A stretch of DNA of 64,000 nucleotides, from positions 384,001 through 448,000 of the forward strand of contig CAWJGT010000009.1 in NCBI GenBank assembly GCA_963842525.1, written 5' to 3'. Position 1 is the first letter of the stretch. Each line of letters begins with the position of its first letter. Both the position numbers and the translations under genes were made by a program. The stretch comes from an uncultured Holophagales bacterium (GTDB taxonomy: Bacteria; Acidobacteriota; Thermoanaerobaculia; Multivoradales; UBA5704). The notes beneath the pieces are model-generated. The model had not been told where the DNA came from and ran no database searches. It saw nothing but the letters and a program-made list of their open reading frames with translations. Below, piece by piece: positions 1 through 64,000 of this stretch.

Positions 1-586
1 GGGCGCGGTGCGCTTCGAAGGATCGGACCTCGGACGCCTCGACGCCCGCCAGCGCAAGGAGCGGGGGATTGCGCATGTGCCCGAGGACCGCCACCGCCGC
101 GGCCTGCTGCTCGACTTCGACCTGGCGGAGAACTCGATCCTCGGCGTGCAGCGCCGGCCGCCCGCGGTGTCGGGTCCGGGCGGTGTCTGGCTGGATCAGA
201 AGGCAATTCGCGAGCGCGCGCAGCGGATCGTACGCGACCTCGACGTCCGGCCGCCGAACCCGGACCTGCCGGCGCGCGCCCTCTCCGGCGGCAACCAGCA
301 GAAGCTGATCCTCGGCCGCGAGCTCGATCTGCACCCGAAGCTGCTGCTCGTGGCGCAGCCGACGCGCGGGGTCGACATCGGCGCCATCGAGCGCATTCAT
401 CGTGAGATCGTCGCCCAGCGCGACGCCGGCTGCGCCGTCCTGCTCGTCTCGGCCGAGTTGGAAGAGGTGACGGCGCTCGCCGACCGGCTGCTGGTCTTCC
501 ACCAGGGGAAGATCGCCGGCGAGGTCGACCCCGCGCAGGCGACGCAAGCCGAGATCGGCCTGCTGATGACCGGAGGCCGTGCATGA
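1..586 (+). CDS. Carbohydrate/nucleoside (CUT2) ABC transporter ATP-binding protein, 5' truncated by window
   Basis: PEDR motif, LSGGNQQK signature, [10 protein letters not shown] and LLVSAELEE typical of the second ABC domain of CUT2 ATPases. Confidence 0.93.
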
Positions 587-1663
587 AGAACATCAGGAAG
601 TTACTGCGCCCGATCGCCGTCCCGCTGCTCGCCATCGCCGCGGCCTTCCTCGTCGGCGCGATCTTCATCGCCGCCGTCGGGGACAACCCGTTGGAGACCT
701 ACGGCCTGCTGATCGGCAGCGCCCTCTCCTGGCCGGACGGCATCGGCTACACGCTCTTCTACGCCACGCCGCTCATCTTCACGGGCCTGGCAGTGGCGGT
801 TGCATTGCGCTGCGGCCTGCTCAACATCGGCGCGGAAGGGCAGCTCGTGATGGCGAGCGTTCGCCGCCGCGTGGGCCGGGATCACCTTCGCCGGCCTGCC
901 GGCCCTGGCTCTGGTCCCGCTCTGCATGCTGGCGGCGGTCTTCGCGGGGGGAGCCTGGGCCGCGGTGCCGGGCGTGCTGCGGGCGCGCTTCGGCGCGCAC
1001 GAGGTCATCACCACGATCATGATGAACTTCATCGCCGCCGGCCTCGCCAGCTATTTCACCCAGTACCACTACAAGGAGCCGGGCGACGCGATCCTGGAGA
1101 CGGCCCCGATCGCCGAGGGGGCCCGCATCGCGCGGCTCGGCCGGTTCGTGCCGGGCTTTCCCGAGCGGATCCCGCTGAACGTCACGTTCCTGCTCGCGCT
1201 CGCCGCCTGCGTCCTGGTCTGGATCTTCCTCTGGCGGACGCGCTGGGGGTACGAGATCCGCGCCACCGGCGCCAATCCGTCGGCGGCCGAGTACGGCGGC
1301 ATCTCGATCGGGCGGCAGATCGTGCTGGCCATGGCCGTCTCGGGAGCGCTCGCCGGCATGGTGGGGATCAACGAGGTCATGGGCTACCGCTACCGCTACT
1401 ACGACGGGTTCTCGGCCGGCTACGGCTTCACCGGCATCGCCGTCGCCCTGCTCGGCCGCAACCATCCGGTGGGCGTGCTGCTGGGGGCCCTGCTCTTCGG
1501 CGCCTTCCTGCGCGGCGGCCTGTTCGTGGACATCTTCACCGAGCACGTGTCGAAGGACCTGGTGCTGGTGCTCCAGGCGGTGATCATCCTGTTCGTGGCG
1601 GCGGAGGCGCTCTTCCGCGGGCCGTTCGGCCGCTTCGGCCTGCTCAAGCGCTCGAAGATCTGA
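583..1663 (+). CDS. Nucleoside-type ABC transporter permease 1, one apparent frameshift at ~858
   Basis: N-terminus has NIGAEGQ (ORF 583); continues in ORF 926-1663 with EVITTIMMN and [11 protein letters not shown]; removing one base near 858 restores MAAFAAAW. Confidence 0.85.
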
Positions 1664-1683
1664 GAAGAGAGGGTTCTGGAGCA

Positions 1684-2556
1684 ATGGCGGACATCTTCAA
1701 GATCGCGCTGCTCTTCTCCACGATCCGGCTGGCGACGCCCCTGCTGCTCGCGGCCCTGGGCGGCCTCTATTCCGAGCGCGCGGGCGTCATCAATATCGGC
1801 CTGGAGGGGATGATGCTCGCCGGGGCGTTCACCGCCGCGGTGGTGACGCACTTCTCGGGCAGTCCCTGGATCGGGCTTGCCGCGGCCGTGGCGGCAGGCC
1901 TTGCCACTGCGCTCATCCATGCGATTGTCTGCATCCATGGCCGCGCCGACCAGGTGGTCAGCGGCACGGCGATCAACATCCTGTTCCTCGGCCTGCCGGC
2001 GCTGCTCTCGGGCGCGCTGTTCGATTCGACCGGGGCGACGCCGCAGATCCCGCAGCAGGACCTGCTGCCGTGGACGCCGATCGTCCTTGCCTTCGGCCTC
2101 GTGCCGGTTACCTGGTACGTCCTGAACCGCACCCGCTTCGGGCTGCGCCTGCGTGCCGTGGGAGAGAACCCGGAGGCGGCCGATACCGCCGGGATCGACA
2201 TCCTGAAGGTCCGCTACGCCGGCGTCCTCCTCTCGGGCGCGCTGGCGGCGCTCGGCGGCGCCTACCTGTCGATCGGCCAGTCGTCGCTCTTCACGCGCAA
2301 CATGACGGCCGGCCGCGGGTTCATCGCTCTCGCCGCCCTGATCTTCGGCAAGTGGCGGCCGGTGCAGACGATGCTCGCCTGCCTCCTGTTCGGGCTCGCC
2401 GAGGCGGTCTCGATCCAGATGCAGGGAGTCGCGCCGATCCCCGTCGAGTTCATCCAGATCATCCCCTACGTGCTGACCCTCGTGGTGCTGGCCGGCTTCA
2501 TCGGGCGCTCCCGGCCGCCGCGCGCTCTGGGGCAGCCTTACGAGAAAAAGAGATGA
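1684..2556 (+). CDS. Nucleoside-type ABC transporter permease 2
   Basis: SERAGVINIGLEGMM, GLRLRAVGENP and GRGFIALAALIFG motifs; ATG at 1684 after GGAG. Confidence 0.92.
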   Translation: MADIFKIALLFSTIRLATPLLLAALGGLYSERAGVINIGLEGMMLAGAFTAAVVTHFSGSPWIGLAAAVAAGLATALIHAIVCIHGRADQVVSGTAINILFLGLPALLSGALFDSTGATPQIPQQDLLPWTPIVLAFGLVPVTWYVLNRTRFGLRLRAVGENPEAADTAGIDILKVRYAGVLLSGALAALGGAYLSIGQSSLFTRNMTAGRGFIALAALIFGKWRPVQTMLACLLFGLAEAVSIQMQGVAPIPVEFIQIIPYVLTLVVLAGFIGRSRPPRALGQPYEKKR

Positions 2557-4469
2557 GGTCTATGCCTTCTCTACGCTCTCTGCCGCTCCTCCTGGTCCTC
2601 CTGCTCCCTCTGGTTACCGCTCCGTCCGCCTTCGCGGCCGACGACGAGCTGGCGGCGCTGGTCTCCCGCATGGCCCGCATCGGGTCGTGCAACTCGCCGA
2701 GCTTCGCGCCCGACGGCAAGCGCCTCGCGGTGGTCTGCAACCTGAGCGGCCTGCCGCAGGTGTGGGTCGTGTCCACCGCGGGCGGCTGGCCGTCCCAGGT
2801 CACGGCGCTCGACGACCAGGTCACCGGCGTCGACTGGTCGCCCAAGGAGCCGGACGTCCTCGCCTTCTCTCTCGCTCCCGGCGGAGGCTTGAACGAGCAG
2901 GTCTACGTCGTGCGGCCCGACGGGCTGGCGCTCCAGCGCATCACCGAGGGGGGGAAGGTCAACAACCAGCTCGCGGGCTGGACCTCCGACGGCCGCTTCC
3001 TGCGGCTGGGCTCGAATCGCGCCAATCCCGGATCGCTCGACTCCTACCTGTTTGACCTGCCGCGCGGCCGGCTGCGGCTGGTCGCGGTCAACCCCGGCGT
3101 CGGCGGTCTGGCCGACGTCAGCCGCGACGGCAAGTGGGGGCTGGTCAACCGGGTCAAGAGCCGCGGCGACAGCAACCTCTACCTGGTCGGCATCGAGGAG
3201 AGGGGAGAAACGCTGCTCACCCCGCACGAGCCGCCCGGGACGTTCGGCGGCGGCGTCTTCTCGCCGGACGGCCGGACGGTCTACCTCGTGTCGAACAAGG
3301 ACCGCGACCGCGTCGCCTTCGCCCGGGTGCGCCTCGACGGCGCCGGCAAGCCCGGGCCGATCGAGGTGGTTGCCGGCCGCGACGACGCCGAGCTGGACAA
3401 CTTCGAGATCACCGAGGACGGCAAGACCGCCGTTCTGGTTTGGAATGTCGCCGGCCGCTCCGAGCTGGCCTTCCTCGACCTCCTCGATCCCGAAACGGGG
3501 AAGGAGACCCCGGGCCCGAAGCTCCCTGGCGACCTGGTGGGCGGCCTCGACTTCTCCGCGGACGGCAGCCAGCTCGCCCTGGTTGTCTCGGGCTCGACCC
3601 GGCCGGCGGACGTCTGGGTGCTCGACCGGACCTCCGGCGAGATCCGGCAGGTGACCTTCAGCCCGCACGCCGGCGTGGCCCTCGAAACCCTCGTCGCGCC
3701 GGAGCTCGTCGAGTTCGCCGCGCCGGACGGCATCCAGCTCTCGGGCTGGCTCTACCGCGCGGCTGGCAAGGACCAGCCCGGACCGGTGGTCCTCAGCTTC
3801 CACGGCGGCCCCGAGGGGCAGGAGCGCCCGTCCTTCAACTCGACCTACCAGGCCCTGCTGGCGCGCGGCATCTCGGTCTTCGCCCCCAACGTGCGCGGCT
3901 CGTCCGGCTTCGGCAAGAAGTTCGTCAACCTGGACAACGGCGCGTTGCGGGTGGGCTCCGTCAAGGACATCAAGGCCTGCGTCGACTACCTGGTCCAGGA
4001 GAAGGTCGCCGACCCGAAGCGGGTCGGCATCATGGGCGGCTCCTACGGCGGCTACATGACCATGGCCGGGCTGGCCGAATACCCCGACAGCTTCGCAGCC
4101 GGGGCCAATCTTTTCGGAGTCGTGAACTTCGAGACCTTCTTCTCCCACACCGAGCCCTGGATGGCAGCCATCTCGACCATCGAATACGGCGATCCGGCGA
4201 CCCAGAAGGACATGCTGCGCGACCTGTCGCCCATCCACAAGGTGGACCGCGTCAAGGCCCCGACCCTTGTCCTTCACGGCGCCAACGACACCAACGTGCC
4301 GGTCGTCGAGGCCGAGCAGGTGGTCGACAGCCTCAAGAAGAGAGGGGTCCCGGTCGAATACGTCCTCTTCCCGGACGAGGGGCACGGGTTTCGCAAGACG
4401 CCCAACCGAGTCCGCTCGACCGTGGCGGTCGTGGAATGGTTCGACCGCTACCTGAATGCAGGGAAATAG
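2553..4469 (+). CDS. Secreted S9-family (prolyl oligopeptidase/acylaminoacyl) peptidase
   Basis: Signal peptide, beta-propeller repeats, HGGP, GGSYGG nucleophile, HGANDTNV, DEGHGF; ATGA overlap with upstream stop. Confidence 0.92.
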   Translation: MRSMPSLRSLPLLLVLLLPLVTAPSAFAADDELAALVSRMARIGSCNSPSFAPDGKRLAVVCNLSGLPQVWVVSTAGGWPSQVTALDDQVTGVDWSPKEPDVLAFSLAPGGGLNEQVYVVRPDGLALQRITEGGKVNNQLAGWTSDGRFLRLGSNRANPGSLDSYLFDLPRGRLRLVAVNPGVGGLADVSRDGKWGLVNRVKSRGDSNLYLVGIEERGETLLTPHEPPGTFGGGVFSPDGRTVYLVSNKDRDRVAFARVRLDGAGKPGPIEVVAGRDDAELDNFEITEDGKTAVLVWNVAGRSELAFLDLLDPETGKETPGPKLPGDLVGGLDFSADGSQLALVVSGSTRPADVWVLDRTSGEIRQVTFSPHAGVALETLVAPELVEFAAPDGIQLSGWLYRAAGKDQPGPVVLSFHGGPEGQERPSFNSTYQALLARGISVFAPNVRGSSGFGKKFVNLDNGALRVGSVKDIKACVDYLVQEKVADPKRVGIMGGSYGGYMTMAGLAEYPDSFAAGANLFGVVNFETFFSHTEPWMAAISTIEYGDPATQKDMLRDLSPIHKVDRVKAPTLVLHGANDTNVPVVEAEQVVDSLKKRGVPVEYVLFPDEGHGFRKTPNRVRSTVAVVEWFDRYLNAGK

Positions 4470-4493
4470 ACGACTTTCGATATACTGAACGAG

Positions 4494-5975
4494 ATGCCGC
4501 TGCCGGTCTGGAGAAAGCTCCTCGTCCCCCTCGCCCTGGCGGCGTTGCTGCTGCCGCTGGGGCCGGCGCCTGCGGCCATTCCCGAGATCTCCGCAGCGGT
4601 TCCAGCACCTGCGGCCGGGCCGAGTCTGCTGGAGCGTGCTCTCGACGTCGAGCTGAGGAGTGCCCTGCGGGTCACGGCCGCTCTCGGCGTCCACATCGTG
4701 GAGATGGACAGCGGCGAGACCGTCTTCGCCTACAACCCCGACGAGCCGCGGGTCATCGCCTCCAACACCAAGCTGTTCACCACGGCGGCGGCGCTCGACG
4801 CGCTGGGGCCGGGCTACTTCTTCGAGACGCGTTTCCTGCTCCGCGGCCGAGCCAGAGGGGATGTGCTCGACGGCGATCTGGGTGTCGTCGGGGGAGGCGA
4901 TCCGCATATCTCCGGCCGCGACTATGCCGGCGACTCGTACGCGGCGTTCCGTCCCTGGGCGCGGGAGCTGCGGGCGCGTGGCATCCGCCGGGTGCAGGGG
5001 GACATCTACCTGGCGGACGGCTGGTTCAAGGGGCCTCTCATCCATCCCGACTGGCCGCGCGATCAGCTCACCAGTTGGTACGAGGCGCCGGTCGGCGCGC
5101 TCTCGTTCAACGACGACTGCATTCTGGTGCGGGTCTGGCCGGGCCGGTCGGGCGGCGCGGCCAAGGTCGAGCTGGTGCCGAACGTGCCGATCCTGCGGAT
5201 CGAGAATTCGGCCCGCACGGTGGCCCGCGGCGGCAACATCGTCATCCACCGGACCGACGACCGGCTGATCGTGCGCGGCACGATCGGCGTGAATTCGGGG
5301 CCCGCCGAGACCTGGGTGACGATCCCCGATCCGGCGACCTATTTCGGCGAAGGGCTGCGGGCGGCGCTGCGCGAGGAGGGGGTGGAGGCGGCCGGCCGGC
5401 TGCGTCCGGTGCCGCAGCTCCCCGGGGCGATCTGGGAGCGGGTGGCGGTGCACCGGAGCGACCTGCTGTCCGTGCTCACGGTGACCAACAAGCGGAGCCA
5501 GAACTTCTACGCCGAGATGCTTGCCAAGCAGCTCGGAGCGCTGCGCTGCCTCGAGGGGAGCTGGCCGCAGGGGGTGCGCGCCATCAGCGAGTTCCTCACC
5601 GGCATCGGCATCCCGGCGGGCGCCTTCCGGATGTCCGACGGCTCAGGGATGAGCCGCAACAACCTGTTCGCGCCGCGCCATCTGACCACGCTGCTGCGCC
5701 ACATGTTCTTCCATCCGGCCGGCCGGGAGTTCGCGCAGACGCTTCCCTACGCGGGCGAGGACATGGGGTCGTGGAAGCGGCGGATGTCGGCGCCGCCCTA
5801 CCGCGGCAACGTCTTCGCCAAGACGGGCACGCTCAACAGCGTCTCGGCCCTGTCCGGCTACGCCAAGGCGGTGTCGGGCAAGTCCTACGCCTTCTCGATC
5901 CTGCTCAACCGCACCGCCGGAGACGCCCGGGCGGCGCAGGACCGGATCGTCATGGCGTTGATCGATCACGGGTAG
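4494..5975 (+). CDS. dacB: D-Ala-D-Ala carboxypeptidase/endopeptidase PBP4 (peptidase S13)
   Basis: SxxK (SNTK), SxN (SQN), DGSGMSR and KTGT motifs; signal peptide. Confidence 0.93.
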   Translation: MPLPVWRKLLVPLALAALLLPLGPAPAAIPEISAAVPAPAAGPSLLERALDVELRSALRVTAALGVHIVEMDSGETVFAYNPDEPRVIASNTKLFTTAAALDALGPGYFFETRFLLRGRARGDVLDGDLGVVGGGDPHISGRDYAGDSYAAFRPWARELRARGIRRVQGDIYLADGWFKGPLIHPDWPRDQLTSWYEAPVGALSFNDDCILVRVWPGRSGGAAKVELVPNVPILRIENSARTVARGGNIVIHRTDDRLIVRGTIGVNSGPAETWVTIPDPATYFGEGLRAALREEGVEAAGRLRPVPQLPGAIWERVAVHRSDLLSVLTVTNKRSQNFYAEMLAKQLGALRCLEGSWPQGVRAISEFLTGIGIPAGAFRMSDGSGMSRNNLFAPRHLTTLLRHMFFHPAGREFAQTLPYAGEDMGSWKRRMSAPPYRGNVFAKTGTLNSVSALSGYAKAVSGKSYAFSILLNRTAGDARAAQDRIVMALIDHG

Positions 5976-6033
5976 CCCCCACTCCTGGGGCCACCTGAGC
6001 TGCGATATCCTTGAGCCAGAAGGAGACCACCTT

Positions 6034-7320
6034 TTGATCACGTCCGAGGTGCGCCCGGTCAACTACCGGGGACTGATGAAGAAGGTCGAGCAGGTGGTGG
6101 CGGCCATGGAACGGGCCGAGGACCTGGGCACCACGATCCATTCGCTGCTCGAGATCATCATCAACAAGTTCCGCGACGAGCTCGGGATCTATGGCGGCCG
6201 GCTCTACCAGCGGCGGGGGAACGCCTATGTGCTGCAGGCGATCTTCGGCGACGCCAAGGAGGCGCCGCGGGGCCTCAAGGTCCCCCTCACCTACCCGCCG
6301 ATCCAGCTCGTCCTCGAAGAGGGCTCCGTCTACATGGGGGCCGACGACCCGCGCATGGATCCGAGCTTCGAGAGCCTGATCGGCGTCCGCAGCTACGCGG
6401 CGATCGAGGTGGGGGACGAGGAGTACATCCTGGCCTTCGACGTGGCCTCCGACGACCGGGGGGACGACATCCTCTTCTCGCTGGGCATCCTGCGCCACAG
6501 CATCAACCAGAAGATCCGGCGCGACCGGATGGAGGGGATCTTCGCCGAGGCGCGGAAGATCCAGGCGTCGATCCTGCCGAAGCGGGCGCCGGCCTTCGGC
6601 GACTTCGACTTCGCCGGCCGCTCCGAGCCCATGGAGGCGGTGGGCGGCGACTTCTTCGATTTCATCCCGGTGACCGACAAGATCCTCGGGCTTGCCATGG
6701 CCGACGTCTCGGGGCACGGCCTGCCCGCGGCCCTCCAGGTGCGCGACATCTACATGGGGCTGCGCATGGGCCTGGCGCGCGACTTCAAGATCGTGCGCAC
6801 GGTGGAGCGGATGAACAACATCATCCACCAGAGCACGCTGACCAGCCGTTTCGTGTCGATGTTCTACGGCGAGCTGGAGCTCAACGGCGTTTTCATCTAC
6901 GTCAACGCCGGCCATCCGCCGCCGTTCCACGTGGCCGCCGACGGCACCGTGCGCCACATGGAGGAGGGGGGGCCGGTGCTGGGGCCGCTGCCGGGAGCTA
7001 GCTACGAGCGCGGCTTCGTGATCATGAAGCCGGGCGACATGCTGGTCTTCTACACGGACGGCATCTGCGAGACGCGCGGGCGGGAGCGTGAGGGCGAGCC
7101 TCTGGAGGAATACGGCGTGGAGCGCCTGCTGGAGATCGCCCGCAAGTGCCTGGGCCGGCCCGCCCAGGAGGTGGTCGACACCGTCTTCGCCAGCGTCGAG
7201 GCCTTCAGCGACGGCGCGCCGGCCGACGACGACCGCACGGTCATGGTGGTGACCTATCCCACGTCGGCGGGCGACCTCCAGTCCACGCGGGCCTTTCCGC
7301 GGCCGCCCGGGATCCGGTAG
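6034..7320 (+). CDS. PP2C/SpoIIE (RsbU-like) phosphatase with N-terminal GAF-like region
   Basis: GGDFFD, ADVSGHG, NAGHPPP, YTDGI and DDRT motifs; start (TTG 6034 or a downstream ATG) uncertain. Confidence 0.9.
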   Translation: MITSEVRPVNYRGLMKKVEQVVAAMERAEDLGTTIHSLLEIIINKFRDELGIYGGRLYQRRGNAYVLQAIFGDAKEAPRGLKVPLTYPPIQLVLEEGSVYMGADDPRMDPSFESLIGVRSYAAIEVGDEEYILAFDVASDDRGDDILFSLGILRHSINQKIRRDRMEGIFAEARKIQASILPKRAPAFGDFDFAGRSEPMEAVGGDFFDFIPVTDKILGLAMADVSGHGLPAALQVRDIYMGLRMGLARDFKIVRTVERMNNIIHQSTLTSRFVSMFYGELELNGVFIYVNAGHPPPFHVAADGTVRHMEEGGPVLGPLPGASYERGFVIMKPGDMLVFYTDGICETRGREREGEPLEEYGVERLLEIARKCLGRPAQEVVDTVFASVEAFSDGAPADDDRTVMVVTYPTSAGDLQSTRAFPRPPGIR

Positions 7321-7377
7321 GACCCCCCGGTAGGGTCCTCACCTCTGAGGTATCATCTCCCCTCCAAGGAGGACTTC

Positions 7378-8187
7378 ATGAAAGCACTTCAGAGATTTGT
7401 CACACTCTTCACCCTGCTCGCCGTCGCCGCGGTGCCGTGCTTCGCGGGCGTCCACTACAAGTCCACCACCAAGACCCAGGACGGCACCGGCAAGGCCAGC
7501 AACATGGAGGTCGAAGGCTGGGTCGCCGGCGAGAAGGCGCGCGTCGAATTCAAGGAGGCCGGCGGCAACCCGGTCGCCAAGGAAGGCGCCTTCCTGATCA
7601 CCCGGGACGGCGGCAAGACCGTCTATTTCGTCGATCCGGAGGAGAAGACCTACGCCGTGTGGGACCTGAGCGCCATGCTCGGCGTCGCCGGGGCGGTCAT
7701 GAAGGGCATGGGGCCGTTGCTCAAGTTCGAGTTCACCACGCCCAAGGTCGAAAAGCTTCTCGAAGAGGACGGCGGCACCCTGCTGGGCATGCCGACCAAG
7801 CACTACAAGTACCGCACCAGCTACACCATGAAGATGAAGGTGTTCGGCATGGCCAACGATGCCGACATCGTCAACGAGCAGGACATCTGGGCCACCGAGA
7901 AGCTGCAGGACGCCGCGCTCGGCGTATGGCTGCGGTCGGAGCCGCCGCGCACCGGCAACGAGCAGCTCGACAAGCTGATCTCCTCCGAGATGGGCAAGGT
8001 CCAGGGCTTTCCGCTGAAGACCGTCACGGTCAGCACGACGACCCAGAAGAAGAACAACAAGCAGACCGTCACCCGCAGCACCATGGAGGTGACGCAGCTC
8101 GAAACCGCCACCCCCGCGGCCGCCTCCTTCGAGATCCCCGCCGGCTACAAGGAGACGCAGCTCCTCCCCATGCAGGGCGGACGATGA
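7378..8187 (+). CDS. Secreted protein, DUF4412-like
   Basis: RBS AAGGAGG, signal peptide, GFPLKT and C-terminal FEIPAGYKE. Confidence 0.7.
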   Translation: MKALQRFVTLFTLLAVAAVPCFAGVHYKSTTKTQDGTGKASNMEVEGWVAGEKARVEFKEAGGNPVAKEGAFLITRDGGKTVYFVDPEEKTYAVWDLSAMLGVAGAVMKGMGPLLKFEFTTPKVEKLLEEDGGTLLGMPTKHYKYRTSYTMKMKVFGMANDADIVNEQDIWATEKLQDAALGVWLRSEPPRTGNEQLDKLISSEMGKVQGFPLKTVTVSTTTQKKNNKQTVTRSTMEVTQLETATPAAASFEIPAGYKETQLLPMQGGR

Positions 8188-8220
8188 GGCGATTGCACAA
8201 GAATTCAGGAGCCAGAGACC

Positions 8221-8697
8221 ATGCATCGTACTGTCCTTTTTGTCCTTGCCGTCCTTGCCGTCCTTGCGGCGGTCGCCACCCCCTCCCAAGCCGCTGACAC
8301 CTACGGCAGCGGCGTCACCCTGCCGGAGGCCACTCCGATCGAGAAGATCCTCGCCGACCCTGACTCCTACGTGGGCAAGCGGGTGCGGATCGAGGGCCAG
8401 GTCATGGACATCTGTCCCATGAAGGGCTGCTGGATGGAGCTCGCCGAGGAGAAGGGCGGCGCCGCCAGCATCCGCGTCAAGGTCGACGACGATGTGATCG
8501 TCTTCCCGGCGACTGCCAAGGGGAAGATCGCCGCGGCGGAAGGGACGGTCGAGGCGATCCCGATGACGCGGGAGCAATACGTCGGCTGGCTGGAGCACCT
8601 GGCGGAGGAGCGCGGCCAGAAGTTCGATGCCGCGGGCGTGGGCGAAGGGCCGTTCCGCATCCTCCAGATCCGAGGCGAAGGCGCCCGCATCGAATGA
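8221..8697 (+). CDS. Secreted OB-fold protein, DUF4920-like
   Basis: Signal peptide; ICPMKGCWMEL motif. Confidence 0.75.
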   Translation: MHRTVLFVLAVLAVLAAVATPSQAADTYGSGVTLPEATPIEKILADPDSYVGKRVRIEGQVMDICPMKGCWMELAEEKGGAASIRVKVDDDVIVFPATAKGKIAAAEGTVEAIPMTREQYVGWLEHLAEERGQKFDAAGVGEGPFRILQIRGEGARIE

Positions 8698-9248
8698 GCG
8701 GGCGGGAGCGCAAGGGCGGCGAGCGCCTGGAGAGCCGGGAGGTTTTCCGCGGGCGCACGATCCAGTTGGATGTGGAGAAGGTGCGCTTGCCGAACGGCAA
8801 GGTGATGGACTTCGAGATGGCCCATCACCCGGGCGCCGCCGCCGTGGTGCCCGTCCTCCCGGACGGCGACGTGCTGCTCATCCGCCAGTACCGGTACGCG
8901 ACCGGAGGCTGGCTGCTGGAGGTGCCGGCCGGCAAGCTCGACCGCGGCGAGGCGCCGGAGGCCTGCGCTGCCCGCGAGACCGAAGAGGAGACCGGATACC
9001 GGCCGGGCGAGTTGCGCCCGCTCGGCTGGATCTGGACCAGCCCCGGCTTCCTCGACGAGAAGATCTGGCTCTTCCTCGCCACCGGCTGCCAGCCCACGCA
9101 GCAGCAGCTCGGGGACGACGAGGTGCTGGAGATCGAGCGCATGCCGGTCCGCGAAGCGATCGACAAGGCGTTGCGCGGCGAGATCCACGACGCGAAGTCC
9201 GCCATCGCGCTGCTGCGGGCGGCAAGATACCTGGATGGCCGGCCTTGA
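8694..9248 (+). CDS. NUDIX hydrolase (ADP-ribose pyrophosphatase-like)
   Basis: Nudix box PAGKLDRGEAPEACAARETEEETG; SPGF and IHDAKS. Confidence 0.92.
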   Translation: MSGRERKGGERLESREVFRGRTIQLDVEKVRLPNGKVMDFEMAHHPGAAAVVPVLPDGDVLLIRQYRYATGGWLLEVPAGKLDRGEAPEACAARETEEETGYRPGELRPLGWIWTSPGFLDEKIWLFLATGCQPTQQQLGDDEVLEIERMPVREAIDKALRGEIHDAKSAIALLRAARYLDGRP

Positions 9249-10266
9249 TGCCGGAGCGCGCGGCGTGAGCCCGCCCCGGCTGGGCTTCGTCGGCCTGGGG
9301 TGGATCGGCGCCATGCGGCTGGAGGCGCTCGCCGGCGCGGGCGCAGGCGAGGTGGCCGCGCTCTGCGACGCGGTTCCGGGACGGCTGGAGTCGGTCGCCC
9401 GGGCGCATCCGGGGGCGCGCTGCTTCGAGGGCTTCGAGGAGATGATCGCGCGCGCCGGCGACCTCCAGCTCGACGGCCTGGTCATTGCCACTCCCAACTC
9501 CCTCCATGCTCCGCAGGCCCTGGCGGCCCTCGACGCCGGCCTCGCCGTGTTCTGCCAGAAGCCGCTGGCCCTCAACGCCCGCGAGGCACGCGAGATGGTG
9601 GGCACGGCGCGGCGGGCCGACCGCCTGCTGGGCGTGGACTACTCGTACCGCTTCACGGACGGCGCCCGCCGGCTGCGCGAGCGCATCGCGGCCGGAGCGC
9701 TGGGCCGGGTCTTCAGCCTCGATACGGTCTTCCACAACGCCTACGGGCCGGACAAACCCTGGTGCTTCGATCCCAAGCTCTCGGGCGGCGGCGCGCTGAT
9801 GGACCTCGGCGTCCATCTGATCGACCTCGCCCTCTGGCTGTTGGACGATCCCAAGGTGCGGGCCGTGCAGGGGAGCGCGTTCCGCAACGGCGAGCCGCTC
9901 GACGGCCTGGACGGCGGAGGGATCGACGACTTTGCGAGCGCGCGGGTGGAGCTGGAAGGGGGAGCCCTGGTCTCGCTGGCGGTGAGCTGGAACGCCCACG
10001 CCGGCCAGGACTGCGTCATCCGCGCGACCCTGTTCGGCACCGGGGGTGGGGCCGAATTCCGCAACGTCGGGGGGAGCTTCTACGACTTCGAGGTGGCGCA
10101 TTTCGCCGGCCGCTCGACCGAGGTCGAGGTCCGCGAATCGCGCGACTGGCTGGGCAAGGCGATCCAGGACTGGGCGCGCCGCCTCGCTGCCGGTAACCGG
10201 TTCGATCCGGAGATCGAACGCAGCGTGGCCGTCAGCGAGGTCGTGGACTCAGTGTATGGGAGATGA
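9235..10266 (+). CDS. Gfo/Idh/MocA family oxidoreductase
   Basis: GLGWIG Rossmann motif, ATPNSLH, CQKP, GGGALMDLGVH. Confidence 0.9.
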   Translation: MAGLDAGARGVSPPRLGFVGLGWIGAMRLEALAGAGAGEVAALCDAVPGRLESVARAHPGARCFEGFEEMIARAGDLQLDGLVIATPNSLHAPQALAALDAGLAVFCQKPLALNAREAREMVGTARRADRLLGVDYSYRFTDGARRLRERIAAGALGRVFSLDTVFHNAYGPDKPWCFDPKLSGGGALMDLGVHLIDLALWLLDDPKVRAVQGSAFRNGEPLDGLDGGGIDDFASARVELEGGALVSLAVSWNAHAGQDCVIRATLFGTGGGAEFRNVGGSFYDFEVAHFAGRSTEVEVRESRDWLGKAIQDWARRLAAGNRFDPEIERSVAVSEVVDSVYGR

Positions 10267-10925
10267 GGGCTCATCCCGGATGAACAGGTATTCCTGGATG
10301 CCGTGCCGGAGCAGGAACGAGCGGTCCACCTGGAAGCCGCCCATGGCCTGGTTGAGCTCCGCCGGAGCGAAGCGCGGCCCGGGGCGTTCGACCGTGGTGC
10401 GCCGCTCATAGAGGAGCTGTTCCGGGCTCTGGATGCGGAAGCGGATCGGCTGCGCCGGAATCGTCTTGTGGATCCAGATCAGGGCGAAGACGAGAGCGCC
10501 CGGCCGGCACAGCCGCCGCAGCTCCGAGGCCAGGTACCTCAGCTCCTTGCGGCTGAGATAGTTGTACAGGTCCCACGCGAAGACGATGTCGTACACCGTC
10601 CCCTCGGGCACCGCCAGGAGCTGCGAGAAGAAGTCGGGGCCGCAGCTCCCCCGCCGCCGCCGCCCTCGGCCGCGGACGACCGCGAGGCGTAGAGGTCCTC
10701 GATCGACAGCTTGCAGCCGAACTGTGAAAGGTATTCGACGTTGCTGCCGACCGCCGAGCCGAGGTCCAGGATGTTGAGCTTCGGCCGCCGCCCCATCGCA
10801 TCGAAGAGGGAGGGCAGGGCGAGCGAGCGGTGGACCTCCGGCTCGGCTTCGGTCTGCGTCGCGGCGCCCGGCCTGCCTGCCGGCTCCCGGTCCTTGCGTT
10901 GGCTGCGGAACGGGAACCAGCTCAT
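10249..10925 (-). CDS. SAM-dependent methyltransferase-like protein, apparent frameshift ~10650
   Basis: ILDLGS motif I in ORF 10539-10925; YDIVFAWDLYNY and LCRPGA in ORF 10249-10611; overlaps the bactofilin stop. Confidence 0.7.
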
Positions 10926-11500
10926 GCCGGGCGGGCCATCCCCACCGGGCTGTCCCCCGTCCGTCCGTCCGCCGGAGCCGGGGTGGGCGCGCTGGCGATC
11001 CGGCTCTGCTCGGGCCTCGATTCAGGCCGCGAGTCCGGCCTCGCCTCGGGCCGCGCCGGGCTCGGCCGGACGGCGTCCTTCGGCTCCATGTCGATGCTCC
11101 CCTTGAAGCGGGAGCCGTCCTCCAGCACCACCCGCGGCGACGTGATGTTGCCGCGCACCGCGCCCGACTGACGGACGATCGCCTGCTCCTGCGCGAAGAC
11201 GTTGCCGTCCACCTCCCCCTCGATCATCACGACCCGGCCGAAGACGTCGGCCCGGACGCGGCCGTTGCGGCCCACCGTCACGTTGTTCTGCTTGAGGTCC
11301 ACCTTGCCCTCGACGCGGCCCTCGATCACGAGGTCCTCTTCGCCGGTCAGGTCGCCCTTGATGAAAATGGAGGGACCGATCGTGGCCCGGTCCGAGGTCC
11401 GGCGTGGCGCCTCGGGAGACGGGGCCGGAGCCGCAGGGCGGGGAGCCGCAGCCGGCTCGGCAGGGGTGTAGGTGGGGGGATCGTCCTTCTTCCAAGCCAT
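10922..11500 (-). CDS. Bactofilin (polymer-forming cytoskeletal protein)
   Basis: TIGPSIFIKGDLTGEEDLVIEGRVEG...GNITSPRVVLEDGSRFKGSIDM beta-helix flanked by Pro-rich tails. Confidence 0.93.
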   Translation of the reverse strand: MAWKKDDPPTYTPAEPAAAPRPAAPAPSPEAPRRTSDRATIGPSIFIKGDLTGEEDLVIEGRVEGKVDLKQNNVTVGRNGRVRADVFGRVVMIEGEVDGNVFAQEQAIVRQSGAVRGNITSPRVVLEDGSRFKGSIDMEPKDAVRPSPARPEARPDSRPESRPEQSRIASAPTPAPADGRTGDSPVGMARPA

Positions 11501-11608
11501 GGAACTTCTCCTTCTACGTCAGACGTGGTATCAGCAGGGTAGGGTCGTGGAAGAGAGAAGTCAAGGTTTAAATAGCAATTCGCCTATACATTAGCTGCGG
11601 GAGTGGAA

Positions 11609-12038
11609 TCACCCCGCCAGGCGGGCGTTCAACGTGATCTCGACGCCGGCCAGAGCCTGGGAGACGGGGCATCCTTCCTTGGCCTTTTTCGCGTGCTCCT
11701 GGAAGGCGGCCTCGTCGAGGCCCGGTACCGCGGACTCGTTGTCGAGCTCGATGCGGGTGATCTTGAATCCCTCGCCGACCTTCTCGAGGTGGACCTTGGC
11801 GGAGGTGGCGACCCGCGTCGGGGTATGGCCCGCGCGGCCGAGCCCGGCCGACAGCGCCATCGAGAAGCAGCCGGCGTGGGCGGCGCCGATGCAGCTCCTC
11901 CGGATTGGTGCCTTTGGCCTCCTCGAAGCGCGAGCCGAACGAATAGGGCCCTTCGTACGCGCCGCTGCCCAGCGCGACCTTTCCGTGCCCTTCCTTGAGA
12001 CTCCCTTCCCAGACGGCGTTGGCTGTGCGTACCGGCAT
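11609..12038 (-). CDS. osmC: OsmC family peroxiredoxin, apparent frameshift ~11892
   Basis: MPVRTANAVWEGSLKEG...GTNPEEL / AAHAGCFSMAL...CPVSQAL; one extra base splits the frame. Confidence 0.88.
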
Positions 12039-12052
12039 GACGTTCCTCCCTC

Positions 12053-12490
12053 TTATTCTTTCTTTTCGTTCTTGTGTTTGTCCGGTTCGGCGGCTCGGAA
12101 GACGAGCTTGGTGCCCGGCGGGAGCTCGCGGAGGCGCGTGATCTCGACGGCCCGATCCGCGTCCCAATCCACGTGCAGATCGAATTCGACGACATCGCTG
12201 GGGGCGATCCCGTCCAGCGAGACCCCTTCGGCCACAGCGAAAGGCATGTTCATGGGGTCCATGCCCTCCACCTCCCCGCTCTGCCCCACGAAATCGTCCA
12301 CGGCCTCGTGACTGATGTAGAGGCCGGACCCGGGGCTGCTCGGATCGGGGAGCTGCGTCACCTGGCCGCGCACGGTGTAGGTGCGCCCCCCCTCCGCCGA
12401 GGCGGTTTTCTGCTCCCCGCAGCCCGCAACGGCCAGAAGAGCGAGCGCCAGGAATGCGATGCTGGCCAGGGTTTCGAGCCTCGTCTTCAT
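12053..12490 (-). CDS. CusF-like copper-binding lipoprotein
   Basis: Lipobox VAGC; ISHEAV...MDPMNMPF metal-binding pattern. Confidence 0.75.
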   Translation of the reverse strand: MKTRLETLASIAFLALALLAVAGCGEQKTASAEGGRTYTVRGQVTQLPDPSSPGSGLYISHEAVDDFVGQSGEVEGMDPMNMPFAVAEGVSLDGIAPSDVVEFDLHVDWDADRAVEITRLRELPPGTKLVFRAAEPDKHKNEKKE

Positions 12491-12556
12491 GGCAGGCGGG
12501 ATCGTAGCACGGGCACATGGCTTGATATGGTTCTGCCGGAGGCGAGAGGAGGAGCG

Positions 12557-14209
12557 ATGAGCGAGAAACGGGGCGACGGGCAGGAGCTGCGGCTGGGCCG
12601 GTGGAGCGAGGTGGTGGAGGCGCGCCTGCGCCGGTGGGAGGCGGAAGATTTCGGACGGCGGCTCTGGGCGAAGGACCACACGCTCTGGTCGCCCGAGCCG
12701 GTCCCCGAGCTGACCGACCGGCTGGGGTGGCTCGAGCTGCCGGACACCATGCCGTCGCAGATCGACGAGCTCGAACGCTTCGCCGCCGGGGTCCGCGACG
12801 AGGGGTTTCAGGAGGCGGTCGTGCTGGGCATGGGCGGCTCCAGCCTGGCGCCTGAAGTGTTCGCCCGCACCTTCGGCGCGGCTCCCGGTCATCCGGCCCT
12901 CTCGGTGCTCGACTCCACCCATCCGGACGCCGTGACCGAGGCGGCTGCGCGGCTCGATCCGGAACGGACGCTCTTCCTGGTCTCCAGCAAGTCGGGAACG
13001 ACGACCGAGACGAGCTCTCTGTTCCGCTACTTCTGGGAGAAGACCGGCGGCGCCGGCCGGTGCTTCGCGGCGATCACCGACCCCGGTACGCCGCTGGAGC
13101 GGCTGGCGCGCGAGCGTGGCTTTCGCGCCGTGTTCCACGCACCCGATGAGGTCGGCGGACGCTACAGCGCCCTCACCACGTTCGGCCTGGTGCCGGCGGC
13201 CCTGCTCGGCATCGACCTGCGGCGCCTGCTCGACCGCGCCCGGTCGATGGCCGGAGCGTACGGGCCCGGCCTGCGCCTGGGCGCCGCCCTGGGCGAGCTG
13301 GCCCGGGCCGGCCGCGACAAGCTGACCTTCCTCACTACGCCGGGCTTGGCGTCCTTCCCCGCCTGGATCGAGCAGCTCGTGGCCGAGAGCACCGGCAAGC
13401 ACGGCCAGGGAATCGTGCCGGTGGTCGGCGAGCCGCCGGGCGGGCTGGACCGCTATGGCGACGACCGGATCTTCGTCGCGCTGCTTCTCGCCGGGGAGAG
13501 CGACGCCCAGGAGGAGCGGCTCGCCGCTCTCGAGGCGGCCGGCCACCCGGTCGCGCGGTTCCGGCTCTCCGATCCCTACGATCTGGGCCGCGAGATCTTC
13601 CGCTGGGAGGTTGCGACCGCGGCCGCCGGCGCCGTCCTCGGGATCAACCCCTTCGACCAGCCGGACGTGCAGCTCGCCAAGGAGCTGGCCGGGCAGGCGA
13701 TGAAGGAGCGCGGGCGCGGCGCGGCCCCGTCCTCCTCACCCGAGGCGGCCGCCACGGACGCCGGGGCGCTCGGCCGCGCCCTGCAGGACTGGCTCGCCGG
13801 CACGTCCGCCGTGGACTACCTGGGCATCCACGCCTACCTGCCGGCGTCCACTCCGGTGACCGAGGCGCTCCACAACATGCAGGGCACGCTCCGCGACCGC
13901 ACCCGTTGCGCCGTGACGGCCGGTTACGGCCCGCGGTTCCTCCACTCGACCGGTCAGCTTCACAAGGGCGGCCCGGCCGGTGGCCGCTTCCTCCAGATCG
14001 TCGACGACACCGGCGACCGGGTGCCGGTGCCCGAGACCGACTACAGCTTCGGCGTGCTGGTCCGAGCCCAGGCGAATGGCGACCGGCAGGCCCTGGAGCA
14101 GCGGGGGCGCAAGGTCCTGCGCGTCGCCCTGGGAGCCGGCGTGCCGGCGGTGCAGGAGGGGCTCCAGACCCTGGTGAGCCTGCTGGCGGGCTCGGCGGAG
14201 CGACCGTGA
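12557..14209 (+). CDS. pgi: Glucose-6-phosphate isomerase (tal-pgi-type PGI domain)
   Basis: GMGGSSL, SSKSGTT, VGGRYS, QLVAESTGK, NPFDQPDV; RBS GGAGG. Confidence 0.9.
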   Translation: MSEKRGDGQELRLGRWSEVVEARLRRWEAEDFGRRLWAKDHTLWSPEPVPELTDRLGWLELPDTMPSQIDELERFAAGVRDEGFQEAVVLGMGGSSLAPEVFARTFGAAPGHPALSVLDSTHPDAVTEAAARLDPERTLFLVSSKSGTTTETSSLFRYFWEKTGGAGRCFAAITDPGTPLERLARERGFRAVFHAPDEVGGRYSALTTFGLVPAALLGIDLRRLLDRARSMAGAYGPGLRLGAALGELARAGRDKLTFLTTPGLASFPAWIEQLVAESTGKHGQGIVPVVGEPPGGLDRYGDDRIFVALLLAGESDAQEERLAALEAAGHPVARFRLSDPYDLGREIFRWEVATAAAGAVLGINPFDQPDVQLAKELAGQAMKERGRGAAPSSSPEAAATDAGALGRALQDWLAGTSAVDYLGIHAYLPASTPVTEALHNMQGTLRDRTRCAVTAGYGPRFLHSTGQLHKGGPAGGRFLQIVDDTGDRVPVPETDYSFGVLVRAQANGDRQALEQRGRKVLRVALGAGVPAVQEGLQTLVSLLAGSAERP

Positions 14210-15207
14210 TCCTGGCCGGGGACATCGGCGGCACCAAGACGAACATCGGCCTCTTCGAGGTCCAGGAGGGCCGGCCGCACCTGGTCAGGGCCGAGACCTA
14301 TGTGAGCGAGGAGCACGCGGGGCTCGCGGCCCTGGTGTCGGCGTTCCTGGCGGAGCATCCGGAGGCGCGGATCGAGGCAGCGTGCTTCGGGGTCCCCGGC
14401 GCGGTCCTCGACAACCGGGCCGTGACGCCGAACCTCTCCTGGGACGTCGACGGCGACCGGGTCGCCGCCGAGACGGGCATCCCCCGGGTCGTGCTGATCA
14501 ATGACCTGGTGGCTACGGCGGAGGGGATCCCCCTCCTGGAGGAGGACGAGCTCGCCACCCTCCAGACGGGCGTGCCGGACGCCCCGGGGCGGGAGGGGAA
14601 CCGGGCCCTGATCGCCGCCGGGACCGGGCTCGGCACGGCGCTGCTGCCGCGGATCGGCGACCGCTGGGTGCCTGTCCCTTCCGAGGGAGGGCACGCCGAT
14701 TTCGCTCCCCGCAACGAGGACGAGATCGGCCTGCTGCGTTCCCTGCGGGAGCGCTTCGGGCGGGTGAGCGTCGAGCGTGTGATCTCGGGCCCCGGCCTCT
14801 TCAATATCTACAGCTTTCTGCGCGATACCCAGCACGTCCAGGGCAACCCGCGGGTGCAACAGGCCCTGGCCGAGGGCGAGGACCCGGCGCGGGTGATCGG
14901 CGAAGCGGCGCTCGCCGCCGACCCGGAGGCGCGCTGCGGCCTCTGCTCACGGGCCCTGGAGATCTTCGTCGCCGTCTATGGCGCCACGGCGGGCAACCTG
15001 GCGCTGCTCGGCACGGCCACGGGCGGGGTCTACGTCGGCGGCGGCATCGCGCCGAAGATCCTGGCGCGCCTGCAGGACGGGCTCTTCGTGCAGACCTTCG
15101 TGGCCAAAGGGAGATACACACCCTACCTGGAACGGGTCCCGGTGCGCGTCATCCTGAACGACCGCGCGGCGCTGCTCGGCGCGGCGCGGCGGGCCGCGGC
15201 GCTGTAA
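14206..15207 (+). CDS. glk: Glucokinase
   Basis: ILAGDIGGT, LIND, GTGLG, SEGGH, ERVISGPG, GGGIAPK; GTGA overlap with pgi stop. Confidence 0.93.
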   Translation: MILAGDIGGTKTNIGLFEVQEGRPHLVRAETYVSEEHAGLAALVSAFLAEHPEARIEAACFGVPGAVLDNRAVTPNLSWDVDGDRVAAETGIPRVVLINDLVATAEGIPLLEEDELATLQTGVPDAPGREGNRALIAAGTGLGTALLPRIGDRWVPVPSEGGHADFAPRNEDEIGLLRSLRERFGRVSVERVISGPGLFNIYSFLRDTQHVQGNPRVQQALAEGEDPARVIGEAALAADPEARCGLCSRALEIFVAVYGATAGNLALLGTATGGVYVGGGIAPKILARLQDGLFVQTFVAKGRYTPYLERVPVRVILNDRAALLGAARRAAAL

Positions 15208-15358
15208 GCCCTCTCCCCCCGCCCCCCTCTCCCGTGCGGCCTGCCACTCCCCACCCCGAACGGGAGAGGGGGAAAACCAAGAATTGGGTGGAGGCGCCCC
15301 TCTCCCGCTCGGGGTGGGGGAGGGGTGGCCGCGCGGGGGAGGGGTCGGGGGAGGGGGC
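15208..15358. repeat. REP-like palindromic element (CCCTCTCCC...GGGAGAGGG type)
   Basis: Repeated ccctctccc and complementary gggagaggg/gggaggggt tracts between convergent genes. Confidence 0.65.
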
Positions 15359-15561
15359 CAAAAAGCGGCAGCCCCTGGACAAAAAAAGAGACGGCGCATA
15401 GGGCCGTCTGGGAATGGGGAGGTTCTGTTCGATCCGCTTCTTCTGCATTCGCGATGCCAGGGCTTTTTCTGACGGGGAAGGAAGGCGGCAGCTTCCTGAA
15501 CCGGCGCTCCTGGCGTCCTCCTCCGGGCATGATCGGCCAAAAAGGCACGGTGCGGGCGCTG

Positions 15562-17185
15562 TCACTCCTGCGGCGTCTGCATGCCCGCGGGCGCATCCGC
15601 GCCGCGGTGGCTTCCCGGAGTACAGCCCAGAGGGCCGGTGGCGGGTTGCCAGTACTCGGGTTTCCAGAACGGCACATTGTCGAAGCCCCCATGGGTCTGG
15701 GGGTGACATTTCTCGACGGCCGAGCCGAAGTCGAAGGCCTTGATGTGGACCCGGTCCCGGATCTCGGCCGGTGTCCGGTCGACCTCGCGGAGCAGGTTGA
15801 AGATCCGGCCCGCGGTACGGTCGAGGCGGTAGCGGGGGTCCTCCAGGAAGTTGTCGATCCAGACGAGCAGCGAGCCGCGCGGGGCGACCTCGAACCACGG
15901 CCAGTGACGCTCCAGGAATTCGGCCCGCTCCTGCAGGGTCAGGTGGTAGATCCGGGTCTCCCTGTGGGCCGGGTTCATCATGTAGGGGAAGATCGTGTCC
16001 TGGTAGTCGTCCAGGCTGCACGCCGCCGCCATGTAGACGATGTTCTTGACATGGAGCTGCGGGAAGTGCCGGAGTGCGTTGTTGAGGATGATCGCCCCCA
16101 TGCTGTGGCCGATGATGGTCAGCTCCAGATCGGGATGAGCGCTCTGGACGGACAGGAGCTTGCGGAAGAAGGGGGAGAGCGGGCCGTCGCCGGTGGCGCC
16201 CTGGAGGACCTCCGGAGTCCCGGGGTACCTCGGCTGCCTCTCCTTGTTCGAACAAGATACTCGTCCGCCTGTTCAGGATCTCCCAGGCGGGCTGGCCGAG
16301 GCCCTCAACGAGAGGCGTGGTGATGATCTTGGTGAACCCGATGGGGAACCAGCTCATGGCATCCGCCGCCTTACGGCCTCCCGAGCGGCGGTCCACGCCC
16401 ACGTAGATGTCGAGGGGAATCTCTCCGGCCTCGTACCTCCTCAGGGCGTCTTTCCAGTCGTTGTCCCTCCGCGCGGAGGCGGCGTCGAACAGCTCCTCTG
16501 TCCCGGAGCTGGGCAGGCTGGCATAGGCGGAGATCAGGTCCTCGGCGAAGACGAAGGGAGAGGTCAGCTTGGCGGTCCTGCCCTTGATCTGCCCTTGGCG
16601 GACCCGGAACAGGTGGTCGCGATAGTTGGAACGGAGGGAGGAGCTCCAGTTGATGAAAATGGGGTAGAAGTCGTCCTCCACACACTCTTTCTTTTCTCCG
16701 GTCCTTTTCCTGACTTCGTCGCAGGCGAGGAGGCCCTCCTCCCGCTGGAGAGTCGGCCCGATGTCGTTGAGGCCGCCGTGGAGGTAGATCATCACCTGTC
16801 TCTTGCCCGAGGCGAGGAGGCCCTGGAAGACCAAGTCGAGGTGCTCCTCGTACTCATCGCAGTGCTCGGGCTGGAAAAAGCGGCTGGGGAGGAGGCCTCT
16901 CCAGGAGTTGACGACCGCCGGCGTTCCATCGTCCTGGTGGGGTCCCGTCGCCGTTGAAACCGATTCGGCGATCCCGCAGGGCACCTCCTCGTCGTCCTTC
17001 TTCTCCCTCGGCTCTCCCTTGATGGGAAACGAGTCGATGTGCACTGGTTGCCCTTCCCCGGAGTACATCAGGGTGTGGGGTCTGTAGATGGTTGCTGTCT
17101 GCGTCTTGAGCGCGCTGCATCCGCTGGCCGCTAGGACGAGCAGAACCAAGGACAGAGGTCTGGACGAGGACGACAGGAATTCCAT
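15562..17185 (-). CDS. Alpha/beta-hydrolase-like lipoprotein, apparent frameshift ~16230
   Basis: Lipobox-like ASGC; YLHGGLN; FINW; TIIGHSMG nucleophile elbow near 16100 in the downstream frame. Confidence 0.65.
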
Positions 17186-17279
17186 GGGCGATCTCCTCCG
17201 GAAGGGAGAGATGCGACAGCTTTCAAGCCGGCACACTCCGATCTATTGGACGGACGAGACCGCCGGAATCGCGAAAGGT

Positions 17280-17400
17280 TCAGCTTTTCAGATGCCTGGC
17301 CAGGAACGCCGTGGTCTTCTGCCAGGGCATCCTGGGCCGCGGCGTTGTAGTTGCCGCCCGAGGGGTTGGCGAAGGCGTGGTCGGCATCGTCGTAGATGGA
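17280..17400 (-). pseudogene. C-terminal remnant of a dienelactone hydrolase-like gene
   Basis: Manual translation IYDDADHAFANPSGGNYNAAAQDA/WQKTTAFLARHLKS*; no upstream part present. Confidence 0.6.
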
Positions 17401-17404
17401 TCTG

Positions 17405-19479
<2,075 letters not shown>

Positions 19480-19483
<4 letters not shown>

Positions 19484-21072
19484 CGGCCTCCTCCGCCCCC
19501 TTCGGACACGACGCGCACGAGGCTGTAGTCGTGCGCCGGCACCAGGCCGCGCGCCTCCACCTGCGGCAGGCCCCGGACGCCCGCGCGGTAGACCAGGATC
19601 CGGACCCCTTCGGCCAGCGGTGCAATCGGCAGGTCGCGGGCGAGGATCCGCTGCGCCCGGAAGTAGGCGCGGGCGCGCCGCGACAGGTCGACCGACCGTG
19701 CCCCCTCCGCCAGCGCCGCGTCGAGCTCCGGGCTCTCGTAGCCCATGAACTGTGTGGGTCCGCGCGAGCCGAAGCGGACGTTCAGGTTCTCGGGATCGGG
19801 GCCCTGGCTGCCGGCGATCACCGCCAGGTCGAAGTCGTGCCGCGTCAGGATGCGCTCCAGCACCTGGTCCAGGGGCAGCAGGATGGGACGGACCTCGATA
19901 CCCACGGTCCGGAGCTGCTCGCGCAGCACCCCGGCGATCTCGGCATAGGGCGAGACCGAGGTGGTGACCAGATCGAGCTCGAGCCGGACCCCGTCCCGGC
20001 GCGGCGGCCATCCGGCTTCGTCGAGCAGCTCTCGGGCGCGGTCGCGGTCGAAGTCGGGCACGCGCGCGTCGCCGTTGTAGGCCCAGGCAATGGAGGGCGT
20101 ATAGAAGCCGAAAGCGGGCGCGCCATAGCCGTGGAGCGCCCGCCGCAGGATGTCGTGGCGGTCGATCGCCCGGTTGACCGCCTCGCGCACCCGCAGGTCC
20201 GCCAAGGGCCGGCGGCGCAGGTTGAACCCGCAATAGATGCGGGAATCGCTCATCGCATGGCTCACCCGCACCCGGCGGTCCTGCTCCAGGCGGGGGATCA
20301 GGCTCAGGGGAGGGCGGACAACCGTGAAGTCGACCCGTCCCGACAGGAGCATCTCGGGGATGCTTTGCGAATCACTGGAGAACGTATAGACGAGGCGGTC
20401 GAGCCAGGGGCCGGGCCGGTGGAAGGCGCGGTTGGGAACGAGCACGATGCGCTGGCCGCGCACCCACTGCCGCAGCTTGAACGGTCCGGTGCCGACCGGC
20501 TGACCCTCTCGTTCCTTCTGCCTGGGGCCCGCGAGGTGGCGGGGGAGGATGTGGCCGCCCGGCCCGGCGAGGTCGGTGAGGAACGGCGCCCAGGGCTCCT
20601 TCAGCCGGACCACCACCGTCGCCCGGTCCGGGCTCTCGATCCGATCGATCCGCCGCGCCGCCTCGGCGAGGAAGCCGGGTTGGGCGATCAGGTGCTCCAG
20701 GGTCCAGACGACGTCGCCGGCCGTGAAGGGGGCGCCGTCGTGCCAGCGCACACCGTGGCGCAGGCGGAAGGTGTAGACGAGGCCTGCCGGGTCCACCGTC
20801 CAACTCTCCGCCAGGTCCGGAAGGAGACGGGAGTCGGCATCGAGGCCCACCAGGTGGCTGTAGAGGTTCTGCGCCAGGAGGAGGGCGGCCTCGTCGCGGT
20901 TCGATCCGGAGACCAGGCTCCGGGGCTCATAGGGCAGGACCACCCGCAGCTCGCCGCCTCCGCCCTTGACCGGCCGCAGGGGGACGGAGCCGCGCAGCCC
21001 CCAGCCGAGGGCGACCAGGAGGACCGCCAGAAGCGAGATACGGAGCCACCCTGTCGGGGTACGGATCTTCAT
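19480..21072 (-). CDS. ABC substrate-binding protein, family 5 (peptide/nickel)
   Basis: PDLAESW..YTFRLRHGVRWHDG..FTAGDV signature; PVGTGPF; VREAVNRAIDR. Confidence 0.9.
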
Positions 21073-21195
21073 CGATGTCTCAAACGGCCCGTCAGGCACA
21101 CGAAAGCTTGATGATTTCTGTGAGCAAGAAACGTGCCTCGCGGTCGACCTCCGGGAGAGGGGTGCCGGGCCGAAACACCATATACTGTGGGCTGC

Positions 21196-22077
21196 GTGAA
21201 AATCTTCTTCAAATCCCTGGCCGCCCTCCTCTTCCTGACCCTCGCGGTGTGGGCGATCCGCTCCGATTCGGTGCCGGAACGAGGAAGCGCGAGCGCGGCG
21301 CCGCTCGGTCCGGCACCTGCCGGAGGGGACGCCGATTGGCGCACCTCTCCCCTGTGGGACGACGGCAAGGCCGAGTTCTGCGCCTACGACGTCACCTGGG
21401 CCCGCTACGGCCACCGCTTCGACGGCCGCGCCCTGCTGGTCCTAGTCAAGGAGCCCTGGGCGCCGGACCTGGACGTCAAGGCGGATACGCCGCGGCAGAA
21501 CGGCTTCGAGGTGCTGAAGCTCAACCACAGCCGCGACGTGCCGACGGGCATGTACACCTACCACCAGATGGCGAGCGTCTTCGCCCGCCGCGACACGGGC
21601 GCCCTGCGCAAGATCGCCGCCACCAGCGCCGAGGCGTGCGGCGTCTCGACGGCCGAGATGGTGGGGGAGACGCTCGAGACCCGCTCCTACTTCGACGGCC
21701 AGGGGGACCGCTCGCAGCCCTGGCCGGCCGGCGCGCTTCCCGAGGACGGCCTCCCCCTGTTCCTGCGCAGCTACGTCGCAGCGCCGGCGCCTGCCACCCT
21801 GAACGTTTTCCCGTCGTTGATGCAGACCCGCTTTCCCGCGCTCGAGCCGGCGGCCTGGCGGGTCGAAAAAAAGACGGTTGATGACGGAATCGAGCTGCGC
21901 CTGACGAACGGCCCCGCCTGGCTCGCCTACACCTTCGAGGCCGCCCGCCCGCACCGCCTCCTCCGCTTCGAGCGCGAGGACGGCACGGTCTACCGCCTCG
22001 CCAAGTGCGAGCGCGTCGCCTATTGGGAGAAGCACAACCCGGGCGACGAGGCCTGGTGGCCGGAGCGGGCGCCGTAA
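21196..22077 (+). CDS. Exported hypothetical protein
   Basis: N-terminal hydrophobic segment, WDDGKAE, VLKLN, RVAYW; GC3-biased codons. Confidence 0.7.
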   Translation: MKIFFKSLAALLFLTLAVWAIRSDSVPERGSASAAPLGPAPAGGDADWRTSPLWDDGKAEFCAYDVTWARYGHRFDGRALLVLVKEPWAPDLDVKADTPRQNGFEVLKLNHSRDVPTGMYTYHQMASVFARRDTGALRKIAATSAEACGVSTAEMVGETLETRSYFDGQGDRSQPWPAGALPEDGLPLFLRSYVAAPAPATLNVFPSLMQTRFPALEPAAWRVEKKTVDDGIELRLTNGPAWLAYTFEAARPHRLLRFEREDGTVYRLAKCERVAYWEKHNPGDEAWWPERAP

Positions 22078-22091
22078 CGGAACAGGTCTTT

Positions 22092-22515
22092 TCAGCTCTT
22101 CGCGGGAGGCGCCCCGCCGAACTCGTCCACGAGCTGGCGCAGCCGCGCCAGGAAGCTCCCGCAGCGCCTTCCGGCTGTCGTCGCTGCCCGGCGCCCCTTC
22201 AGTCAACGTGCTCGGGTCCACCGCATAGGGCGCAGGGTGGAGCTGCTGGAGCCCGCCCATCATCTTCCCGCGGCCCGGCATCGGCCCGATGCGCCGGGGA
22301 AACACCGCCTGGAAAAAGCTGTCCGCCGGCAGGTCGAGGATGCGGCACACCTCCAGCACGTGCCGCACCCGTAGCTTCACCTTCCCGCCGAAGATCCGCG
22401 ACAGATAGCCGGTGCTCAGGCCCATCTCCCGCTCGATGATCCGGTGCGATACGCCGCTCAGGCGCACCGCTGTCCGCAACGCCTCCGTGATGCGGCCGAT
22501 CTCCTCTTCCGTCAT
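22092..22515 (-). CDS. XRE-like helix-turn-helix protein, apparent frameshift ~22155
   Basis: LRTAVRLSGVSHRIIEREMGLSTGYLSRIFGG; a one-base correction gives LREFLARLRQLVDEF...KS* ending at 22092. Confidence 0.75.
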
Positions 22516-22678
22516 GCCTGGAAGTATACCCAGGACACCGGCAAGTTTCCATGGTCCGCGACACTGGCTCCCGATGATTGACAATAAAGTCAGCGATGCT
22601 GATGATGAAGCCGCCGTCGTCGTGGCGGTACGGAACGTCCCCGCGGCCGGGGACGCCGGACTTCATTCCAGAGGAGGG

Positions 22679-23201
22679 ATGCCGATGTTGAAACCGCCGG
22701 AAGAAATGGACCTCAATGCCTTCGACAGGCGTTTTCTCAATCTCATCGACGTGCTCGACGAGGCTCCGGGCTGCTCGCAGGCGGACTACGGCGGGCCTTG
22801 GAAGATCGTGCCGCTGAGCCGGGAAGCTCGGGGTCTTCCGCAGTTGGGAAGACCCACGGGCCGGAGACCTGCCGACCGTGGTCACGGGCCTGCGCGAGAC
22901 GGCCCTGCGCTTCACCGCGGTCCTGCCCTGTGCCGGCGTCGAGCACTCCCTGTACCTGGCCGACTCTCCCGAGGCTCACGGCTTCGCGATCCGGGGCGCG
23001 GGTCCGGAGGCCCTCGCCTGGATGCAGCATTTCAATCCGGACCTCTTCGAAGCCTACCGGGTCTCGGAGCATCTGGCGCGCTCGCCCGTCAGCGTGGCGG
23101 CGGTTCTGGAGTCCGCGGGGCCGCTGGCGATCCATCACGTGGGCCGCATCCTGGCGCGCAACATGGGGGCGCAGGTCCGGCGGTTGCATCCGCGGCGCTG
23201 A
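22679..23201 (+). CDS. Hypothetical protein, frameshifted
   Basis: RBS GAGGAGG before ATG 22679; C-terminal part in ORF 22878-23201. Confidence 0.5.
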
Positions 23202-23219
23202 GCCCGGGGGCCTGGGGAG

Positions 23220-23831
23220 ATGACCGCCGGCCGCCTCCGCCTCGTCCGGTCGCTGGTTCGGGCCTTCTTCCCGGAATACCTGCGGCTGGTCGAGCCCGAT
23301 GCCGCGGAGCGCCTGCGCCTGGACCGCCTCGAGTGGCTCCACCTGCCGGGCCCGGCTCTCGCCGCCGAAGCCCTGGAAGCCGGGGGAGGCAAGGCCACCC
23401 TGGTGCTCCGGATCGACCGCGGCGAGCCGTCGCCGGACGATCTCTCGAGCTGGCTGGTGCGCGGCCCCGGCCGGCTGAAGGTTCACTATGGCCGGCCCGT
23501 CCTGCTCCACGTGCTCAGCGTAGAGCAGGGCCGGCCCGGGGTGAACCTGGACACGGCCGTGGCGGCGCGGCTGGCGGGCTTCGAAGCGCTCCGGATCTTC
23601 TATACCCGGTTCGGTCTCGCGGGCGCCCGGGCGGAATACTGGTTGAGCCGGCCCGAGCCCCTGGCCTGGGCCCTCGCCGCCTGGATGAGCCCGTCCCGCC
23701 TCAGCCGCGCCGAGCTCCGCGAAGCCTGCCAACGCCGCCTCGCCGCCGCTTCCCTGCCCGAGGAACGGAGGAAGCTGCTGCTGCGCTTTGCCGCGAGCGG
23801 ACCAGGGGGCCTTCGCGAGTCGCTTACATAG
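23220..23831 (+). CDS. Degenerate Rpn/YhgA-like (putative transposase-related) protein
   Basis: FFPEYLRLVEP...LRLDRLEWL and YWLSRPEPLAWALAAWM resemble Rpn-like proteins; catalytic PD-(D/E)xK residues not evident. Confidence 0.45.
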   Translation: MTAGRLRLVRSLVRAFFPEYLRLVEPDAAERLRLDRLEWLHLPGPALAAEALEAGGGKATLVLRIDRGEPSPDDLSSWLVRGPGRLKVHYGRPVLLHVLSVEQGRPGVNLDTAVAARLAGFEALRIFYTRFGLAGARAEYWLSRPEPLAWALAAWMSPSRLSRAELREACQRRLAAASLPEERRKLLLRFAASGPGGLRESLT

Positions 23832-23989
23832 TATCCACCATCCTCCATTCTACTACACGTTCCGCCACGCCAAACTCAGCGACTCTCATCGATCCGTCTG
23901 CATCCGTTGACCAGAACCGTGAAAAAGAAGTAGGGTTCCGTAACGCCGCAACGCGAATGTAGTCGAGCTCGGTAACAAGAGGCGCAGGA

Positions 23990-24017
23990 TTGACAGCGGG
24001 GGTGGGGGAGACATTCT
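23990..24017 (+). promoter_or_regulatory. Possible sigma70-type promoter upstream of the triple-core peptide gene
   Basis: TTGACA-N16-CATTCT about 100 bp before ATG 24120. Confidence 0.35.
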
Positions 24018-24119
24018 CCTCACTGCCCTGCGAGACTAGAGGCCTTGCAACGCGACGCAGCGCCGCGGGCGCCGGGGCCGTGGGGGCGTCCGGCCTGTCC
24101 CGCGGGCAAGGAGGTCAAG

Positions 24120-24416
24120 ATGTCTCGCCGGATCGTCCGAACGCTCTTTGCCGTAGCCCTCGTGCTGGCCCTCGGCGCAGCCTCTCCCGCTCAGGCTGCG
24201 GTCTTCGGCCCATCTGTCAACGCTCTGGATGTCTGGAGCCGTGCCGTCGCCTGGTTTGTGAGCCTGTGGAACGGCGCGGCGGATGACGACCAGGGCCACA
24301 CGATCGACCCCAATGGCCTGACCGCGGCAACAAGCGACCAGGGCCACAGCATCGACCCCAACGGCCTGACGGCGCCGGATGACGACAAGGGATGGACGAT
24401 CGACCCCGACGGCTAG
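24120..24416 (+). CDS. Secreted peptide precursor with three GxxIDPxG cores (98 aa)
   Basis: RBS AAGGAGG; signal peptide ending PAQA; WSRAVAWFVSLW helix; DQGHTIDPNG, DQGHSIDPNG, DKGWTIDPDG. Confidence 0.85.
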   Translation: MSRRIVRTLFAVALVLALGAASPAQAAVFGPSVNALDVWSRAVAWFVSLWNGAADDDQGHTIDPNGLTAATSDQGHSIDPNGLTAPDDDKGWTIDPDG

Positions 24417-24532
24417 GTGAAGTGGGGGGCGGCCCTCCGCCGCCCCCTCGCCGTTCCCGTAACTGAGAACTGCCGGCGCGCTTTTGTGAGAGAATGATGC
24501 CGCCGGTTCGGGAATCCGAAAGGAGGTTGCGG

Positions 24533-25882
24533 GTGAGCGAGCATCCCTCAGCGGAGGATCTACGGGGTCTGTTCTTTGGCGGCGTGCCGGAAGAGCGGTT
24601 GCGCGCCGCCGTTCTTCACCTGCTGCGCGGCTGCCCGGAGTGCCGCGCCGCAGCGTTCGAGCATGCCCGGGCCATGGCGGCGCCTTTTCCGCGGGAGGCC
24701 CAGATCCCACCGGAGACGGACAAGGCCTACGACGCCGCGATCCGGCGCTCTATACAGGCAGCCCGCCGGTACCTCGAGCAGGAGGAAAAGCTCCCGGGCC
24801 GGATCGAGGAGGCCCGCGCCCTGCTCGACGCGAAGGACATGGACGGCTTCATCCGCGCACCGCGCTGGCTGTACGGGCTGCCCTTCGTCGAGGCCCTGCT
24901 GGAGCGGAGCTGGGCCGTGCGCCACGACGACCCGCAGAAGATGGTCCTTTATGCCCTTTTCGCCTCCCTCGAAGCCGACCAGCTCGACCGGAAGAAGCTC
25001 GGTGAGCAACGGGTGGAGGACATCCGCTGCCGGGCGTTGGTCGAGCTGGCAAACGCCCACCGGGTCGCGGACGACCTGCGGCAGGCCGAAGTAGCCCTGG
25101 GGGAAGCGGCGGAAGCCTTCCAGAAGGGGAGCAAGGACGATCGGCTCAAGGCGCGGCTCCTCGAGGTGCAGGCCTCGCTGTATGGCGACGAGCGGAGCTT
25201 CGACCTCTGCTTTCAGTCGCTGGACCTCGTGATCGCCCTCCATCGTCGCCTTGGAGACGACCACATGGTGGGGAGGGCGCTGATCAAGAAAGGTCTCTTC
25301 CATGGTCACAATCAAGATTTCGACCGGGCGATTGAGCTCCTGGAGCAAGGGTTTACCCTCATCGATGATAAGCGCGACCCGAAGCTTGCCATGGGGACCG
25401 TCCACAATATCGTCCACTTCTTGGTCAAGCGTGGGAGCTATCGCAAGGCCCGCAGACTGCTTTGGGAGAATCTCTGGCGGTACGAGAAGCACGGTGGGGA
25501 AATCGACCGCATCAAGGTCTGGGGCCTTCGCGGCCTGATCAACACCGGGCTCGGGAATTTCAAGCTGGCCGAACAGGAATTCCGCAAGGGAAAGGAAGGC
25601 CTCGAGGCAGCCGGCCTTCGTTACACTGCAGCCATCGCGGCCCTCGATCTGGCCGATGTCCAGCTCCGTCAGGGTAAGACGAAAGAGGCGCAGGCCCTGG
25701 CCCGCGAGGCGGTGGACGTCTTCCGCTCTTTGAGAATCAGCCGCGAGACCGAGATCGCGGTCCTGTTCCTGGAGGAGACTGTCAAGCAGCGTCTCCTGTC
25801 GAGCGCCGTCCTGCGGGAGATCGCCGAGTTCCTGCGCCGCGCCGAGCAGGACTCCGGAGCCCGGTTCGAGCCGAAGATCTGA
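24533..25882 (+). CDS. Zinc-motif + TPR-like protein (putative peptide receptor 1)
   Basis: GTG after AGGAGG; EHPS...HLLRGCPEC; RHDDPQKM, LANAHRV, VHNI, AALDLA helical repeats; no signal peptide or TM. Confidence 0.85.
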   Translation: MSEHPSAEDLRGLFFGGVPEERLRAAVLHLLRGCPECRAAAFEHARAMAAPFPREAQIPPETDKAYDAAIRRSIQAARRYLEQEEKLPGRIEEARALLDAKDMDGFIRAPRWLYGLPFVEALLERSWAVRHDDPQKMVLYALFASLEADQLDRKKLGEQRVEDIRCRALVELANAHRVADDLRQAEVALGEAAEAFQKGSKDDRLKARLLEVQASLYGDERSFDLCFQSLDLVIALHRRLGDDHMVGRALIKKGLFHGHNQDFDRAIELLEQGFTLIDDKRDPKLAMGTVHNIVHFLVKRGSYRKARRLLWENLWRYEKHGGEIDRIKVWGLRGLINTGLGNFKLAEQEFRKGKEGLEAAGLRYTAAIAALDLADVQLRQGKTKEAQALAREAVDVFRSLRISRETEIAVLFLEETVKQRLLSSAVLREIAEFLRRAEQDSGARFEPKI

Positions 25883-25899
25883 GGCCGCCGCGTCCCGCG

Positions 25900-26240
25900 G
25901 GACTATAGACATCCTCCGCGGCGACGCGCAGTGGTCCCGCGGGACCGGCCAGGCTCACCGTGGGACCATGGATACTCTCCTCGGCGGCGTGCAGTGGTCC
26001 TGCGGGACCGGCAAGGCTCACCGCGGGACCATAGACATCCTCCGCGGCGGCGTGCAGCGGTCCCGCGGGACCGGCAAGGCTCACTGCGGGACCAGGTACA
26101 TTCTCCGCTACGGCGTGCAGTGGTCCCGCGGCACCGGCAGGGCCCACCGCGGGACCATAGACATTCGTCGCGGTGGCGTGCAGTGGTCCCGCGGCACCGG
26201 CAAGGCTCACTGCGGGACCAGGTACGTTCACCGCGGGGCC
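25900..26240. repeat. 63-bp tandem repeat, 5 full units plus a partial one, with internal palindrome
   Basis: Units begin at 25900, 25963, 26026, 26089, 26152, 26215; each has GGTCCCGCGGGACC or a 1-nt variant. Confidence 0.9.
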
Positions 26241-26312
26241 ACACGGACATGCAGGAGTGGTGTCCGTCGCCACTCCGGCGGTCTCCTCTGCCGCTCCAGG
26301 TTTCTGGAATCC

Positions 26313-27548
26313 TTACAGCGTCGTCAGTACCTTGGCCAGGCGCTCGACCGCCCAGTCGATCTCTTCCTTTTTGATGGTCAGCGGCGGCGCGATACGGATG
26401 ACGTGGTCGTGGGTCTCCTTGCAGAGGAGCCCTTCCTTCTGCAGCGCCTCGCAGAAGCGACGGGCGCCGCCGGCCTCGCGGTGCAGCTCGATGCCGATCC
26501 ACAGGCCCTTGCCACGGACCTCCTTGATGTGCTGCGAGGAGATCTGCCGCAGGCGGTCCATGAAGTAGGGGCCCAGGGCGGCTGAATTCTCGATCATCTC
26601 CTCGTCGACCAGGACGCGCAGCGCGGCGCGCGCCACGGCCGCGGCCATCGGGTTGCCGCCGTAGGTCGAGCCGTGCTCGCCAGGCTGGAAGACCCCCATC
26701 ACCGGGTCGTCGGCCAGGATGCCGGAGACCGGGTAGAAGCCGCCGGAGAGGGCCTTGCCCACGATCACGACGTCGGGCCGGATCTCCTCGTGCTCGAAGG
26801 CGAACATCTTGCCGGTGCGGCCGAGGCCGGACTGGATCTCGTCGGCGATCAGCAGCGCGTTGTGCCGCTGGGTGATCTCGCGCAGGCGGCGCAGGTAGCC
26901 TTCGGGCGGCACCACGATGCCCGCCTCGCCCTGGATCGGCTCGACCAGCACCGCCGCCACGTTCGGGTGCATGGCCGCCTCGACCGCGTCGGCATCGCCG
27001 TAGGGGAGGACGCGGAAGCCGGGGGTGAAGGGGCCGAAGCCGGCGCGGTAGAGCTCCTCGGTCGAGAAGCTGACGATGCTGATCGTGCGGCCGTGGAAGT
27101 TGTTGCCGAAGGCGAGGATCTCGGCCTGCCCCTCGGGGATGCCCTTGACCTGGTAGCCCCACTTGCGGGCGGTCTTGAGGGCGGTCTCGACCGCTTCGGC
27201 GCCGGTGTTCATCGGCAGGAACTTGTCGAAGCCGGTGAGCTCGCAGATCTCCTTGTAGAAGGGTCCGAGCTGGTCGTTGCGGAAGGCGCGCGAAGTGAGG
27301 GTCACGGAGTAGGCCTGGTCGAGCATCGCCTGCAGGATCTTGCGGTGGCCGTGGCCCTGGTTGACGGCCGAATAGGCGGCCAGGAAATCGAGGTACTTGT
27401 TGCCCTCGACGTCCCAGACCCAGACGCCTTCGGCACGGCTCACCACCACGTCGAGCGGGTGGTAGTTGTGCGCTCCGAAGCGGTCTTCGAGGGCGATGTA
27501 GTCCTCGGTCTTCATCTGCTTCTTCTCTTCAAGCACAAAGGTGCTCAT
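26313..27548 (-). CDS. rocD: Ornithine aminotransferase
   Basis: [65 protein letters not shown]. Confidence 0.95.
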
Positions 27549-27715
27549 ATCTCCTCCAGGTGGTAACCGGTACCAGGGCGAATGGGTGGGGATTTCCCGG
27601 GGCGGACAGCGGCCCGAGCCGCGATCGGCCGCCGTATTAATGCGCCACATTGTGCCACAACGGACGGCGGATTTCAGGCGGGCCGCCGTCCCTGCTATCA
27701 TGCTGGCCGTAAGTC

Positions 27716-29245
27716 ATGCCTGACTATTCCAACGTTCCGCGGGACTCCCGTCGCGTCCCCATCGCGACGAAGGTCCAGTTCAAGTTCGACCGCTTCAGCG
27801 GTTTCCTGAGCGAGTACTCCGCCAACATCTCGCCCACGGGGCTGTTCATCGTCACCAAGACGCCGGAGCCGGCCGGCCGGGTGCTCGAGCTGGAGTTCCA
27901 CCTCGGCGACGGCTTCGAGATCATCAAGGGCAACGGCGAGGTGGTGTGGACCCGCACGGTCGCCGACGGCCCCCACCGGCCGGCGGGCATGGGCCTCCGC
28001 TTCCTGGAGCTGAGCCCGGGGAGCAAGGACCTCATCTACCGCATCGTCGACCAGTACGTGCTGGCGGGCGGCACGCCGTTCGACCTGATCGAGGCCGGGG
28101 GCGGGGTCGCTGCATCCTCTTCGGCGCCCTCCCGCGTCCCGGCCGAGGCGGACGACCTCCTGGCCCCCCTGCCGCCGCTGGACCTGGAGCCGGACCCGTT
28201 CCCGGACCTGGAGCCGGAGCCGCTCAAGGAGTCCTCTTCGAACGTGCTCCCCTGGCGCCGGCCGCCGGATCTCCGGATGGTCGAAGAGCCGGGGCTCGAG
28301 CCGGCCGGCGAGATCTTCGCGCTGGAGGAACCGGGTGCGCTCCCGGTTTTCGAGAGCCGGCCGGACCCGCTCTCGCTGCCCTCGCTGCCCTCGCTGCCAA
28401 CACCGGCCCCCTTCGCCGCCTCCGTCCCTTCGTCTGCGGCCGACGAGCTCTTCGCGTCGTATCTCCCCAAGCCGGCCGAGCCTCCGGAGCCGACGATGTC
28501 GAGGACTCTGTCGAGCCTCGCCGGCAGCGCCTCCGCGCAGGCCGAGCGCCGGCTGGCTCCGTGGGTGCTTGGGCTCGTCCTCCTCTGCGCGCTCGCCGCG
28601 GCCGGGATCCTTTTCCGCGACGATCTGCTCGGCCTCATCGGCCTGGGAGACGATGGAGAGGAGGTCGCGGCGGCTCCAACGACCCGGCCGCAGGAGCTGC
28701 CGCTCCGGCGGACGCAGCCTGCCGTACCGCCGCCTCCTTCCGCATCGGCAGCACCCGGCCTGACGTCCGACGTCGAGCCGGCGAAGCCCGCACCAGCCCT
28801 TGAGACGACCACAGCTCCAGACGCCGCCCCGCGGGAGCCCGCGGCCGAGGAGCCGCTGCCGGAGGTGGTGCAGCGCAAGCCGGCTCCGGAGCCCGCGGCC
28901 GTGCCGGCGGTGAGCGCCGTCGAACGGATCACCTTGGAGCCGACCGCCGGCAGTACCGTCGTGGTGCTCTGGGGCAACGGCGTCTTCCAGCCGCAAAGCT
29001 ACAGCCAGAGCCGCATGGACGGGCCGCCGCGCTCTCTGATCCGTCTCACCGGCATCCGCCGGCCCTTCTCGCCGACCCGCATTCCGGTCGGCACCCCCCA
29101 GGTGCGGCAGGTGCGGACCGGCTATCACGAGAAGGCCGGGGGCAATGAGCTCCACATCGTGCTCGACCTCGGGGGGCCGGGCGTCAAGATCACCCGGATC
29201 GATCAGGACGGCCAACGCCTGCGGATTCATCTGGAGGGACCGTAA
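27716..29245 (+). CDS. PilZ domain - Pro-rich linker - TM - AMIN-like domain protein
   Basis: RDSRR (RxxxR) and NISPTG (NxSxxG) PilZ motifs; TM WVLGLVLLCALAAAGILF; C-terminal PPRSLIRL..VRQVRTG..LHIVLDL. Confidence 0.8.
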   Translation: MPDYSNVPRDSRRVPIATKVQFKFDRFSGFLSEYSANISPTGLFIVTKTPEPAGRVLELEFHLGDGFEIIKGNGEVVWTRTVADGPHRPAGMGLRFLELSPGSKDLIYRIVDQYVLAGGTPFDLIEAGGGVAASSSAPSRVPAEADDLLAPLPPLDLEPDPFPDLEPEPLKESSSNVLPWRRPPDLRMVEEPGLEPAGEIFALEEPGALPVFESRPDPLSLPSLPSLPTPAPFAASVPSSAADELFASYLPKPAEPPEPTMSRTLSSLAGSASAQAERRLAPWVLGLVLLCALAAAGILFRDDLLGLIGLGDDGEEVAAAPTTRPQELPLRRTQPAVPPPPSASAAPGLTSDVEPAKPAPALETTTAPDAAPREPAAEEPLPEVVQRKPAPEPAAVPAVSAVERITLEPTAGSTVVVLWGNGVFQPQSYSQSRMDGPPRSLIRLTGIRRPFSPTRIPVGTPQVRQVRTGYHEKAGGNELHIVLDLGGPGVKITRIDQDGQRLRIHLEGP

Positions 29246-29257
29246 AAGGGTGATAGA

Positions 29258-30373
29258 ATGCCGGTCCCCGACCCGGTGGTAGATGCAGGCAGCCCGATGT
29301 CGAATGTGAAGCGGCTCAAGCGCCAGATACTCCAGGAGCTGGTGCAGGAGAATGTAGATCTCCTCCACGGCCGCCCTGCCCGGCGGGTGCGCCCGCGCCC
29401 CGGCCGCCTGTGGACGGTGCCCCGCGTCCTGGCGTTCTCCCTGTTGCCCATCGCGCTGCTCGGCTCGACCCGGCTGATCTCCTCGCTGGAGTCCCGCCAG
29501 CCACCGAATCCTGTCGTTGCGTCGGTCGCCCCTCCGGCGCCGGCCCCATCGGTCCAATCCGTCCCATCGGTCCGACCGGTCCAGACGGTTCAACCCCCAC
29601 CGCCAGCCACGGGAGCTCGCGTCGAGCCGCCGAAGCCGATCGACGCGGCGGTCTTCCCGCTGGCGGTCCGCCGGGTGGCGCTCGATCCGGGGCACGGCGG
29701 CGAGAGCCTGGGCACCCACACGCCGCTCGGCCTGATGGAGAAGAACCTGACACTCGACGTCGCCCTGCGGCTGCGCAAGCTCCTCGAGGCCGACCATTTC
29801 GAGGTCGTGATGACGCGCCAGGACGACGGGGACGTGCCGCTCTCGCAACGCGGCGCCGCCGCCAACCAGGGGGATGCCGACATCTTCGTCTCGATCCACG
29901 TCAACTGGATCGAGAACCGGCAGGCGCGCGGGGTCGAGACCTACTACCTGGGGCCGACGAACGATCCGTTCCTGACCCGGCTCGCGGCGGCGGAGAACCG
30001 GGAATCCGGCTATTCGATGGCCGACATGCGGCAGCTCCTCGACCGCATCTACGCCAACGTGCGCCAGGACAATTCCCGCAAGCTGGCCGAGGTCGTCCAG
30101 GCGTCGCTGTTCAGCTCGCTGCGCCAGTTCAATCCCAACCTCGACAACCGGGGGGTCAAGGCGGCCCCCTTCATCGTCCTGCTGACCACCGAGATGCCGG
30201 CCATCCTCGCTGAGGTATCCTGCCTGTCGAACGACGAGGAGGCCGAGCTCCTGTCCAAGCCCCACTACCGGCAGTACATCGCCGAGGCGCTCGCGGCGGG
30301 GGTCCGCTCCTATGCGGACGCCGTCGCCGGGGCGCCGCCGGAGGGGCCGCAGAGCCGTAAGAAAGGAACCTGA
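29258..30373 (+). CDS. N-acetylmuramoyl-L-alanine amidase (Amidase_3)
   Basis: ALDPGHGG, EKNLTL, FVSIHVN, GVETYY, PAILAEV zinc-amidase motifs; N-terminal membrane anchor. Confidence 0.92.
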   Translation: MPVPDPVVDAGSPMSNVKRLKRQILQELVQENVDLLHGRPARRVRPRPGRLWTVPRVLAFSLLPIALLGSTRLISSLESRQPPNPVVASVAPPAPAPSVQSVPSVRPVQTVQPPPPATGARVEPPKPIDAAVFPLAVRRVALDPGHGGESLGTHTPLGLMEKNLTLDVALRLRKLLEADHFEVVMTRQDDGDVPLSQRGAAANQGDADIFVSIHVNWIENRQARGVETYYLGPTNDPFLTRLAAAENRESGYSMADMRQLLDRIYANVRQDNSRKLAEVVQASLFSSLRQFNPNLDNRGVKAAPFIVLLTTEMPAILAEVSCLSNDEEAELLSKPHYRQYIAEALAAGVRSYADAVAGAPPEGPQSRKKGT

Positions 30374-31413
30374 TGGATACGTATGACAAGCAGCGTGATG
30401 TCCTCCACGTGGGGATCGACCTGGGGACGTCGCGGAGCTCGATCTCCGCGTCCAACGGCCAGCGCCATGTGGTGGAGAGCTACGTCGGCTGGCCGCTCGA
30501 CATGGTGGCCCGCAAGGTTCTGAAGAAGCCGGTCCTGATCGGCCGCGAGGCGCTCGACAACCGGTCCATGCTCGACCTCCACCGGCCGCTGGAGCAGGGG
30601 CTGATCAAGGAGGGGTCGGACAAGGACGAGGCCGCGGTGCGCGAGCTGCTCTGGCACCTCCTGTCGCTCGCCGGGGTCAACCGCGAGAGCCGCAACGGCC
30701 TCAAGGTGCGGGCGGTGGTCGGCGTCCCGGCCGAGGCGCTGCGGGTCAACAAGCAGCAGGTCCGCAAGGCGCTCCAGGGCGTGGTGGACAGCCTGATGAT
30801 CGTCTCCGAGCCGTTCGCCGTGGCCTATGGGCTGGAGTCGCTGCTCCACAGCATGATCATCGACCTGGGGGCGGGCACCACCGACTTCTGCGTCATGAAC
30901 GGCCGCCTGCCCACCGAGGACGACCAGCGGACGCTGCCGCAGGCGGGCGACTGGATCGACGAGCAGCTCTTCCGGCTGGTCCGCGACCGCCATCCGCAGG
31001 CCAGCGTCTCGCAGCACATGGTGCGCACCTGGAAGGAGGAGGGGAGCTTCGTCGGCAACAACAAGATGCCGGTGGTGGTCACCGCGCCGGTCGCCGGCAA
31101 GCCGACGCAGATCGACATCACCCAGGAGATGCGGCAGGCCTGCGAAGGCATCCTGCCGCCGCTGTCCGAGTCGATGCTCGACCTGCTCTCGCGGGTGCAG
31201 CCCGAGTACCAGGAGCGGGTCCGCCAGAACATCATCGTCTCCGGCGGCACCGGGTTGATCCGTGGCCTGGGTCCCCGCCTCGAGCAGGATCTGCAGCAGG
31301 TGGGCGGCGGCAAGGTGCGGGTGGTCAAGGACCCGGTTTTCGTCGGCTCCGACGGCGGCCTTTCCATCGCCCTCGACGCACCCGAGGGAGACTGGGAGAG
31401 GCTGGGCGCCTGA
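30373..31413 (+). CDS. MamK-like actin-family ATPase
   Basis: GIDLGTS, VGVPAEA, VSEPFAVAYG, IDLGAGTTDFC, QPEYQ..NIIVSGG, VKDPVF; residue pattern closer to MamK than to MreB as recalled; TGATG coupling to the amidase. Confidence 0.85.
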   Translation: MDTYDKQRDVLHVGIDLGTSRSSISASNGQRHVVESYVGWPLDMVARKVLKKPVLIGREALDNRSMLDLHRPLEQGLIKEGSDKDEAAVRELLWHLLSLAGVNRESRNGLKVRAVVGVPAEALRVNKQQVRKALQGVVDSLMIVSEPFAVAYGLESLLHSMIIDLGAGTTDFCVMNGRLPTEDDQRTLPQAGDWIDEQLFRLVRDRHPQASVSQHMVRTWKEEGSFVGNNKMPVVVTAPVAGKPTQIDITQEMRQACEGILPPLSESMLDLLSRVQPEYQERVRQNIIVSGGTGLIRGLGPRLEQDLQQVGGGKVRVVKDPVFVGSDGGLSIALDAPEGDWERLGA

Positions 31414-31443
31414 GCCCTGACGCCTCAGACGGGAGACCACCTC

Positions 31444-32920
31444 ATGTTCGGATCCATGGTGCTGGAAGTCGCGGTCGGCGTCATCTTCGTGTACCTGTTG
31501 CTGAGCCTGATGGTCACCGCGATCACGGAGTTGATCTCGGGATGGCTCAAGTGGCGGGCCACCGATCTCCGGAAGGGGATCCGCAGCCTCCTCGAATCCG
31601 GGGACTCCGAAAAATGGGTGAACGCGCTGTACGAACACTCGTTCATCCAGGGGCTCTCTCCGACGGAGGAGAAGGAGGCGAAGGGGAAAGGCCCGTCCTA
31701 CATCCCGTCGCGCACCTTCACCCTCGCCCTTCTGGACGTAGTTCGTGACACCAATTCGGCGGGCGAGCTCCTCGCCCGGGTCCTGCGCCAGGCGCTCGAC
31801 ACGGCTCCGGATTCGGCATCACTGGCCGATCTGAAGAAGGGGATCAAGGACGAGCTCCAGAAGATCCCGGATGACAAGGTGGGTGCGGGCCTCAAGGGAC
31901 AGGCCGCGGCGCTGGTCGACCGAATCCCAGCCAGTGTGTCTCTGGCCGATGCGAAGAAGGATCTCGGCGCTTATCTGCAACAGCTCTCCGGCCGATCGCT
32001 CCAGAGCCTGCTCCAGGACCTGCCGGACACAAAGCTGAGGAAATCCCTCCTCTGCCTGCTGGAGGAATCCCAGGGAAACATCGAGTCCTTCAAGGAGAAC
32101 GTCGAGATCTGGTTCAACAACTCGATGTCCCGCGTCAGCGGCTGGTACAAGAGGCGGACCCAACTCGTCCACATCATTCTGGCTGTGGTCCTGACGCTCG
32201 TGACCAACGTGGACACAGTCCTCGTCGTGAACGCCCTCTCCAAGAATCCGGCACTCCGCGAGTCGGTTGCCGCTCAGGCCGAGGCGTACGCGAAGGAGAA
32301 CCAACCCGCGGCCAGCGAATCCACCCCTGCGGCTGCGGAGGCCACGCCAGCTCCTGTGGAGGCCACGCCAGCTCCTGTGGAGGCCACGCCAGCTCCGGCA
32401 GAGACCCCGGCGCCGGAGGACAATGCCGAGCCCACGCCTGCACCTCCGGCTGGGACGACCGAGGCCGAAGGCGCCGGGCAGGGTGGGGAGACGGCAGCCG
32501 CGACAACGTCGGCCGATCCGGACGAGACCTTCCGGAAGCTCCGGGCTCAGCTCGACGCGCTCGAGCTGCCGGTAGGCTGGGTCCTCCCCAAGGAGAACCA
32601 GAAGCCTGCCGAAGCCGAAAGGGACAATGCGGACTTCCGCGAGTGGCCCGGCTGGTGGCCTTCCGGAACCGCCGGCGAATGGGCGCTCCTCTGGGCGCAG
32701 ACGGTCCGTTTCCACCTGTTCGGCTGGGTGCTCACGGCTTTCGCGATCTCGCTGGGGGCCCCCTTCTGGTTCGAACATGCTGAACAAGGTCATCAACATC
32801 CGGTCTGCCGGCAAGGCTCCCGAAGAGAAGCCGAAAGCGCCCAAGGAGGTGCCGCAGCCGCTGGAGCCGGGTCAGACGCCCACGCAGGCGGACGCGCTGG
32901 CCAACGCGGCGCAGCGGTGA
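31444..32920 (+). CDS. Membrane protein of unknown function, apparent frameshift ~32775
   Basis: N-terminal TM, PSYIPSRTF, WFNNSMSRVSGWYKR, SLGAPFWF; C-terminus continues in ORF ending 32920. Confidence 0.75.
32338..32400 (+). repeat. 21-bp coding tandem repeat (EATPAPV x3)
   Basis: gaggccacgccagctcctgtg repeated three times (last copy variant). Confidence 0.8.
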
Positions 32921-32926
32921 TCTGGG

Positions 32927-33034
32927 GTAGCCTGGGGTTGGAAACCCCAGGCTGGTCAGCGCCGCCCATGCGGGGCGGGTGGTGGAGTCGCCCGGTAGGG
33001 CGATGGTTTCCAGCCTGGGGTTTCAACCCCAGGC
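32927..33034. repeat. Pair of REP-like hairpins between convergent genes
   Basis: GTAGCCTGGGGTTGGAAACCCCAGGC at 32927 and AGCCTGGGGTTTCAACCCCAGGC at 33012. Confidence 0.7.
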
Positions 33035-33067
33035 GCTGGAGCCCGATCCCCCGCTCCTGACCCCACG

Positions 33068-36000
33068 CTACCGCCCGCCCTTCTTCGATGCCTGTGCTCC
33101 CGCCGGCACCGCTACCGGCTCGTTCGGTCCTTCCGGCTTCGGCGTCTTGGGGCCTCCCCGCTCGATGGTGTAGAGCGCGTCCGCGCTCGTCCCCTCCCCC
33201 GATTCGGCCTGGAGCGTCCACTTGTCGCTCAGCAGGTAGCGGATGCGGAAGGTGTTGACCGGCTGGAAAAGTCCCATCCCGAAAGAGACGTAGAGCTTCG
33301 GGGAGAGGTACTTGGCGACCACCAGGGAGGCCGTGTCCAGCGAGCCGTCGGACTCGATGCGCGCCTCTTCGAGCCCGAAACGGGCGGCGAGCTTCTTGGC
33401 AAGGAGGTTGCCGCCGCGGATGCCCAGCGCGGTGGCGGCGTTCGCCAGCCGGTCCCCCTCCTGCGGCTGGGCACGGTTGAGTGGCCGGCCGAGCATCAGG
33501 TAGGAGAGCTGCTCCGTCTGCGTCATGGTCGGATTGGACCAGAGCGTGACCTCCGGCTTCTTGATCGTCCCCTTGGCGACGATGCCGGCGATCGTGCCGT
33601 CGTCGGCCTTGCGGTAGGCGCGGAGGTCGACGGCCGGGTTGGCGAGCGGACCGGCGAAGATCACCCGGCCGCGCTCGATCGTCAGATCCTGGCCATAGGC
33701 CTTGAAAATCCCCTTCTCGACCTCGATCTCGCCGAAGGCGCGCGTCACCTGGCCGGGGCGTTGGACCACCAGGACCGAGCCGGTGGGCTCCGCGTCGAGG
33801 CCGAAAGCCTTGACCTCGATGTCCTTGCCGAGGATGAAGCGCACCCGGGCCGACACCGCCGTCTTCTGCACGGGCTCGGCGTCCCCCTCGGCGTTGACGA
33901 AGACGACGTCCTTGGACGCCGTGACCGGCCCTTCCTTACGCTCCTTGATCTCGACGTCCGCCTCGGGGATCACGATGTCGCCGGTGAGCTCGGCCGTGTC
34001 CCCCTGGGCGATGAAGGTGAGGTCCGGCGAGACCACGGCGCGGATCTCTTCGGTGTCGGAGACCTGGAACCGCTGGCCCTTGATGGCCAGGCGGACCGGC
34101 GTCTCGGGGCTCGGCATGCCCGCGCGGCCCTTGAGGGTCAGGGTCCCGGGACCGGACCGGACGCTGCCGTCGATCGCCAGGGCGCCGCTGCCGTCGCCGG
34201 TCGCTGTGAGCTGGATCGCCCGCAGCTCCAGGCCGAAGCGGGGAATGTCGGCGCGGCCGTCTCTCAGCCGGGCTTCGCCGACGAAACGGGGCGACCCCAC
34301 CGTGCCGGACAGGGCGTAGCCCCCTTCCAGAGCGCCCGCCGGTCGGCTCAGGTCGGGGACGAACCCCTCGACGAAGCCGAGGTTGGCGAGCGCCACGTCG
34401 ATCCGGCCGGAGAGCGGCTGGCTCTGGAACGGCACGCCGCCAACGAGCCGCGGCAGCCGCAGGTCGGCGCGGATCGAGCCCACGTCGGCCAGCGTGATCT
34501 GCGCCGTGGCCCGGCCCGGTCCGCCGGACCCGGCCACCGCCTGGACCACCCCCTCCTGGTAGCGGAACGCCACCGTCCGTCCCTCGGCGCCCGGGAAGCG
34601 GAGCTCGCCTGGGCCAGGCCGCAGGTCGACGTCGACCGAGGCCACGACCGTGTTGGTGCCGCGCGCCCGTGCCGTGCCGTTGAGGTCGCCGGTGACCTGG
34701 AGGTCGGGCGGAAGGAACGGCTTGAAGGTGTTGAGGGGGAAATCGGCGATGGTCGAGTCGACGCTCCATGGCCCGGCCTTGGACCAGCCGCCGGTGGCGC
34801 ACACCCGGGCGCCGCCCGAGACCCAGCAGAAATCCTTCAGATTGACCGCCTCCGTCGAGGCCGTGAGCGGTGCCGCGCCCGCCAGGCGCCAGGTTCCGGT
34901 CGGTTCCGACTGCAAGTCGAGCCGGCTGACCTGGCCTTTCCAGGATGTCGTGCCCACGAGGCCGCCGGCGAGCGCCAGGTCGAGGCGCCCTTCCTCGGCC
35001 ACGGCCGTTGCCGTGAGGGTGTGGCTCCCGCGGGTCCCCTGGCCGCGGACGGTCAGCTCCGAGAGCCGGTTCTCCCCGGACTGGAGGCCGGTGGAGCGGA
35101 GGTCCAGGGAGACGGTCCCGCCGGGCGCCAGGCTCACGTCCGCGACGAGAGCCGCCTGTGCGATCGCGGTGTCGCCGAAGCGGATCTCCTTGCCCTTGGC
35201 GTCGACCTGGATGCGCGGCGTCTTCGTCGGCCCGGAGAGCCGTCCCTGGGCGATCACCGCGCCGCCGCCGCGGGGCACCGCGATCCCCAGGTTGGGCGCC
35301 GTGACATTCCAAGCCAGATTGAAGGCCGGGGCGACCTGCCCTTGGGCGGATGCCTCCACCGTCCCCCAGCGAAGGTCGAGCCGCGTGATCTCCTGGCGCG
35401 GGCCGGCCATCCGCAGCCCCGCGGTCCCCGACACCGGCTGCTGGCGGAGCACGCCGGCGAAGCGGGGGATTTCGACGGTGCCGACCGGGCCTCCCTCCTC
35501 CAGCCGGCCGCGCGTCGACGCGGTGAACGAGAGGCGTCCCGGAAATTCGGGCGACAGCCGCGCCGGCTCGATCCCGTCGGCGCGCAGGTTCGCGGTCCAG
35601 CGCACCTGCGGCGCCCAGGCGACCTCGCCGGTGCCGCCGACCCGGCCGCCGAGCAGGCCGCCCTGGAGCTTCGCGAACCGGAAGTGGGTGCTGTCCCCCT
35701 GGCCGGCGACCACCCAGCGTCCGGGGAGGATGTCGCCGCCGGGGGCCTGCGTCAGGTCGGCCTGGACCTCCGCCTTGTAATCGTCGGCGTTGCCGGAGAC
35801 CTTGGCGGTGCCGCGTGAGCTGGCGACCAGCGTCGGGCCGCCACGTAGCGGCCAGCGGAGGTTTTGCCAGCTCGCATCGCCGTCGAAGTCGAAGGTCTTG
35901 TCCCGCAGAGTGATCAGGCCCTTGGCGCCGAGGCGCGTGGGGGTGCCCGGCAGGGAGACGTCGGCCTTGGCGATCCGCCATGCGGCTCCGTCGCGGGAGA

Positions 36001-36943
36001 CCTGGTAGGACACGACCGCCGGCCCGACCTCCGGCGCGCGCCCGCGGACCGTACCGGAGCTGGTGAATTCCTCGATCTGCCCGGCGATCCGGATCTCGCC
36101 GCTCGCCGGAATGTCGGGCAGGTCCGCCTTGATCAGCCGGGGGTTGAAGCCCGAGAAGCGCAAGCCGCCGTCGAACCCCAGGTCCGAGAGCGGCTGGGTC
36201 AGCACGGCATCGAGATGGGCCGGGAAGGGGGCCGCGAGGTCCTGGACCACGCGCAGCTTCTCCAGGCTGCCGGTCAGCGGTCCCTGGCCGGAGAAGGCCG
36301 CCATGTCAGGAAGCCGGACCGTCCAGCGGGCCTGCAGGTCCACCGGGTAGTCCCCCTGCGGCTGGAATCTGCCCGTGACGTCGCCGTCGAGCAGCGGCGC
36401 GCGCACGGTGAAGCGCTCGATCTGGAAGCGGCTGCCGATCGCCGTCGTCACCAGGTCGATGCGGTCGATGACGAAGGGGTCCGGCCCGGCGCCGATCTTC
36501 AGGTCGCGCACCCGCGCATCGCGCAGCAGGATGTTGAAGCCCAGATTGATGTCCGGCAGCGGACCGCTCTCCTTCTTCTCCTTCGACGGCGTGGGGACGA
36601 TGCGGATGCCGTCGGCGTAGAGGCGCTCGATGTCCACCCGGCGCGACAGGAGATCGCGCATCTTCCACTGGAGCTGGACGCGCTCGACGTACATGTCGAG
36701 GCCGTCGCGCTTGTAGACGAGCCCGCGGATGTCCAGCGGGCCGCGCAGCGGACCGTGGATCTCGCGCACCTCCAGCGAGCCGGGGACGATCGCGCCGAGG
36801 CGGGTGAACAGCCACTCGGTCCCTCCCTGGGTGCCGAGCAGGAACCAGACGGCGGAGCCCAGGAGCAGGGCAAAGACGACGAGAACGGCGGAGCCCCACA
36901 AGAGGGTCCGCCGCAGGCGGGGGTGGTTCAACAGCAGCTTCAT
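33068..36943 (-). CDS. tamB: Translocation and assembly module TamB
   Basis: N-terminal anchor LGTQGG, long beta-rich body, C-terminal YGQDLTIERG..FAGP..NP and KYLSPKLYVSFG. Confidence 0.93.
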   Translation of the reverse strand: MKLLLNHPRLRRTLLWGSAVLVVFALLLGSAVWFLLGTQGGTEWLFTRLGAIVPGSLEVREIHGPLRGPLDIRGLVYKRDGLDMYVERVQLQWKMRDLLSRRVDIERLYADGIRIVPTPSKEKKESGPLPDINLGFNILLRDARVRDLKIGAGPDPFVIDRIDLVTTAIGSRFQIERFTVRAPLLDGDVTGRFQPQGDYPVDLQARWTVRLPDMAAFSGQGPLTGSLEKLRVVQDLAAPFPAHLDAVLTQPLSDLGFDGGLRFSGFNPRLIKADLPDIPASGEIRIAGQIEEFTSSGTVRGRAPEVGPAVVSYQVSRDGAAWRIAKADVSLPGTPTRLGAKGLITLRDKTFDFDGDASWQNLRWPLRGGPTLVASSRGTAKVSGNADDYKAEVQADLTQAPGGDILPGRWVVAGQGDSTHFRFAKLQGGLLGGRVGGTGEVAWAPQVRWTANLRADGIEPARLSPEFPGRLSFTASTRGRLEEGGPVGTVEIPRFAGVLRQQPVSGTAGLRMAGPRQEITRLDLRWGTVEASAQGQVAPAFNLAWNVTAPNLGIAVPRGGGAVIAQGRLSGPTKTPRIQVDAKGKEIRFGDTAIAQAALVADVSLAPGGTVSLDLRSTGLQSGENRLSELTVRGQGTRGSHTLTATAVAEEGRLDLALAGGLVGTTSWKGQVSRLDLQSEPTGTWRLAGAAPLTASTEAVNLKDFCWVSGGARVCATGGWSKAGPWSVDSTIADFPLNTFKPFLPPDLQVTGDLNGTARARGTNTVVASVDVDLRPGPGELRFPGAEGRTVAFRYQEGVVQAVAGSGGPGRATAQITLADVGSIRADLRLPRLVGGVPFQSQPLSGRIDVALANLGFVEGFVPDLSRPAGALEGGYALSGTVGSPRFVGEARLRDGRADIPRFGLELRAIQLTATGDGSGALAIDGSVRSGPGTLTLKGRAGMPSPETPVRLAIKGQRFQVSDTEEIRAVVSPDLTFIAQGDTAELTGDIVIPEADVEIKERKEGPVTASKDVVFVNAEGDAEPVQKTAVSARVRFILGKDIEVKAFGLDAEPTGSVLVVQRPGQVTRAFGEIEVEKGIFKAYGQDLTIERGRVIFAGPLANPAVDLRAYRKADDGTIAGIVAKGTIKKPEVTLWSNPTMTQTEQLSYLMLGRPLNRAQPQEGDRLANAATALGIRGGNLLAKKLAARFGLEEARIESDGSLDTASLVVAKYLSPKLYVSFGMGLFQPVNTFRIRYLLSDKWTLQAESGEGTSADALYTIERGGPKTPKPEGPNEPVAVPAGAQASKKGGR

Positions 36944-39651
36944 AGATCAGGTCCTACCGTGAGATGGAAGCGGACGGGATGGCCCGGCTCGTTGAGGGCC
37001 CAGGCGGCATCGGCGCGGATCGGACCGATGGGGGTCACCCAGCGCAGCCCCACGCCGGCCCCCTCGGCCAGCTCGCCGGATAGCGACTGCATGGCGTTGC
37101 CGGCGTCGTAGAAGGCGGCGATCCCCCACTTTTCAAGGAACCGCCACTTTTGCAGGAAACGGAACTCGAGCTCGACGCTGCCGGTCAGCAGGCTCTCGCC
37201 GCCGATGATGTTGCCTTCCTCGTCGCGGCGGCCCAGCTCCTGATAGCCGTAGCCGCGCACGCTCTGGTCGCCGCCGGCGAAGAAGCGGACCGTCGGAGGG
37301 AGATCGCGGAACTGGTCCGTCTCGGTCTGTCCCACCTGGAGGCGCGTGATGAACCGGAAGCGGTCGGCGAAGCTGTGGATCAGCTTCCCCTCGGCCCGGC
37401 CCTGCAGGAAGGAGGCGTTCGAGAGCGCCGCTTCGTCGGCCCCCCGCAGGGTGAATTCGATGCGGTGCCCCCGGTTCGTGGAGATGCGGTCGTCGGCGCG
37501 CACCCGGGTCCAGGTGGCCTGGGGGATCAGCAGCTCCGAGGTCCCCTCGTCGACGCCGACCTCGAAGTCCTCGCGCTGGAAGCTGAGCCCGTAGGCCTCG
37601 CGCCAGCTCCCGCGCGCCTGGGTGAGCCCGACGCCGACCAGGGCGCTCTGGCTGCGGACGTCGTTCGGCCGCAGGTCGGCGTAGCCCACCTGGAAGGTGA
37701 TGACGTCCGTTCGTGGGTAGGCGCCCGGCATTTCATAGGCGGCGCTGAAGCTCTTCTCGATCTGGGAGAGCCGAGCCTCGGAGCGCCCGCGGTGGCCGCG
37801 GCGGTTGATCCGGCGCAGCTCCACCGCGGCCGTGCCCCGCGGGCCGGTGTCGGTCCCATAGCCCGCGCCGACGTTCCATCTCTGGCGTGCGCTGGCCACC
37901 AGGTTGACCACGATCGGCACCTCGACCCCCTGGGCGAGGTCCTGCCGCGGCACCACCTCGACGCGCTGGAAATAAGGGCTGTCGCTGAGCGTCGTCTGCA
38001 TCTCCAGCAGCTTGTCGACGTCGAGCGGCTCGCCCTGCTCGAAGGTGACGTAGCCCTTGAGGAGGTCGGGGTTCAGGAAGTCCTGGTTGAAGGTCACTGG
38101 ACCGAAGTGGAAGCGCGGGCCGGTGGCGAAGTGGACGGCGACCGCGGAGGTGTAGGTGTCGAGGTCGACGCGGATCTCGCTGGTCGTGAAGTCGGCGTTG
38201 AGATAGCCGCCGGCCGCCGCGTAGTCGACGAGCGCCTGCTTGCCCGCCTCGTAGTCCGGATGGAACACGGTCTCCCCCTGCTTCAGAGGGAAGTCGCGGA
38301 CCCGCTGCTGGAACCCGGGATCGTCCGCTCCCTCGCCTTCGACCCGCACGTCCAGGGTGCTCACCCGGAGCGGCGGCCCGGCCTCGACCGTATAGCGCGC
38401 CACCCAGGTGTCCTCCTCGCGTTCGAGGGCGCTCTGGATGGCCGGCCGGTAGTAGCCGAACGGCTGGAGGGCGAGCTTGATGTCCTCCTCGCTCCTGGCG
38501 TGCAGGCGCCGGATCCGCTCCTCGGTGAGGTCCTTGTCCTTCCGTGCCTCTTCCAGGCTCAGCGTGGCCAGGACGTTGCGCCGCAGGTCGCCGTCGAGGC
38601 CTTCGATCTCGACCCGCAGCTTCTCGCCGGCCCACGCCGGAGCCGCGGCAAGCAGCAGGAAGGCGAGCCCGAGGACGGCGACGATTCCCCCACTGGCCTT
38701 CCGTTGCTCCGCCGCTGCCAGGGCCTCGGGGCTGGGCGCGGCGGCGCCGGCCAGCTCCCGCGGCACCCGGATCGCCCCCTCCTCGGGCTTGGGGCGATGG
38801 GACCGGTACTCCCGCGAGTGGATGTAGGTGAATTCGGCGCCGAAGAAGAAGATCAGCGACGAGTAGTAGACCCAGAGCAGGACCACGACCAGCGAGCCCG
38901 CGGCCCCATAGGCCGAAGCGGCTCCCGTGCGGCCCAGGTAGTAGCCGATCAGCGTCTTGCCGATCACGAAGAGCAGAGACGTCACCATGGCGCCCAGGAA
39001 GACGTCCCGGCCGCCGAGCCGGACATCGGGCAGCAGGCGGTAGATCAGGGCGAAGAGCAGGGTGGTCACGACGAACGACAGGACGAAATTGAAGACCTGG
39101 AGCAGCTCGACCGGCAGCGGGAGGAGAGCCTCCAAACGGCTGCCCAGGCTGGACAGCCCGGCGCTCAGCACCAGAGAGACCATCAGCAGGAACCCGATCC
39201 CCAGAAGAACGGTGAACGACAGAAGCCGTTTCCGGAGGAGGGTTGTAAAAACTGCCCCGGGCCGCGGCGCCACGCCCCAGACACGGTTCAGCCCGTCCTG
39301 GAGCTGGACGAACACCGCCGTGGCGCCGAAGAGGAGGGTTGCAATCCCGACGACCGTGGCGATCCGGCCCGACCCCGGGCGGGCCGCGCTCTTCAGGACC
39401 TCCTGGATCAGCAATGCAGCCTCCGGTCCCATCAGGCCTCTGAACTCGGAGAAAATCTGGTTGCGCACCGCCTGCTGGCCGAAGACGGCTCCGGCGAGCG
39501 CGATCACCACCAGCAGCACCGGCGCCAGGGAAAAGATCGTGTAGAAGGCAAGGCTCGCGCTCTGGGTGGAAGCGCCGTGGCGATTCCAATGGACGATCAC
39601 TTCGCCCAGCAGCTTGCGCCATTCGTCGAGCCTCGTCTTCAATTTCTTCAT
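36940..39651 (-). CDS. tamA: YihY/BrkB-family membrane domain fused in frame to TamA (Omp85 family)
   Basis: ASLAFYTIFSLAP..YGAAGSLVVVLLWVYYS (YihY), then a signal-like segment AWA|GE, ALQPFGYY, GYGTDTG, RFFAGGDQSVRGY, TPIGPIRAD, terminal GPDL. Confidence 0.85.
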   Translation of the reverse strand: MKKLKTRLDEWRKLLGEVIVHWNRHGASTQSASLAFYTIFSLAPVLLVVIALAGAVFGQQAVRNQIFSEFRGLMGPEAALLIQEVLKSAARPGSGRIATVVGIATLLFGATAVFVQLQDGLNRVWGVAPRPGAVFTTLLRKRLLSFTVLLGIGFLLMVSLVLSAGLSSLGSRLEALLPLPVELLQVFNFVLSFVVTTLLFALIYRLLPDVRLGGRDVFLGAMVTSLLFVIGKTLIGYYLGRTGAASAYGAAGSLVVVLLWVYYSSLIFFFGAEFTYIHSREYRSHRPKPEEGAIRVPRELAGAAAPSPEALAAAEQRKASGGIVAVLGLAFLLLAAAPAWAGEKLRVEIEGLDGDLRRNVLATLSLEEARKDKDLTEERIRRLHARSEEDIKLALQPFGYYRPAIQSALEREEDTWVARYTVEAGPPLRVSTLDVRVEGEGADDPGFQQRVRDFPLKQGETVFHPDYEAGKQALVDYAAAGGYLNADFTTSEIRVDLDTYTSAVAVHFATGPRFHFGPVTFNQDFLNPDLLKGYVTFEQGEPLDVDKLLEMQTTLSDSPYFQRVEVVPRQDLAQGVEVPIVVNLVASARQRWNVGAGYGTDTGPRGTAAVELRRINRRGHRGRSEARLSQIEKSFSAAYEMPGAYPRTDVITFQVGYADLRPNDVRSQSALVGVGLTQARGSWREAYGLSFQREDFEVGVDEGTSELLIPQATWTRVRADDRISTNRGHRIEFTLRGADEAALSNASFLQGRAEGKLIHSFADRFRFITRLQVGQTETDQFRDLPPTVRFFAGGDQSVRGYGYQELGRRDEEGNIIGGESLLTGSVELEFRFLQKWRFLEKWGIAAFYDAGNAMQSLSGELAEGAGVGLRWVTPIGPIRADAAWALNEPGHPVRFHLTVGPDL

Positions 39652-39754
39652 GGTCCGTCTACAACGCGAATGCCTTGGTCGGCAAGAAGGATGCCAACCT
39701 GCGCCGGGGCTGTTGGGCGCCTCCGCATCGAGCAGCAGTGTTATGATCGCGATT

Positions 39755-40144
39755 ATGCCGAACATGCCGATGCACGCCGACGAGCGGCGGATCGCGGCAC
39801 TCCTGCGCGAGCTGATTCAGCAGGGAGGTGCTTCGAGCGAGGAGATCGAGAGCCGGCTGGGCTGGGAGCCCGGGCGGCTCGGCGCGGTGCTCAGCGGACG
39901 CCAGGGCCTCAGCTTCGAGGTCCTCCTCGAAGTCCTGCCGGTCCTGGACGAGACGCCCGGGAACTTCTTTGCACGCCTCTACGGCTTTCACCCCAGGGAA
40001 TCGGAGGACGCCGAAGGGCCGAACGGCTCCAACGGCTCTCCCAAGCCGGACCGCCGGTTCGAGGAGAGCCGGCGGGTCGTCAAGGACGCGATCGCACGCC
40101 GCTCCGCCTGGAAGGAGGAGCGGTCCACGACCACGACGTGCTGA
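39755..40144 (+). CDS. XRE-like helix-turn-helix protein
   Basis: LRELIQQGGASSEEIESRLGWEPGRLGAVLSG; convergent on the TPR array; start codon uncertain (39743-39770). Confidence 0.75.
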   Translation: MPNMPMHADERRIAALLRELIQQGGASSEEIESRLGWEPGRLGAVLSGRQGLSFEVLLEVLPVLDETPGNFFARLYGFHPRESEDAEGPNGSNGSPKPDRRFEESRRVVKDAIARRSAWKEERSTTTTC

Positions 40145-40153
40145 GGACGGGGG

Positions 40154-41536
40154 TTACTTCAGGCCCTGACGGTGGGGGAGCTGCTCCAGACGCGCGTTCA
40201 GGAAGCGGATCAGGTCGAACGCCTGGCGGCTCTGATCGGCCACCTGCTGGAGCTGGAGCAGCGCCGCGAGCGCCTCGCGGTCGACCCCCAGCGAGGTGAA
40301 GATCGGCACCATCTCCGACACCGACTGCTGGAGCGCCTCCACCTCGCCGAGCTTGAGGTAGACGGCCGCGAGGTCGAGCGAGACCACCGCAGCCTCGTAG
40401 AAGAGGTCCCGCTCCAGGAACCCCTGCCGGGCGCGCAGAAGGGACGCTTCGGCGGCCCGCAGATGCCCCAGGTCGCGCAGCAACTGCCCTTCCTGCCAGC
40501 CGGCGCGCAGCGAGATCAGCGAGTCGTTGAACTCCTTGTAGAGGTCCCGTGCCTCGAAGTAGATCGACAACGCCTGCTCGGGCCGGTCCAGGTCGATATA
40601 GCACCGGATCAGGTTGTGGCAGGCGGCGAGCAGCAGGTGCGGATCTCCTTCATGATCGATGAGCGGGATCGCCTGGTTGAGGATGCGCACCGCGGCCTCG
40701 GTCTCTCCGGAGTAGAGGGACGCGATCGCATTCTGCACCATGGTGCTGGCGAGGGCATGCTCGTCGTCGAGCTCGCGGTAGATGCGCCCGGCCTGGTCCG
40801 AAAGCTCGATCGCCTCGTCGAAGCGCCGCTGGAAGATCCGCAGCGAGGCGGTCTGCTCGAGGAGCCAGGCGCGCAACGGTGGGTCGCCGGTCCCCTCGGC
40901 ACAGAACCGGTGTGCCGTGGCGATGGCCTCCTCGGCCTCGCGCAGGCGGCCGGACACGCGCAGGGCGTTGCCGTGCTGCCGCCAGGCCTGGGTGCCCAGG
41001 TCCGCCAGCTTGGCGGCGCTGCCGGCCGTCGCGACCGAGCACGCCTCCGCGGACAGCCGGGCGAGATGCGCCAGATGGAGCATCCGGGCCGGATTTTCGT
41101 AGCGGGCGGCGTGGCTGGCCTCGATCAGGCGCGCGACGAGCTGCGCATTGGCGAAGCGGCTGTAGCTGCTCACCCAGCGCGCCTGCTCATCCAGAGGCAG
41201 CGGCGCCAGCTCGGCCATCAGCTCCTCGGGCGTGCTCTCCGGCGGCCGTCCCTCGGCAAAGAAGGCGGCCAACGCCTCCTCCGCCGCGGCGAAGGACCGT
41301 CCATACTCATACCCGGCCGATCCAGGATCCCGGTCGGAATTCCGTTCGGAGGGGATGCGGAACAGACGCTCCAGGCGACCGTTGTCCCAGCCCATGGCGT
41401 GCAGCGTCGCCCGGCAGGAGGCACAGCCGGCCAGCAGGTGCCGCAGCAGGCGCGCGTTGCGGGTCGCTTGCACCGGCCGCGACTCAGCCCGCAGGAAGCT
41501 CTCGAGCTCTTCGATGGTCGGATGGTCCGTCAGCAT
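40154..41536 (-). CDS. Zinc-motif + TPR-like protein (receptor 2)
   Basis: DHPT...HLLAGCASC; RYENPARMLHLA; GTGDP; [11 protein letters not shown]; [18 protein letters not shown]. Confidence 0.88.
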   Translation of the reverse strand: MLTDHPTIEELESFLRAESRPVQATRNARLLRHLLAGCASCRATLHAMGWDNGRLERLFRIPSERNSDRDPGSAGYEYGRSFAAAEEALAAFFAEGRPPESTPEELMAELAPLPLDEQARWVSSYSRFANAQLVARLIEASHAARYENPARMLHLAHLARLSAEACSVATAGSAAKLADLGTQAWRQHGNALRVSGRLREAEEAIATAHRFCAEGTGDPPLRAWLLEQTASLRIFQRRFDEAIELSDQAGRIYRELDDEHALASTMVQNAIASLYSGETEAAVRILNQAIPLIDHEGDPHLLLAACHNLIRCYIDLDRPEQALSIYFEARDLYKEFNDSLISLRAGWQEGQLLRDLGHLRAAEASLLRARQGFLERDLFYEAAVVSLDLAAVYLKLGEVEALQQSVSEMVPIFTSLGVDREALAALLQLQQVADQSRQAFDLIRFLNARLEQLPHRQGLK

Positions 41537-41649
41537 GGGCAAGCCCTCCAAAGAGCCTGTTCCGGATACAAGACAGAAACGGCGTACGGCCGTAGTATAA
41601 AATTATACGAGCCTGACGGCGCTCGGAGAAGAACGCGTTCTATCAGGTA

Positions 41650-41677
41650 AGTGCCCGCATGCGGGACAAACGGGACA
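41650..41677 (-). promoter_or_regulatory. Conserved bipartite motif TGTCCC-N18-CACT upstream of receptor 2
   Basis: Minus strand TGTCCCGTTTG-tcccgcatgcggg-CACT, same 28-bp span as the six peptide-gene copies. Confidence 0.65.
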
Positions 41678-41692
41678 GGCTTCCGATGCTCG

Positions 41693-43021
41693 TCACCCCT
41701 CCTGGTGCCCTCGCAGGCGGTCGAGCCGGGAGACGAGGAAGCGGATCAGGTCGAGCGCGCGGCGCTCGTGAGCGGCAAGCCGGCGCAACTGGAGGAGGGA
41801 CACGTAGAGCTCCCGGTCGACGTGGAGGGCGCGGAAGGCCGCTGCCGTCTCCCCCAGGGTCTGCTCCAGCTCTTCCGATGCGCCCAGGCGGATTTGGATC
41901 CCTGCCAGGTCGAGGGAGATGACCGCCAACTCGTAGAAGAGCCCCCGTTCCTCAAAGCCTCCGCGGGCCTGGCGCAGCGCCACCTCGGCCGCCCGCAGGT
42001 GCCCCAGGTCGCGCAGGATCTGCCCCTCCTGCCAGCCGGCGCGCAACTGGATCAGGGGGTCCTCGACGCTGCAGTACAGGTCCCTCACCTCGGAATGGAT
42101 CTCCAGCGCCCGGTCGGGCTCGCCGAGGTCGATGTAGCAGCGGACCAGGTTGTGGCAGGCGGCGAGCAGCAGGTGCGGGTCCGCCGCCGGATCGATGAGC
42201 GGGAGCGCCCGGTTGAGCAGGCGCACCGCGAGGTCCGCCTCGCCGCCATAGAGCGAGGCGACCGCCCTTTGCACCATGGTGCTGGCGAGAGACGTCCTCT
42301 CGTCGAGCTCGCGATAGATCCGTCCCGCCTCCTCGGCCAGGTCCGTCGCCTCCTGGAAGCGCCGCTGGAAGATGTATAGCGAGGCCGTCTGCTCGCAGAG
42401 CAGGGCCCGCAGCCTGGGATCGCCCGTCCCCTGGCCGCGGAAGCGCTGCGCGGCCGCGAACGCCTCCTCGGCCTCGTACAGGTGCCCGCAGACCCGCAGG
42501 GCATTGGCGACCTGCCGCCATGCCTGGGCCAGCAGGTCGGCCAACCGGGGCGCGCTCCCCGCCGACTCGACGGAGCAGCCCTCCGCGGCCCGGCGCGCCA
42601 GCTCGGCCAGGTGCAGCATGCGGCCCGGATCGTCGTACCGCACAGCTTGGCTGTCCGCGAGCAGGCGGCGGACCAGCGGGGGTGAGGCGAAACGTGGATC
42701 AGCCGCGCGGTGGAGCTGCTCCTCGCGCGGCAGCGCGGCGAGCTCGGCCAGCAGCTCCTCGGGTTGTTGGACCGGAGAGCGCCCTTCCGCCAGAACCTCG
42801 GCCAACGCCCGCCCGGCGGCGGCGAAGGCCTGGCCATAGCCGCGCTCCGACGGCCGCTGGCTCCGGATCTCGATCACGAGCTGCTGGCAGACGGGGCAGC
42901 CGGCCAGCAGGTGGCGGATACAGCGCGCATCGCCGGCCGCGGCCCTTCCGGAGCCCTGGCGCAGAAAGCTCGAAATATCGACGACGGATGCGTGTGGAGT
43001 CGGCATGACGATCTCGGCCAT
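41693..43021 (-). CDS. Zinc-motif + TPR-like protein (receptor 3)
   Basis: PHAS...HLLAGCPVC; RYDDPGRMLHLA; [11 protein letters not shown]; [18 protein letters not shown]. Confidence 0.88.
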   Translation of the reverse strand: MAEIVMPTPHASVVDISSFLRQGSGRAAAGDARCIRHLLAGCPVCQQLVIEIRSQRPSERGYGQAFAAAGRALAEVLAEGRSPVQQPEELLAELAALPREEQLHRAADPRFASPPLVRRLLADSQAVRYDDPGRMLHLAELARRAAEGCSVESAGSAPRLADLLAQAWRQVANALRVCGHLYEAEEAFAAAQRFRGQGTGDPRLRALLCEQTASLYIFQRRFQEATDLAEEAGRIYRELDERTSLASTMVQRAVASLYGGEADLAVRLLNRALPLIDPAADPHLLLAACHNLVRCYIDLGEPDRALEIHSEVRDLYCSVEDPLIQLRAGWQEGQILRDLGHLRAAEVALRQARGGFEERGLFYELAVISLDLAGIQIRLGASEELEQTLGETAAAFRALHVDRELYVSLLQLRRLAAHERRALDLIRFLVSRLDRLRGHQEG

Positions 43022-43063
43022 GATGGCATGGGGGCGGCTCGCGCCGCCCCCGCGTCCCTCGGC

Positions 43064-43393
43064 TCAGTACTGGCACCAGGGCCGGGGATTGCCCTGCGGA
43101 TCGATACAGGAGCCGGTATTGGGCACGACGACGATGATGAGACCGCCGCCGGGAGGATCCGTGACCTTCTTGCCGGCCTGCGAGACGGTTCCGGTCAGAC
43201 GTCCCAGGGTGCGTTCGCCGCCAGGCAGCAGGCTCTGGAGCCAGCTCAGGGCCGCATCGAACCAGGACAGGTCGCCGGTGAGGGCGGTCTCTCCGGATGC
43301 GAAGGGGCGTGCGTGAGCGGCGGGGGCGAGCGCGACGAGGCTGAGGATGACGACGACGGCGGCAGACAGACGACAGCACAGAGAATGAGACAT
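43064..43393 (-). CDS. Secreted GxxIDPxG peptide precursor (109 aa)
   Basis: RBS GGGAGGG; signal ending AAHA; WFDAALSWLQSLL; TGSCIDPQGNPRPWCQY*. Confidence 0.85.
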   Translation of the reverse strand: MSHSLCCRLSAAVVVILSLVALAPAAHARPFASGETALTGDLSWFDAALSWLQSLLPGGERTLGRLTGTVSQAGKKVTDPPGGGLIIVVVPNTGSCIDPQGNPRPWCQY

Positions 43394-43477
43394 GTTTCCC
43401 TCCCTACATAAAATGCGGTGCGCGATCGCCGCGTCCCGCGAATAGACAGCCTTCAGTAGATTCGCTCTTGGCCTAGT

Positions 43478-43505
43478 AGTGCGGAGACGGGGGGAAACCG
43501 TGACA
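43478..43505 (-). promoter_or_regulatory. Conserved bipartite promoter-like motif
   Basis: TGTCACGGTTT-N13-CACT, 85 bp upstream of ATG 43393. Confidence 0.7.
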
Positions 43506-43521
43506 CCTCTGTAGCACAACC

Positions 43522-43782
43522 TCAGGAGCCGCACTGGATGGGCTTGCCCTGGGGATCGATGCAGGAACCGGTCGCGTTCCTGACCTCGATCCGCTGTGAC
43601 GGTCCGGCCGGGGAGCTCTTCGGCGCCAGGAGGCCGGCGAGCCAGGACAGCGCCGTATCGATCCAGGTCGCCTCGGACTCCTGGAAACGCTGGGCCCCAG
43701 GTCTGCTCGCCTCTGCCATCGGAGCGGCGAGAGCGGTGAGGAGGACGGCGACGACGAGAGCGCGAGAGATGGAACGGAGCAT
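43522..43782 (-). CDS. Secreted GxxIDPxG peptide precursor (86 aa)
   Basis: RBS AAGGAGG; signal ending MAEA; WIDTALSWLAGLL; TGSCIDPQGKPIQCGS*. Confidence 0.85.
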   Translation of the reverse strand: MLRSISRALVVAVLLTALAAPMAEASRPGAQRFQESEATWIDTALSWLAGLLAPKSSPAGPSQRIEVRNATGSCIDPQGKPIQCGS

Positions 43783-43873
43783 GTCAAATCCCTCCTTGAG
43801 GATCGAAACCGCAAGAGGCTTGCGGTACGAGATCGCTTCGCCAAGTCCACTAGAGGTGTGGCTCTTCGCCCTC

Positions 43874-43901
43874 AGTGCCTCACTTTCGAAAAACCGTGAC
43901 A
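43874..43901 (-). promoter_or_regulatory. Conserved bipartite promoter-like motif
   Basis: TGTCACGGTTT-N13-CACT, 92 bp upstream of ATG 43782. Confidence 0.7.
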
Positions 43902-44003
43902 TCCATACAAGGAAAAGAAAAGATGAGAATAGATAAATTGTCATATTTCGGGAGAGAGGCCGAGCCATGGCTTTGAACCATGGCTCGGCAGTTGGTGAAG
44001 CCG

Positions 44004-45311
44004 CTACATGCTGAGGGCGTTGCGGTTGGCCAAAGCCATGAGCTGGCTGTTGAGCGCGTGGATCCTCTCGAGAGCCTGCTGCTCATGGCCGGCCGCCTGC
44101 TGGAGCTGGAGGAGCGAGCCGAGGACCTCGCGCTCGACGCGCAGGGCGCTGAAGATCGGCACCGCTTCGGTCACGGTCCGCTTGAGGTCCTCGAAGCGGC
44201 CCATCCTGACGTAGACCGCAGCCAGGTCGAGGGAGACGAGAGCCACCTCCAGGGCAAGATCCTTTTCGAGGAAGCCCTGACGGGCCGCGAGCAGGGCCGA
44301 CTCGGCGGCCCGTAAATGCCCGAGGTCGCGCAGGATCTGGCCCTCCTGCCAGCCGGTCCGCAGGAGGATCATCGCCGCCTCGAACTGCTTGTACAGATCG
44401 CGCGTCTCGAAGTAGAGCGACTTGGCCTGTTCAGGCTGGCCCAGATCGATGTAGCACCGGATCAGGTTGTGGCAGGCAGCCAGCAAGAGCTGGGGGTTCT
44501 CCTCGGGATCGATCAGAGGGATCGCACGGTTGAGGAGGTGGACGGCTTTATCAATTCGACCGGCGTTGAGCAACGCGATCGCCTGTTGCACCATCGTACT
44601 GCCCAGGCGATGGCTCTCGCCGAGCTCGCGATAGATCAGCCCTGCTTCCTTGGCGATCTCGTCGGCCTTCTGGAATTGGCCCTGGAATGTGCGAAGAGAG
44701 GCAAGATGCTCCAAAAGTCGGGCGCGCAGCGTCGGATCCCCTGTCCCTGCCTTGAGGAAACCCTGCGCCGTTTCGAGAGCCTCCTCAGCCGTTCGCAACT
44801 CAGAACAGACCCGAAGGGCGTTCCCGTACTGTAACCAGCCACGCGCCCGCAGGTCGGCAACCAGCGCTGTGCTACCCGCCTTCTCCGCGGTGCAGGACTC
44901 GGCAGCGAGTCGCGCCAAGCCAGCGAGATACAGCATCCGCTGAGGATCCTCATAACGCTGCAAATGGCTGCGCTTGATGAGCTCGCGCACCACTTCGGGG
45001 TGGGCGAAGCGGCGGTCGCTGGTCACCAGTCGACGCTGTTCCTCTTCGGGACAAGAGGTCAGCTCGGCGACCAGGCTATCCACGGCGTGTTCCAGCGGAA
45101 GCTCGTGTGCGAGAACAGCATCGAGCCGTCTTTCGAGCGCGGCGAACGTCTGCGAGTAGTCGTAAGCCCGAGTCGCCAGTGTTTCCCTGCAGGTAGGACA
45201 GTCTGCGAGCAGATGGCGTATCACTCGTTCGAGCCTCAGCGCATCTCCGGCTTGAGGAACGCCTCGCAAGGATGTTTCAAAATCTACAGCGCTGGGATGT
45301 TCCTCTCTCAT
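44004..45311 (-). CDS. Zinc-motif + TPR-like protein (receptor 4)
   Basis: EHPS...HLLADCPTC; [12 protein letters not shown]; LLLAACHNL; [18 protein letters not shown]. Confidence 0.88.
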
Positions 45312-45386
45312 GATGCACCTCTTGAGCCATGCGGCCGGCGGCAACGCCGCCGGCCGGTGAGGCGACTTGGCTGAGCCGCCTCTGGA

Positions 45387-45662
45387 CTACGAACAGGGTC
45401 TTGGCTGACCCCAGGGGTCTATGCACGAACCGTAATATCCCTTCTTCTGCTTCACTGTGGCCGCCGATCCCGGCCCTTTCGTCGTGGGCCCCAAGTTCGC
45501 CCTGATCAACCAGCCGGCGACCGCCTGCAACAAGCTCGGTCCTGCTTTTGCCGCCGCGGCTTTGCCCTTGCTGGGCCCAGCCTGCACGCTCGGGACGGCG
45601 AAAACAGTGAAGCTGAAAACGACAGACGCTACAACCACAACCCGGAACATGGAACGCAACAT
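45387..45662 (-). CDS. Secreted GxxIDPxG peptide precursor (91 aa)
   Basis: RBS GGAGG; signal ending SVQA; LLQAVAGWL; Lys-rich linker; YGSCIDPWGQPRPCS*. Confidence 0.85.
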   Translation of the reverse strand: MLRSMFRVVVVASVVFSFTVFAVPSVQAGPSKGKAAAAKAGPSLLQAVAGWLIRANLGPTTKGPGSAATVKQKKGYYGSCIDPWGQPRPCS

Positions 45663-45765
45663 AAAAGAACCCTCCAACGGAAAAGCGGGAAGACACCACC
45701 ACGTCGGCTGTGCTGCCCGCGAAGTACCACCAGGAACTCCAAAGAAATCAGCGCTATACGACCAG

Positions 45766-45793
45766 AGTGTAGCCCCACGAGGAAAGCGGGACA
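45766..45793 (-). promoter_or_regulatory. Conserved bipartite promoter-like motif
   Basis: TGTCCCGCTTT-N13-CACT, 104 bp upstream of ATG 45662. Confidence 0.7.
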
Positions 45794-45840
45794 TCCGGGG
45801 ATGTCCCGCTGGAGACGGACGGCAGACGCCTTACTTCCGC

Positions 45841-47223
45841 CTACTTGTTGAGCGCCTGGCGGTTGCCGAGGGCCGCGAGGCGACTATTGAGCGCCTGAAT
45901 CCTCTCGAGAGTCTGCTGCTCATGGCCGGCTGTCTGCTGGAGTTGGAGGAGCGAGGCGAGAATTTCACGTTCGACGCGCAACGCTCGGAAGATCGGTACC
46001 GCCTCGGTGATCGTCCGCTGGAAGTCCTCCACCCGGCCCAGCCTCACATAGACCGCCGCCAGATCCAGGGAGACGCGCGCCACCTCGTAGGCAAGATCCC
46101 GGTCCAGGAAGCCCTGGCGCGCAGCACGCAGAGCCGACTCGGCCGCTCTCAGGTGTCCTAGATCCTGGAGCAGTAGCCCCTCCTGCCAGCCGGTTCGCAG
46201 AAGGATCGTCGTATCTTCATCGAAATCCTTGTAAAGGCTCCGGACCTCGAAATAGAGCGACAGGGCCTGCCCGGGCCGGTTCAGGTCGATATAACCCTGG
46301 ACCAGGTTGTGACAGGCGGCAAGCAGGAGGTGTGGGTTCTCCTCGGGTTGGATGCGTGGGATCGCCCAGTTGAGGATGTGGATTCCCCGCTTCGTATCCC
46401 CGGCGTAAAGGGCGGCAATGGCTTTGTGCAAAAGAGAGATCGCAAAGCTATGGCTATCGCCAAGCTCCCGGTAGATCCTCCCAGCCTCGTCGGCGAGGGT
46501 CATCGCTTCCACGAATTTGCGCTGGAATATACATAGAGAGGCCCTCTGTTCCAGGAGCCGTGCCCGCAGGGGTGGATCTCCTGTACCCGCCGCGCAGTAT
46601 CTCCGTGCTACGCAGAGCGCTTCCTCTGCTTCCTGCAATTGGCCGCTGACACGGAGCGAGTTCCCGAAATGGCCCCAGGCCTTGGTCCGCAAGTCAGCCA
46701 GTTTTGGCTCGCTCCCGGCAGTCTCAGGCTGGCAGGCATCTGCAGCAAGTTGCGCCAATCGTGCCAGGTGGAGCATCCTCTGCGGATTTTCATAGCGCAC
46801 GGCGTGGCTATGGTCCACGAGTTGCCGAACCACCTGGGGATGAGCGAACCGAAGATCGTTCGCAGCGAGCTCGCCCTGCTCTTCCTCGGGTCTCGGGAGG
46901 AGTGCGTTGAGCAATGCCTCCAGTGGTTCGGCCAGAGGCATCTCTGCGGCGAAGAATGCAGCGAGGCGATATTCTGCCCCGGCAAACGCGAAGCTATAAT
47001 CATGACCTACTTCATGAAAGAAGCGGTCATTGGCGACCGGTAACAGGAGCCTTTCCAGGCGGCCCTCATCCCATTTGAGCACGAGCAAATGCTTCCAGCA
47101 AAAGGCGCAACTGGCCAGCAAATGACGAACTAGCTCCGTAACGTGCGGAGCACCGCCGGACCGTGAGCCGTGCAGCAGAAAGTCGGTGAGCACCTCTTCC
47201 CGTGGATGATCCTGTTGCTCCAT
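45841..47223 (-). CDS. Zinc-motif + TPR-like protein (receptor 5)
   Basis: DHPR...HLLASCAFC; [12 protein letters not shown]; [11 protein letters not shown]; [18 protein letters not shown]. Confidence 0.88.
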
Positions 47224-47290
47224 GGCAGCACCTCCCAAATTCAACGGCAGGGGAGGCGGCTGAGGTCTTGCAGCCGCCTCCCAGAGTTTT

Positions 47291-47563
47291 CTACATACAG
47301 GGCTTTGGACGTCCGAGCGGATCGATGCACGGCCCAGTCGACTTGCCCTTGGCCGTGGTCGACCTCGGTCCCTTGGGCTTCGGCTTCTGTACAGTGACGA
47401 GATTCCCGAGCCAGGAGAGGGCCGCCTGCAGGAGGCCCGGATCGGCCTTGGCAGCAGAGACGTTGGCCTTGCTGGGCTGCGCCTGCGCAGTGGGAACGGT
47501 GAAAACGGTGAGACTGAGAACGACGGACGCTACAACCACAACCCGAAACATGAAACGCAACAT
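47291..47563 (-). CDS. Secreted GxxIDPxG peptide precursor (90 aa)
   Basis: RBS AAGGAGG; signal ending TAQA; [12 protein letters not shown]; [15 protein letters not shown]. Confidence 0.87.
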
Positions 47564-47665
47564 ATGACATCCCTCCTTCAGAAAAAGCGGGCAGCCATGG
47601 CCAAGGCGGCCACGCCGCCCGCGGAATCACCAAAGCTCCAAAGAATGATCTGCTTCTGTATACAG

Positions 47666-47693
47666 AGTGTGACAGCCCGGAAAAAGCGGGACA
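47666..47693 (-). promoter_or_regulatory. Conserved bipartite promoter-like motif
   Basis: TGTCCCGCTTT-N13-CACT, 103 bp upstream of ATG 47563. Confidence 0.7.
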
Positions 47694-47821
47694 CTCGTGA
47701 TACCCGCAGAGAGGATTTACTTGTGGCGTATCCTATAGCGAAGCGGGGGATCGGCTCTCCTTCTGGAGTCGATCCCCCCGAGGGGCGCCCGGCGCAGTGT
47801 GTGCACCGCCTCAGGACGGCT

Positions 47822-48085
47822 TCAGGGACAGGGAATCGGTCTTCCCATTGGATCGATACACGGGCCGGTTGACCTGCTCTTGGGAATGGTCACCTTTGCC
47901 CCTTTCTGGCCCTGTCCGCTGGTCAAGTTGATCCAGCCGATAAGCTTTTGCAGTAAGCCAGGATCGGCCTTGGCCGTTGAGCTTGTGATTTTGCTGGGGC
48001 CTGCCTGCACAGTCGGGATGGCAAAAACGGTGAGACCGAGAACGACAGACAATACAACTGCAACCCGGAACATGAAACGAAACAT
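47822..48085 (-). CDS. Secreted GxxIDPxG peptide precursor (87 aa)
   Basis: RBS AAGGAGG; signal ending TVQA; LLQKLIGWI; [15 protein letters not shown]. Confidence 0.87.
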   Translation of the reverse strand: MFRFMFRVAVVLSVVLGLTVFAIPTVQAGPSKITSSTAKADPGLLQKLIGWINLTSGQGQKGAKVTIPKSRSTGPCIDPMGRPIPCP

Positions 48086-48186
48086 ATCAATCCCTCCTTA
48101 CTGAAAGCGAACAGCACAGTGTCGCGCCGCCCGCGAACAACCACCATAAGAAAAAGCTACAGAAAATAAATGCTGCTTATCATAGA

Positions 48187-48214
48187 AGTGCCACCCACAA
48201 GGTAAAGTGGGACA
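48187..48214 (-). promoter_or_regulatory. Conserved bipartite promoter-like motif
   Basis: TGTCCCACTTT-N13-CACT, 102 bp upstream of ATG 48085. Confidence 0.7.
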
Positions 48215-48533
48215 CTTCGCCGCACACGCTAAATATTGATGTTTGCGGCTAAATACAAAGATTTCAAGTAGAATATATTGAAGACTGCTGCCTGGTGGGC
48301 TCGAAAGCCTCTTTCGATTTATAGGCTGTTTGAAGGTCTGGGAAGTTTCTGTCCGGAGTGGAAAAGCGAAAAATAGGAACAAGCTCAGAAATTAGGAGGC
48401 CGCAGATTGGGCGGCAAATGAATCTGAGGCCGCCCCTTCCTGTAGAAATAGGGAACTCGATGAGTCCCGTATCGGGCTCGAGTACGGGCGATGCTGCGAG
48501 GCCGGCAGCCTTGCACCGCTCTGGAAGGACGTT

Positions 48534-49916
48534 CTATTTGTCGAGCGCGCCAGGGTCGGACAGAGCAGCAAGCTGGGTGTTGAGTGCGCTGATCAGCTCG
48601 AGCGCCTTCTGCTCCTGGTTGGCGGCCTGCTGGAGCTGGAGAAGCGAGGCGAGCGTTGCGTGTGGCACACGTAGGGCCCGGAAGATTGGCATCACTTCCG
48701 TGATTGTCCGCTGTAGTTCCTCCACCCGGCCCAAACGCACATAGACGGAGGCCAGGTCGAGAGAGACACGAGCCACCTCATAGGCGAGGCCTCGTTCCAT
48801 GAAGCCTCGGCGTGCCGCCCGCAGCGCCGATTCGGCGGCGCGCAAGTGTCCGAGATCCCGGAGCAGAGTGCCCTCCTGCCAGCCGGTACGCAGCAGGATA
48901 GTCGTGTCCTCCTCAAAGTCCCCGTAGAGGCTGCGGACCTCGAAATAGAGCGACAGCGCCAATTCGGGCTGTTCCAGATCGATGTAGCCCTGGACCAGGT
49001 TGTGACAGGCGGCGAGCAGGAGGTGCGGGTTTTCCTCAGGCTCGATCAATGGGATGGCCTGATTGAGGAGGAGGATTGCTCGCTTCGCATCACCGGCATA
49101 CTGAGCGGCCAGCGCCATCTGAACCATGGTGCTGCCCAGGCTGTGGTTATCACCAAGCTCTCGATAGATATCTCCCGCCTCCTTCGCCTGCGCGGTAGCC
49201 TCCTGAAAACGGCCTTGGAAGATACACAAGGAGGCAGTCTGTTCCAGGACTCGTGCGCGCACCACTGGATCCCTGGTGCCCGCAGCCAAGTACCGCTGTG
49301 CAGCCCGTAGCGCGTCCTCAGCCGGCGCCAATTGTCCAACGATTCTGAGCGAGTTGCCCAAGTACCCCCAAGCTCGGGCCTGAAGGTCGGCCAGCCGGAG
49401 CTCGCTTCCGGCTGTTTCCACATGACAGCGCTGCGCTGCCAACTGCGCCAGTCGAGCCAGATGGAGCATTTTCTTCGGATCTTCGTAGCGAACGGCGTGG
49501 GTCCGATTGGTGAGCTGCCGCACCACTTCGGGATGAGCGAACCGGGGATCGTCTGCAACAAGTTGGAGCTGCCCCTCTTCGGATGCTGCGAGCAGCTCAG
49601 CGATGAGTTCCTCCTGCGCTTGGCTCGGAGGTTGCTCCTCGGCGAAAAAGGCGCCTAAGCGGCGTTCCGCTCCGGCGAACGCAGCGCTGTAAGCCTGGTC
49701 TGCCGCTTGCGGGATGTATTCCGCGGCTGCAGAGAGTTGCAGGAGACGCTCCAGGCGCCGCCCACTCCACCCAAGGCAAAGGAGTTGTTCCCTGCAGGAG
49801 GCGCAGTCTGCCAGAAGATGCCGGATCAGGCGTGCTCTACGAGGGGAGGCCATGGTTTGAGTTCTCAGCAAAAAAGCCTTGAGCTCCGCTCTCGTCGGAT
49901 GATCTTGCTGCTTCAT
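48534..49916 (-). CDS. Zinc-motif + TPR-like protein (receptor 6)
   Basis: DHPT...HLLADCASC; [12 protein letters not shown]; [11 protein letters not shown]; [18 protein letters not shown]. Confidence 0.88.
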
Positions 49917-50005
49917 GGACGCCCTCCCAAGCTCTACGAAGCGGGGGGTCGACCGCGGTCGATCCCCCGGAGAGAGGTGGTGCGGTGTATGCCGCCCCGG
50001 GGTCT

Positions 50006-50272
50006 TTACGAATACCAACAGGGCCGCTCGCGGCCCATCGGATCGATGCACGGTCCGGTCGAGCTACTCTTGGCCGTCTGCTTCTGTCGTTTCGGCTTGT
50101 TCCCACCGGCCAGGCCCTTCATCCACGCCACGGCAGCCTGCAGCAAGCCGACATCGCTGCTGACCACGGGCTTGGCGCTGTTGGGACGGGCTTGAGCGCT
50201 GGGAACGGCGGCGATAGTAAAACCAAAGACCACGACAGCCACAACTACAACCCGAAACATGGAACGCAACAT
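50006..50272 (-). CDS. Secreted GxxIDPxG peptide precursor (88 aa)
   Basis: Signal ending SAQA; [12 protein letters not shown]; [17 protein letters not shown]. Confidence 0.87.
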
Positions 50273-50375
50273 AATTCATCCCCCTACGAAAAGCGGGCTG
50301 ACCCGACCACGGCGGCCGGACTGCCCGCGGATTACCGCCATCAAGAACTGCAAATGAGCGCTGCTTACCAGAGAA

Positions 50376-50403
50376 GGTGTGACACCCGGCGAAAAGCGGG
50401 ACA
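50376..50403 (-). promoter_or_regulatory. Conserved bipartite promoter-like motif
   Basis: TGTCCCGCTTT-N13-CACC, 104 bp upstream of ATG 50272. Confidence 0.7.
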
Positions 50404-50725
50404 CTTGAGCGACACGCCAGTGTTGCCGGGAAGAAAACGCTTTACTTTTACCTTCGCTGACCCCCTGCCGGTTCAATCCCGTCCTCGGCAGAGGACAATT
50501 CGAGACCGACCCAAAGGGGTGTGCCCTGCCTGCCGCGCGTTGCGATTTGCTCCAACCAGCTTGAATCAAAGGGCTTAGCGAGATGCATACCCGTCTATGC
50601 CGGAGGTGGCACACGTCTTGAGATAGGTGGTCGTGCGGCGACCCTGGATACGACCGGAGGCGCCGGATGAGTCGTCGAGCTCCGGGAACTCACCACCAAA
50701 GGGACGGCTCGAAAGGAGACGAGAG

Positions 50726-51109
50726 ATGTTCGGGATCAACAGACAACGAGTTTTCGTCGCCCTCACGCTGATGGTGTTCCTGTTCCTGGGCGCGATGTCC
50801 GCGCAGGCAGGTACCGACACCAAGGGCGCGGACCGCACCGTCAAGGGTGCTGTCGCGGGCGCCGCGGTCGGCACCATCACCCAGATGATCCGGGGCAGGG
50901 ACCAGGGCAAGGAGCTTCTGAAGGGCGCCGCGGTCGGCGCCGCCGCGGGTGCCGCGGTCGGTGCCTACAGTGACTACCGCCAGGAGCGGCGCGCCCGAGA
51001 GGATGACCGCCGGTACTACGACAACGGCCGGTATTACGACCGGTCCTACAGGGAGCCCCGTCCGGCCTCCCGCTACGACCGGGGCCGCCAGCACCGCCGT
51101 CACCGGTAG
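50726..51109 (+). CDS. Secreted glycine-zipper protein
   Basis: RBS AAGGAG; signal peptide; GAVAGAAVG..GAAVGAAAGAAVG; RYD-rich tail. Confidence 0.8.
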   Translation: MFGINRQRVFVALTLMVFLFLGAMSAQAGTDTKGADRTVKGAVAGAAVGTITQMIRGRDQGKELLKGAAVGAAAGAAVGAYSDYRQERRAREDDRRYYDNGRYYDRSYREPRPASRYDRGRQHRRHR

Positions 51110-51225
51110 GGTCTGGCACGGGCGCCTGGCACGGCGCTTGAAACAAACCAACGATGGATCGGGCCGCCAGGGTGCGTGGGCGAGAGAAAGGGCGGCCCGC
51201 GCCGTTTCCAAAAGGAGTCATCGCG

Positions 51226-51900
51226 ATGAGGACACAACGTATCTACACCATGGGAATTGCCGCGCTCCTCTCGCTCTCCCTGTTGGCGGGCTGCGCCACG
51301 ACCCGCGACCCGTACGTCACCAAGCGGGACCGCACGTGGAAGGGTGGAGCGATCGGCGCCGCGGCGGGTGCCGCCGGAGCCGTTCTGGCGGGGAAGCGCG
51401 AGGCCGACGAGATCCTGGCCGGCGCCGGCATCGGCGCCGTGGTCGGCGCGAGCATCGGAGCCTACATGGACGCCCAGCAGGAGAAGCTGGCGCGCATCCC
51501 TGGCACCACGGTCGAGCGGGTGGAAGAGGACACCCTCCTCCTCCACTTCGACAACGACGTCCTCTTCTCCGTGGACTCTGCCGTGGTCGACTCGGACGGT
51601 CGAACGACGCTGGGGCAGGTCGCTCAGGTGCTGGAGGACTACCCGAAGACCGCCGTCGTGGTCCAGGGCCACACCGACTCGACCGGCAGCGATCAGCACA
51701 ACGAAGAGCTGTCGGAGCGGCGGGCCGAGTCCGTACGCAATTACCTGGCCCGCGAGGGGGTCGATGGCGGCCGGATGACCTCGATCGGCTATGGCGAGGG
51801 ATATCCGGTGGCGAGCAACGACAGCGAGTCAGGCCGGCAGCAGAACCGCCGGGTGGATATCCTCCTCAAGGCCAAGGCCGGCCCGGTGCGCGGGCGGTAG
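51226..51900 (+). CDS. OmpA-family lipoprotein with glycine zipper (YiaD-like)
   Basis: Lipobox LAGC; GHTDSTG..N..LSERRA; NRRVDI. Confidence 0.92.
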   Translation: MRTQRIYTMGIAALLSLSLLAGCATTRDPYVTKRDRTWKGGAIGAAAGAAGAVLAGKREADEILAGAGIGAVVGASIGAYMDAQQEKLARIPGTTVERVEEDTLLLHFDNDVLFSVDSAVVDSDGRTTLGQVAQVLEDYPKTAVVVQGHTDSTGSDQHNEELSERRAESVRNYLAREGVDGGRMTSIGYGEGYPVASNDSESGRQQNRRVDILLKAKAGPVRGR

Positions 51901-51930
51901 GCACCTCTGTTCAACGGAGACGTCCCCATC

Positions 51931-51958
51931 GCGGCGGGCCGAAGCGCCCGCCGCTTTT
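51931..51958 (+). terminator. Rho-independent terminator
   Basis: GCGGCGGGC-cgaagc-GCCCGCCGC-TTTT after the OmpA gene. Confidence 0.75.
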
Positions 51959-52079
51959 CAATTCCGCCGTACCCTGGCGCAAAGCATTGCAGAAGAAGCG
52001 GGTTGGGAGAGTAGGATGAGGCCCGTCCGGCGATAGCGCAAGGACAGGTCGAAGAACCTACAAGCGAGGCGACCCGGAG

Positions 52080-52484
52080 ATGGCGGACGATCTGGCCCAG
52101 AGGCTGGCAAGGCTGCTCGAGACCTCCCTGCAGGACGCGGGGATCTCCCAGCGCCAGCTCGAGGAGCGTCTGGGGTGGGGCCCGGGGTCCGTGGGCCGGA
52201 TCCTCAAAGGGGAAGCGGAGTGCGAGCCCCGGCAGCTTCTCGAGATCCTCGGCGAGCTTGGCGAGGCGGAGAGATCCCGGCCGGGCCGGGCCGCCCGGAG
52301 GAAGGCGGGCACCACTTCCATGGCCGACGAGCTGCTGGAGAGGTCCAGGCTGCTCGGCTACCGCAGCCAGATTTCGCCGCCGGCGGAGATCCCGGAGCCG
52401 GCCGATCTGGAAGAGACGGTCCGCGCAGCGATCCGTCGAGCCTTTCCGGGTTTCCGGGAAGAGGAGGAGGATGAAAGCGGCTGA
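52080..52484 (+). CDS. XRE-like helix-turn-helix protein
   Basis: LETSLQDAGISQRQLEERLGWGPGSVGRILKG; similar to the HTH at 39755; convergent on a TPR gene. Confidence 0.78.
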   Translation: MADDLAQRLARLLETSLQDAGISQRQLEERLGWGPGSVGRILKGEAECEPRQLLEILGELGEAERSRPGRAARRKAGTTSMADELLERSRLLGYRSQISPPAEIPEPADLEETVRAAIRRAFPGFREEEEDESG

Positions 52485-52547
52485 TGGGCGCGCTGTTTGG
52501 CGATAAGCGCGCAGGCGCCGCCCAGGGGGGCGACGCCTGGTGGAGCA

Positions 52548-53676
52548 TCAGCGGGGGTTCGCGGCGAGGGAGTGTCTCGCCCGGTCGAGGAATCCTGCCA
52601 CCGCATGAAGCAGCTCGAGCTGCGTCTCCGCCTCGGTTTCGAAGGATTCCTTGAGCAGAAGCAACGCCGCCAGCGCCTCCCGGGCGATCCGGCGGGTACG
52701 GAACGTAGCCACCAGCTCTTCGACCAGGCAGCGGGTCTCGAAGGTCTTGCCCTGGCGCAGCCAAACTGCCGCCAGGTCGAGCGAGGCGAGCGCGGCGTGG
52801 TATTCCAAACCGGCTGTCTCAAGCTCGCGGCGCACGTGGGTGAACGCTTCCTCGGCGAGGTCGAGGCGCCCGAGCCCGGACTCGATCCTCCCCTCCAGCC
52901 AGCGCAGCTTGATGAGGTTCACGTGATCGCCTTCCGCGAAATAGACGCGGCGGCTGAGCCGCAGCAACCGCTGCGCCTGCCGGAACCGCCGGCAGTCCGC
53001 CAGGAAGCCGACCAGGTTGTGCACCGCCGAGAGGACCAGCTTCGGGTCGGCGGCCGGCTGGATCATCGCCAGCCCCGCACTGAGCAGAGTGACCGCCTGC
53101 TCGGCGTCGCTGCTGCAGCCGACGAAGACGCCCTTGCTGATGAGAGAGCGGCCGGCGTTGTGCCGATCGCCGTGGCTCTCGTAGATCTCGAAGACCGTGT
53201 CCAGCAATCCGAGCGCCTCGCTCATCCGGCGTTGGCCGCCGCGCAGGGACGCAGTGAGGTCCATGACGCGCGCGAGGAGCAGGGGGTCCCGCGTGCCGCG
53301 GGAAGCTCCACTCGACGGCGCTGCGCATGGCCCGCTCGGCGGACTCGTAGTCGTCGGCCACGCGGTAGGCGTTCGCCAGCTCCGCCAGGGCACGCGCCCG
53401 CAGATCGGCGGTCAGCTCGGGACCGTACTCCAGCGGATCGAGCTCCTCGGCCACCGAGACGGCCCTCTCGGCGAGGAGGACCATCCGCTCCGGAGCGTCA
53501 TAGCGGCAAGCCTGGCTGCGGGCGATCAGAGATTCGCACAGGCCCCACTTTTGGATCCCGCAACGATTCCAGGGGGAGGGCTCTCCGAGGCTGGACGGGA
53601 GCTGGGCCCCGGAGAGCTGCTCCGGGTGCAAGTCGTCGGGCATGAGATGGTCGCTCAAGGTCGCTACTCCTTGCAC
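52548..53676 (-). CDS. TPR-like protein of the same family lacking the zinc motif (receptor 7), frameshifted (~53305, possibly ~53570)
   Basis: RYDAPERMVLLA, LRARALAELANAYRV, GTRDPLLLAR, AVHNL, WLEGRI, ASLDLAAVW, IAREALAAL across two frames. Confidence 0.75.
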
Positions 53677-53725
53677 AATTTCAGATGCAATTCATGTGCC
53701 TAATAAATTCTTGCTGACAAGGAAA

Positions 53726-54037
53726 TCAGCCGTTGGGGCAGCCGTTCGGGTCGATCACCCAGCCGGCCTCGCATCCGCCGCTGCTGGTCGTGCTGCTGCT
53801 GGTGCCGCCGCCGCTTCCCGGCGCGCTGTCAGCAGCGAACATGCCGGTCAAGCCGGCCCATCTCTCGGTCAGCCAGCTCCATGCCTGGCCGAAAAAGCCC
53901 GCCTCCGACTCGATGACAACAAGAGCCGGGCCACTGCCGGACTCCGAAAGAACGGTTGCATGAACGGTCCCAGCCAGAGAGAGAGCGATGGTAAAAGCTA
54001 CCGCGCTCAGTGTACGGAGGGTGATCTTCCTGCTCAT
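53726..54037 (-). CDS. Secreted GxxIDPxG peptide precursor (103 aa)
   Basis: RBS GAGGAG; signal ending TVHA; FFGQAWSWLTERW; GS-rich linker; GGCEAGWVIDPNGCPNG*. Confidence 0.83.
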   Translation of the reverse strand: MSRKITLRTLSAVAFTIALSLAGTVHATVLSESGSGPALVVIESEAGFFGQAWSWLTERWAGLTGMFAADSAPGSGGGTSSSTTSSGGCEAGWVIDPNGCPNG

Positions 54038-54138
54038 CTCTGGGTCTCCTCGCCGTTGCTTGCGGCATCGGGCTGGGGCGTTTTCGCCTTTGCCCATTGG
54101 TCTCTGCGCCCCTGCAAAGGGCAGGCCAAACGGGGACT

Positions 54139-55062
54139 TCAGAAACGAGTACGGAAGAGCGTTCCCGCGGCATGGCTCATCAACAGCCGGAACACGGCGC
54201 TCCGCAGGCTGCTCTTCCCGCGCGGCAGGACGTCGATCTCGGGGTGCGGCTCGCCGAGGAGCACCTCGCGGGCGCGCAGCCGGCCGACCTCCATGGTCTG
54301 GAGGAGGACAGGCCACCGGCGCTCGGTGAAGGTGGCCGGCACGCAATGCCGCGGCCGGAGCACCACGGTGCGCTCGCGATAGGGCGAGGGGATGACGTGG
54401 TTGCAGTCCTGGGGGTTGCGGTAGAGGCCCCCTTCGCTCTCCCCCTTGTGGGTGATCAGGACGACGGCGTCGCACCCCTCCTCGAAGGCCTTCTCATAAG
54501 GAATGTTGTTGGTGAGGCTGCCGTCGCCGTAGCGTTCGCCGCCGATCCGCGGCGCATGGGTGTAGAAGGGCGGGAGATAGTTCGAAGCGAGCAGCAGCAG
54601 GAATGGATCCTCGACCGTCCGCGCCTCGAACACGACCGCTTGCCGGTCCCGCAGCCGGGTGACCCCGACGAAGAGCGGCAGGGCCTCCGGGCGGCACAGG
54701 CGGTCCTCTCCCACGTAGCGGGCGAAGGTGCGGCGGTGCATCTCGGCGAAGCGGAACGGCGAATGCTCGCGCAGCAGGTTGCCCGGGTCCAGGTGGGGCA
54801 TGCGCACGAAGGCGCGCCAGTAGTGGCGGATCCGGTGGAAGCTTCCCGCCGCCAGGGCCGCGCCGTTCCAGGCCCCACCGGAGACCGCCACGCAGAGCGC
54901 CGGCCGGACCCCCAGCTCCAGGAGCGTCTCGATGGCCCCGATCTGGACGGCGCACCGGGCCGAGCCGCCGGAGAGGACGAGGCCCACCTTCCGCGCGGAG
55001 CGGAGGATCGCGAGGGCCTCGCCTTCCGTACTGGTCTCAAGATCCGTCGTCGACACCGTCAT
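54139..55062 (-). CDS. Patatin-like phospholipase
   Basis: LVLSGGSAR, AVSGG (GxSxG variant), YGDGS (DGG variant). Confidence 0.85.
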   Translation of the reverse strand: MTVSTTDLETSTEGEALAILRSARKVGLVLSGGSARCAVQIGAIETLLELGVRPALCVAVSGGAWNGAALAAGSFHRIRHYWRAFVRMPHLDPGNLLREHSPFRFAEMHRRTFARYVGEDRLCRPEALPLFVGVTRLRDRQAVVFEARTVEDPFLLLLASNYLPPFYTHAPRIGGERYGDGSLTNNIPYEKAFEEGCDAVVLITHKGESEGGLYRNPQDCNHVIPSPYRERTVVLRPRHCVPATFTERRWPVLLQTMEVGRLRAREVLLGEPHPEIDVLPRGKSSLRSAVFRLLMSHAAGTLFRTRF

Positions 55063-55115
55063 CGCCTCTCCAGAATTCTACGGCGTTCTGGGCCGCGGGT
55101 TCTTGTGCGGGGCTG

Positions 55116-55161
55116 AAAAAAAAGAAGCCCGCGCGCCCCCGGGTACAAGGGCGGGCGGGCT
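55116..55161 (-). terminator. Rho-independent terminator
   Basis: Minus strand AGCCCGCCCGCCC...GGGCGCGCGGGCT followed by TCTTTTTTTT. Confidence 0.75.
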
Positions 55162-55260
55162 GGAGGGATGGGAGAAAGGGTCGGGTGCGTCTTTCCTTGG
55201 GGGGCTCCCGCGGAGTCGGCCTCGGGGAACGCGCAAGGCGCTGCTTGGAGCCCTCTCTAA
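55116..55260 (-). ncRNA. Candidate small RNA
   Basis: Promoter-like motif at 55268-55294, 5' stem GGGCTCC/GGAGCCC, CU-rich tract CCCUUUCUCCCAUCCCUCC, terminator; no ATG in the region. Confidence 0.45.
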
Positions 55261-55456
55261 TAGAGACGGTGCTTCTCGAAGGGAAAGCGTGACACCTTTT
55301 GAATTTCACGATGTCCTCCGTCCCTCGATCAGTGCCGCGACGAGTGCCACGACCGGTCTCCGGAGGTGTCCCGATTGGCATCGGCGCACGTTCTCATTCC
55401 CCGTGGACGGGAGTAGAATGCAGGACCGAGAAAGAGCCTCCAGGGAGGGAGCGCCG

Positions 55457-55729
55457 ATGATCACCCAGGACAAGCGGTCTTCCGAGGGCCGTGTCGAGGA
55501 TCTGCTCCGGCAGGTTGCGACGATCCAGGACGGCGCGGCGGGCAAACCCGTCGCGAGCTTCGAGCTGTGGGTGCCGGAGCGCCTCACGCTGCAGGGGCGT
55601 CGCATCCCCCAGGACGTGGCGCTGGTCGTCCTGCTGGACGCGGCCCTGGAGAAGAAGTTCGAGCCCGCCGGCTTCACCGAGGAGCCGGGAGGCCGGGTCT
55701 ACCGTTACGAGCGCTCCCTCGACGCATAG
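55457..55729 (+). CDS. Small hypothetical protein
   Basis: RBS GGGAGG, 90-codon ORF with GC3 bias. Confidence 0.6.
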   Translation: MITQDKRSSEGRVEDLLRQVATIQDGAAGKPVASFELWVPERLTLQGRRIPQDVALVVLLDAALEKKFEPAGFTEEPGGRVYRYERSLDA

Positions 55730-55925
55730 CCTTCAGGGTCCCGCCTCTCTCTGTTGGAGACCGCGAGCAGCTTCTCGATCGACTCGCGCTCCCGAAGTTA
55801 CGGGGAGAGAAAAGTCCTCGCCTGTCTATGGTGATCGACAGGCGAGGAGTCGCGTCCTGCCGTGTCCCGCCTCGCCGCAGGAAAGCACCTGTTCTTTTGA
55901 AGGTGCTGACAGAGGAGGTCTCTCC

Positions 55926-56833
55926 ATGGCGCGAAAGCTCACGTTCCGGCAGCTCGTGCTGTCCATCCTGGCACTCGTCGCCGGGCTGGGCCACAAGGAG
56001 ATCGGCGCCCGCCTGGGCCTGCGGCGGGAAAGTGTCGCGGATTATCTCGGCCGGAAGAGGAATACGGAGCTGGACGACACGGTCTATGAACGGCTGCTGT
56101 CGGCCTTCCGGCGCGGGCGGGCGGCGGCCTCTATCACGGCGGCGTTCCTGGAGGCCCTGGAGGCCCTCGACCGCGACAGCGATCTGACCGAGGAGGAGCT
56201 GGCCGCGATCGAGCAGGAGGTGCTGGCCGGCTCGCGCATCCTGCGGAAGCTCCTGGCGCGGTGCGCCGAAGGTCCCGCGAGGCCGGCTTCGAGGAGGGCT
56301 ATCCGAACGCCTTCGAAGCTCGCCTCTGCCGCCGGCGGGCGGAGGAGCAGCTTGCGGCGCTCTGCTTTGGCTGTGAGTTTCTGCCACGTCTGCCGGTATG
56401 CCGAGGCCGCAGATTTGGTAGAACAAACACGCCGGCTAGCTGCCGACTTGGGAGACAAGATCGACATGATCCGGCTGCACTGGCTTGAAGGGCGCATCCT
56501 GGCCGGGCGGGGCCGCCGCGAAGAGGCCCTCCGCCTGCTGGCCGAAGCGCGGGAGAGCTTCGCGGCCGAGCAGATGTTCTATGACGTGACCCTGGCCCTG
56601 CTCGAAGAGGGCGCGCTGCTCCTCGACGAGAACCGGACCCAGAGGTCAAGGCGCTCACCCGGGAGTTGCCGAAGATCTTCGAGTCCAAGGGCGTCCACCG
56701 TGAGGCCCTGGCCGCCCTGCGGATCTTCCAGGAAGCGGCGGAGCGGGAAGCGGCGACCGCCGAGCTCGCCCGCCGCGTCCTGCGTTTCCTCTTCCGGGCG
56801 CGATACGACCAGGGCCTGCGGTTCGAGTCATGA
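55926..56833 (+). pseudogene. Internally deleted/frameshifted HTH-TPR fusion related to the receptor family
   Basis: N-terminal GLGHKEIGARLGLRRESVADYL (HTH-like); C-terminal WLEGRI..ARESF..YDVTLALLE and IFESKGVHREALAAL..FLFRARYD across frames. Confidence 0.65.
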
Positions 56834-56852
56834 ACCCGAGGGCCGCTGGCTG

Positions 56853-57068
56853 ATGGAGGCCCTGCGCGCCGGCAACGTCATCGCGGATCTGGTGCGCACC
56901 GGCATCCGCGAGCACTATGGCGCCGGCAGCGAGAAGCTGGTCGAGTTCGGCATCGAGCCGTTCCGCAGCAGGAAGCGGAAGCCCGCGCCGGCGCCGACCA
57001 AGCCCGAGCCGGAACCCGAGCCGGTCGAATCGCTGAGCCCGACCTCCACCCCTGACACCGTGAAGTAG
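56853..57068 (+). pseudogene. Probable C-terminal gene fragment
   Basis: HYGAGSEKLVEFGIEPFR plus Pro-rich tail, no clear RBS. Confidence 0.35.
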
Positions 57069-57191
57069 CTCCTCTCCGGAGGGGGCAACTGCCATCCGCC
57101 CCCTCCCCTTTTCCCTCCCGAGTCGCCGGGACATCGATTTCGCGCGACGCGGAACGCATCCGAGATGAGAGGGATCGATCTCAGGTGACGC

Positions 57192-57243
57192 GGAACGCCT
57201 GCCAAAAAATCTGGATCGATACAGAAAATTTGGCAGGCGTTCC
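57192..57243. repeat. 15-bp perfect inverted repeat within a degenerate repeat-rich spacer
   Basis: GGAACGCCTGCCAAA...TTTGGCAGGCGTTCC. Confidence 0.7.
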
Positions 57244-57504
57244 AGTTTAAGTGGAACCGATAACACGTGACTCTGGACGCGTTCCAAAAAACCTCGATCG
57301 ATCCCGTGTGACACGGAAGACATCGGGACGAAGTGGAACCGGTATCGCCTGACGTGCAAGCGATATCAGGTGACTGTGGATGCGTTCCAGGAGCGGACGG
57401 CTCGTCGCCAGGCCCTGGAAGGCGCTTGCAGGTGTCCTGGCACGACAGGAATCGCCCGAGGCTCCGGAGTGTTTCCTGAGAAGGGAACAGGAGGACCGAC
57501 CGAC

Positions 57505-57726
57505 ATGAGTTGCCATACCCCAGGATGCGCCGGCGAGCACGCGGCCGGGACCATCAGTCATTCGGTGCTCTACCAGGAGAGGACGATCGTCCTCCGCAAC
57601 GTGCCCGCCTCGATCTGCCCGGACTGCGGTGACGCGGTCCTCTCCGACGAGACCCTGATCGTCGTCGAAGGCCTGCTGCGGCGGAAGACCCGCGCCAAGG
57701 GGACGGACTTCGCCTACGAGGCGTGA
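57505..57726 (+). CDS. YgiT/MqsA-type zinc finger protein
   Basis: RBS AGGAGG; CHTPGC...IVLRNVPASICPDCG. Confidence 0.8.
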   Translation: MSCHTPGCAGEHAAGTISHSVLYQERTIVLRNVPASICPDCGDAVLSDETLIVVEGLLRRKTRAKGTDFAYEA

Positions 57727-57737
57727 GGCGATCGCTG

Positions 57738-58046
57738 TCAGTGCTCGGTCCGCCCGTAGGCGATCTGCGCCAGCGGGCCGTTGACATCGAGCTTCCGGGC
57801 TCGGAAGCTGTCGATCCCGAACGACCGCAGGCGCTCCGTCTGCAGCGCGAGATAGGCGTCCAGCGAGGGCTCGTCCCCGAAGAGGTAGATCCCGCCCTCC
57901 TCGCTTGTCGCGGTGTTCTCCGTCCAGATTTTCCAGATCAGCCCGGGCGTCCGTGCGACGTCCTGCGCCGGCTCGAAGCACGTTTTCGTCATCTCATGGC
58001 CCTCGGGGGCCGGAAAGTCGATTTGCAGGAGCTTCATGGTACTCAT
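57738..58046 (-). CDS. YdhR-like putative monooxygenase
   Basis: LLQIDF...PGLIWKIWTEN...GGIYLF. Confidence 0.85.
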   Translation of the reverse strand: MSTMKLLQIDFPAPEGHEMTKTCFEPAQDVARTPGLIWKIWTENTATSEEGGIYLFGDEPSLDAYLALQTERLRSFGIDSFRARKLDVNGPLAQIAYGRTEH

Positions 58047-58132
58047 GGCACACAGCCTCCTTCGCCATCGAGGGAGGAACGAATCCGCGGACCCGATCCC
58101 CTCTCGATGAGACGGAGGAATGTCCCGTTTTC

Positions 58133-60777
58133 CTACGGCGCGCTGGGGCCGAGGACGACGGCGTTCAGGAAGAGGCGGTCCGAGCCTCGCCAGTAGCCGC
58201 GGAAGCTCGGGTCTTCGGCGAAGGCGATCACCCGGCCGCGGCCGACCCGCTCTTCATAGAGGAAGACGGCGCCCGGCAGCCGCTCCTGGGTCTCCGGCCA
58301 GATGTGGCCGGACAGCCGCAGCCGGTCGCCGGGCGCGTAGCGGGCCGCCACCCGCCGGTCGTTCTCCGCCGGTCCCTTCGGAGCAAGGTAGATCCGCGAC
58401 GAGTCGGCCAGCACCGGCAGCTCGGGGCCGGAGCCCGCGGTCAGCCAGGTCTCGGGATCGAGGACCGTGCGCAGGATGGACCCCGGGACGTCGATGCGCT
58501 GGGGTTCTTCGCCCTCGTCGCTCTCCTTTTTCCCCTTTTTCTGCTCGTCGTACCAGGACCGCAGGGCGGTCAGCTTCAGCTTCTCGCGGACGAAGTCCAC
58601 GGCGCCTCCGATGGCCACCAGGGTGCCGCCGTCGCGCACCCAGCGCTCCAGGCGCTGCACGCCCGCTTCGCCGAGCTCCCGGGCGAGCGCGTCGGGCGAG
58701 CCGAGGTCGGGCACGACGATCGTGTCGAAACGGTGGATCGGCGTATCGGCCACCGAGCGGACGCGGCGCACGGTGATCGGGATCTCGTACTGGCGGTCGA
58801 GGACGTACCAGCTCCAGCCGAACGAATAGCCCTGGAGAGGAGCGCCGCCGAGGAGGGCGATCTCCGGCTTGCGGAATGCCATCACGTCGCCCGAGCCCAG
58901 GGAAGGGAAATCCACCTCGGAATGGCCCGAGTCCACGCCGGCCACCCGCAGACGGTAGCGGCGCGCCTGCTCCCGCAAGGCGTCGTGGACCCCTTCGCCG
59001 TTGATCCCGACGCGCACGATGATGGTGCCGCGGGCGAAGTCCCGGCCGCCGATCCGCGTGGGCCGGAGGATGACCGAGGCCCGATAGCCCTGCGCCCGGA
59101 GCTGGTAGAGCGCGGCCACGCCCGCCGCCTGCCGGCCGTCGATGAGATAGGCATACCGTGGGCGCTGTGCCGGCATCTCGAAACCCCCACCGGCCGTCGC
59201 GCATCCGCCGCCTTCAGGGGGAGGCTCTTGCGGTCCGTGGTGCTGTAGCCGCCCACGTCGAAGAGCAAGGGGAGCGACCAGGCGGTGATGTCGTAGAACT
59301 CGGGGTTGCGGTCGGCGAGGACGCGCTCGCGCGCCTTTTTGAGGAAGGCTTCGGGCAGCGGCAGATCGGGCTCCAGGAGGGCGCGCACCAGGGGGCCGCG
59401 GGGCTGGGCGGTCTCGACCACCCAGGTGCCGGCCGGGAAACGGCGGCTTCCCACGCTGTGCCCTTCGCGGTCGCGCACACCGGAGAAGGTCACGTCCTCG
59501 GCCAGGGCCCGGACCTCGATGCCGTTGCGCCGCAGCAGGTCCGCCAGCTCGGCGACCAGCGCCGGATCGCCCGAGCCCGGATCGACCGCGATCAGGTAGC
59601 GGGCGATGCCGTTTTTCCCGCTGTCGATCGACTCGCGGAGCCCCTGGTGGTACTCCCGGAGCAGGCGCTCGCGCTCGGTCGACGCCAGGCGCACGGCCGT
59701 CCAGGCCGCCGTGTACTGCTGCTCCAGGGCGTCGGACAGGCGGCGCACGGTGTCGTCCGGCCGCTCGAGGGCGAGGCCGCGGGTGGAGCCCTGCTCGAAG
59801 AGCATGCCCACGCCGCCCTGATAGCTGCTGTACGACGTGGTGTAGCCCGGATAGAAATAGTTGTAGCGCTCGCGGGTCATGTATTCGAACCCGGCGGCGT
59901 CGAAAGCGCCGGCATAGGCCCGACCGAAGTGGTCGAACCAGCGGCGGGCGAAGGGAGGGAAGTGCGGGCCATACGGCTCCGCCGCGGGGTCGAAGTAGAA
60001 CTCGGCGTCCGCCCCCTGCTCGTGGGCGTCGATCATCACCTGCGGGTGCCAGGCCTGGAAGGTGCCGACCCGGTTGCGCGTCTCGCGCTGGGTGTGGGCG
60101 AACCAGTCGCGGTTCGTATCGAAAAAGTAGTGGCCGGTGCGGAAAGAGACCGCTTCCCAGCCGTTGAAATCGTTCGACCAGTCGTCCCGCGCGGCGCTTG
60201 GCTCGCGGCCGATGGAATCATGGTTGGAAGAGACGAAGGCGTCGCGCCCGTCGGGGTTGAGCATCGGATCGATGAGCACAACCGTGTTGCGCAGTGCCTC
60301 CAGGGTCTCCGGGTCGTCGCGGGTCGTCAGGTGCTCCAGGAGCTTCAGGAGGCCCTCGCTGCCGGACAGCTCGAAACCGTGGATCGACCCGCCCATCCAG
60401 ACAATGGCCGGCTGCCGCTTCGCGATCGCCGACGCCTCGTCGGGAGAGGTGCGGCGCGGATCGGCCAGCCGCTGGGCGTCGGCCCGGATCTCCTCCAGGC
60501 GCGCATGGTTTTCCGGCGAGGTCACAATGGCCAGCGGCAACTGCCGTTCCTCCCACGACCTGCCCTGGTCGATCACCTTCACCCGGTCCGACGTGGCGGC
60601 AAGCCGTTCCAGGTAGCGGACCATCGCGGCATGGCTGGTGATCCGCTCCCCGAAGCCGTGGCCCGAGACCTCGCGAAAGGTCGGGACCTTGCCGTCCGCC
60701 GCGGACAGGCGGACCGGCAGCAGGGAGAGGGACAACAGGACGAGGACAAGGACGGCAGACCTGGGACGCTCCGGCAT
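58133..60777 (-). CDS. Secreted M14-family zinc carboxypeptidase-like protein, apparent frameshift ~59180
   Basis: Signal peptide; IHGFE, NPDG, NRD, DAHEQG; YDITAWSLP; C-terminal domain in ORF 58133-59176. Confidence 0.85.
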
Positions 60778-60845
60778 CGCGGCCTCCTGGAAGAACGGTC
60801 GATCGGGCGGGATTGTAGCCTGGGAATGCCGGGTCGCAGAGTAAA

Positions 60846-62392
60846 ATGAAGAAATGTCCCCGTCCCTGCCCCTGGAACGCCGTCCCTTGGCTGAAGGCGA
60901 TCCAGATGCTGCCGCGGGACGGCAAGGCGGTGTCCCGTGACTTCAAGGACAACGAGGACGAGGTCTTCAGCGCCGTGGCCGAGCTCGTGCTGAATCGAGC
61001 GGGCATGGCCGAGGACGGGCCCGTCCGCTCGCTCGGCGGATACTCGATCCCGGAGCGGACCCGGTCCTTCGGTGTGACCGAGATCCTCGAGGCTCCACCT
61101 CCAGCTCCGCCTCCTCAGGTGCGCGTGGAGATTGCCCGGCTCCCCGTGACCGGCGCCGAGCTTTTCGGCCGGCAGGCGGAGCTGAGTTGGCTCGACCAGC
61201 TCTGGGATGAGGGCAGAGTGCGCGTCGCGAGCCTCGTCGCCTGGGGCGGAGTGGGGAAGTCCACCCTGGTCAACAAATGGCTGGAGAGCCTGGCGGCCGA
61301 GGGCTGGCGGGGCGCCCGGCGAGTCTACGGGTGGTCCTTCTACAGCCAGGGGACGGGCCATCGGGCGACCTCGGCCGACGAGCTGATTCATGACGCTCTG
61401 GGCCGGTTCGGCGACCCCGACCCGGCCGCCGGCTCGCCACGATCCCGGACCTGGACCTCCCGCAGGAGGCGGGACGCCATCCCCGGAGGATGATGGAAGC
61501 CTTCGCCCGACGCTTCGGCGCGGGACCCGAGCTCGAGCTCCTTCTGGTTCTGGGCCTCTTCGACCGGCCGGCGCCGAGAGCGGCGATCGACGCCGTGCGT
61601 GCGGCACCGGCCTTTGAAGGGCTGACGGAGCATCTGACCGGGATGCCGGAGCGAGATTTCCAGCGGCTGGTGGAGCGGCTGCGCAGCCTGAAGCTGCTGG
61701 CCAAGGCGGACCCACAGACTCCGGAGGATCTCGATGCGCATCCGCTGGTGCGAGAGCACTTCGGCGAAAGGCTGCGAGTCGCCAACCTCCTGGGCTGGCA
61801 GGAAGCGCATGCCCGGTTGTCGCGGTATTACGCTCAGTCGACGAAGGATCTTCCCGAGACCATCCAGGAGATGGCCCCCCTCTATACGGCCATCGCGCAC
61901 GGCTGCAAGGCCGGCCGCTACCAGGAATGTCTGGACGAGATCTACCGGCGCCGGATCGCACGGGGAGACGAGGGCTACAGCGTCTATTCGCTCGGCTTGG
62001 GCAGTGCCGATCTCGGAGCGCTCCTGAGCTTCTTTGACCCGGGGGAGCTCCGGCCGGTCGAGGATCTGGATCCGTTGGGGCGGGTCTTCGTGCTGGAGCG
62101 GGCTGGCCTCTTGCTGCGCTCCCTGGGACGGCGGGGCACGACCTCGGTGCTGCGGACGGGCCTCGCTCTGGCGGTGGCCGAGAAGCAGTGGCGTTACGCG
62201 GAGAAGTGCGTGCGTCACCTGAGCTCGTATTACCGGACGGTCGGCGAGTTCGAAGCGGCGCTGGAGCACGCGAGGGAAGGCGTCCTGTGGGCGGACCGAA
62301 GCGGGGGACATGGAGACCCGTCGGACCGTCCTAACCTCAGAACCTCACAGAAGGACAGGGTCCGCTGCGAGTTCCGAGTTCCCGCGCCTTGA
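60846..62392 (+). pseudogene. Remnant of a (TIR)-P-loop NTPase-TPR (STAND-like) gene
   Basis: PWLKAIQMLPRDGK (TIR-tail-like), FGRQAEL, WGGVGKS Walker A, LDAHPLVREHF, truncated TPR; broken frames and missing segments. Confidence 0.6.
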
Positions 62393-62468
62393 AAGTGCAC
62401 CTCTCTTGTCGGGGTCGTCCCGCTACGGTATCTTTGACGGATCTCGGGAGACTCCCTATACTCGGACT

Positions 62469-63354
62469 ATGGCCGAGCCTGCCTGGAAGACGCCGACCGG
62501 GAAGCGATGGGTACCGGAGCACGAGGCCTCGGACGAGGCCGAGGAGCGCTCTGTTCTCCAGCGTTGGATCGAAACCCCCGAGGGTCGCCGGGAGCTTTTG
62601 GAGCTTCCTCTTACGCCGGAGCTTTTTCTTAACCCGGAGCTCGACCGACAAGATGCCCCAGGGGGGATGGCACGATGCGACAGCCGGGGAGATCAGCATC
62701 CTTCTCCGGAGCTACTTCCGGCCGCAACCGGAGGTAAAGGTCTTTCATGACCTGAAGCACCTGCTCGGACGCGGCCTGCCAGGTCCTGCGCCCGATGTCT
62801 CGGTCGTCCGGGGCCTCCCTGCTTCGATCCTTCCGGACAGCCTCGACATTGAAAAAGAGGGTGTCCGGCCCTCTCTGTTCATCGAGGTCGTCTCTCCCCT
62901 GAGCGCCCGGGTGCGCCATACCGATCTGGTGGACAAGGTCAAGCTCTACCAGCGTGTCGGCATCCCCGAGTACCTGATCGTGGACGCGATGCCCAAGCGG
63001 GGCATCCGGCGCTACAGCCTGCTGGGCTACCGCCTCGACGGCCGAGGCCGGTATCAGACGATCCAGCCGGATGCGGAAGGAGGTCTGCTGTCGGAGACCA
63101 CCGGCATCCGGTTCCAGATCGGCCCGACCGGCGACCGGGTCTTCCTGTTCGAAGCCGCTACCGGCCGGCGTCTGCTCAACCTGGACGAGCAGGAAGAGAG
63201 AGCTCAGGCGGCCGAGGAGAGAGCCGGTGTGGCCGAGGAGAGAGCCGGTGCGGCCGAGGAGAGGGCGACCCGCGAGGAAACTGCCCGCAAAGCTGCCGAA
63301 GCGGAAGTCGCCCGCCTGCGAGCCGAAATCGAACGCCTGCGCCAAGGGTCCTGA
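62469..63354 (+). CDS. Uma2-family (PD-(D/E)xK) endonuclease-like protein with coiled-coil tail, apparent frameshift ~62645
   Basis: APDVSVV, FIEVVSP, DKVKLYQRVGIPEYLIVD; AEERA repeats at the C-terminus. Confidence 0.8.
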
Positions 63355-63438
63355 TCGACCCTGGACTTTGAGTGGAGCCAGGACACCTTCCCCGCGGGGC
63401 GGTTTGCCGCGGACATATCGGAGGCCGGTACCGGTACG

Positions 63439-63830
63439 ATGGAGGGGAAGGAGGGCTCTTTCATGAACCGGTTCCACATCCGCCTCCTGTTCATCGTGAC
63501 GCTCGAGATCCTCGTCTTTGAGGACGGCGCGCCGCGGACGGTGCTCAAGGCCGAGCCGCTGCGCCCGGGCGGCGGTTCTTTCCCGTGGAGCCTCGTCCTC
63601 TATTTCGACCAGGCCCTCACCGGGCCGGTCACGGCTCGGCCCGGTCCGACAACCGCACCGAGGCGCTACACGTCATGAGGCCGGAAGCGAGCCTCGCACG
63701 GGGATGGGAGGATCGGCTGGAGGTCCGGCCCCCAACCGGCGCGCGGCGGCTCGCCGTGGTAGTCGAGGATCTGGCCCGCGGCACCTGGGGAGGGGCTGTC
63801 GTCGAGCTGGCTGCGTCGGCGGGGAGGTGA
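63439..63830 (+). pseudogene. Possible internally deleted gene fragment
   Basis: VFEDGAPR..LVLYFD, then RRLAVVVEDLARGTWGG in another frame. Confidence 0.3.
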
Positions 63831-63857
63831 AGCTCGGCACCGTGTTACGATGCGGAA

Positions 63858-64000
63858 ATGTCGAGCCTGGATGCCGAAATCCTGCGCCGGATTGGGCCCA
63901 TTCAGGGGATTGCGGCTCTCCTGGTGTTCGGCTCCCGCGCCCGCGGAACGCAACGGCCGGACAGCGATCTGGATATCGGTGTCCTTCCGGCGGCGGGCGA
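63858..64000 (+). CDS. Minimal nucleotidyltransferase (MNT/MntA-like), truncated by window end
   Basis: Manual translation MSSLDAEILRRIGPIQGIAALLVFGSRARGTQRPDSDLDIGVLP; GS..DxD motif; absent from the ORF track. Confidence 0.8.
   Translation, partial: MSSLDAEILRRIGPIQGIAALLVFGSRARGTQRPDSDLDIGVLPAAG

Follow-up and report, generated by a model that had tools for sequence, protein, structure and literature searches.

A soil acidobacterium carries a three-gene operon that suggests a hitherto undescribed mechanism for steering wall cleavage from the cytoplasm. We think it fairly likely that the operon encodes a cytoskeleton-to-cell-wall module, in which an actin filament would place or gate a tail-bound amidase and a PilZ-AMIN protein would add a c-di-GMP input; no description of such a module was found in the literature searched. 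Within the window (the whole stretch of 64,000 nucleotides analyzed here), positions 27716-31413 are filled by three + strand ORFs of the ORF list, which encode a PilZ-TM-AMIN protein (gene 1), a membrane-anchored Amidase_3 protein (gene 2), and an actin (gene 3). The amidase-actin pair forms the invariant core; a third partner, the PilZ-AMIN gene, is frequent but can be dispensed with.

Gene order and coupling

Only 12 nt separate the first two genes, and the amidase and actin genes share a stop/start overlap (Table 1). The preliminary description had read the locus as a compact three-gene run with TGATG-coupled amidase and actin, and both the ORF coordinates and the overlap bear this out. 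Among 59 related loci, with starts chosen by a heuristic, 14 showed a 4-nt overlap of the amidase stop with the actin start, and 29 had 0-20 nt between the two. No LytM-type activator gene lies within the operon.

Table 1 Features of the three-gene locus (positions in the window)
Feature	Position	Strand	Evidence
Gene 1, bitopic PilZ-TM-AMIN protein, 509 aa	27716..29245	+	ORF and translation; PilZ and TIGR02266 above cut-offs
Cytoplasmic PilZ domain, residues 9-112	27740..28051	+	Pfam 44.6 bits; RxxxR R9-R13, NxSxxG N37-G42
Predicted TM segment of gene 1, about residues 280-300, RR before	28553..28615	+	Sequence reading; predicted topology
Periplasmic AMIN domain, about residues 402-509	28919..29242	+	Pfam, profile, AF2, Foldseek
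Gene 2, membrane-anchored AmiA/B/C-type N-acetylmuramoyl-L-alanine amidase, 371 aa	29258..30373	+	Amidase_3 163.7 bits
Conserved cytoplasmic N-terminal helix of amidase, residues 14-36	29297..29365	+	Consensus DRxKRxLLRxAVxENxExIxG; alignment A1, AF2
TM helix of amidase, residues 55-77, basic stretch before	29420..29488	+	AF2; hydrophobic block in A1; predicted topology
Periplasmic catalytic domain, residues 139-358, with inserted helices 237-288	29672..30331	+	A1, 3ne8/8c2o alignments, Foldseek
TGATG stop/start overlap, amidase/actin	30371..30375	+	TGA 30371-30373, ATG 30373-30375
Gene 3, actin-like ATPase, amidase-linked sister clade of MamK, 346 aa	30373..31413	+	NCBIfam, PDB, tree

Identity and phylogeny of the actin

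The actin is not MreB and belongs with MamK. Its closest solved relative in the PDB search was MamK 5ljw (270.4 bits, E 2e-79), followed by BeeR 8r2n (138 bits) and MreB 1jce (54 bits). The top NCBIfam family was likewise the MamK model NF040964 with 374.7 bits (375.1 in the genome search), ahead of BeeR (196.9) and MreB (67.9). We rejected an MreB identity: PRK13927 scored 67.9 against a cut-off of 293 and TIGR00904 scored 56 against 365.75. The host genome has its own separate MreB on another contig (C11), and public records name proteins of this actin group MreB. Soil metagenomes are rich in this actin family, with 5597 proteins at E <= 1e-20 among 8000 candidates scored.

The MamK-like motifs named in the preliminary description (VSEPF..YG, IDLGAGTTDFC, QPEYQ, VKDPVF, and W341) are all present and aligned with the equivalent motifs of the solved MamK. 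The gene 3 product also contains the phosphate-1, phosphate-2, and adenosine motifs and the catalytic Glu/Asp of actin-fold ATPases. Residues D16, G18, E146, D164, G166, and G168 were invariant among 20 clade members (alignment A2); together with T19, G291, and G292, they form a set that is invariant or nearly so and aligns to the MamK motifs. Presumably, the actin polymerizes as MamK does.

In a careful IQ-TREE of 78 rows, whose groups were defined after a quick tree had been seen, 23 amidase-linked actins and 2 representatives of undetermined context were monophyletic (100/99). They stood apart from the clade with P0037 (463 bits to the solved MamK), which was also monophyletic (100/99), and the BeeR-like rows formed a separate basal clade (98/89). 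A phylogeny had been proposed as a check, with grouping with MreB as the outcome that would speak against a MamK-like actin; NCBIfam, PDB, and IQ-TREE all grouped it with MamK instead. The relationship to MamK held, but the identity with MamK itself did not: the score stayed under the curated NCBIfam cut-off of 400, and the clade is separate, so this actin is a sister clade of MamK and not MamK proper. The actin sister clade is GGDEF-linked.

Conservation of the amidase-actin pair

The amidase gene lay directly upstream of the actin gene in 79/80 genome_contigs loci, and the single exception begins inside the actin gene. The same arrangement appeared in all 29 other Acidobacteriota genomes having a match (29/29, from 401 sampled) and in 3/3 genomes with at least 51% identity from a second phylum sample of 401 (GC 0.32 to 0.60). 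Every clade member with known context had the amidase directly upstream. Next to sister-clade actins it was found in 0/80 metagenome loci, 39 of them at least 5 kb long, and in genomes with an identity of 44% or less the linkage was found in 0/17 loci (14 genomes). Amidase linkage thus matches one actin clade exactly. The pair was kept across families, phyla (going by record names), and a GC range of 0.32 to 0.74, while its remaining neighbors varied between families; this recurrence is not chance. Nearly all carriers are uncultured.

Conservation of the whole trio had also been expected, and here only part of the expectation stood: the amidase-actin pair is fixed, whereas the PilZ-AMIN gene adjoins it in only 61/80 loci. 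It lies downstream of the actin, not upstream, in two loci (L126 and L128). The AMIN-domain profile gave no match in genome G042 and probably only PilQ-type matches in G056 and G246. Two genomes (G119 and G196) have unlinked PilZ-AMIN copies with degenerate c-di-GMP motifs.

The amidase and the PilZ-AMIN protein

The best PDB matches of the amidase were AmiB 3ne8, AmiA 8c2o, and AmiC 4bin. None of the NCBIfam cut-offs for these enzymes was reached (AmiA 100.3 vs. 400, AmiC 96.5 vs. 700, and AmiB 87.1 vs. 532). The Amidase_3 domain spans 211 residues against the 174 positions of the Pfam profile: an inserted regulatory helix region is present, the alignments to AmiB 3ne8 and AmiA 8c2o continue through it, and Foldseek placed the model on 8c2o with TMt 0.82. 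Six residues were invariant in 18 amidase sequences (A1): H146, E161, H214, and E319, which we take by homology to have metal-binding and catalytic roles, and E246 and N247, which sit in the inserted region aligning to AmiB and AmiA. Judging from its sequence, the amidase looks active and regulated, and autoinhibition is probable.

At the other end of the protein, the N-terminal helix is conserved across the 18 amidases despite an overall identity of 36-60%, and its N32 is nearly invariant. The AF2 model of the amidase consisted of this helix (14-36), the TM helix (55-77), a disordered linker, and the helices 237-288.

For gene 1, the PilZ domain scored above the cut-offs of both Pfam PilZ (44.6 bits vs. 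22.5) and TIGR02266 (71.6 bits vs. 68.7). The preliminary description had noted a PilZ domain with both c-di-GMP motifs, and they are indeed there as R9DSRR13 and N37ISPTG42. Both are retained in 59/62 homologous N-domains, and alignment A4 shows no variation at R9, R13, N37, S39, and G42 and also conserves R279 and the hydrophobic stretch. We infer that the domain binds c-di-GMP. The AMIN domain, which had been claimed as well, gave only 17 bits with the full-length protein, under the 20.5 cut-off, but was confirmed when isolated, with 21.4 bits. Its profile matched Myxococcus xanthus PilQ over its AMIN region in the PDB (3jc8 residues 191-300, E 4.5e-7), and the AF2 model (pLDDT 93.5) best resembled PilQ 3jc8_Qa (TMq 0.66, E 4.2e-4) and the AMIN domain of Escherichia coli AmiC 4bin (TMq 0.64, E 3.2e-3) in Foldseek, whose list also contains 4aqz and 4av2 (PilQ B2). 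The N- and C-domains are encoded in a single ORF in 55/57 genome_contigs loci with both matches.

Modelled contact between amidase tail and actin

The complex model of the amidase cytoplasmic helix with the actin scored 0.84 (three runs of 0.84, 0.86, and 0.84), and the best of three controls scored 0.00. The runs shared at least 88% of contacts, with a partner pLDDT of at least 65. In a benchmark, the mark of this model was reached by 116/157 solved complexes and 2/215 mismatched pairs, counts that are only a rough guide because our own alignments were used for the complex model. Peptide-in-cleft complexes have been solved for other actins (ParM-ParR and FtsA-FtsZ tail), and for this reason the score may partly reflect likeness.

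The modelled interface joins amidase residues 17-40 to the surface of the actin monomer at residues 124-158, 177-179, and the C-terminal helix 332-346. Six of its positions were conserved among the 44 clade rows (R124 in 41, R131 in 42, L141 in 39, L158 in 37, A336 in 40, and D340 in 38), and other residues occur there in the 13 rows of the MamK clade and in 43 further MamK-like rows. Within the clade, conservation was 0.81 at the interface and 0.74 elsewhere, a modest contrast among rows that are mutually related; the share of MamK-clade rows with the amidase-linked-clade consensus was 0.29 at the interface and 0.38 elsewhere. The model suggests that the amidase tail binds the actin. Each of the two membrane proteins is predicted to place its N-terminal part in the cytoplasm and its C-terminal part in the periplasm, and with the helix-actin model passing, the trans-envelope arrangement proposed before gains support.

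Proposed mechanism and alternatives

In the reading that we consider most likely, the filament determines the position of an autoinhibited amidase of the AmiA/B/C type or acts as its gate, and c-di-GMP provides an input. The actin would be a cytoplasmic actin-fold ATPase from a distinct clade of the MamK superfamily, polymerizing like MamK. The amidase would be a division-type enzyme with regulatory helices, anchored in the inner membrane by a single helix instead of being soluble in the periplasm. Its cytoplasmic helix of about 23 residues would dock in the actin cleft (124-158, 177-179, and 332-346), and because of this docking the filament would set where, or whether, the periplasmic amidase cuts peptidoglycan. 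Gene 1 would provide in trans what AmiC has in cis, the peptidoglycan-targeting AMIN domain, joined across the membrane to a cytoplasmic PilZ domain that would bring in c-di-GMP. The physiological role would most likely be localized wall splitting, e.g., daughter-cell separation or shape remodelling. A narrower version is tentative and somewhat doubtful: the MamK-sister filament would grip the amidase tail and move or place the enzyme along the membrane, possibly end-tracking as in ParM-ParR, and PilZ-AMIN would make the cut c-di-GMP-dependent. From the earlier proposal of a c-di-GMP-responsive MamK-like module, the MamK kinship and the conserved motifs remain, joined by the helix-actin model, but MamK itself and the fixed trio do not.

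With MamK as the closest solved relative, the locus might be read as a remnant or cryptic magnetosome system with a true MamK function. However, no magnetosome family was over its cut-off in the genome (96.37% complete). MamI gave no match, in a search without a positive control, and MamP (30.7 vs. 300), MamQ (108.3 vs. 250), and MamO (87.6 vs. 800) stayed far below; these weak matches were all on other contigs, none near the window, and similar ones occurred in non-magnetotactic control genomes. The preliminary description was right to see an operon without magnetosome genes, and with the actin also outside the MamK clade, a magnetosome function is hardly credible. The polarity could instead be reversed, the amidase and AMIN domains anchoring a MamK-like filament to the envelope while the filament positions other cargo. 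The known role of MamK is organelle positioning (PMC10653835). Both partners have wall-binding periplasmic parts, and the tail-actin model fits anchoring equally well; but the catalytic and metal residues and the insert are invariant in 18 diverse amidases, which one would not expect if the enzyme were just an anchor. The pair has no conserved cargo gene beside it, and magnetosome families above cut-off are absent from the genome. We regard this polarity as unlikely.

There is also a small chance that the tail binds only to an unoccupied cleft, on a monomer or at the end of a filament, or that it controls polymerization. The modelled interface lies on the subdomain IA/IIA side of the actin, which in actins and ParM serves partner peptides and contacts along the filament. 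If the modelled cleft is the filament-contact cleft, the tail could be limited to monomers or filament ends; the mechanism would then shift from a scaffold to capping or end-tracking, with filament growth pushing or dragging the amidase along the membrane, like ParM-ParR. Neighborhood with no physical link, through conserved synteny or a common promoter only, is disfavored and very improbable: the pair persists while all other neighbors change, across families, phyla, and GC contents, stop and start overlap or lie close together in most loci, linkage coincides with exactly one actin clade, and the complex model passes where its controls fail.

Comparison with known systems

Among bacterial actins, MreB is known to guide wall synthesis, FtsA division, ParM plasmids, and MamK magnetosomes. 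If our reading of the operon as a filament-steered amidase is true, cytoskeleton-guided wall hydrolysis would be added to these roles, and MamK's many non-magnetotactic relatives, now labelled MreB in public records, would have a first functional handle. If the filament does grip the amidase tail and PilZ-AMIN makes the cut c-di-GMP-dependent, this would be the first actin guiding a wall hydrolase and not a synthase or an organelle. Taken with the sister clade linked to GGDEF, such a system would suggest that control by c-di-GMP is general among non-magnetosome MamK-like actins. The hypothesis can be put to a direct test, since it predicts an interaction between a tail helix of 23 residues and a defined surface of the actin.

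Magnetospirillum MamK (5ljw, 5jyg, and 5ljv) shares length and actin-fold motifs with the gene 3 actin, its E143 and D161 corresponding to E146 and D164 here. Unlike in MamK, the fixed partner is a peptidoglycan amidase and not magnetosome proteins, no mam genes were found in the genome, and the modelled partner surface bears clade-specific residues. BeeR of Verrucomicrobiota (8r2n) is likewise a MamK-superfamily actin from non-magnetotactic hosts, with no function assigned in the available portion of PMC11929497, which makes no mention of an amidase partner, operon, neighbor, or genomic context. The gene 3 actin differs from it, with 196.9 bits against the BeeR cut-off of 530 and a separate BeeR-like clade.

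The division amidases AmiA, AmiB, and AmiC of E. coli, which have LytM activators (8c2o, 8c0j, and 4bin), and Bartonella AmiB (3ne8) are the best match in both sequence and fold to the catalytic domain of gene 2 (99.4-87.7 bits, TMt 0.82-0.83). AmiA, AmiB, and AmiC are soluble periplasmic enzymes, whereas the gene 2 enzyme is membrane-anchored, has a conserved cytoplasmic helix, and comes without a LytM gene in the operon. An AMIN domain is found in AmiC too; in the present system it belongs to a separate PilZ protein. The MreB-RodZ elongasome and the FtsA-anchored divisome follow the same outline, in which a bitopic membrane protein connects a cytoplasmic actin-family polymer with wall enzymes in the periplasm. 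In contrast to these systems, the actin here is of another family, the enzyme itself bears the presumed actin-binding tail, and the wall enzyme is a hydrolase and not a synthase.

Results

The three genes lie in a genome of 9.95 Mb (34 contigs, GC about 69%) whose relatives are soil Thermoanaerobaculia, phylum Acidobacteriota. They form the compact run with amidase-actin coupling that the preliminary description had reported: the ORFs fill 27716-31413 exactly, genes 1 and 2 are 12 nt apart, and a TGATG at 30371-30375 overlaps the stop of gene 2 with the start of gene 3. A scan of 27300-33300 retrieved no promoter-like sites and four terminator-like sites (2.2 expected), none of them informatively placed. 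Of the 20 read sets listed as sharing words with 27600-31500, each shared a small part and was a DNA run or of undeclared kind; none was listed as RNA.

Genes of the amidase-actin locus and its neighbours in the window
Feature	Position	Strand	Remarks
Ornithine aminotransferase		opposite	upstream of the three genes
Gene 1, PilZ-TM-AMIN protein	27716-29245	+	509 aa ORF
Gene 2, membrane-anchored Amidase_3	29258-30373	+	371 aa ORF
Gene 3, MamK-like actin	30373-31413	+	346 aa ORF
P0004	31444-33060	+	538 aa; begins 30 nt past the stop codon of the actin; contains hydrophobic segments; no match to Pfam
TamB-like protein	33068-36943	-	1291 aa; between actin and TPR cluster
BrkB-TamA-like protein	36940-39765	-	941 aa; BrkB-family membrane domain joined to TamA-like POTRA/Omp85 part
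TPR_12 paralogue	24494-25882	+	~450 aa; cluster
TPR_12 paralogue	40154-41551	-	~450 aa; cluster
TPR_12 paralogue	41693-43021	-	~450 aa; cluster
TPR_12 paralogue	44004-45344	-	~450 aa; cluster, more copies to about 49900

We considered the ORF 3' of the actin (P0004) as a fourth operon member, and treated it as lineage-specific for its lack of matches in 80 related loci and of a Pfam family. Its final ~80 residues resemble low-complexity or out-of-frame sequence. Further downstream, the stretch with the TamB-like and BrkB-TamA-like proteins (33068-39765) is missing from that position in most relatives.

Among solved structures, the best relative of gene 3 was MamK (270.4 bits), followed by BeeR (138 bits) and MreB (54 bits), and the MamK-like motifs noticed in the actin aligned one-to-one with those of MamK. 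The NCBIfam scores were 374.7 for MamK, 196.9 for BeeR, and 67.9 for MreB; the real MreB of this genome is on contig C11. Using gene 3 as query against 1.84 billion representatives, we retrieved 185 clusters at E <= 1e-30 and scanned 65 full-length MamK-like representatives, which scored from 190 to 508 bits for MamK and included five BeeR-like proteins. The top scorer, P0037 (463 bits to solved MamK, 40% identity to gene 3), marked the true MamK clade through its match to PDB MamK.

We built a quick tree first (108 rows), and then a careful one (IQ-TREE, LG+C20+F+G4, 78 rows) that left out near-duplicates, nine fusion rows, P0043, and P0148. In both trees, all actins with an adjacent amidase form a single clade, which in the careful tree comprises 25 rows: 23 are amidase-linked, and two (P0006, P0009) are of unknown context. 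It is separate from the 13-row P0037 clade; both have support of 100/99, which describes the clades and is not a blind test, since the groups were drawn after viewing the quick tree. BeeR-like rows are basal (98/89), with MreB as the outgroup. Actins P0018, P0021-P0036, and P0048 make up another clade, where the MamK-like domain is C-terminal in proteins of 520-1230 aa with N-terminal parts that lack a Pfam match. P0079 is a separate case: this FtsZ-MamK fusion (FtsZ 351.5, MamK 446.2 bits) belongs to the true MamK clade.

Thus, the name "MamK-like" was right in that the best solved relative is MamK and not MreB, but gene 3 scores below the NCBIfam cut-off of 400 and falls outside the P0037 clade. 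It fails three defining tests for MamK proper.

The absence of magnetosome genes was borne out in this genome, 96.37% complete: MamI had no match, and MamP (30.7, cut-off 300), MamQ (108.3, cut-off 250), and MamO (87.6, cut-off 800) stayed far under their cut-offs. These weak matches are all on other contigs, and similar ones occur in non-magnetotactic control genomes. NF040962 proved to be an unrelated family.

The association is real and conserved. The amidase is directly 5' of the actin in 79 of the 80 related loci, and the exception (L073) starts within the actin gene. We found the actin in 30 of 401 sampled Acidobacteriota genomes (25 in the window's class, five in three other families), with the amidase upstream in all 29 apart from the window's own. 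In a second sample (401 genomes from the phylum of L072, a locus labelled Syntrophobacteraceae), 17 genomes had actin matches: three at 51-64% identity had the amidase (3/3), one of them in 32% GC DNA, and it was absent from the 14 at <=44% actin identity. Of 59 loci for which the stop-to-start distance was obtained, 14 have the two codons overlapping by 4 nt and 29 have them 0-20 nt apart; a few outliers are due to the start-picking heuristic. Neighbours other than the pair vary between families. In an acidobacterial family (f19), a 165-aa ORF without Pfam match overlaps the actin end (L117:7996-8493, L118:8005-8502) and looks by eye like a small helical-repeat (TPR-like) protein. The pair is also present in a 2.8-Mb genome at L235 (G429:C24:20387-21397; 32% GC at the locus), where the actin match contains a single in-frame TGA, which may reflect a broken gene, an error in sequencing or a different genetic code.

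Conservation of the whole trio was true of the pair but only partly of gene 1, whose homologues adjoin the pair in 61 of the 80 loci; several of the other 19 are cut off right before the amidase. Elsewhere, in different families, gene 1 is downstream of the actin (L126, L128; only the C-terminal domain was detected at L116). With an AMIN-profile search of five genomes lacking gene 1 at the actin locus, we found an unlinked PilZ-AMIN gene that had lost one or both c-di-GMP motifs in G119 (L225) and G196 (L226), weaker matches in long frames, probably PilQ, in two genomes, and no match in G042. From this distribution at and away from the locus, the amidase-actin pair forms the core, to which gene 1 is often added as an accessory.

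Gene 2 carries an Amidase_3 domain (163.7 bits); two more Amidase_3 genes lie elsewhere in this genome. Among solved structures, it is closest to division amidases: AmiB of Bartonella (3ne8, 99.4 bits), then AmiA (8c2o, 90.5 bits) and AmiC (4bin, 87.7 bits) of E. coli, AmiA being the closest by fold (TMt 0.82). The alignments continue through the insert that forms regulatory helices in AmiA/AmiB/AmiC-type enzymes; H146, E161, H214, and E319 are invariant in the gene 2 family, as are E246 and N247 inside the insert. The known division amidases are soluble, whereas gene 2 starts with a conserved helix (DRxKRxLLRxAVxENxExIxG, N32 nearly invariant), a basic stretch, and a predicted transmembrane helix. 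The AF2 model has helices at 14-36 and 55-77, and a disordered linker at 78-138.

In gene 1, the PilZ domain spans residues 9-112 (Pfam 44.6 bits; TIGR02266 71.6 bits, cut-off 68.7). It keeps both c-di-GMP motifs that had been read from the sequence, RxxxR (R9DSRR13) and NxSxxG (N37ISPTG42), as do 59 of 62 homologous N-domains. A proline-rich linker, RR with a single hydrophobic segment (~280-300), a proline/alanine-rich linker, and the C-terminal domain follow. The assignment of the latter as AMIN holds at the level of profiles and models, because Pfam gives 21.4 bits on the isolated domain (cut-off 20.5; 17 bits on the whole protein), a profile of 20 orthologous C-terminal domains matched M. 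xanthus PilQ residues 191-300 at E 4.5e-7, and the all-beta AF2 model (pLDDT 93.5) is closest in fold to PilQ 3jc8 (TMq 0.66) and E. coli AmiC 4bin (TMq 0.64), with PilQ B2 domains also listed. The N- and C-domains share one ORF in 55 of the 57 related loci with both matches, and in three loci from other genomes.

A conserved, putatively cytoplasmic helix on an otherwise periplasmic enzyme, encoded beside a cytoplasmic actin, suggests direct contact. We predicted the complex once, using the actin (20-row alignment) and amidase residues 12-56 (18-row alignment). The model scored 0.84 (runs 0.84, 0.86, 0.84; best of three controls 0.00), passing a mark that 116 of 157 solved complexes reach, against 2 of 215 mismatched pairs; these counts are approximate here, as our own alignments were used. 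The runs share at least 88% of contacts, with partner pLDDT of at least 65. This supports, as a prediction, the binding of the tail to the actin. The modelled interface joins tail residues 17-40 (N32 touches actin 141-143) to actin 124-158, 177-179, and 332-346. At six actin interface positions (R124, R131, L141, L158, A336, D340), the residue is fixed within the amidase-linked clade and differs elsewhere. The contrasts are modest for both conservation within the clade (interface 0.81, elsewhere 0.74) and sharing with the MamK clade (0.29, elsewhere 0.38).

Discussion

Other readings of the locus were weighed. A TPR link by analogy with MamA would draw on the two or three TPR_12 copies that many related loci carry ~1.2 kb 3' of the actin. 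We did not adopt it: the family is hugely expanded, and with 89 matches in this genome, proximity is weak evidence. A defence system was also set aside, as PADLOC gave no match for genes 1, 2, and P0004, and 18.1 bits only for the actin.

Public records describe these actins otherwise. At least 120 homologous proteins (one is gene 3 itself) are all close orthologues labelled MreB or without a name, and for P0156-P0274 the sources giving a name use 'rod shape-determining protein (MreB)'. This label is a systematic misannotation of the amidase-linked clade. BeeR sets a precedent, as a MamK relative of unknown function in non-magnetotactic bacteria (PMC11929497).

The sister clade lacks the amidase: a metagenome scan with its actin P0014 gave 80 loci (L142-L221, 39 of at least 5 kb) with MamK-like actins, and none with the amidase or gene 1. 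At 24 of the 39 longer loci, the gene directly 5' of the actin is conserved and encodes about 260-400 aa. It has weak coiled-coil family matches in several of 12 examples scanned; a GGDEF domain is present at L156 (63.7 bits) and at L163 (58.9 bits), with a weak match in L180. Thus, a c-di-GMP link recurs beside non-magnetosome MamK-like actins.

Given the tail-actin model and the clade-specific interface residues, we lean towards a mechanism in which the filament would hold or gate the amidase via its predicted cytoplasmic tail, and the AMIN-PilZ protein would contribute targeting to the wall and an input from c-di-GMP. The mechanism would be that of a scaffold or of an end-tracker, depending on whether the filament leaves the modelled site accessible.

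In the literature searched (main texts of open-access papers), we met no account of either an amidase-linked MamK-like actin or a PilZ-AMIN protein. The single amidase passage in PMC12270681 concerns a ParM neighbourhood in Clostridium, and the passages of 10.1101/2022.07.08.499144 are unrelated. The module is alike in outline to MreB-RodZ and FtsA-anchored machines, and belongs to neither family. It would represent a new form of wall remodelling guided by the cytoskeleton.
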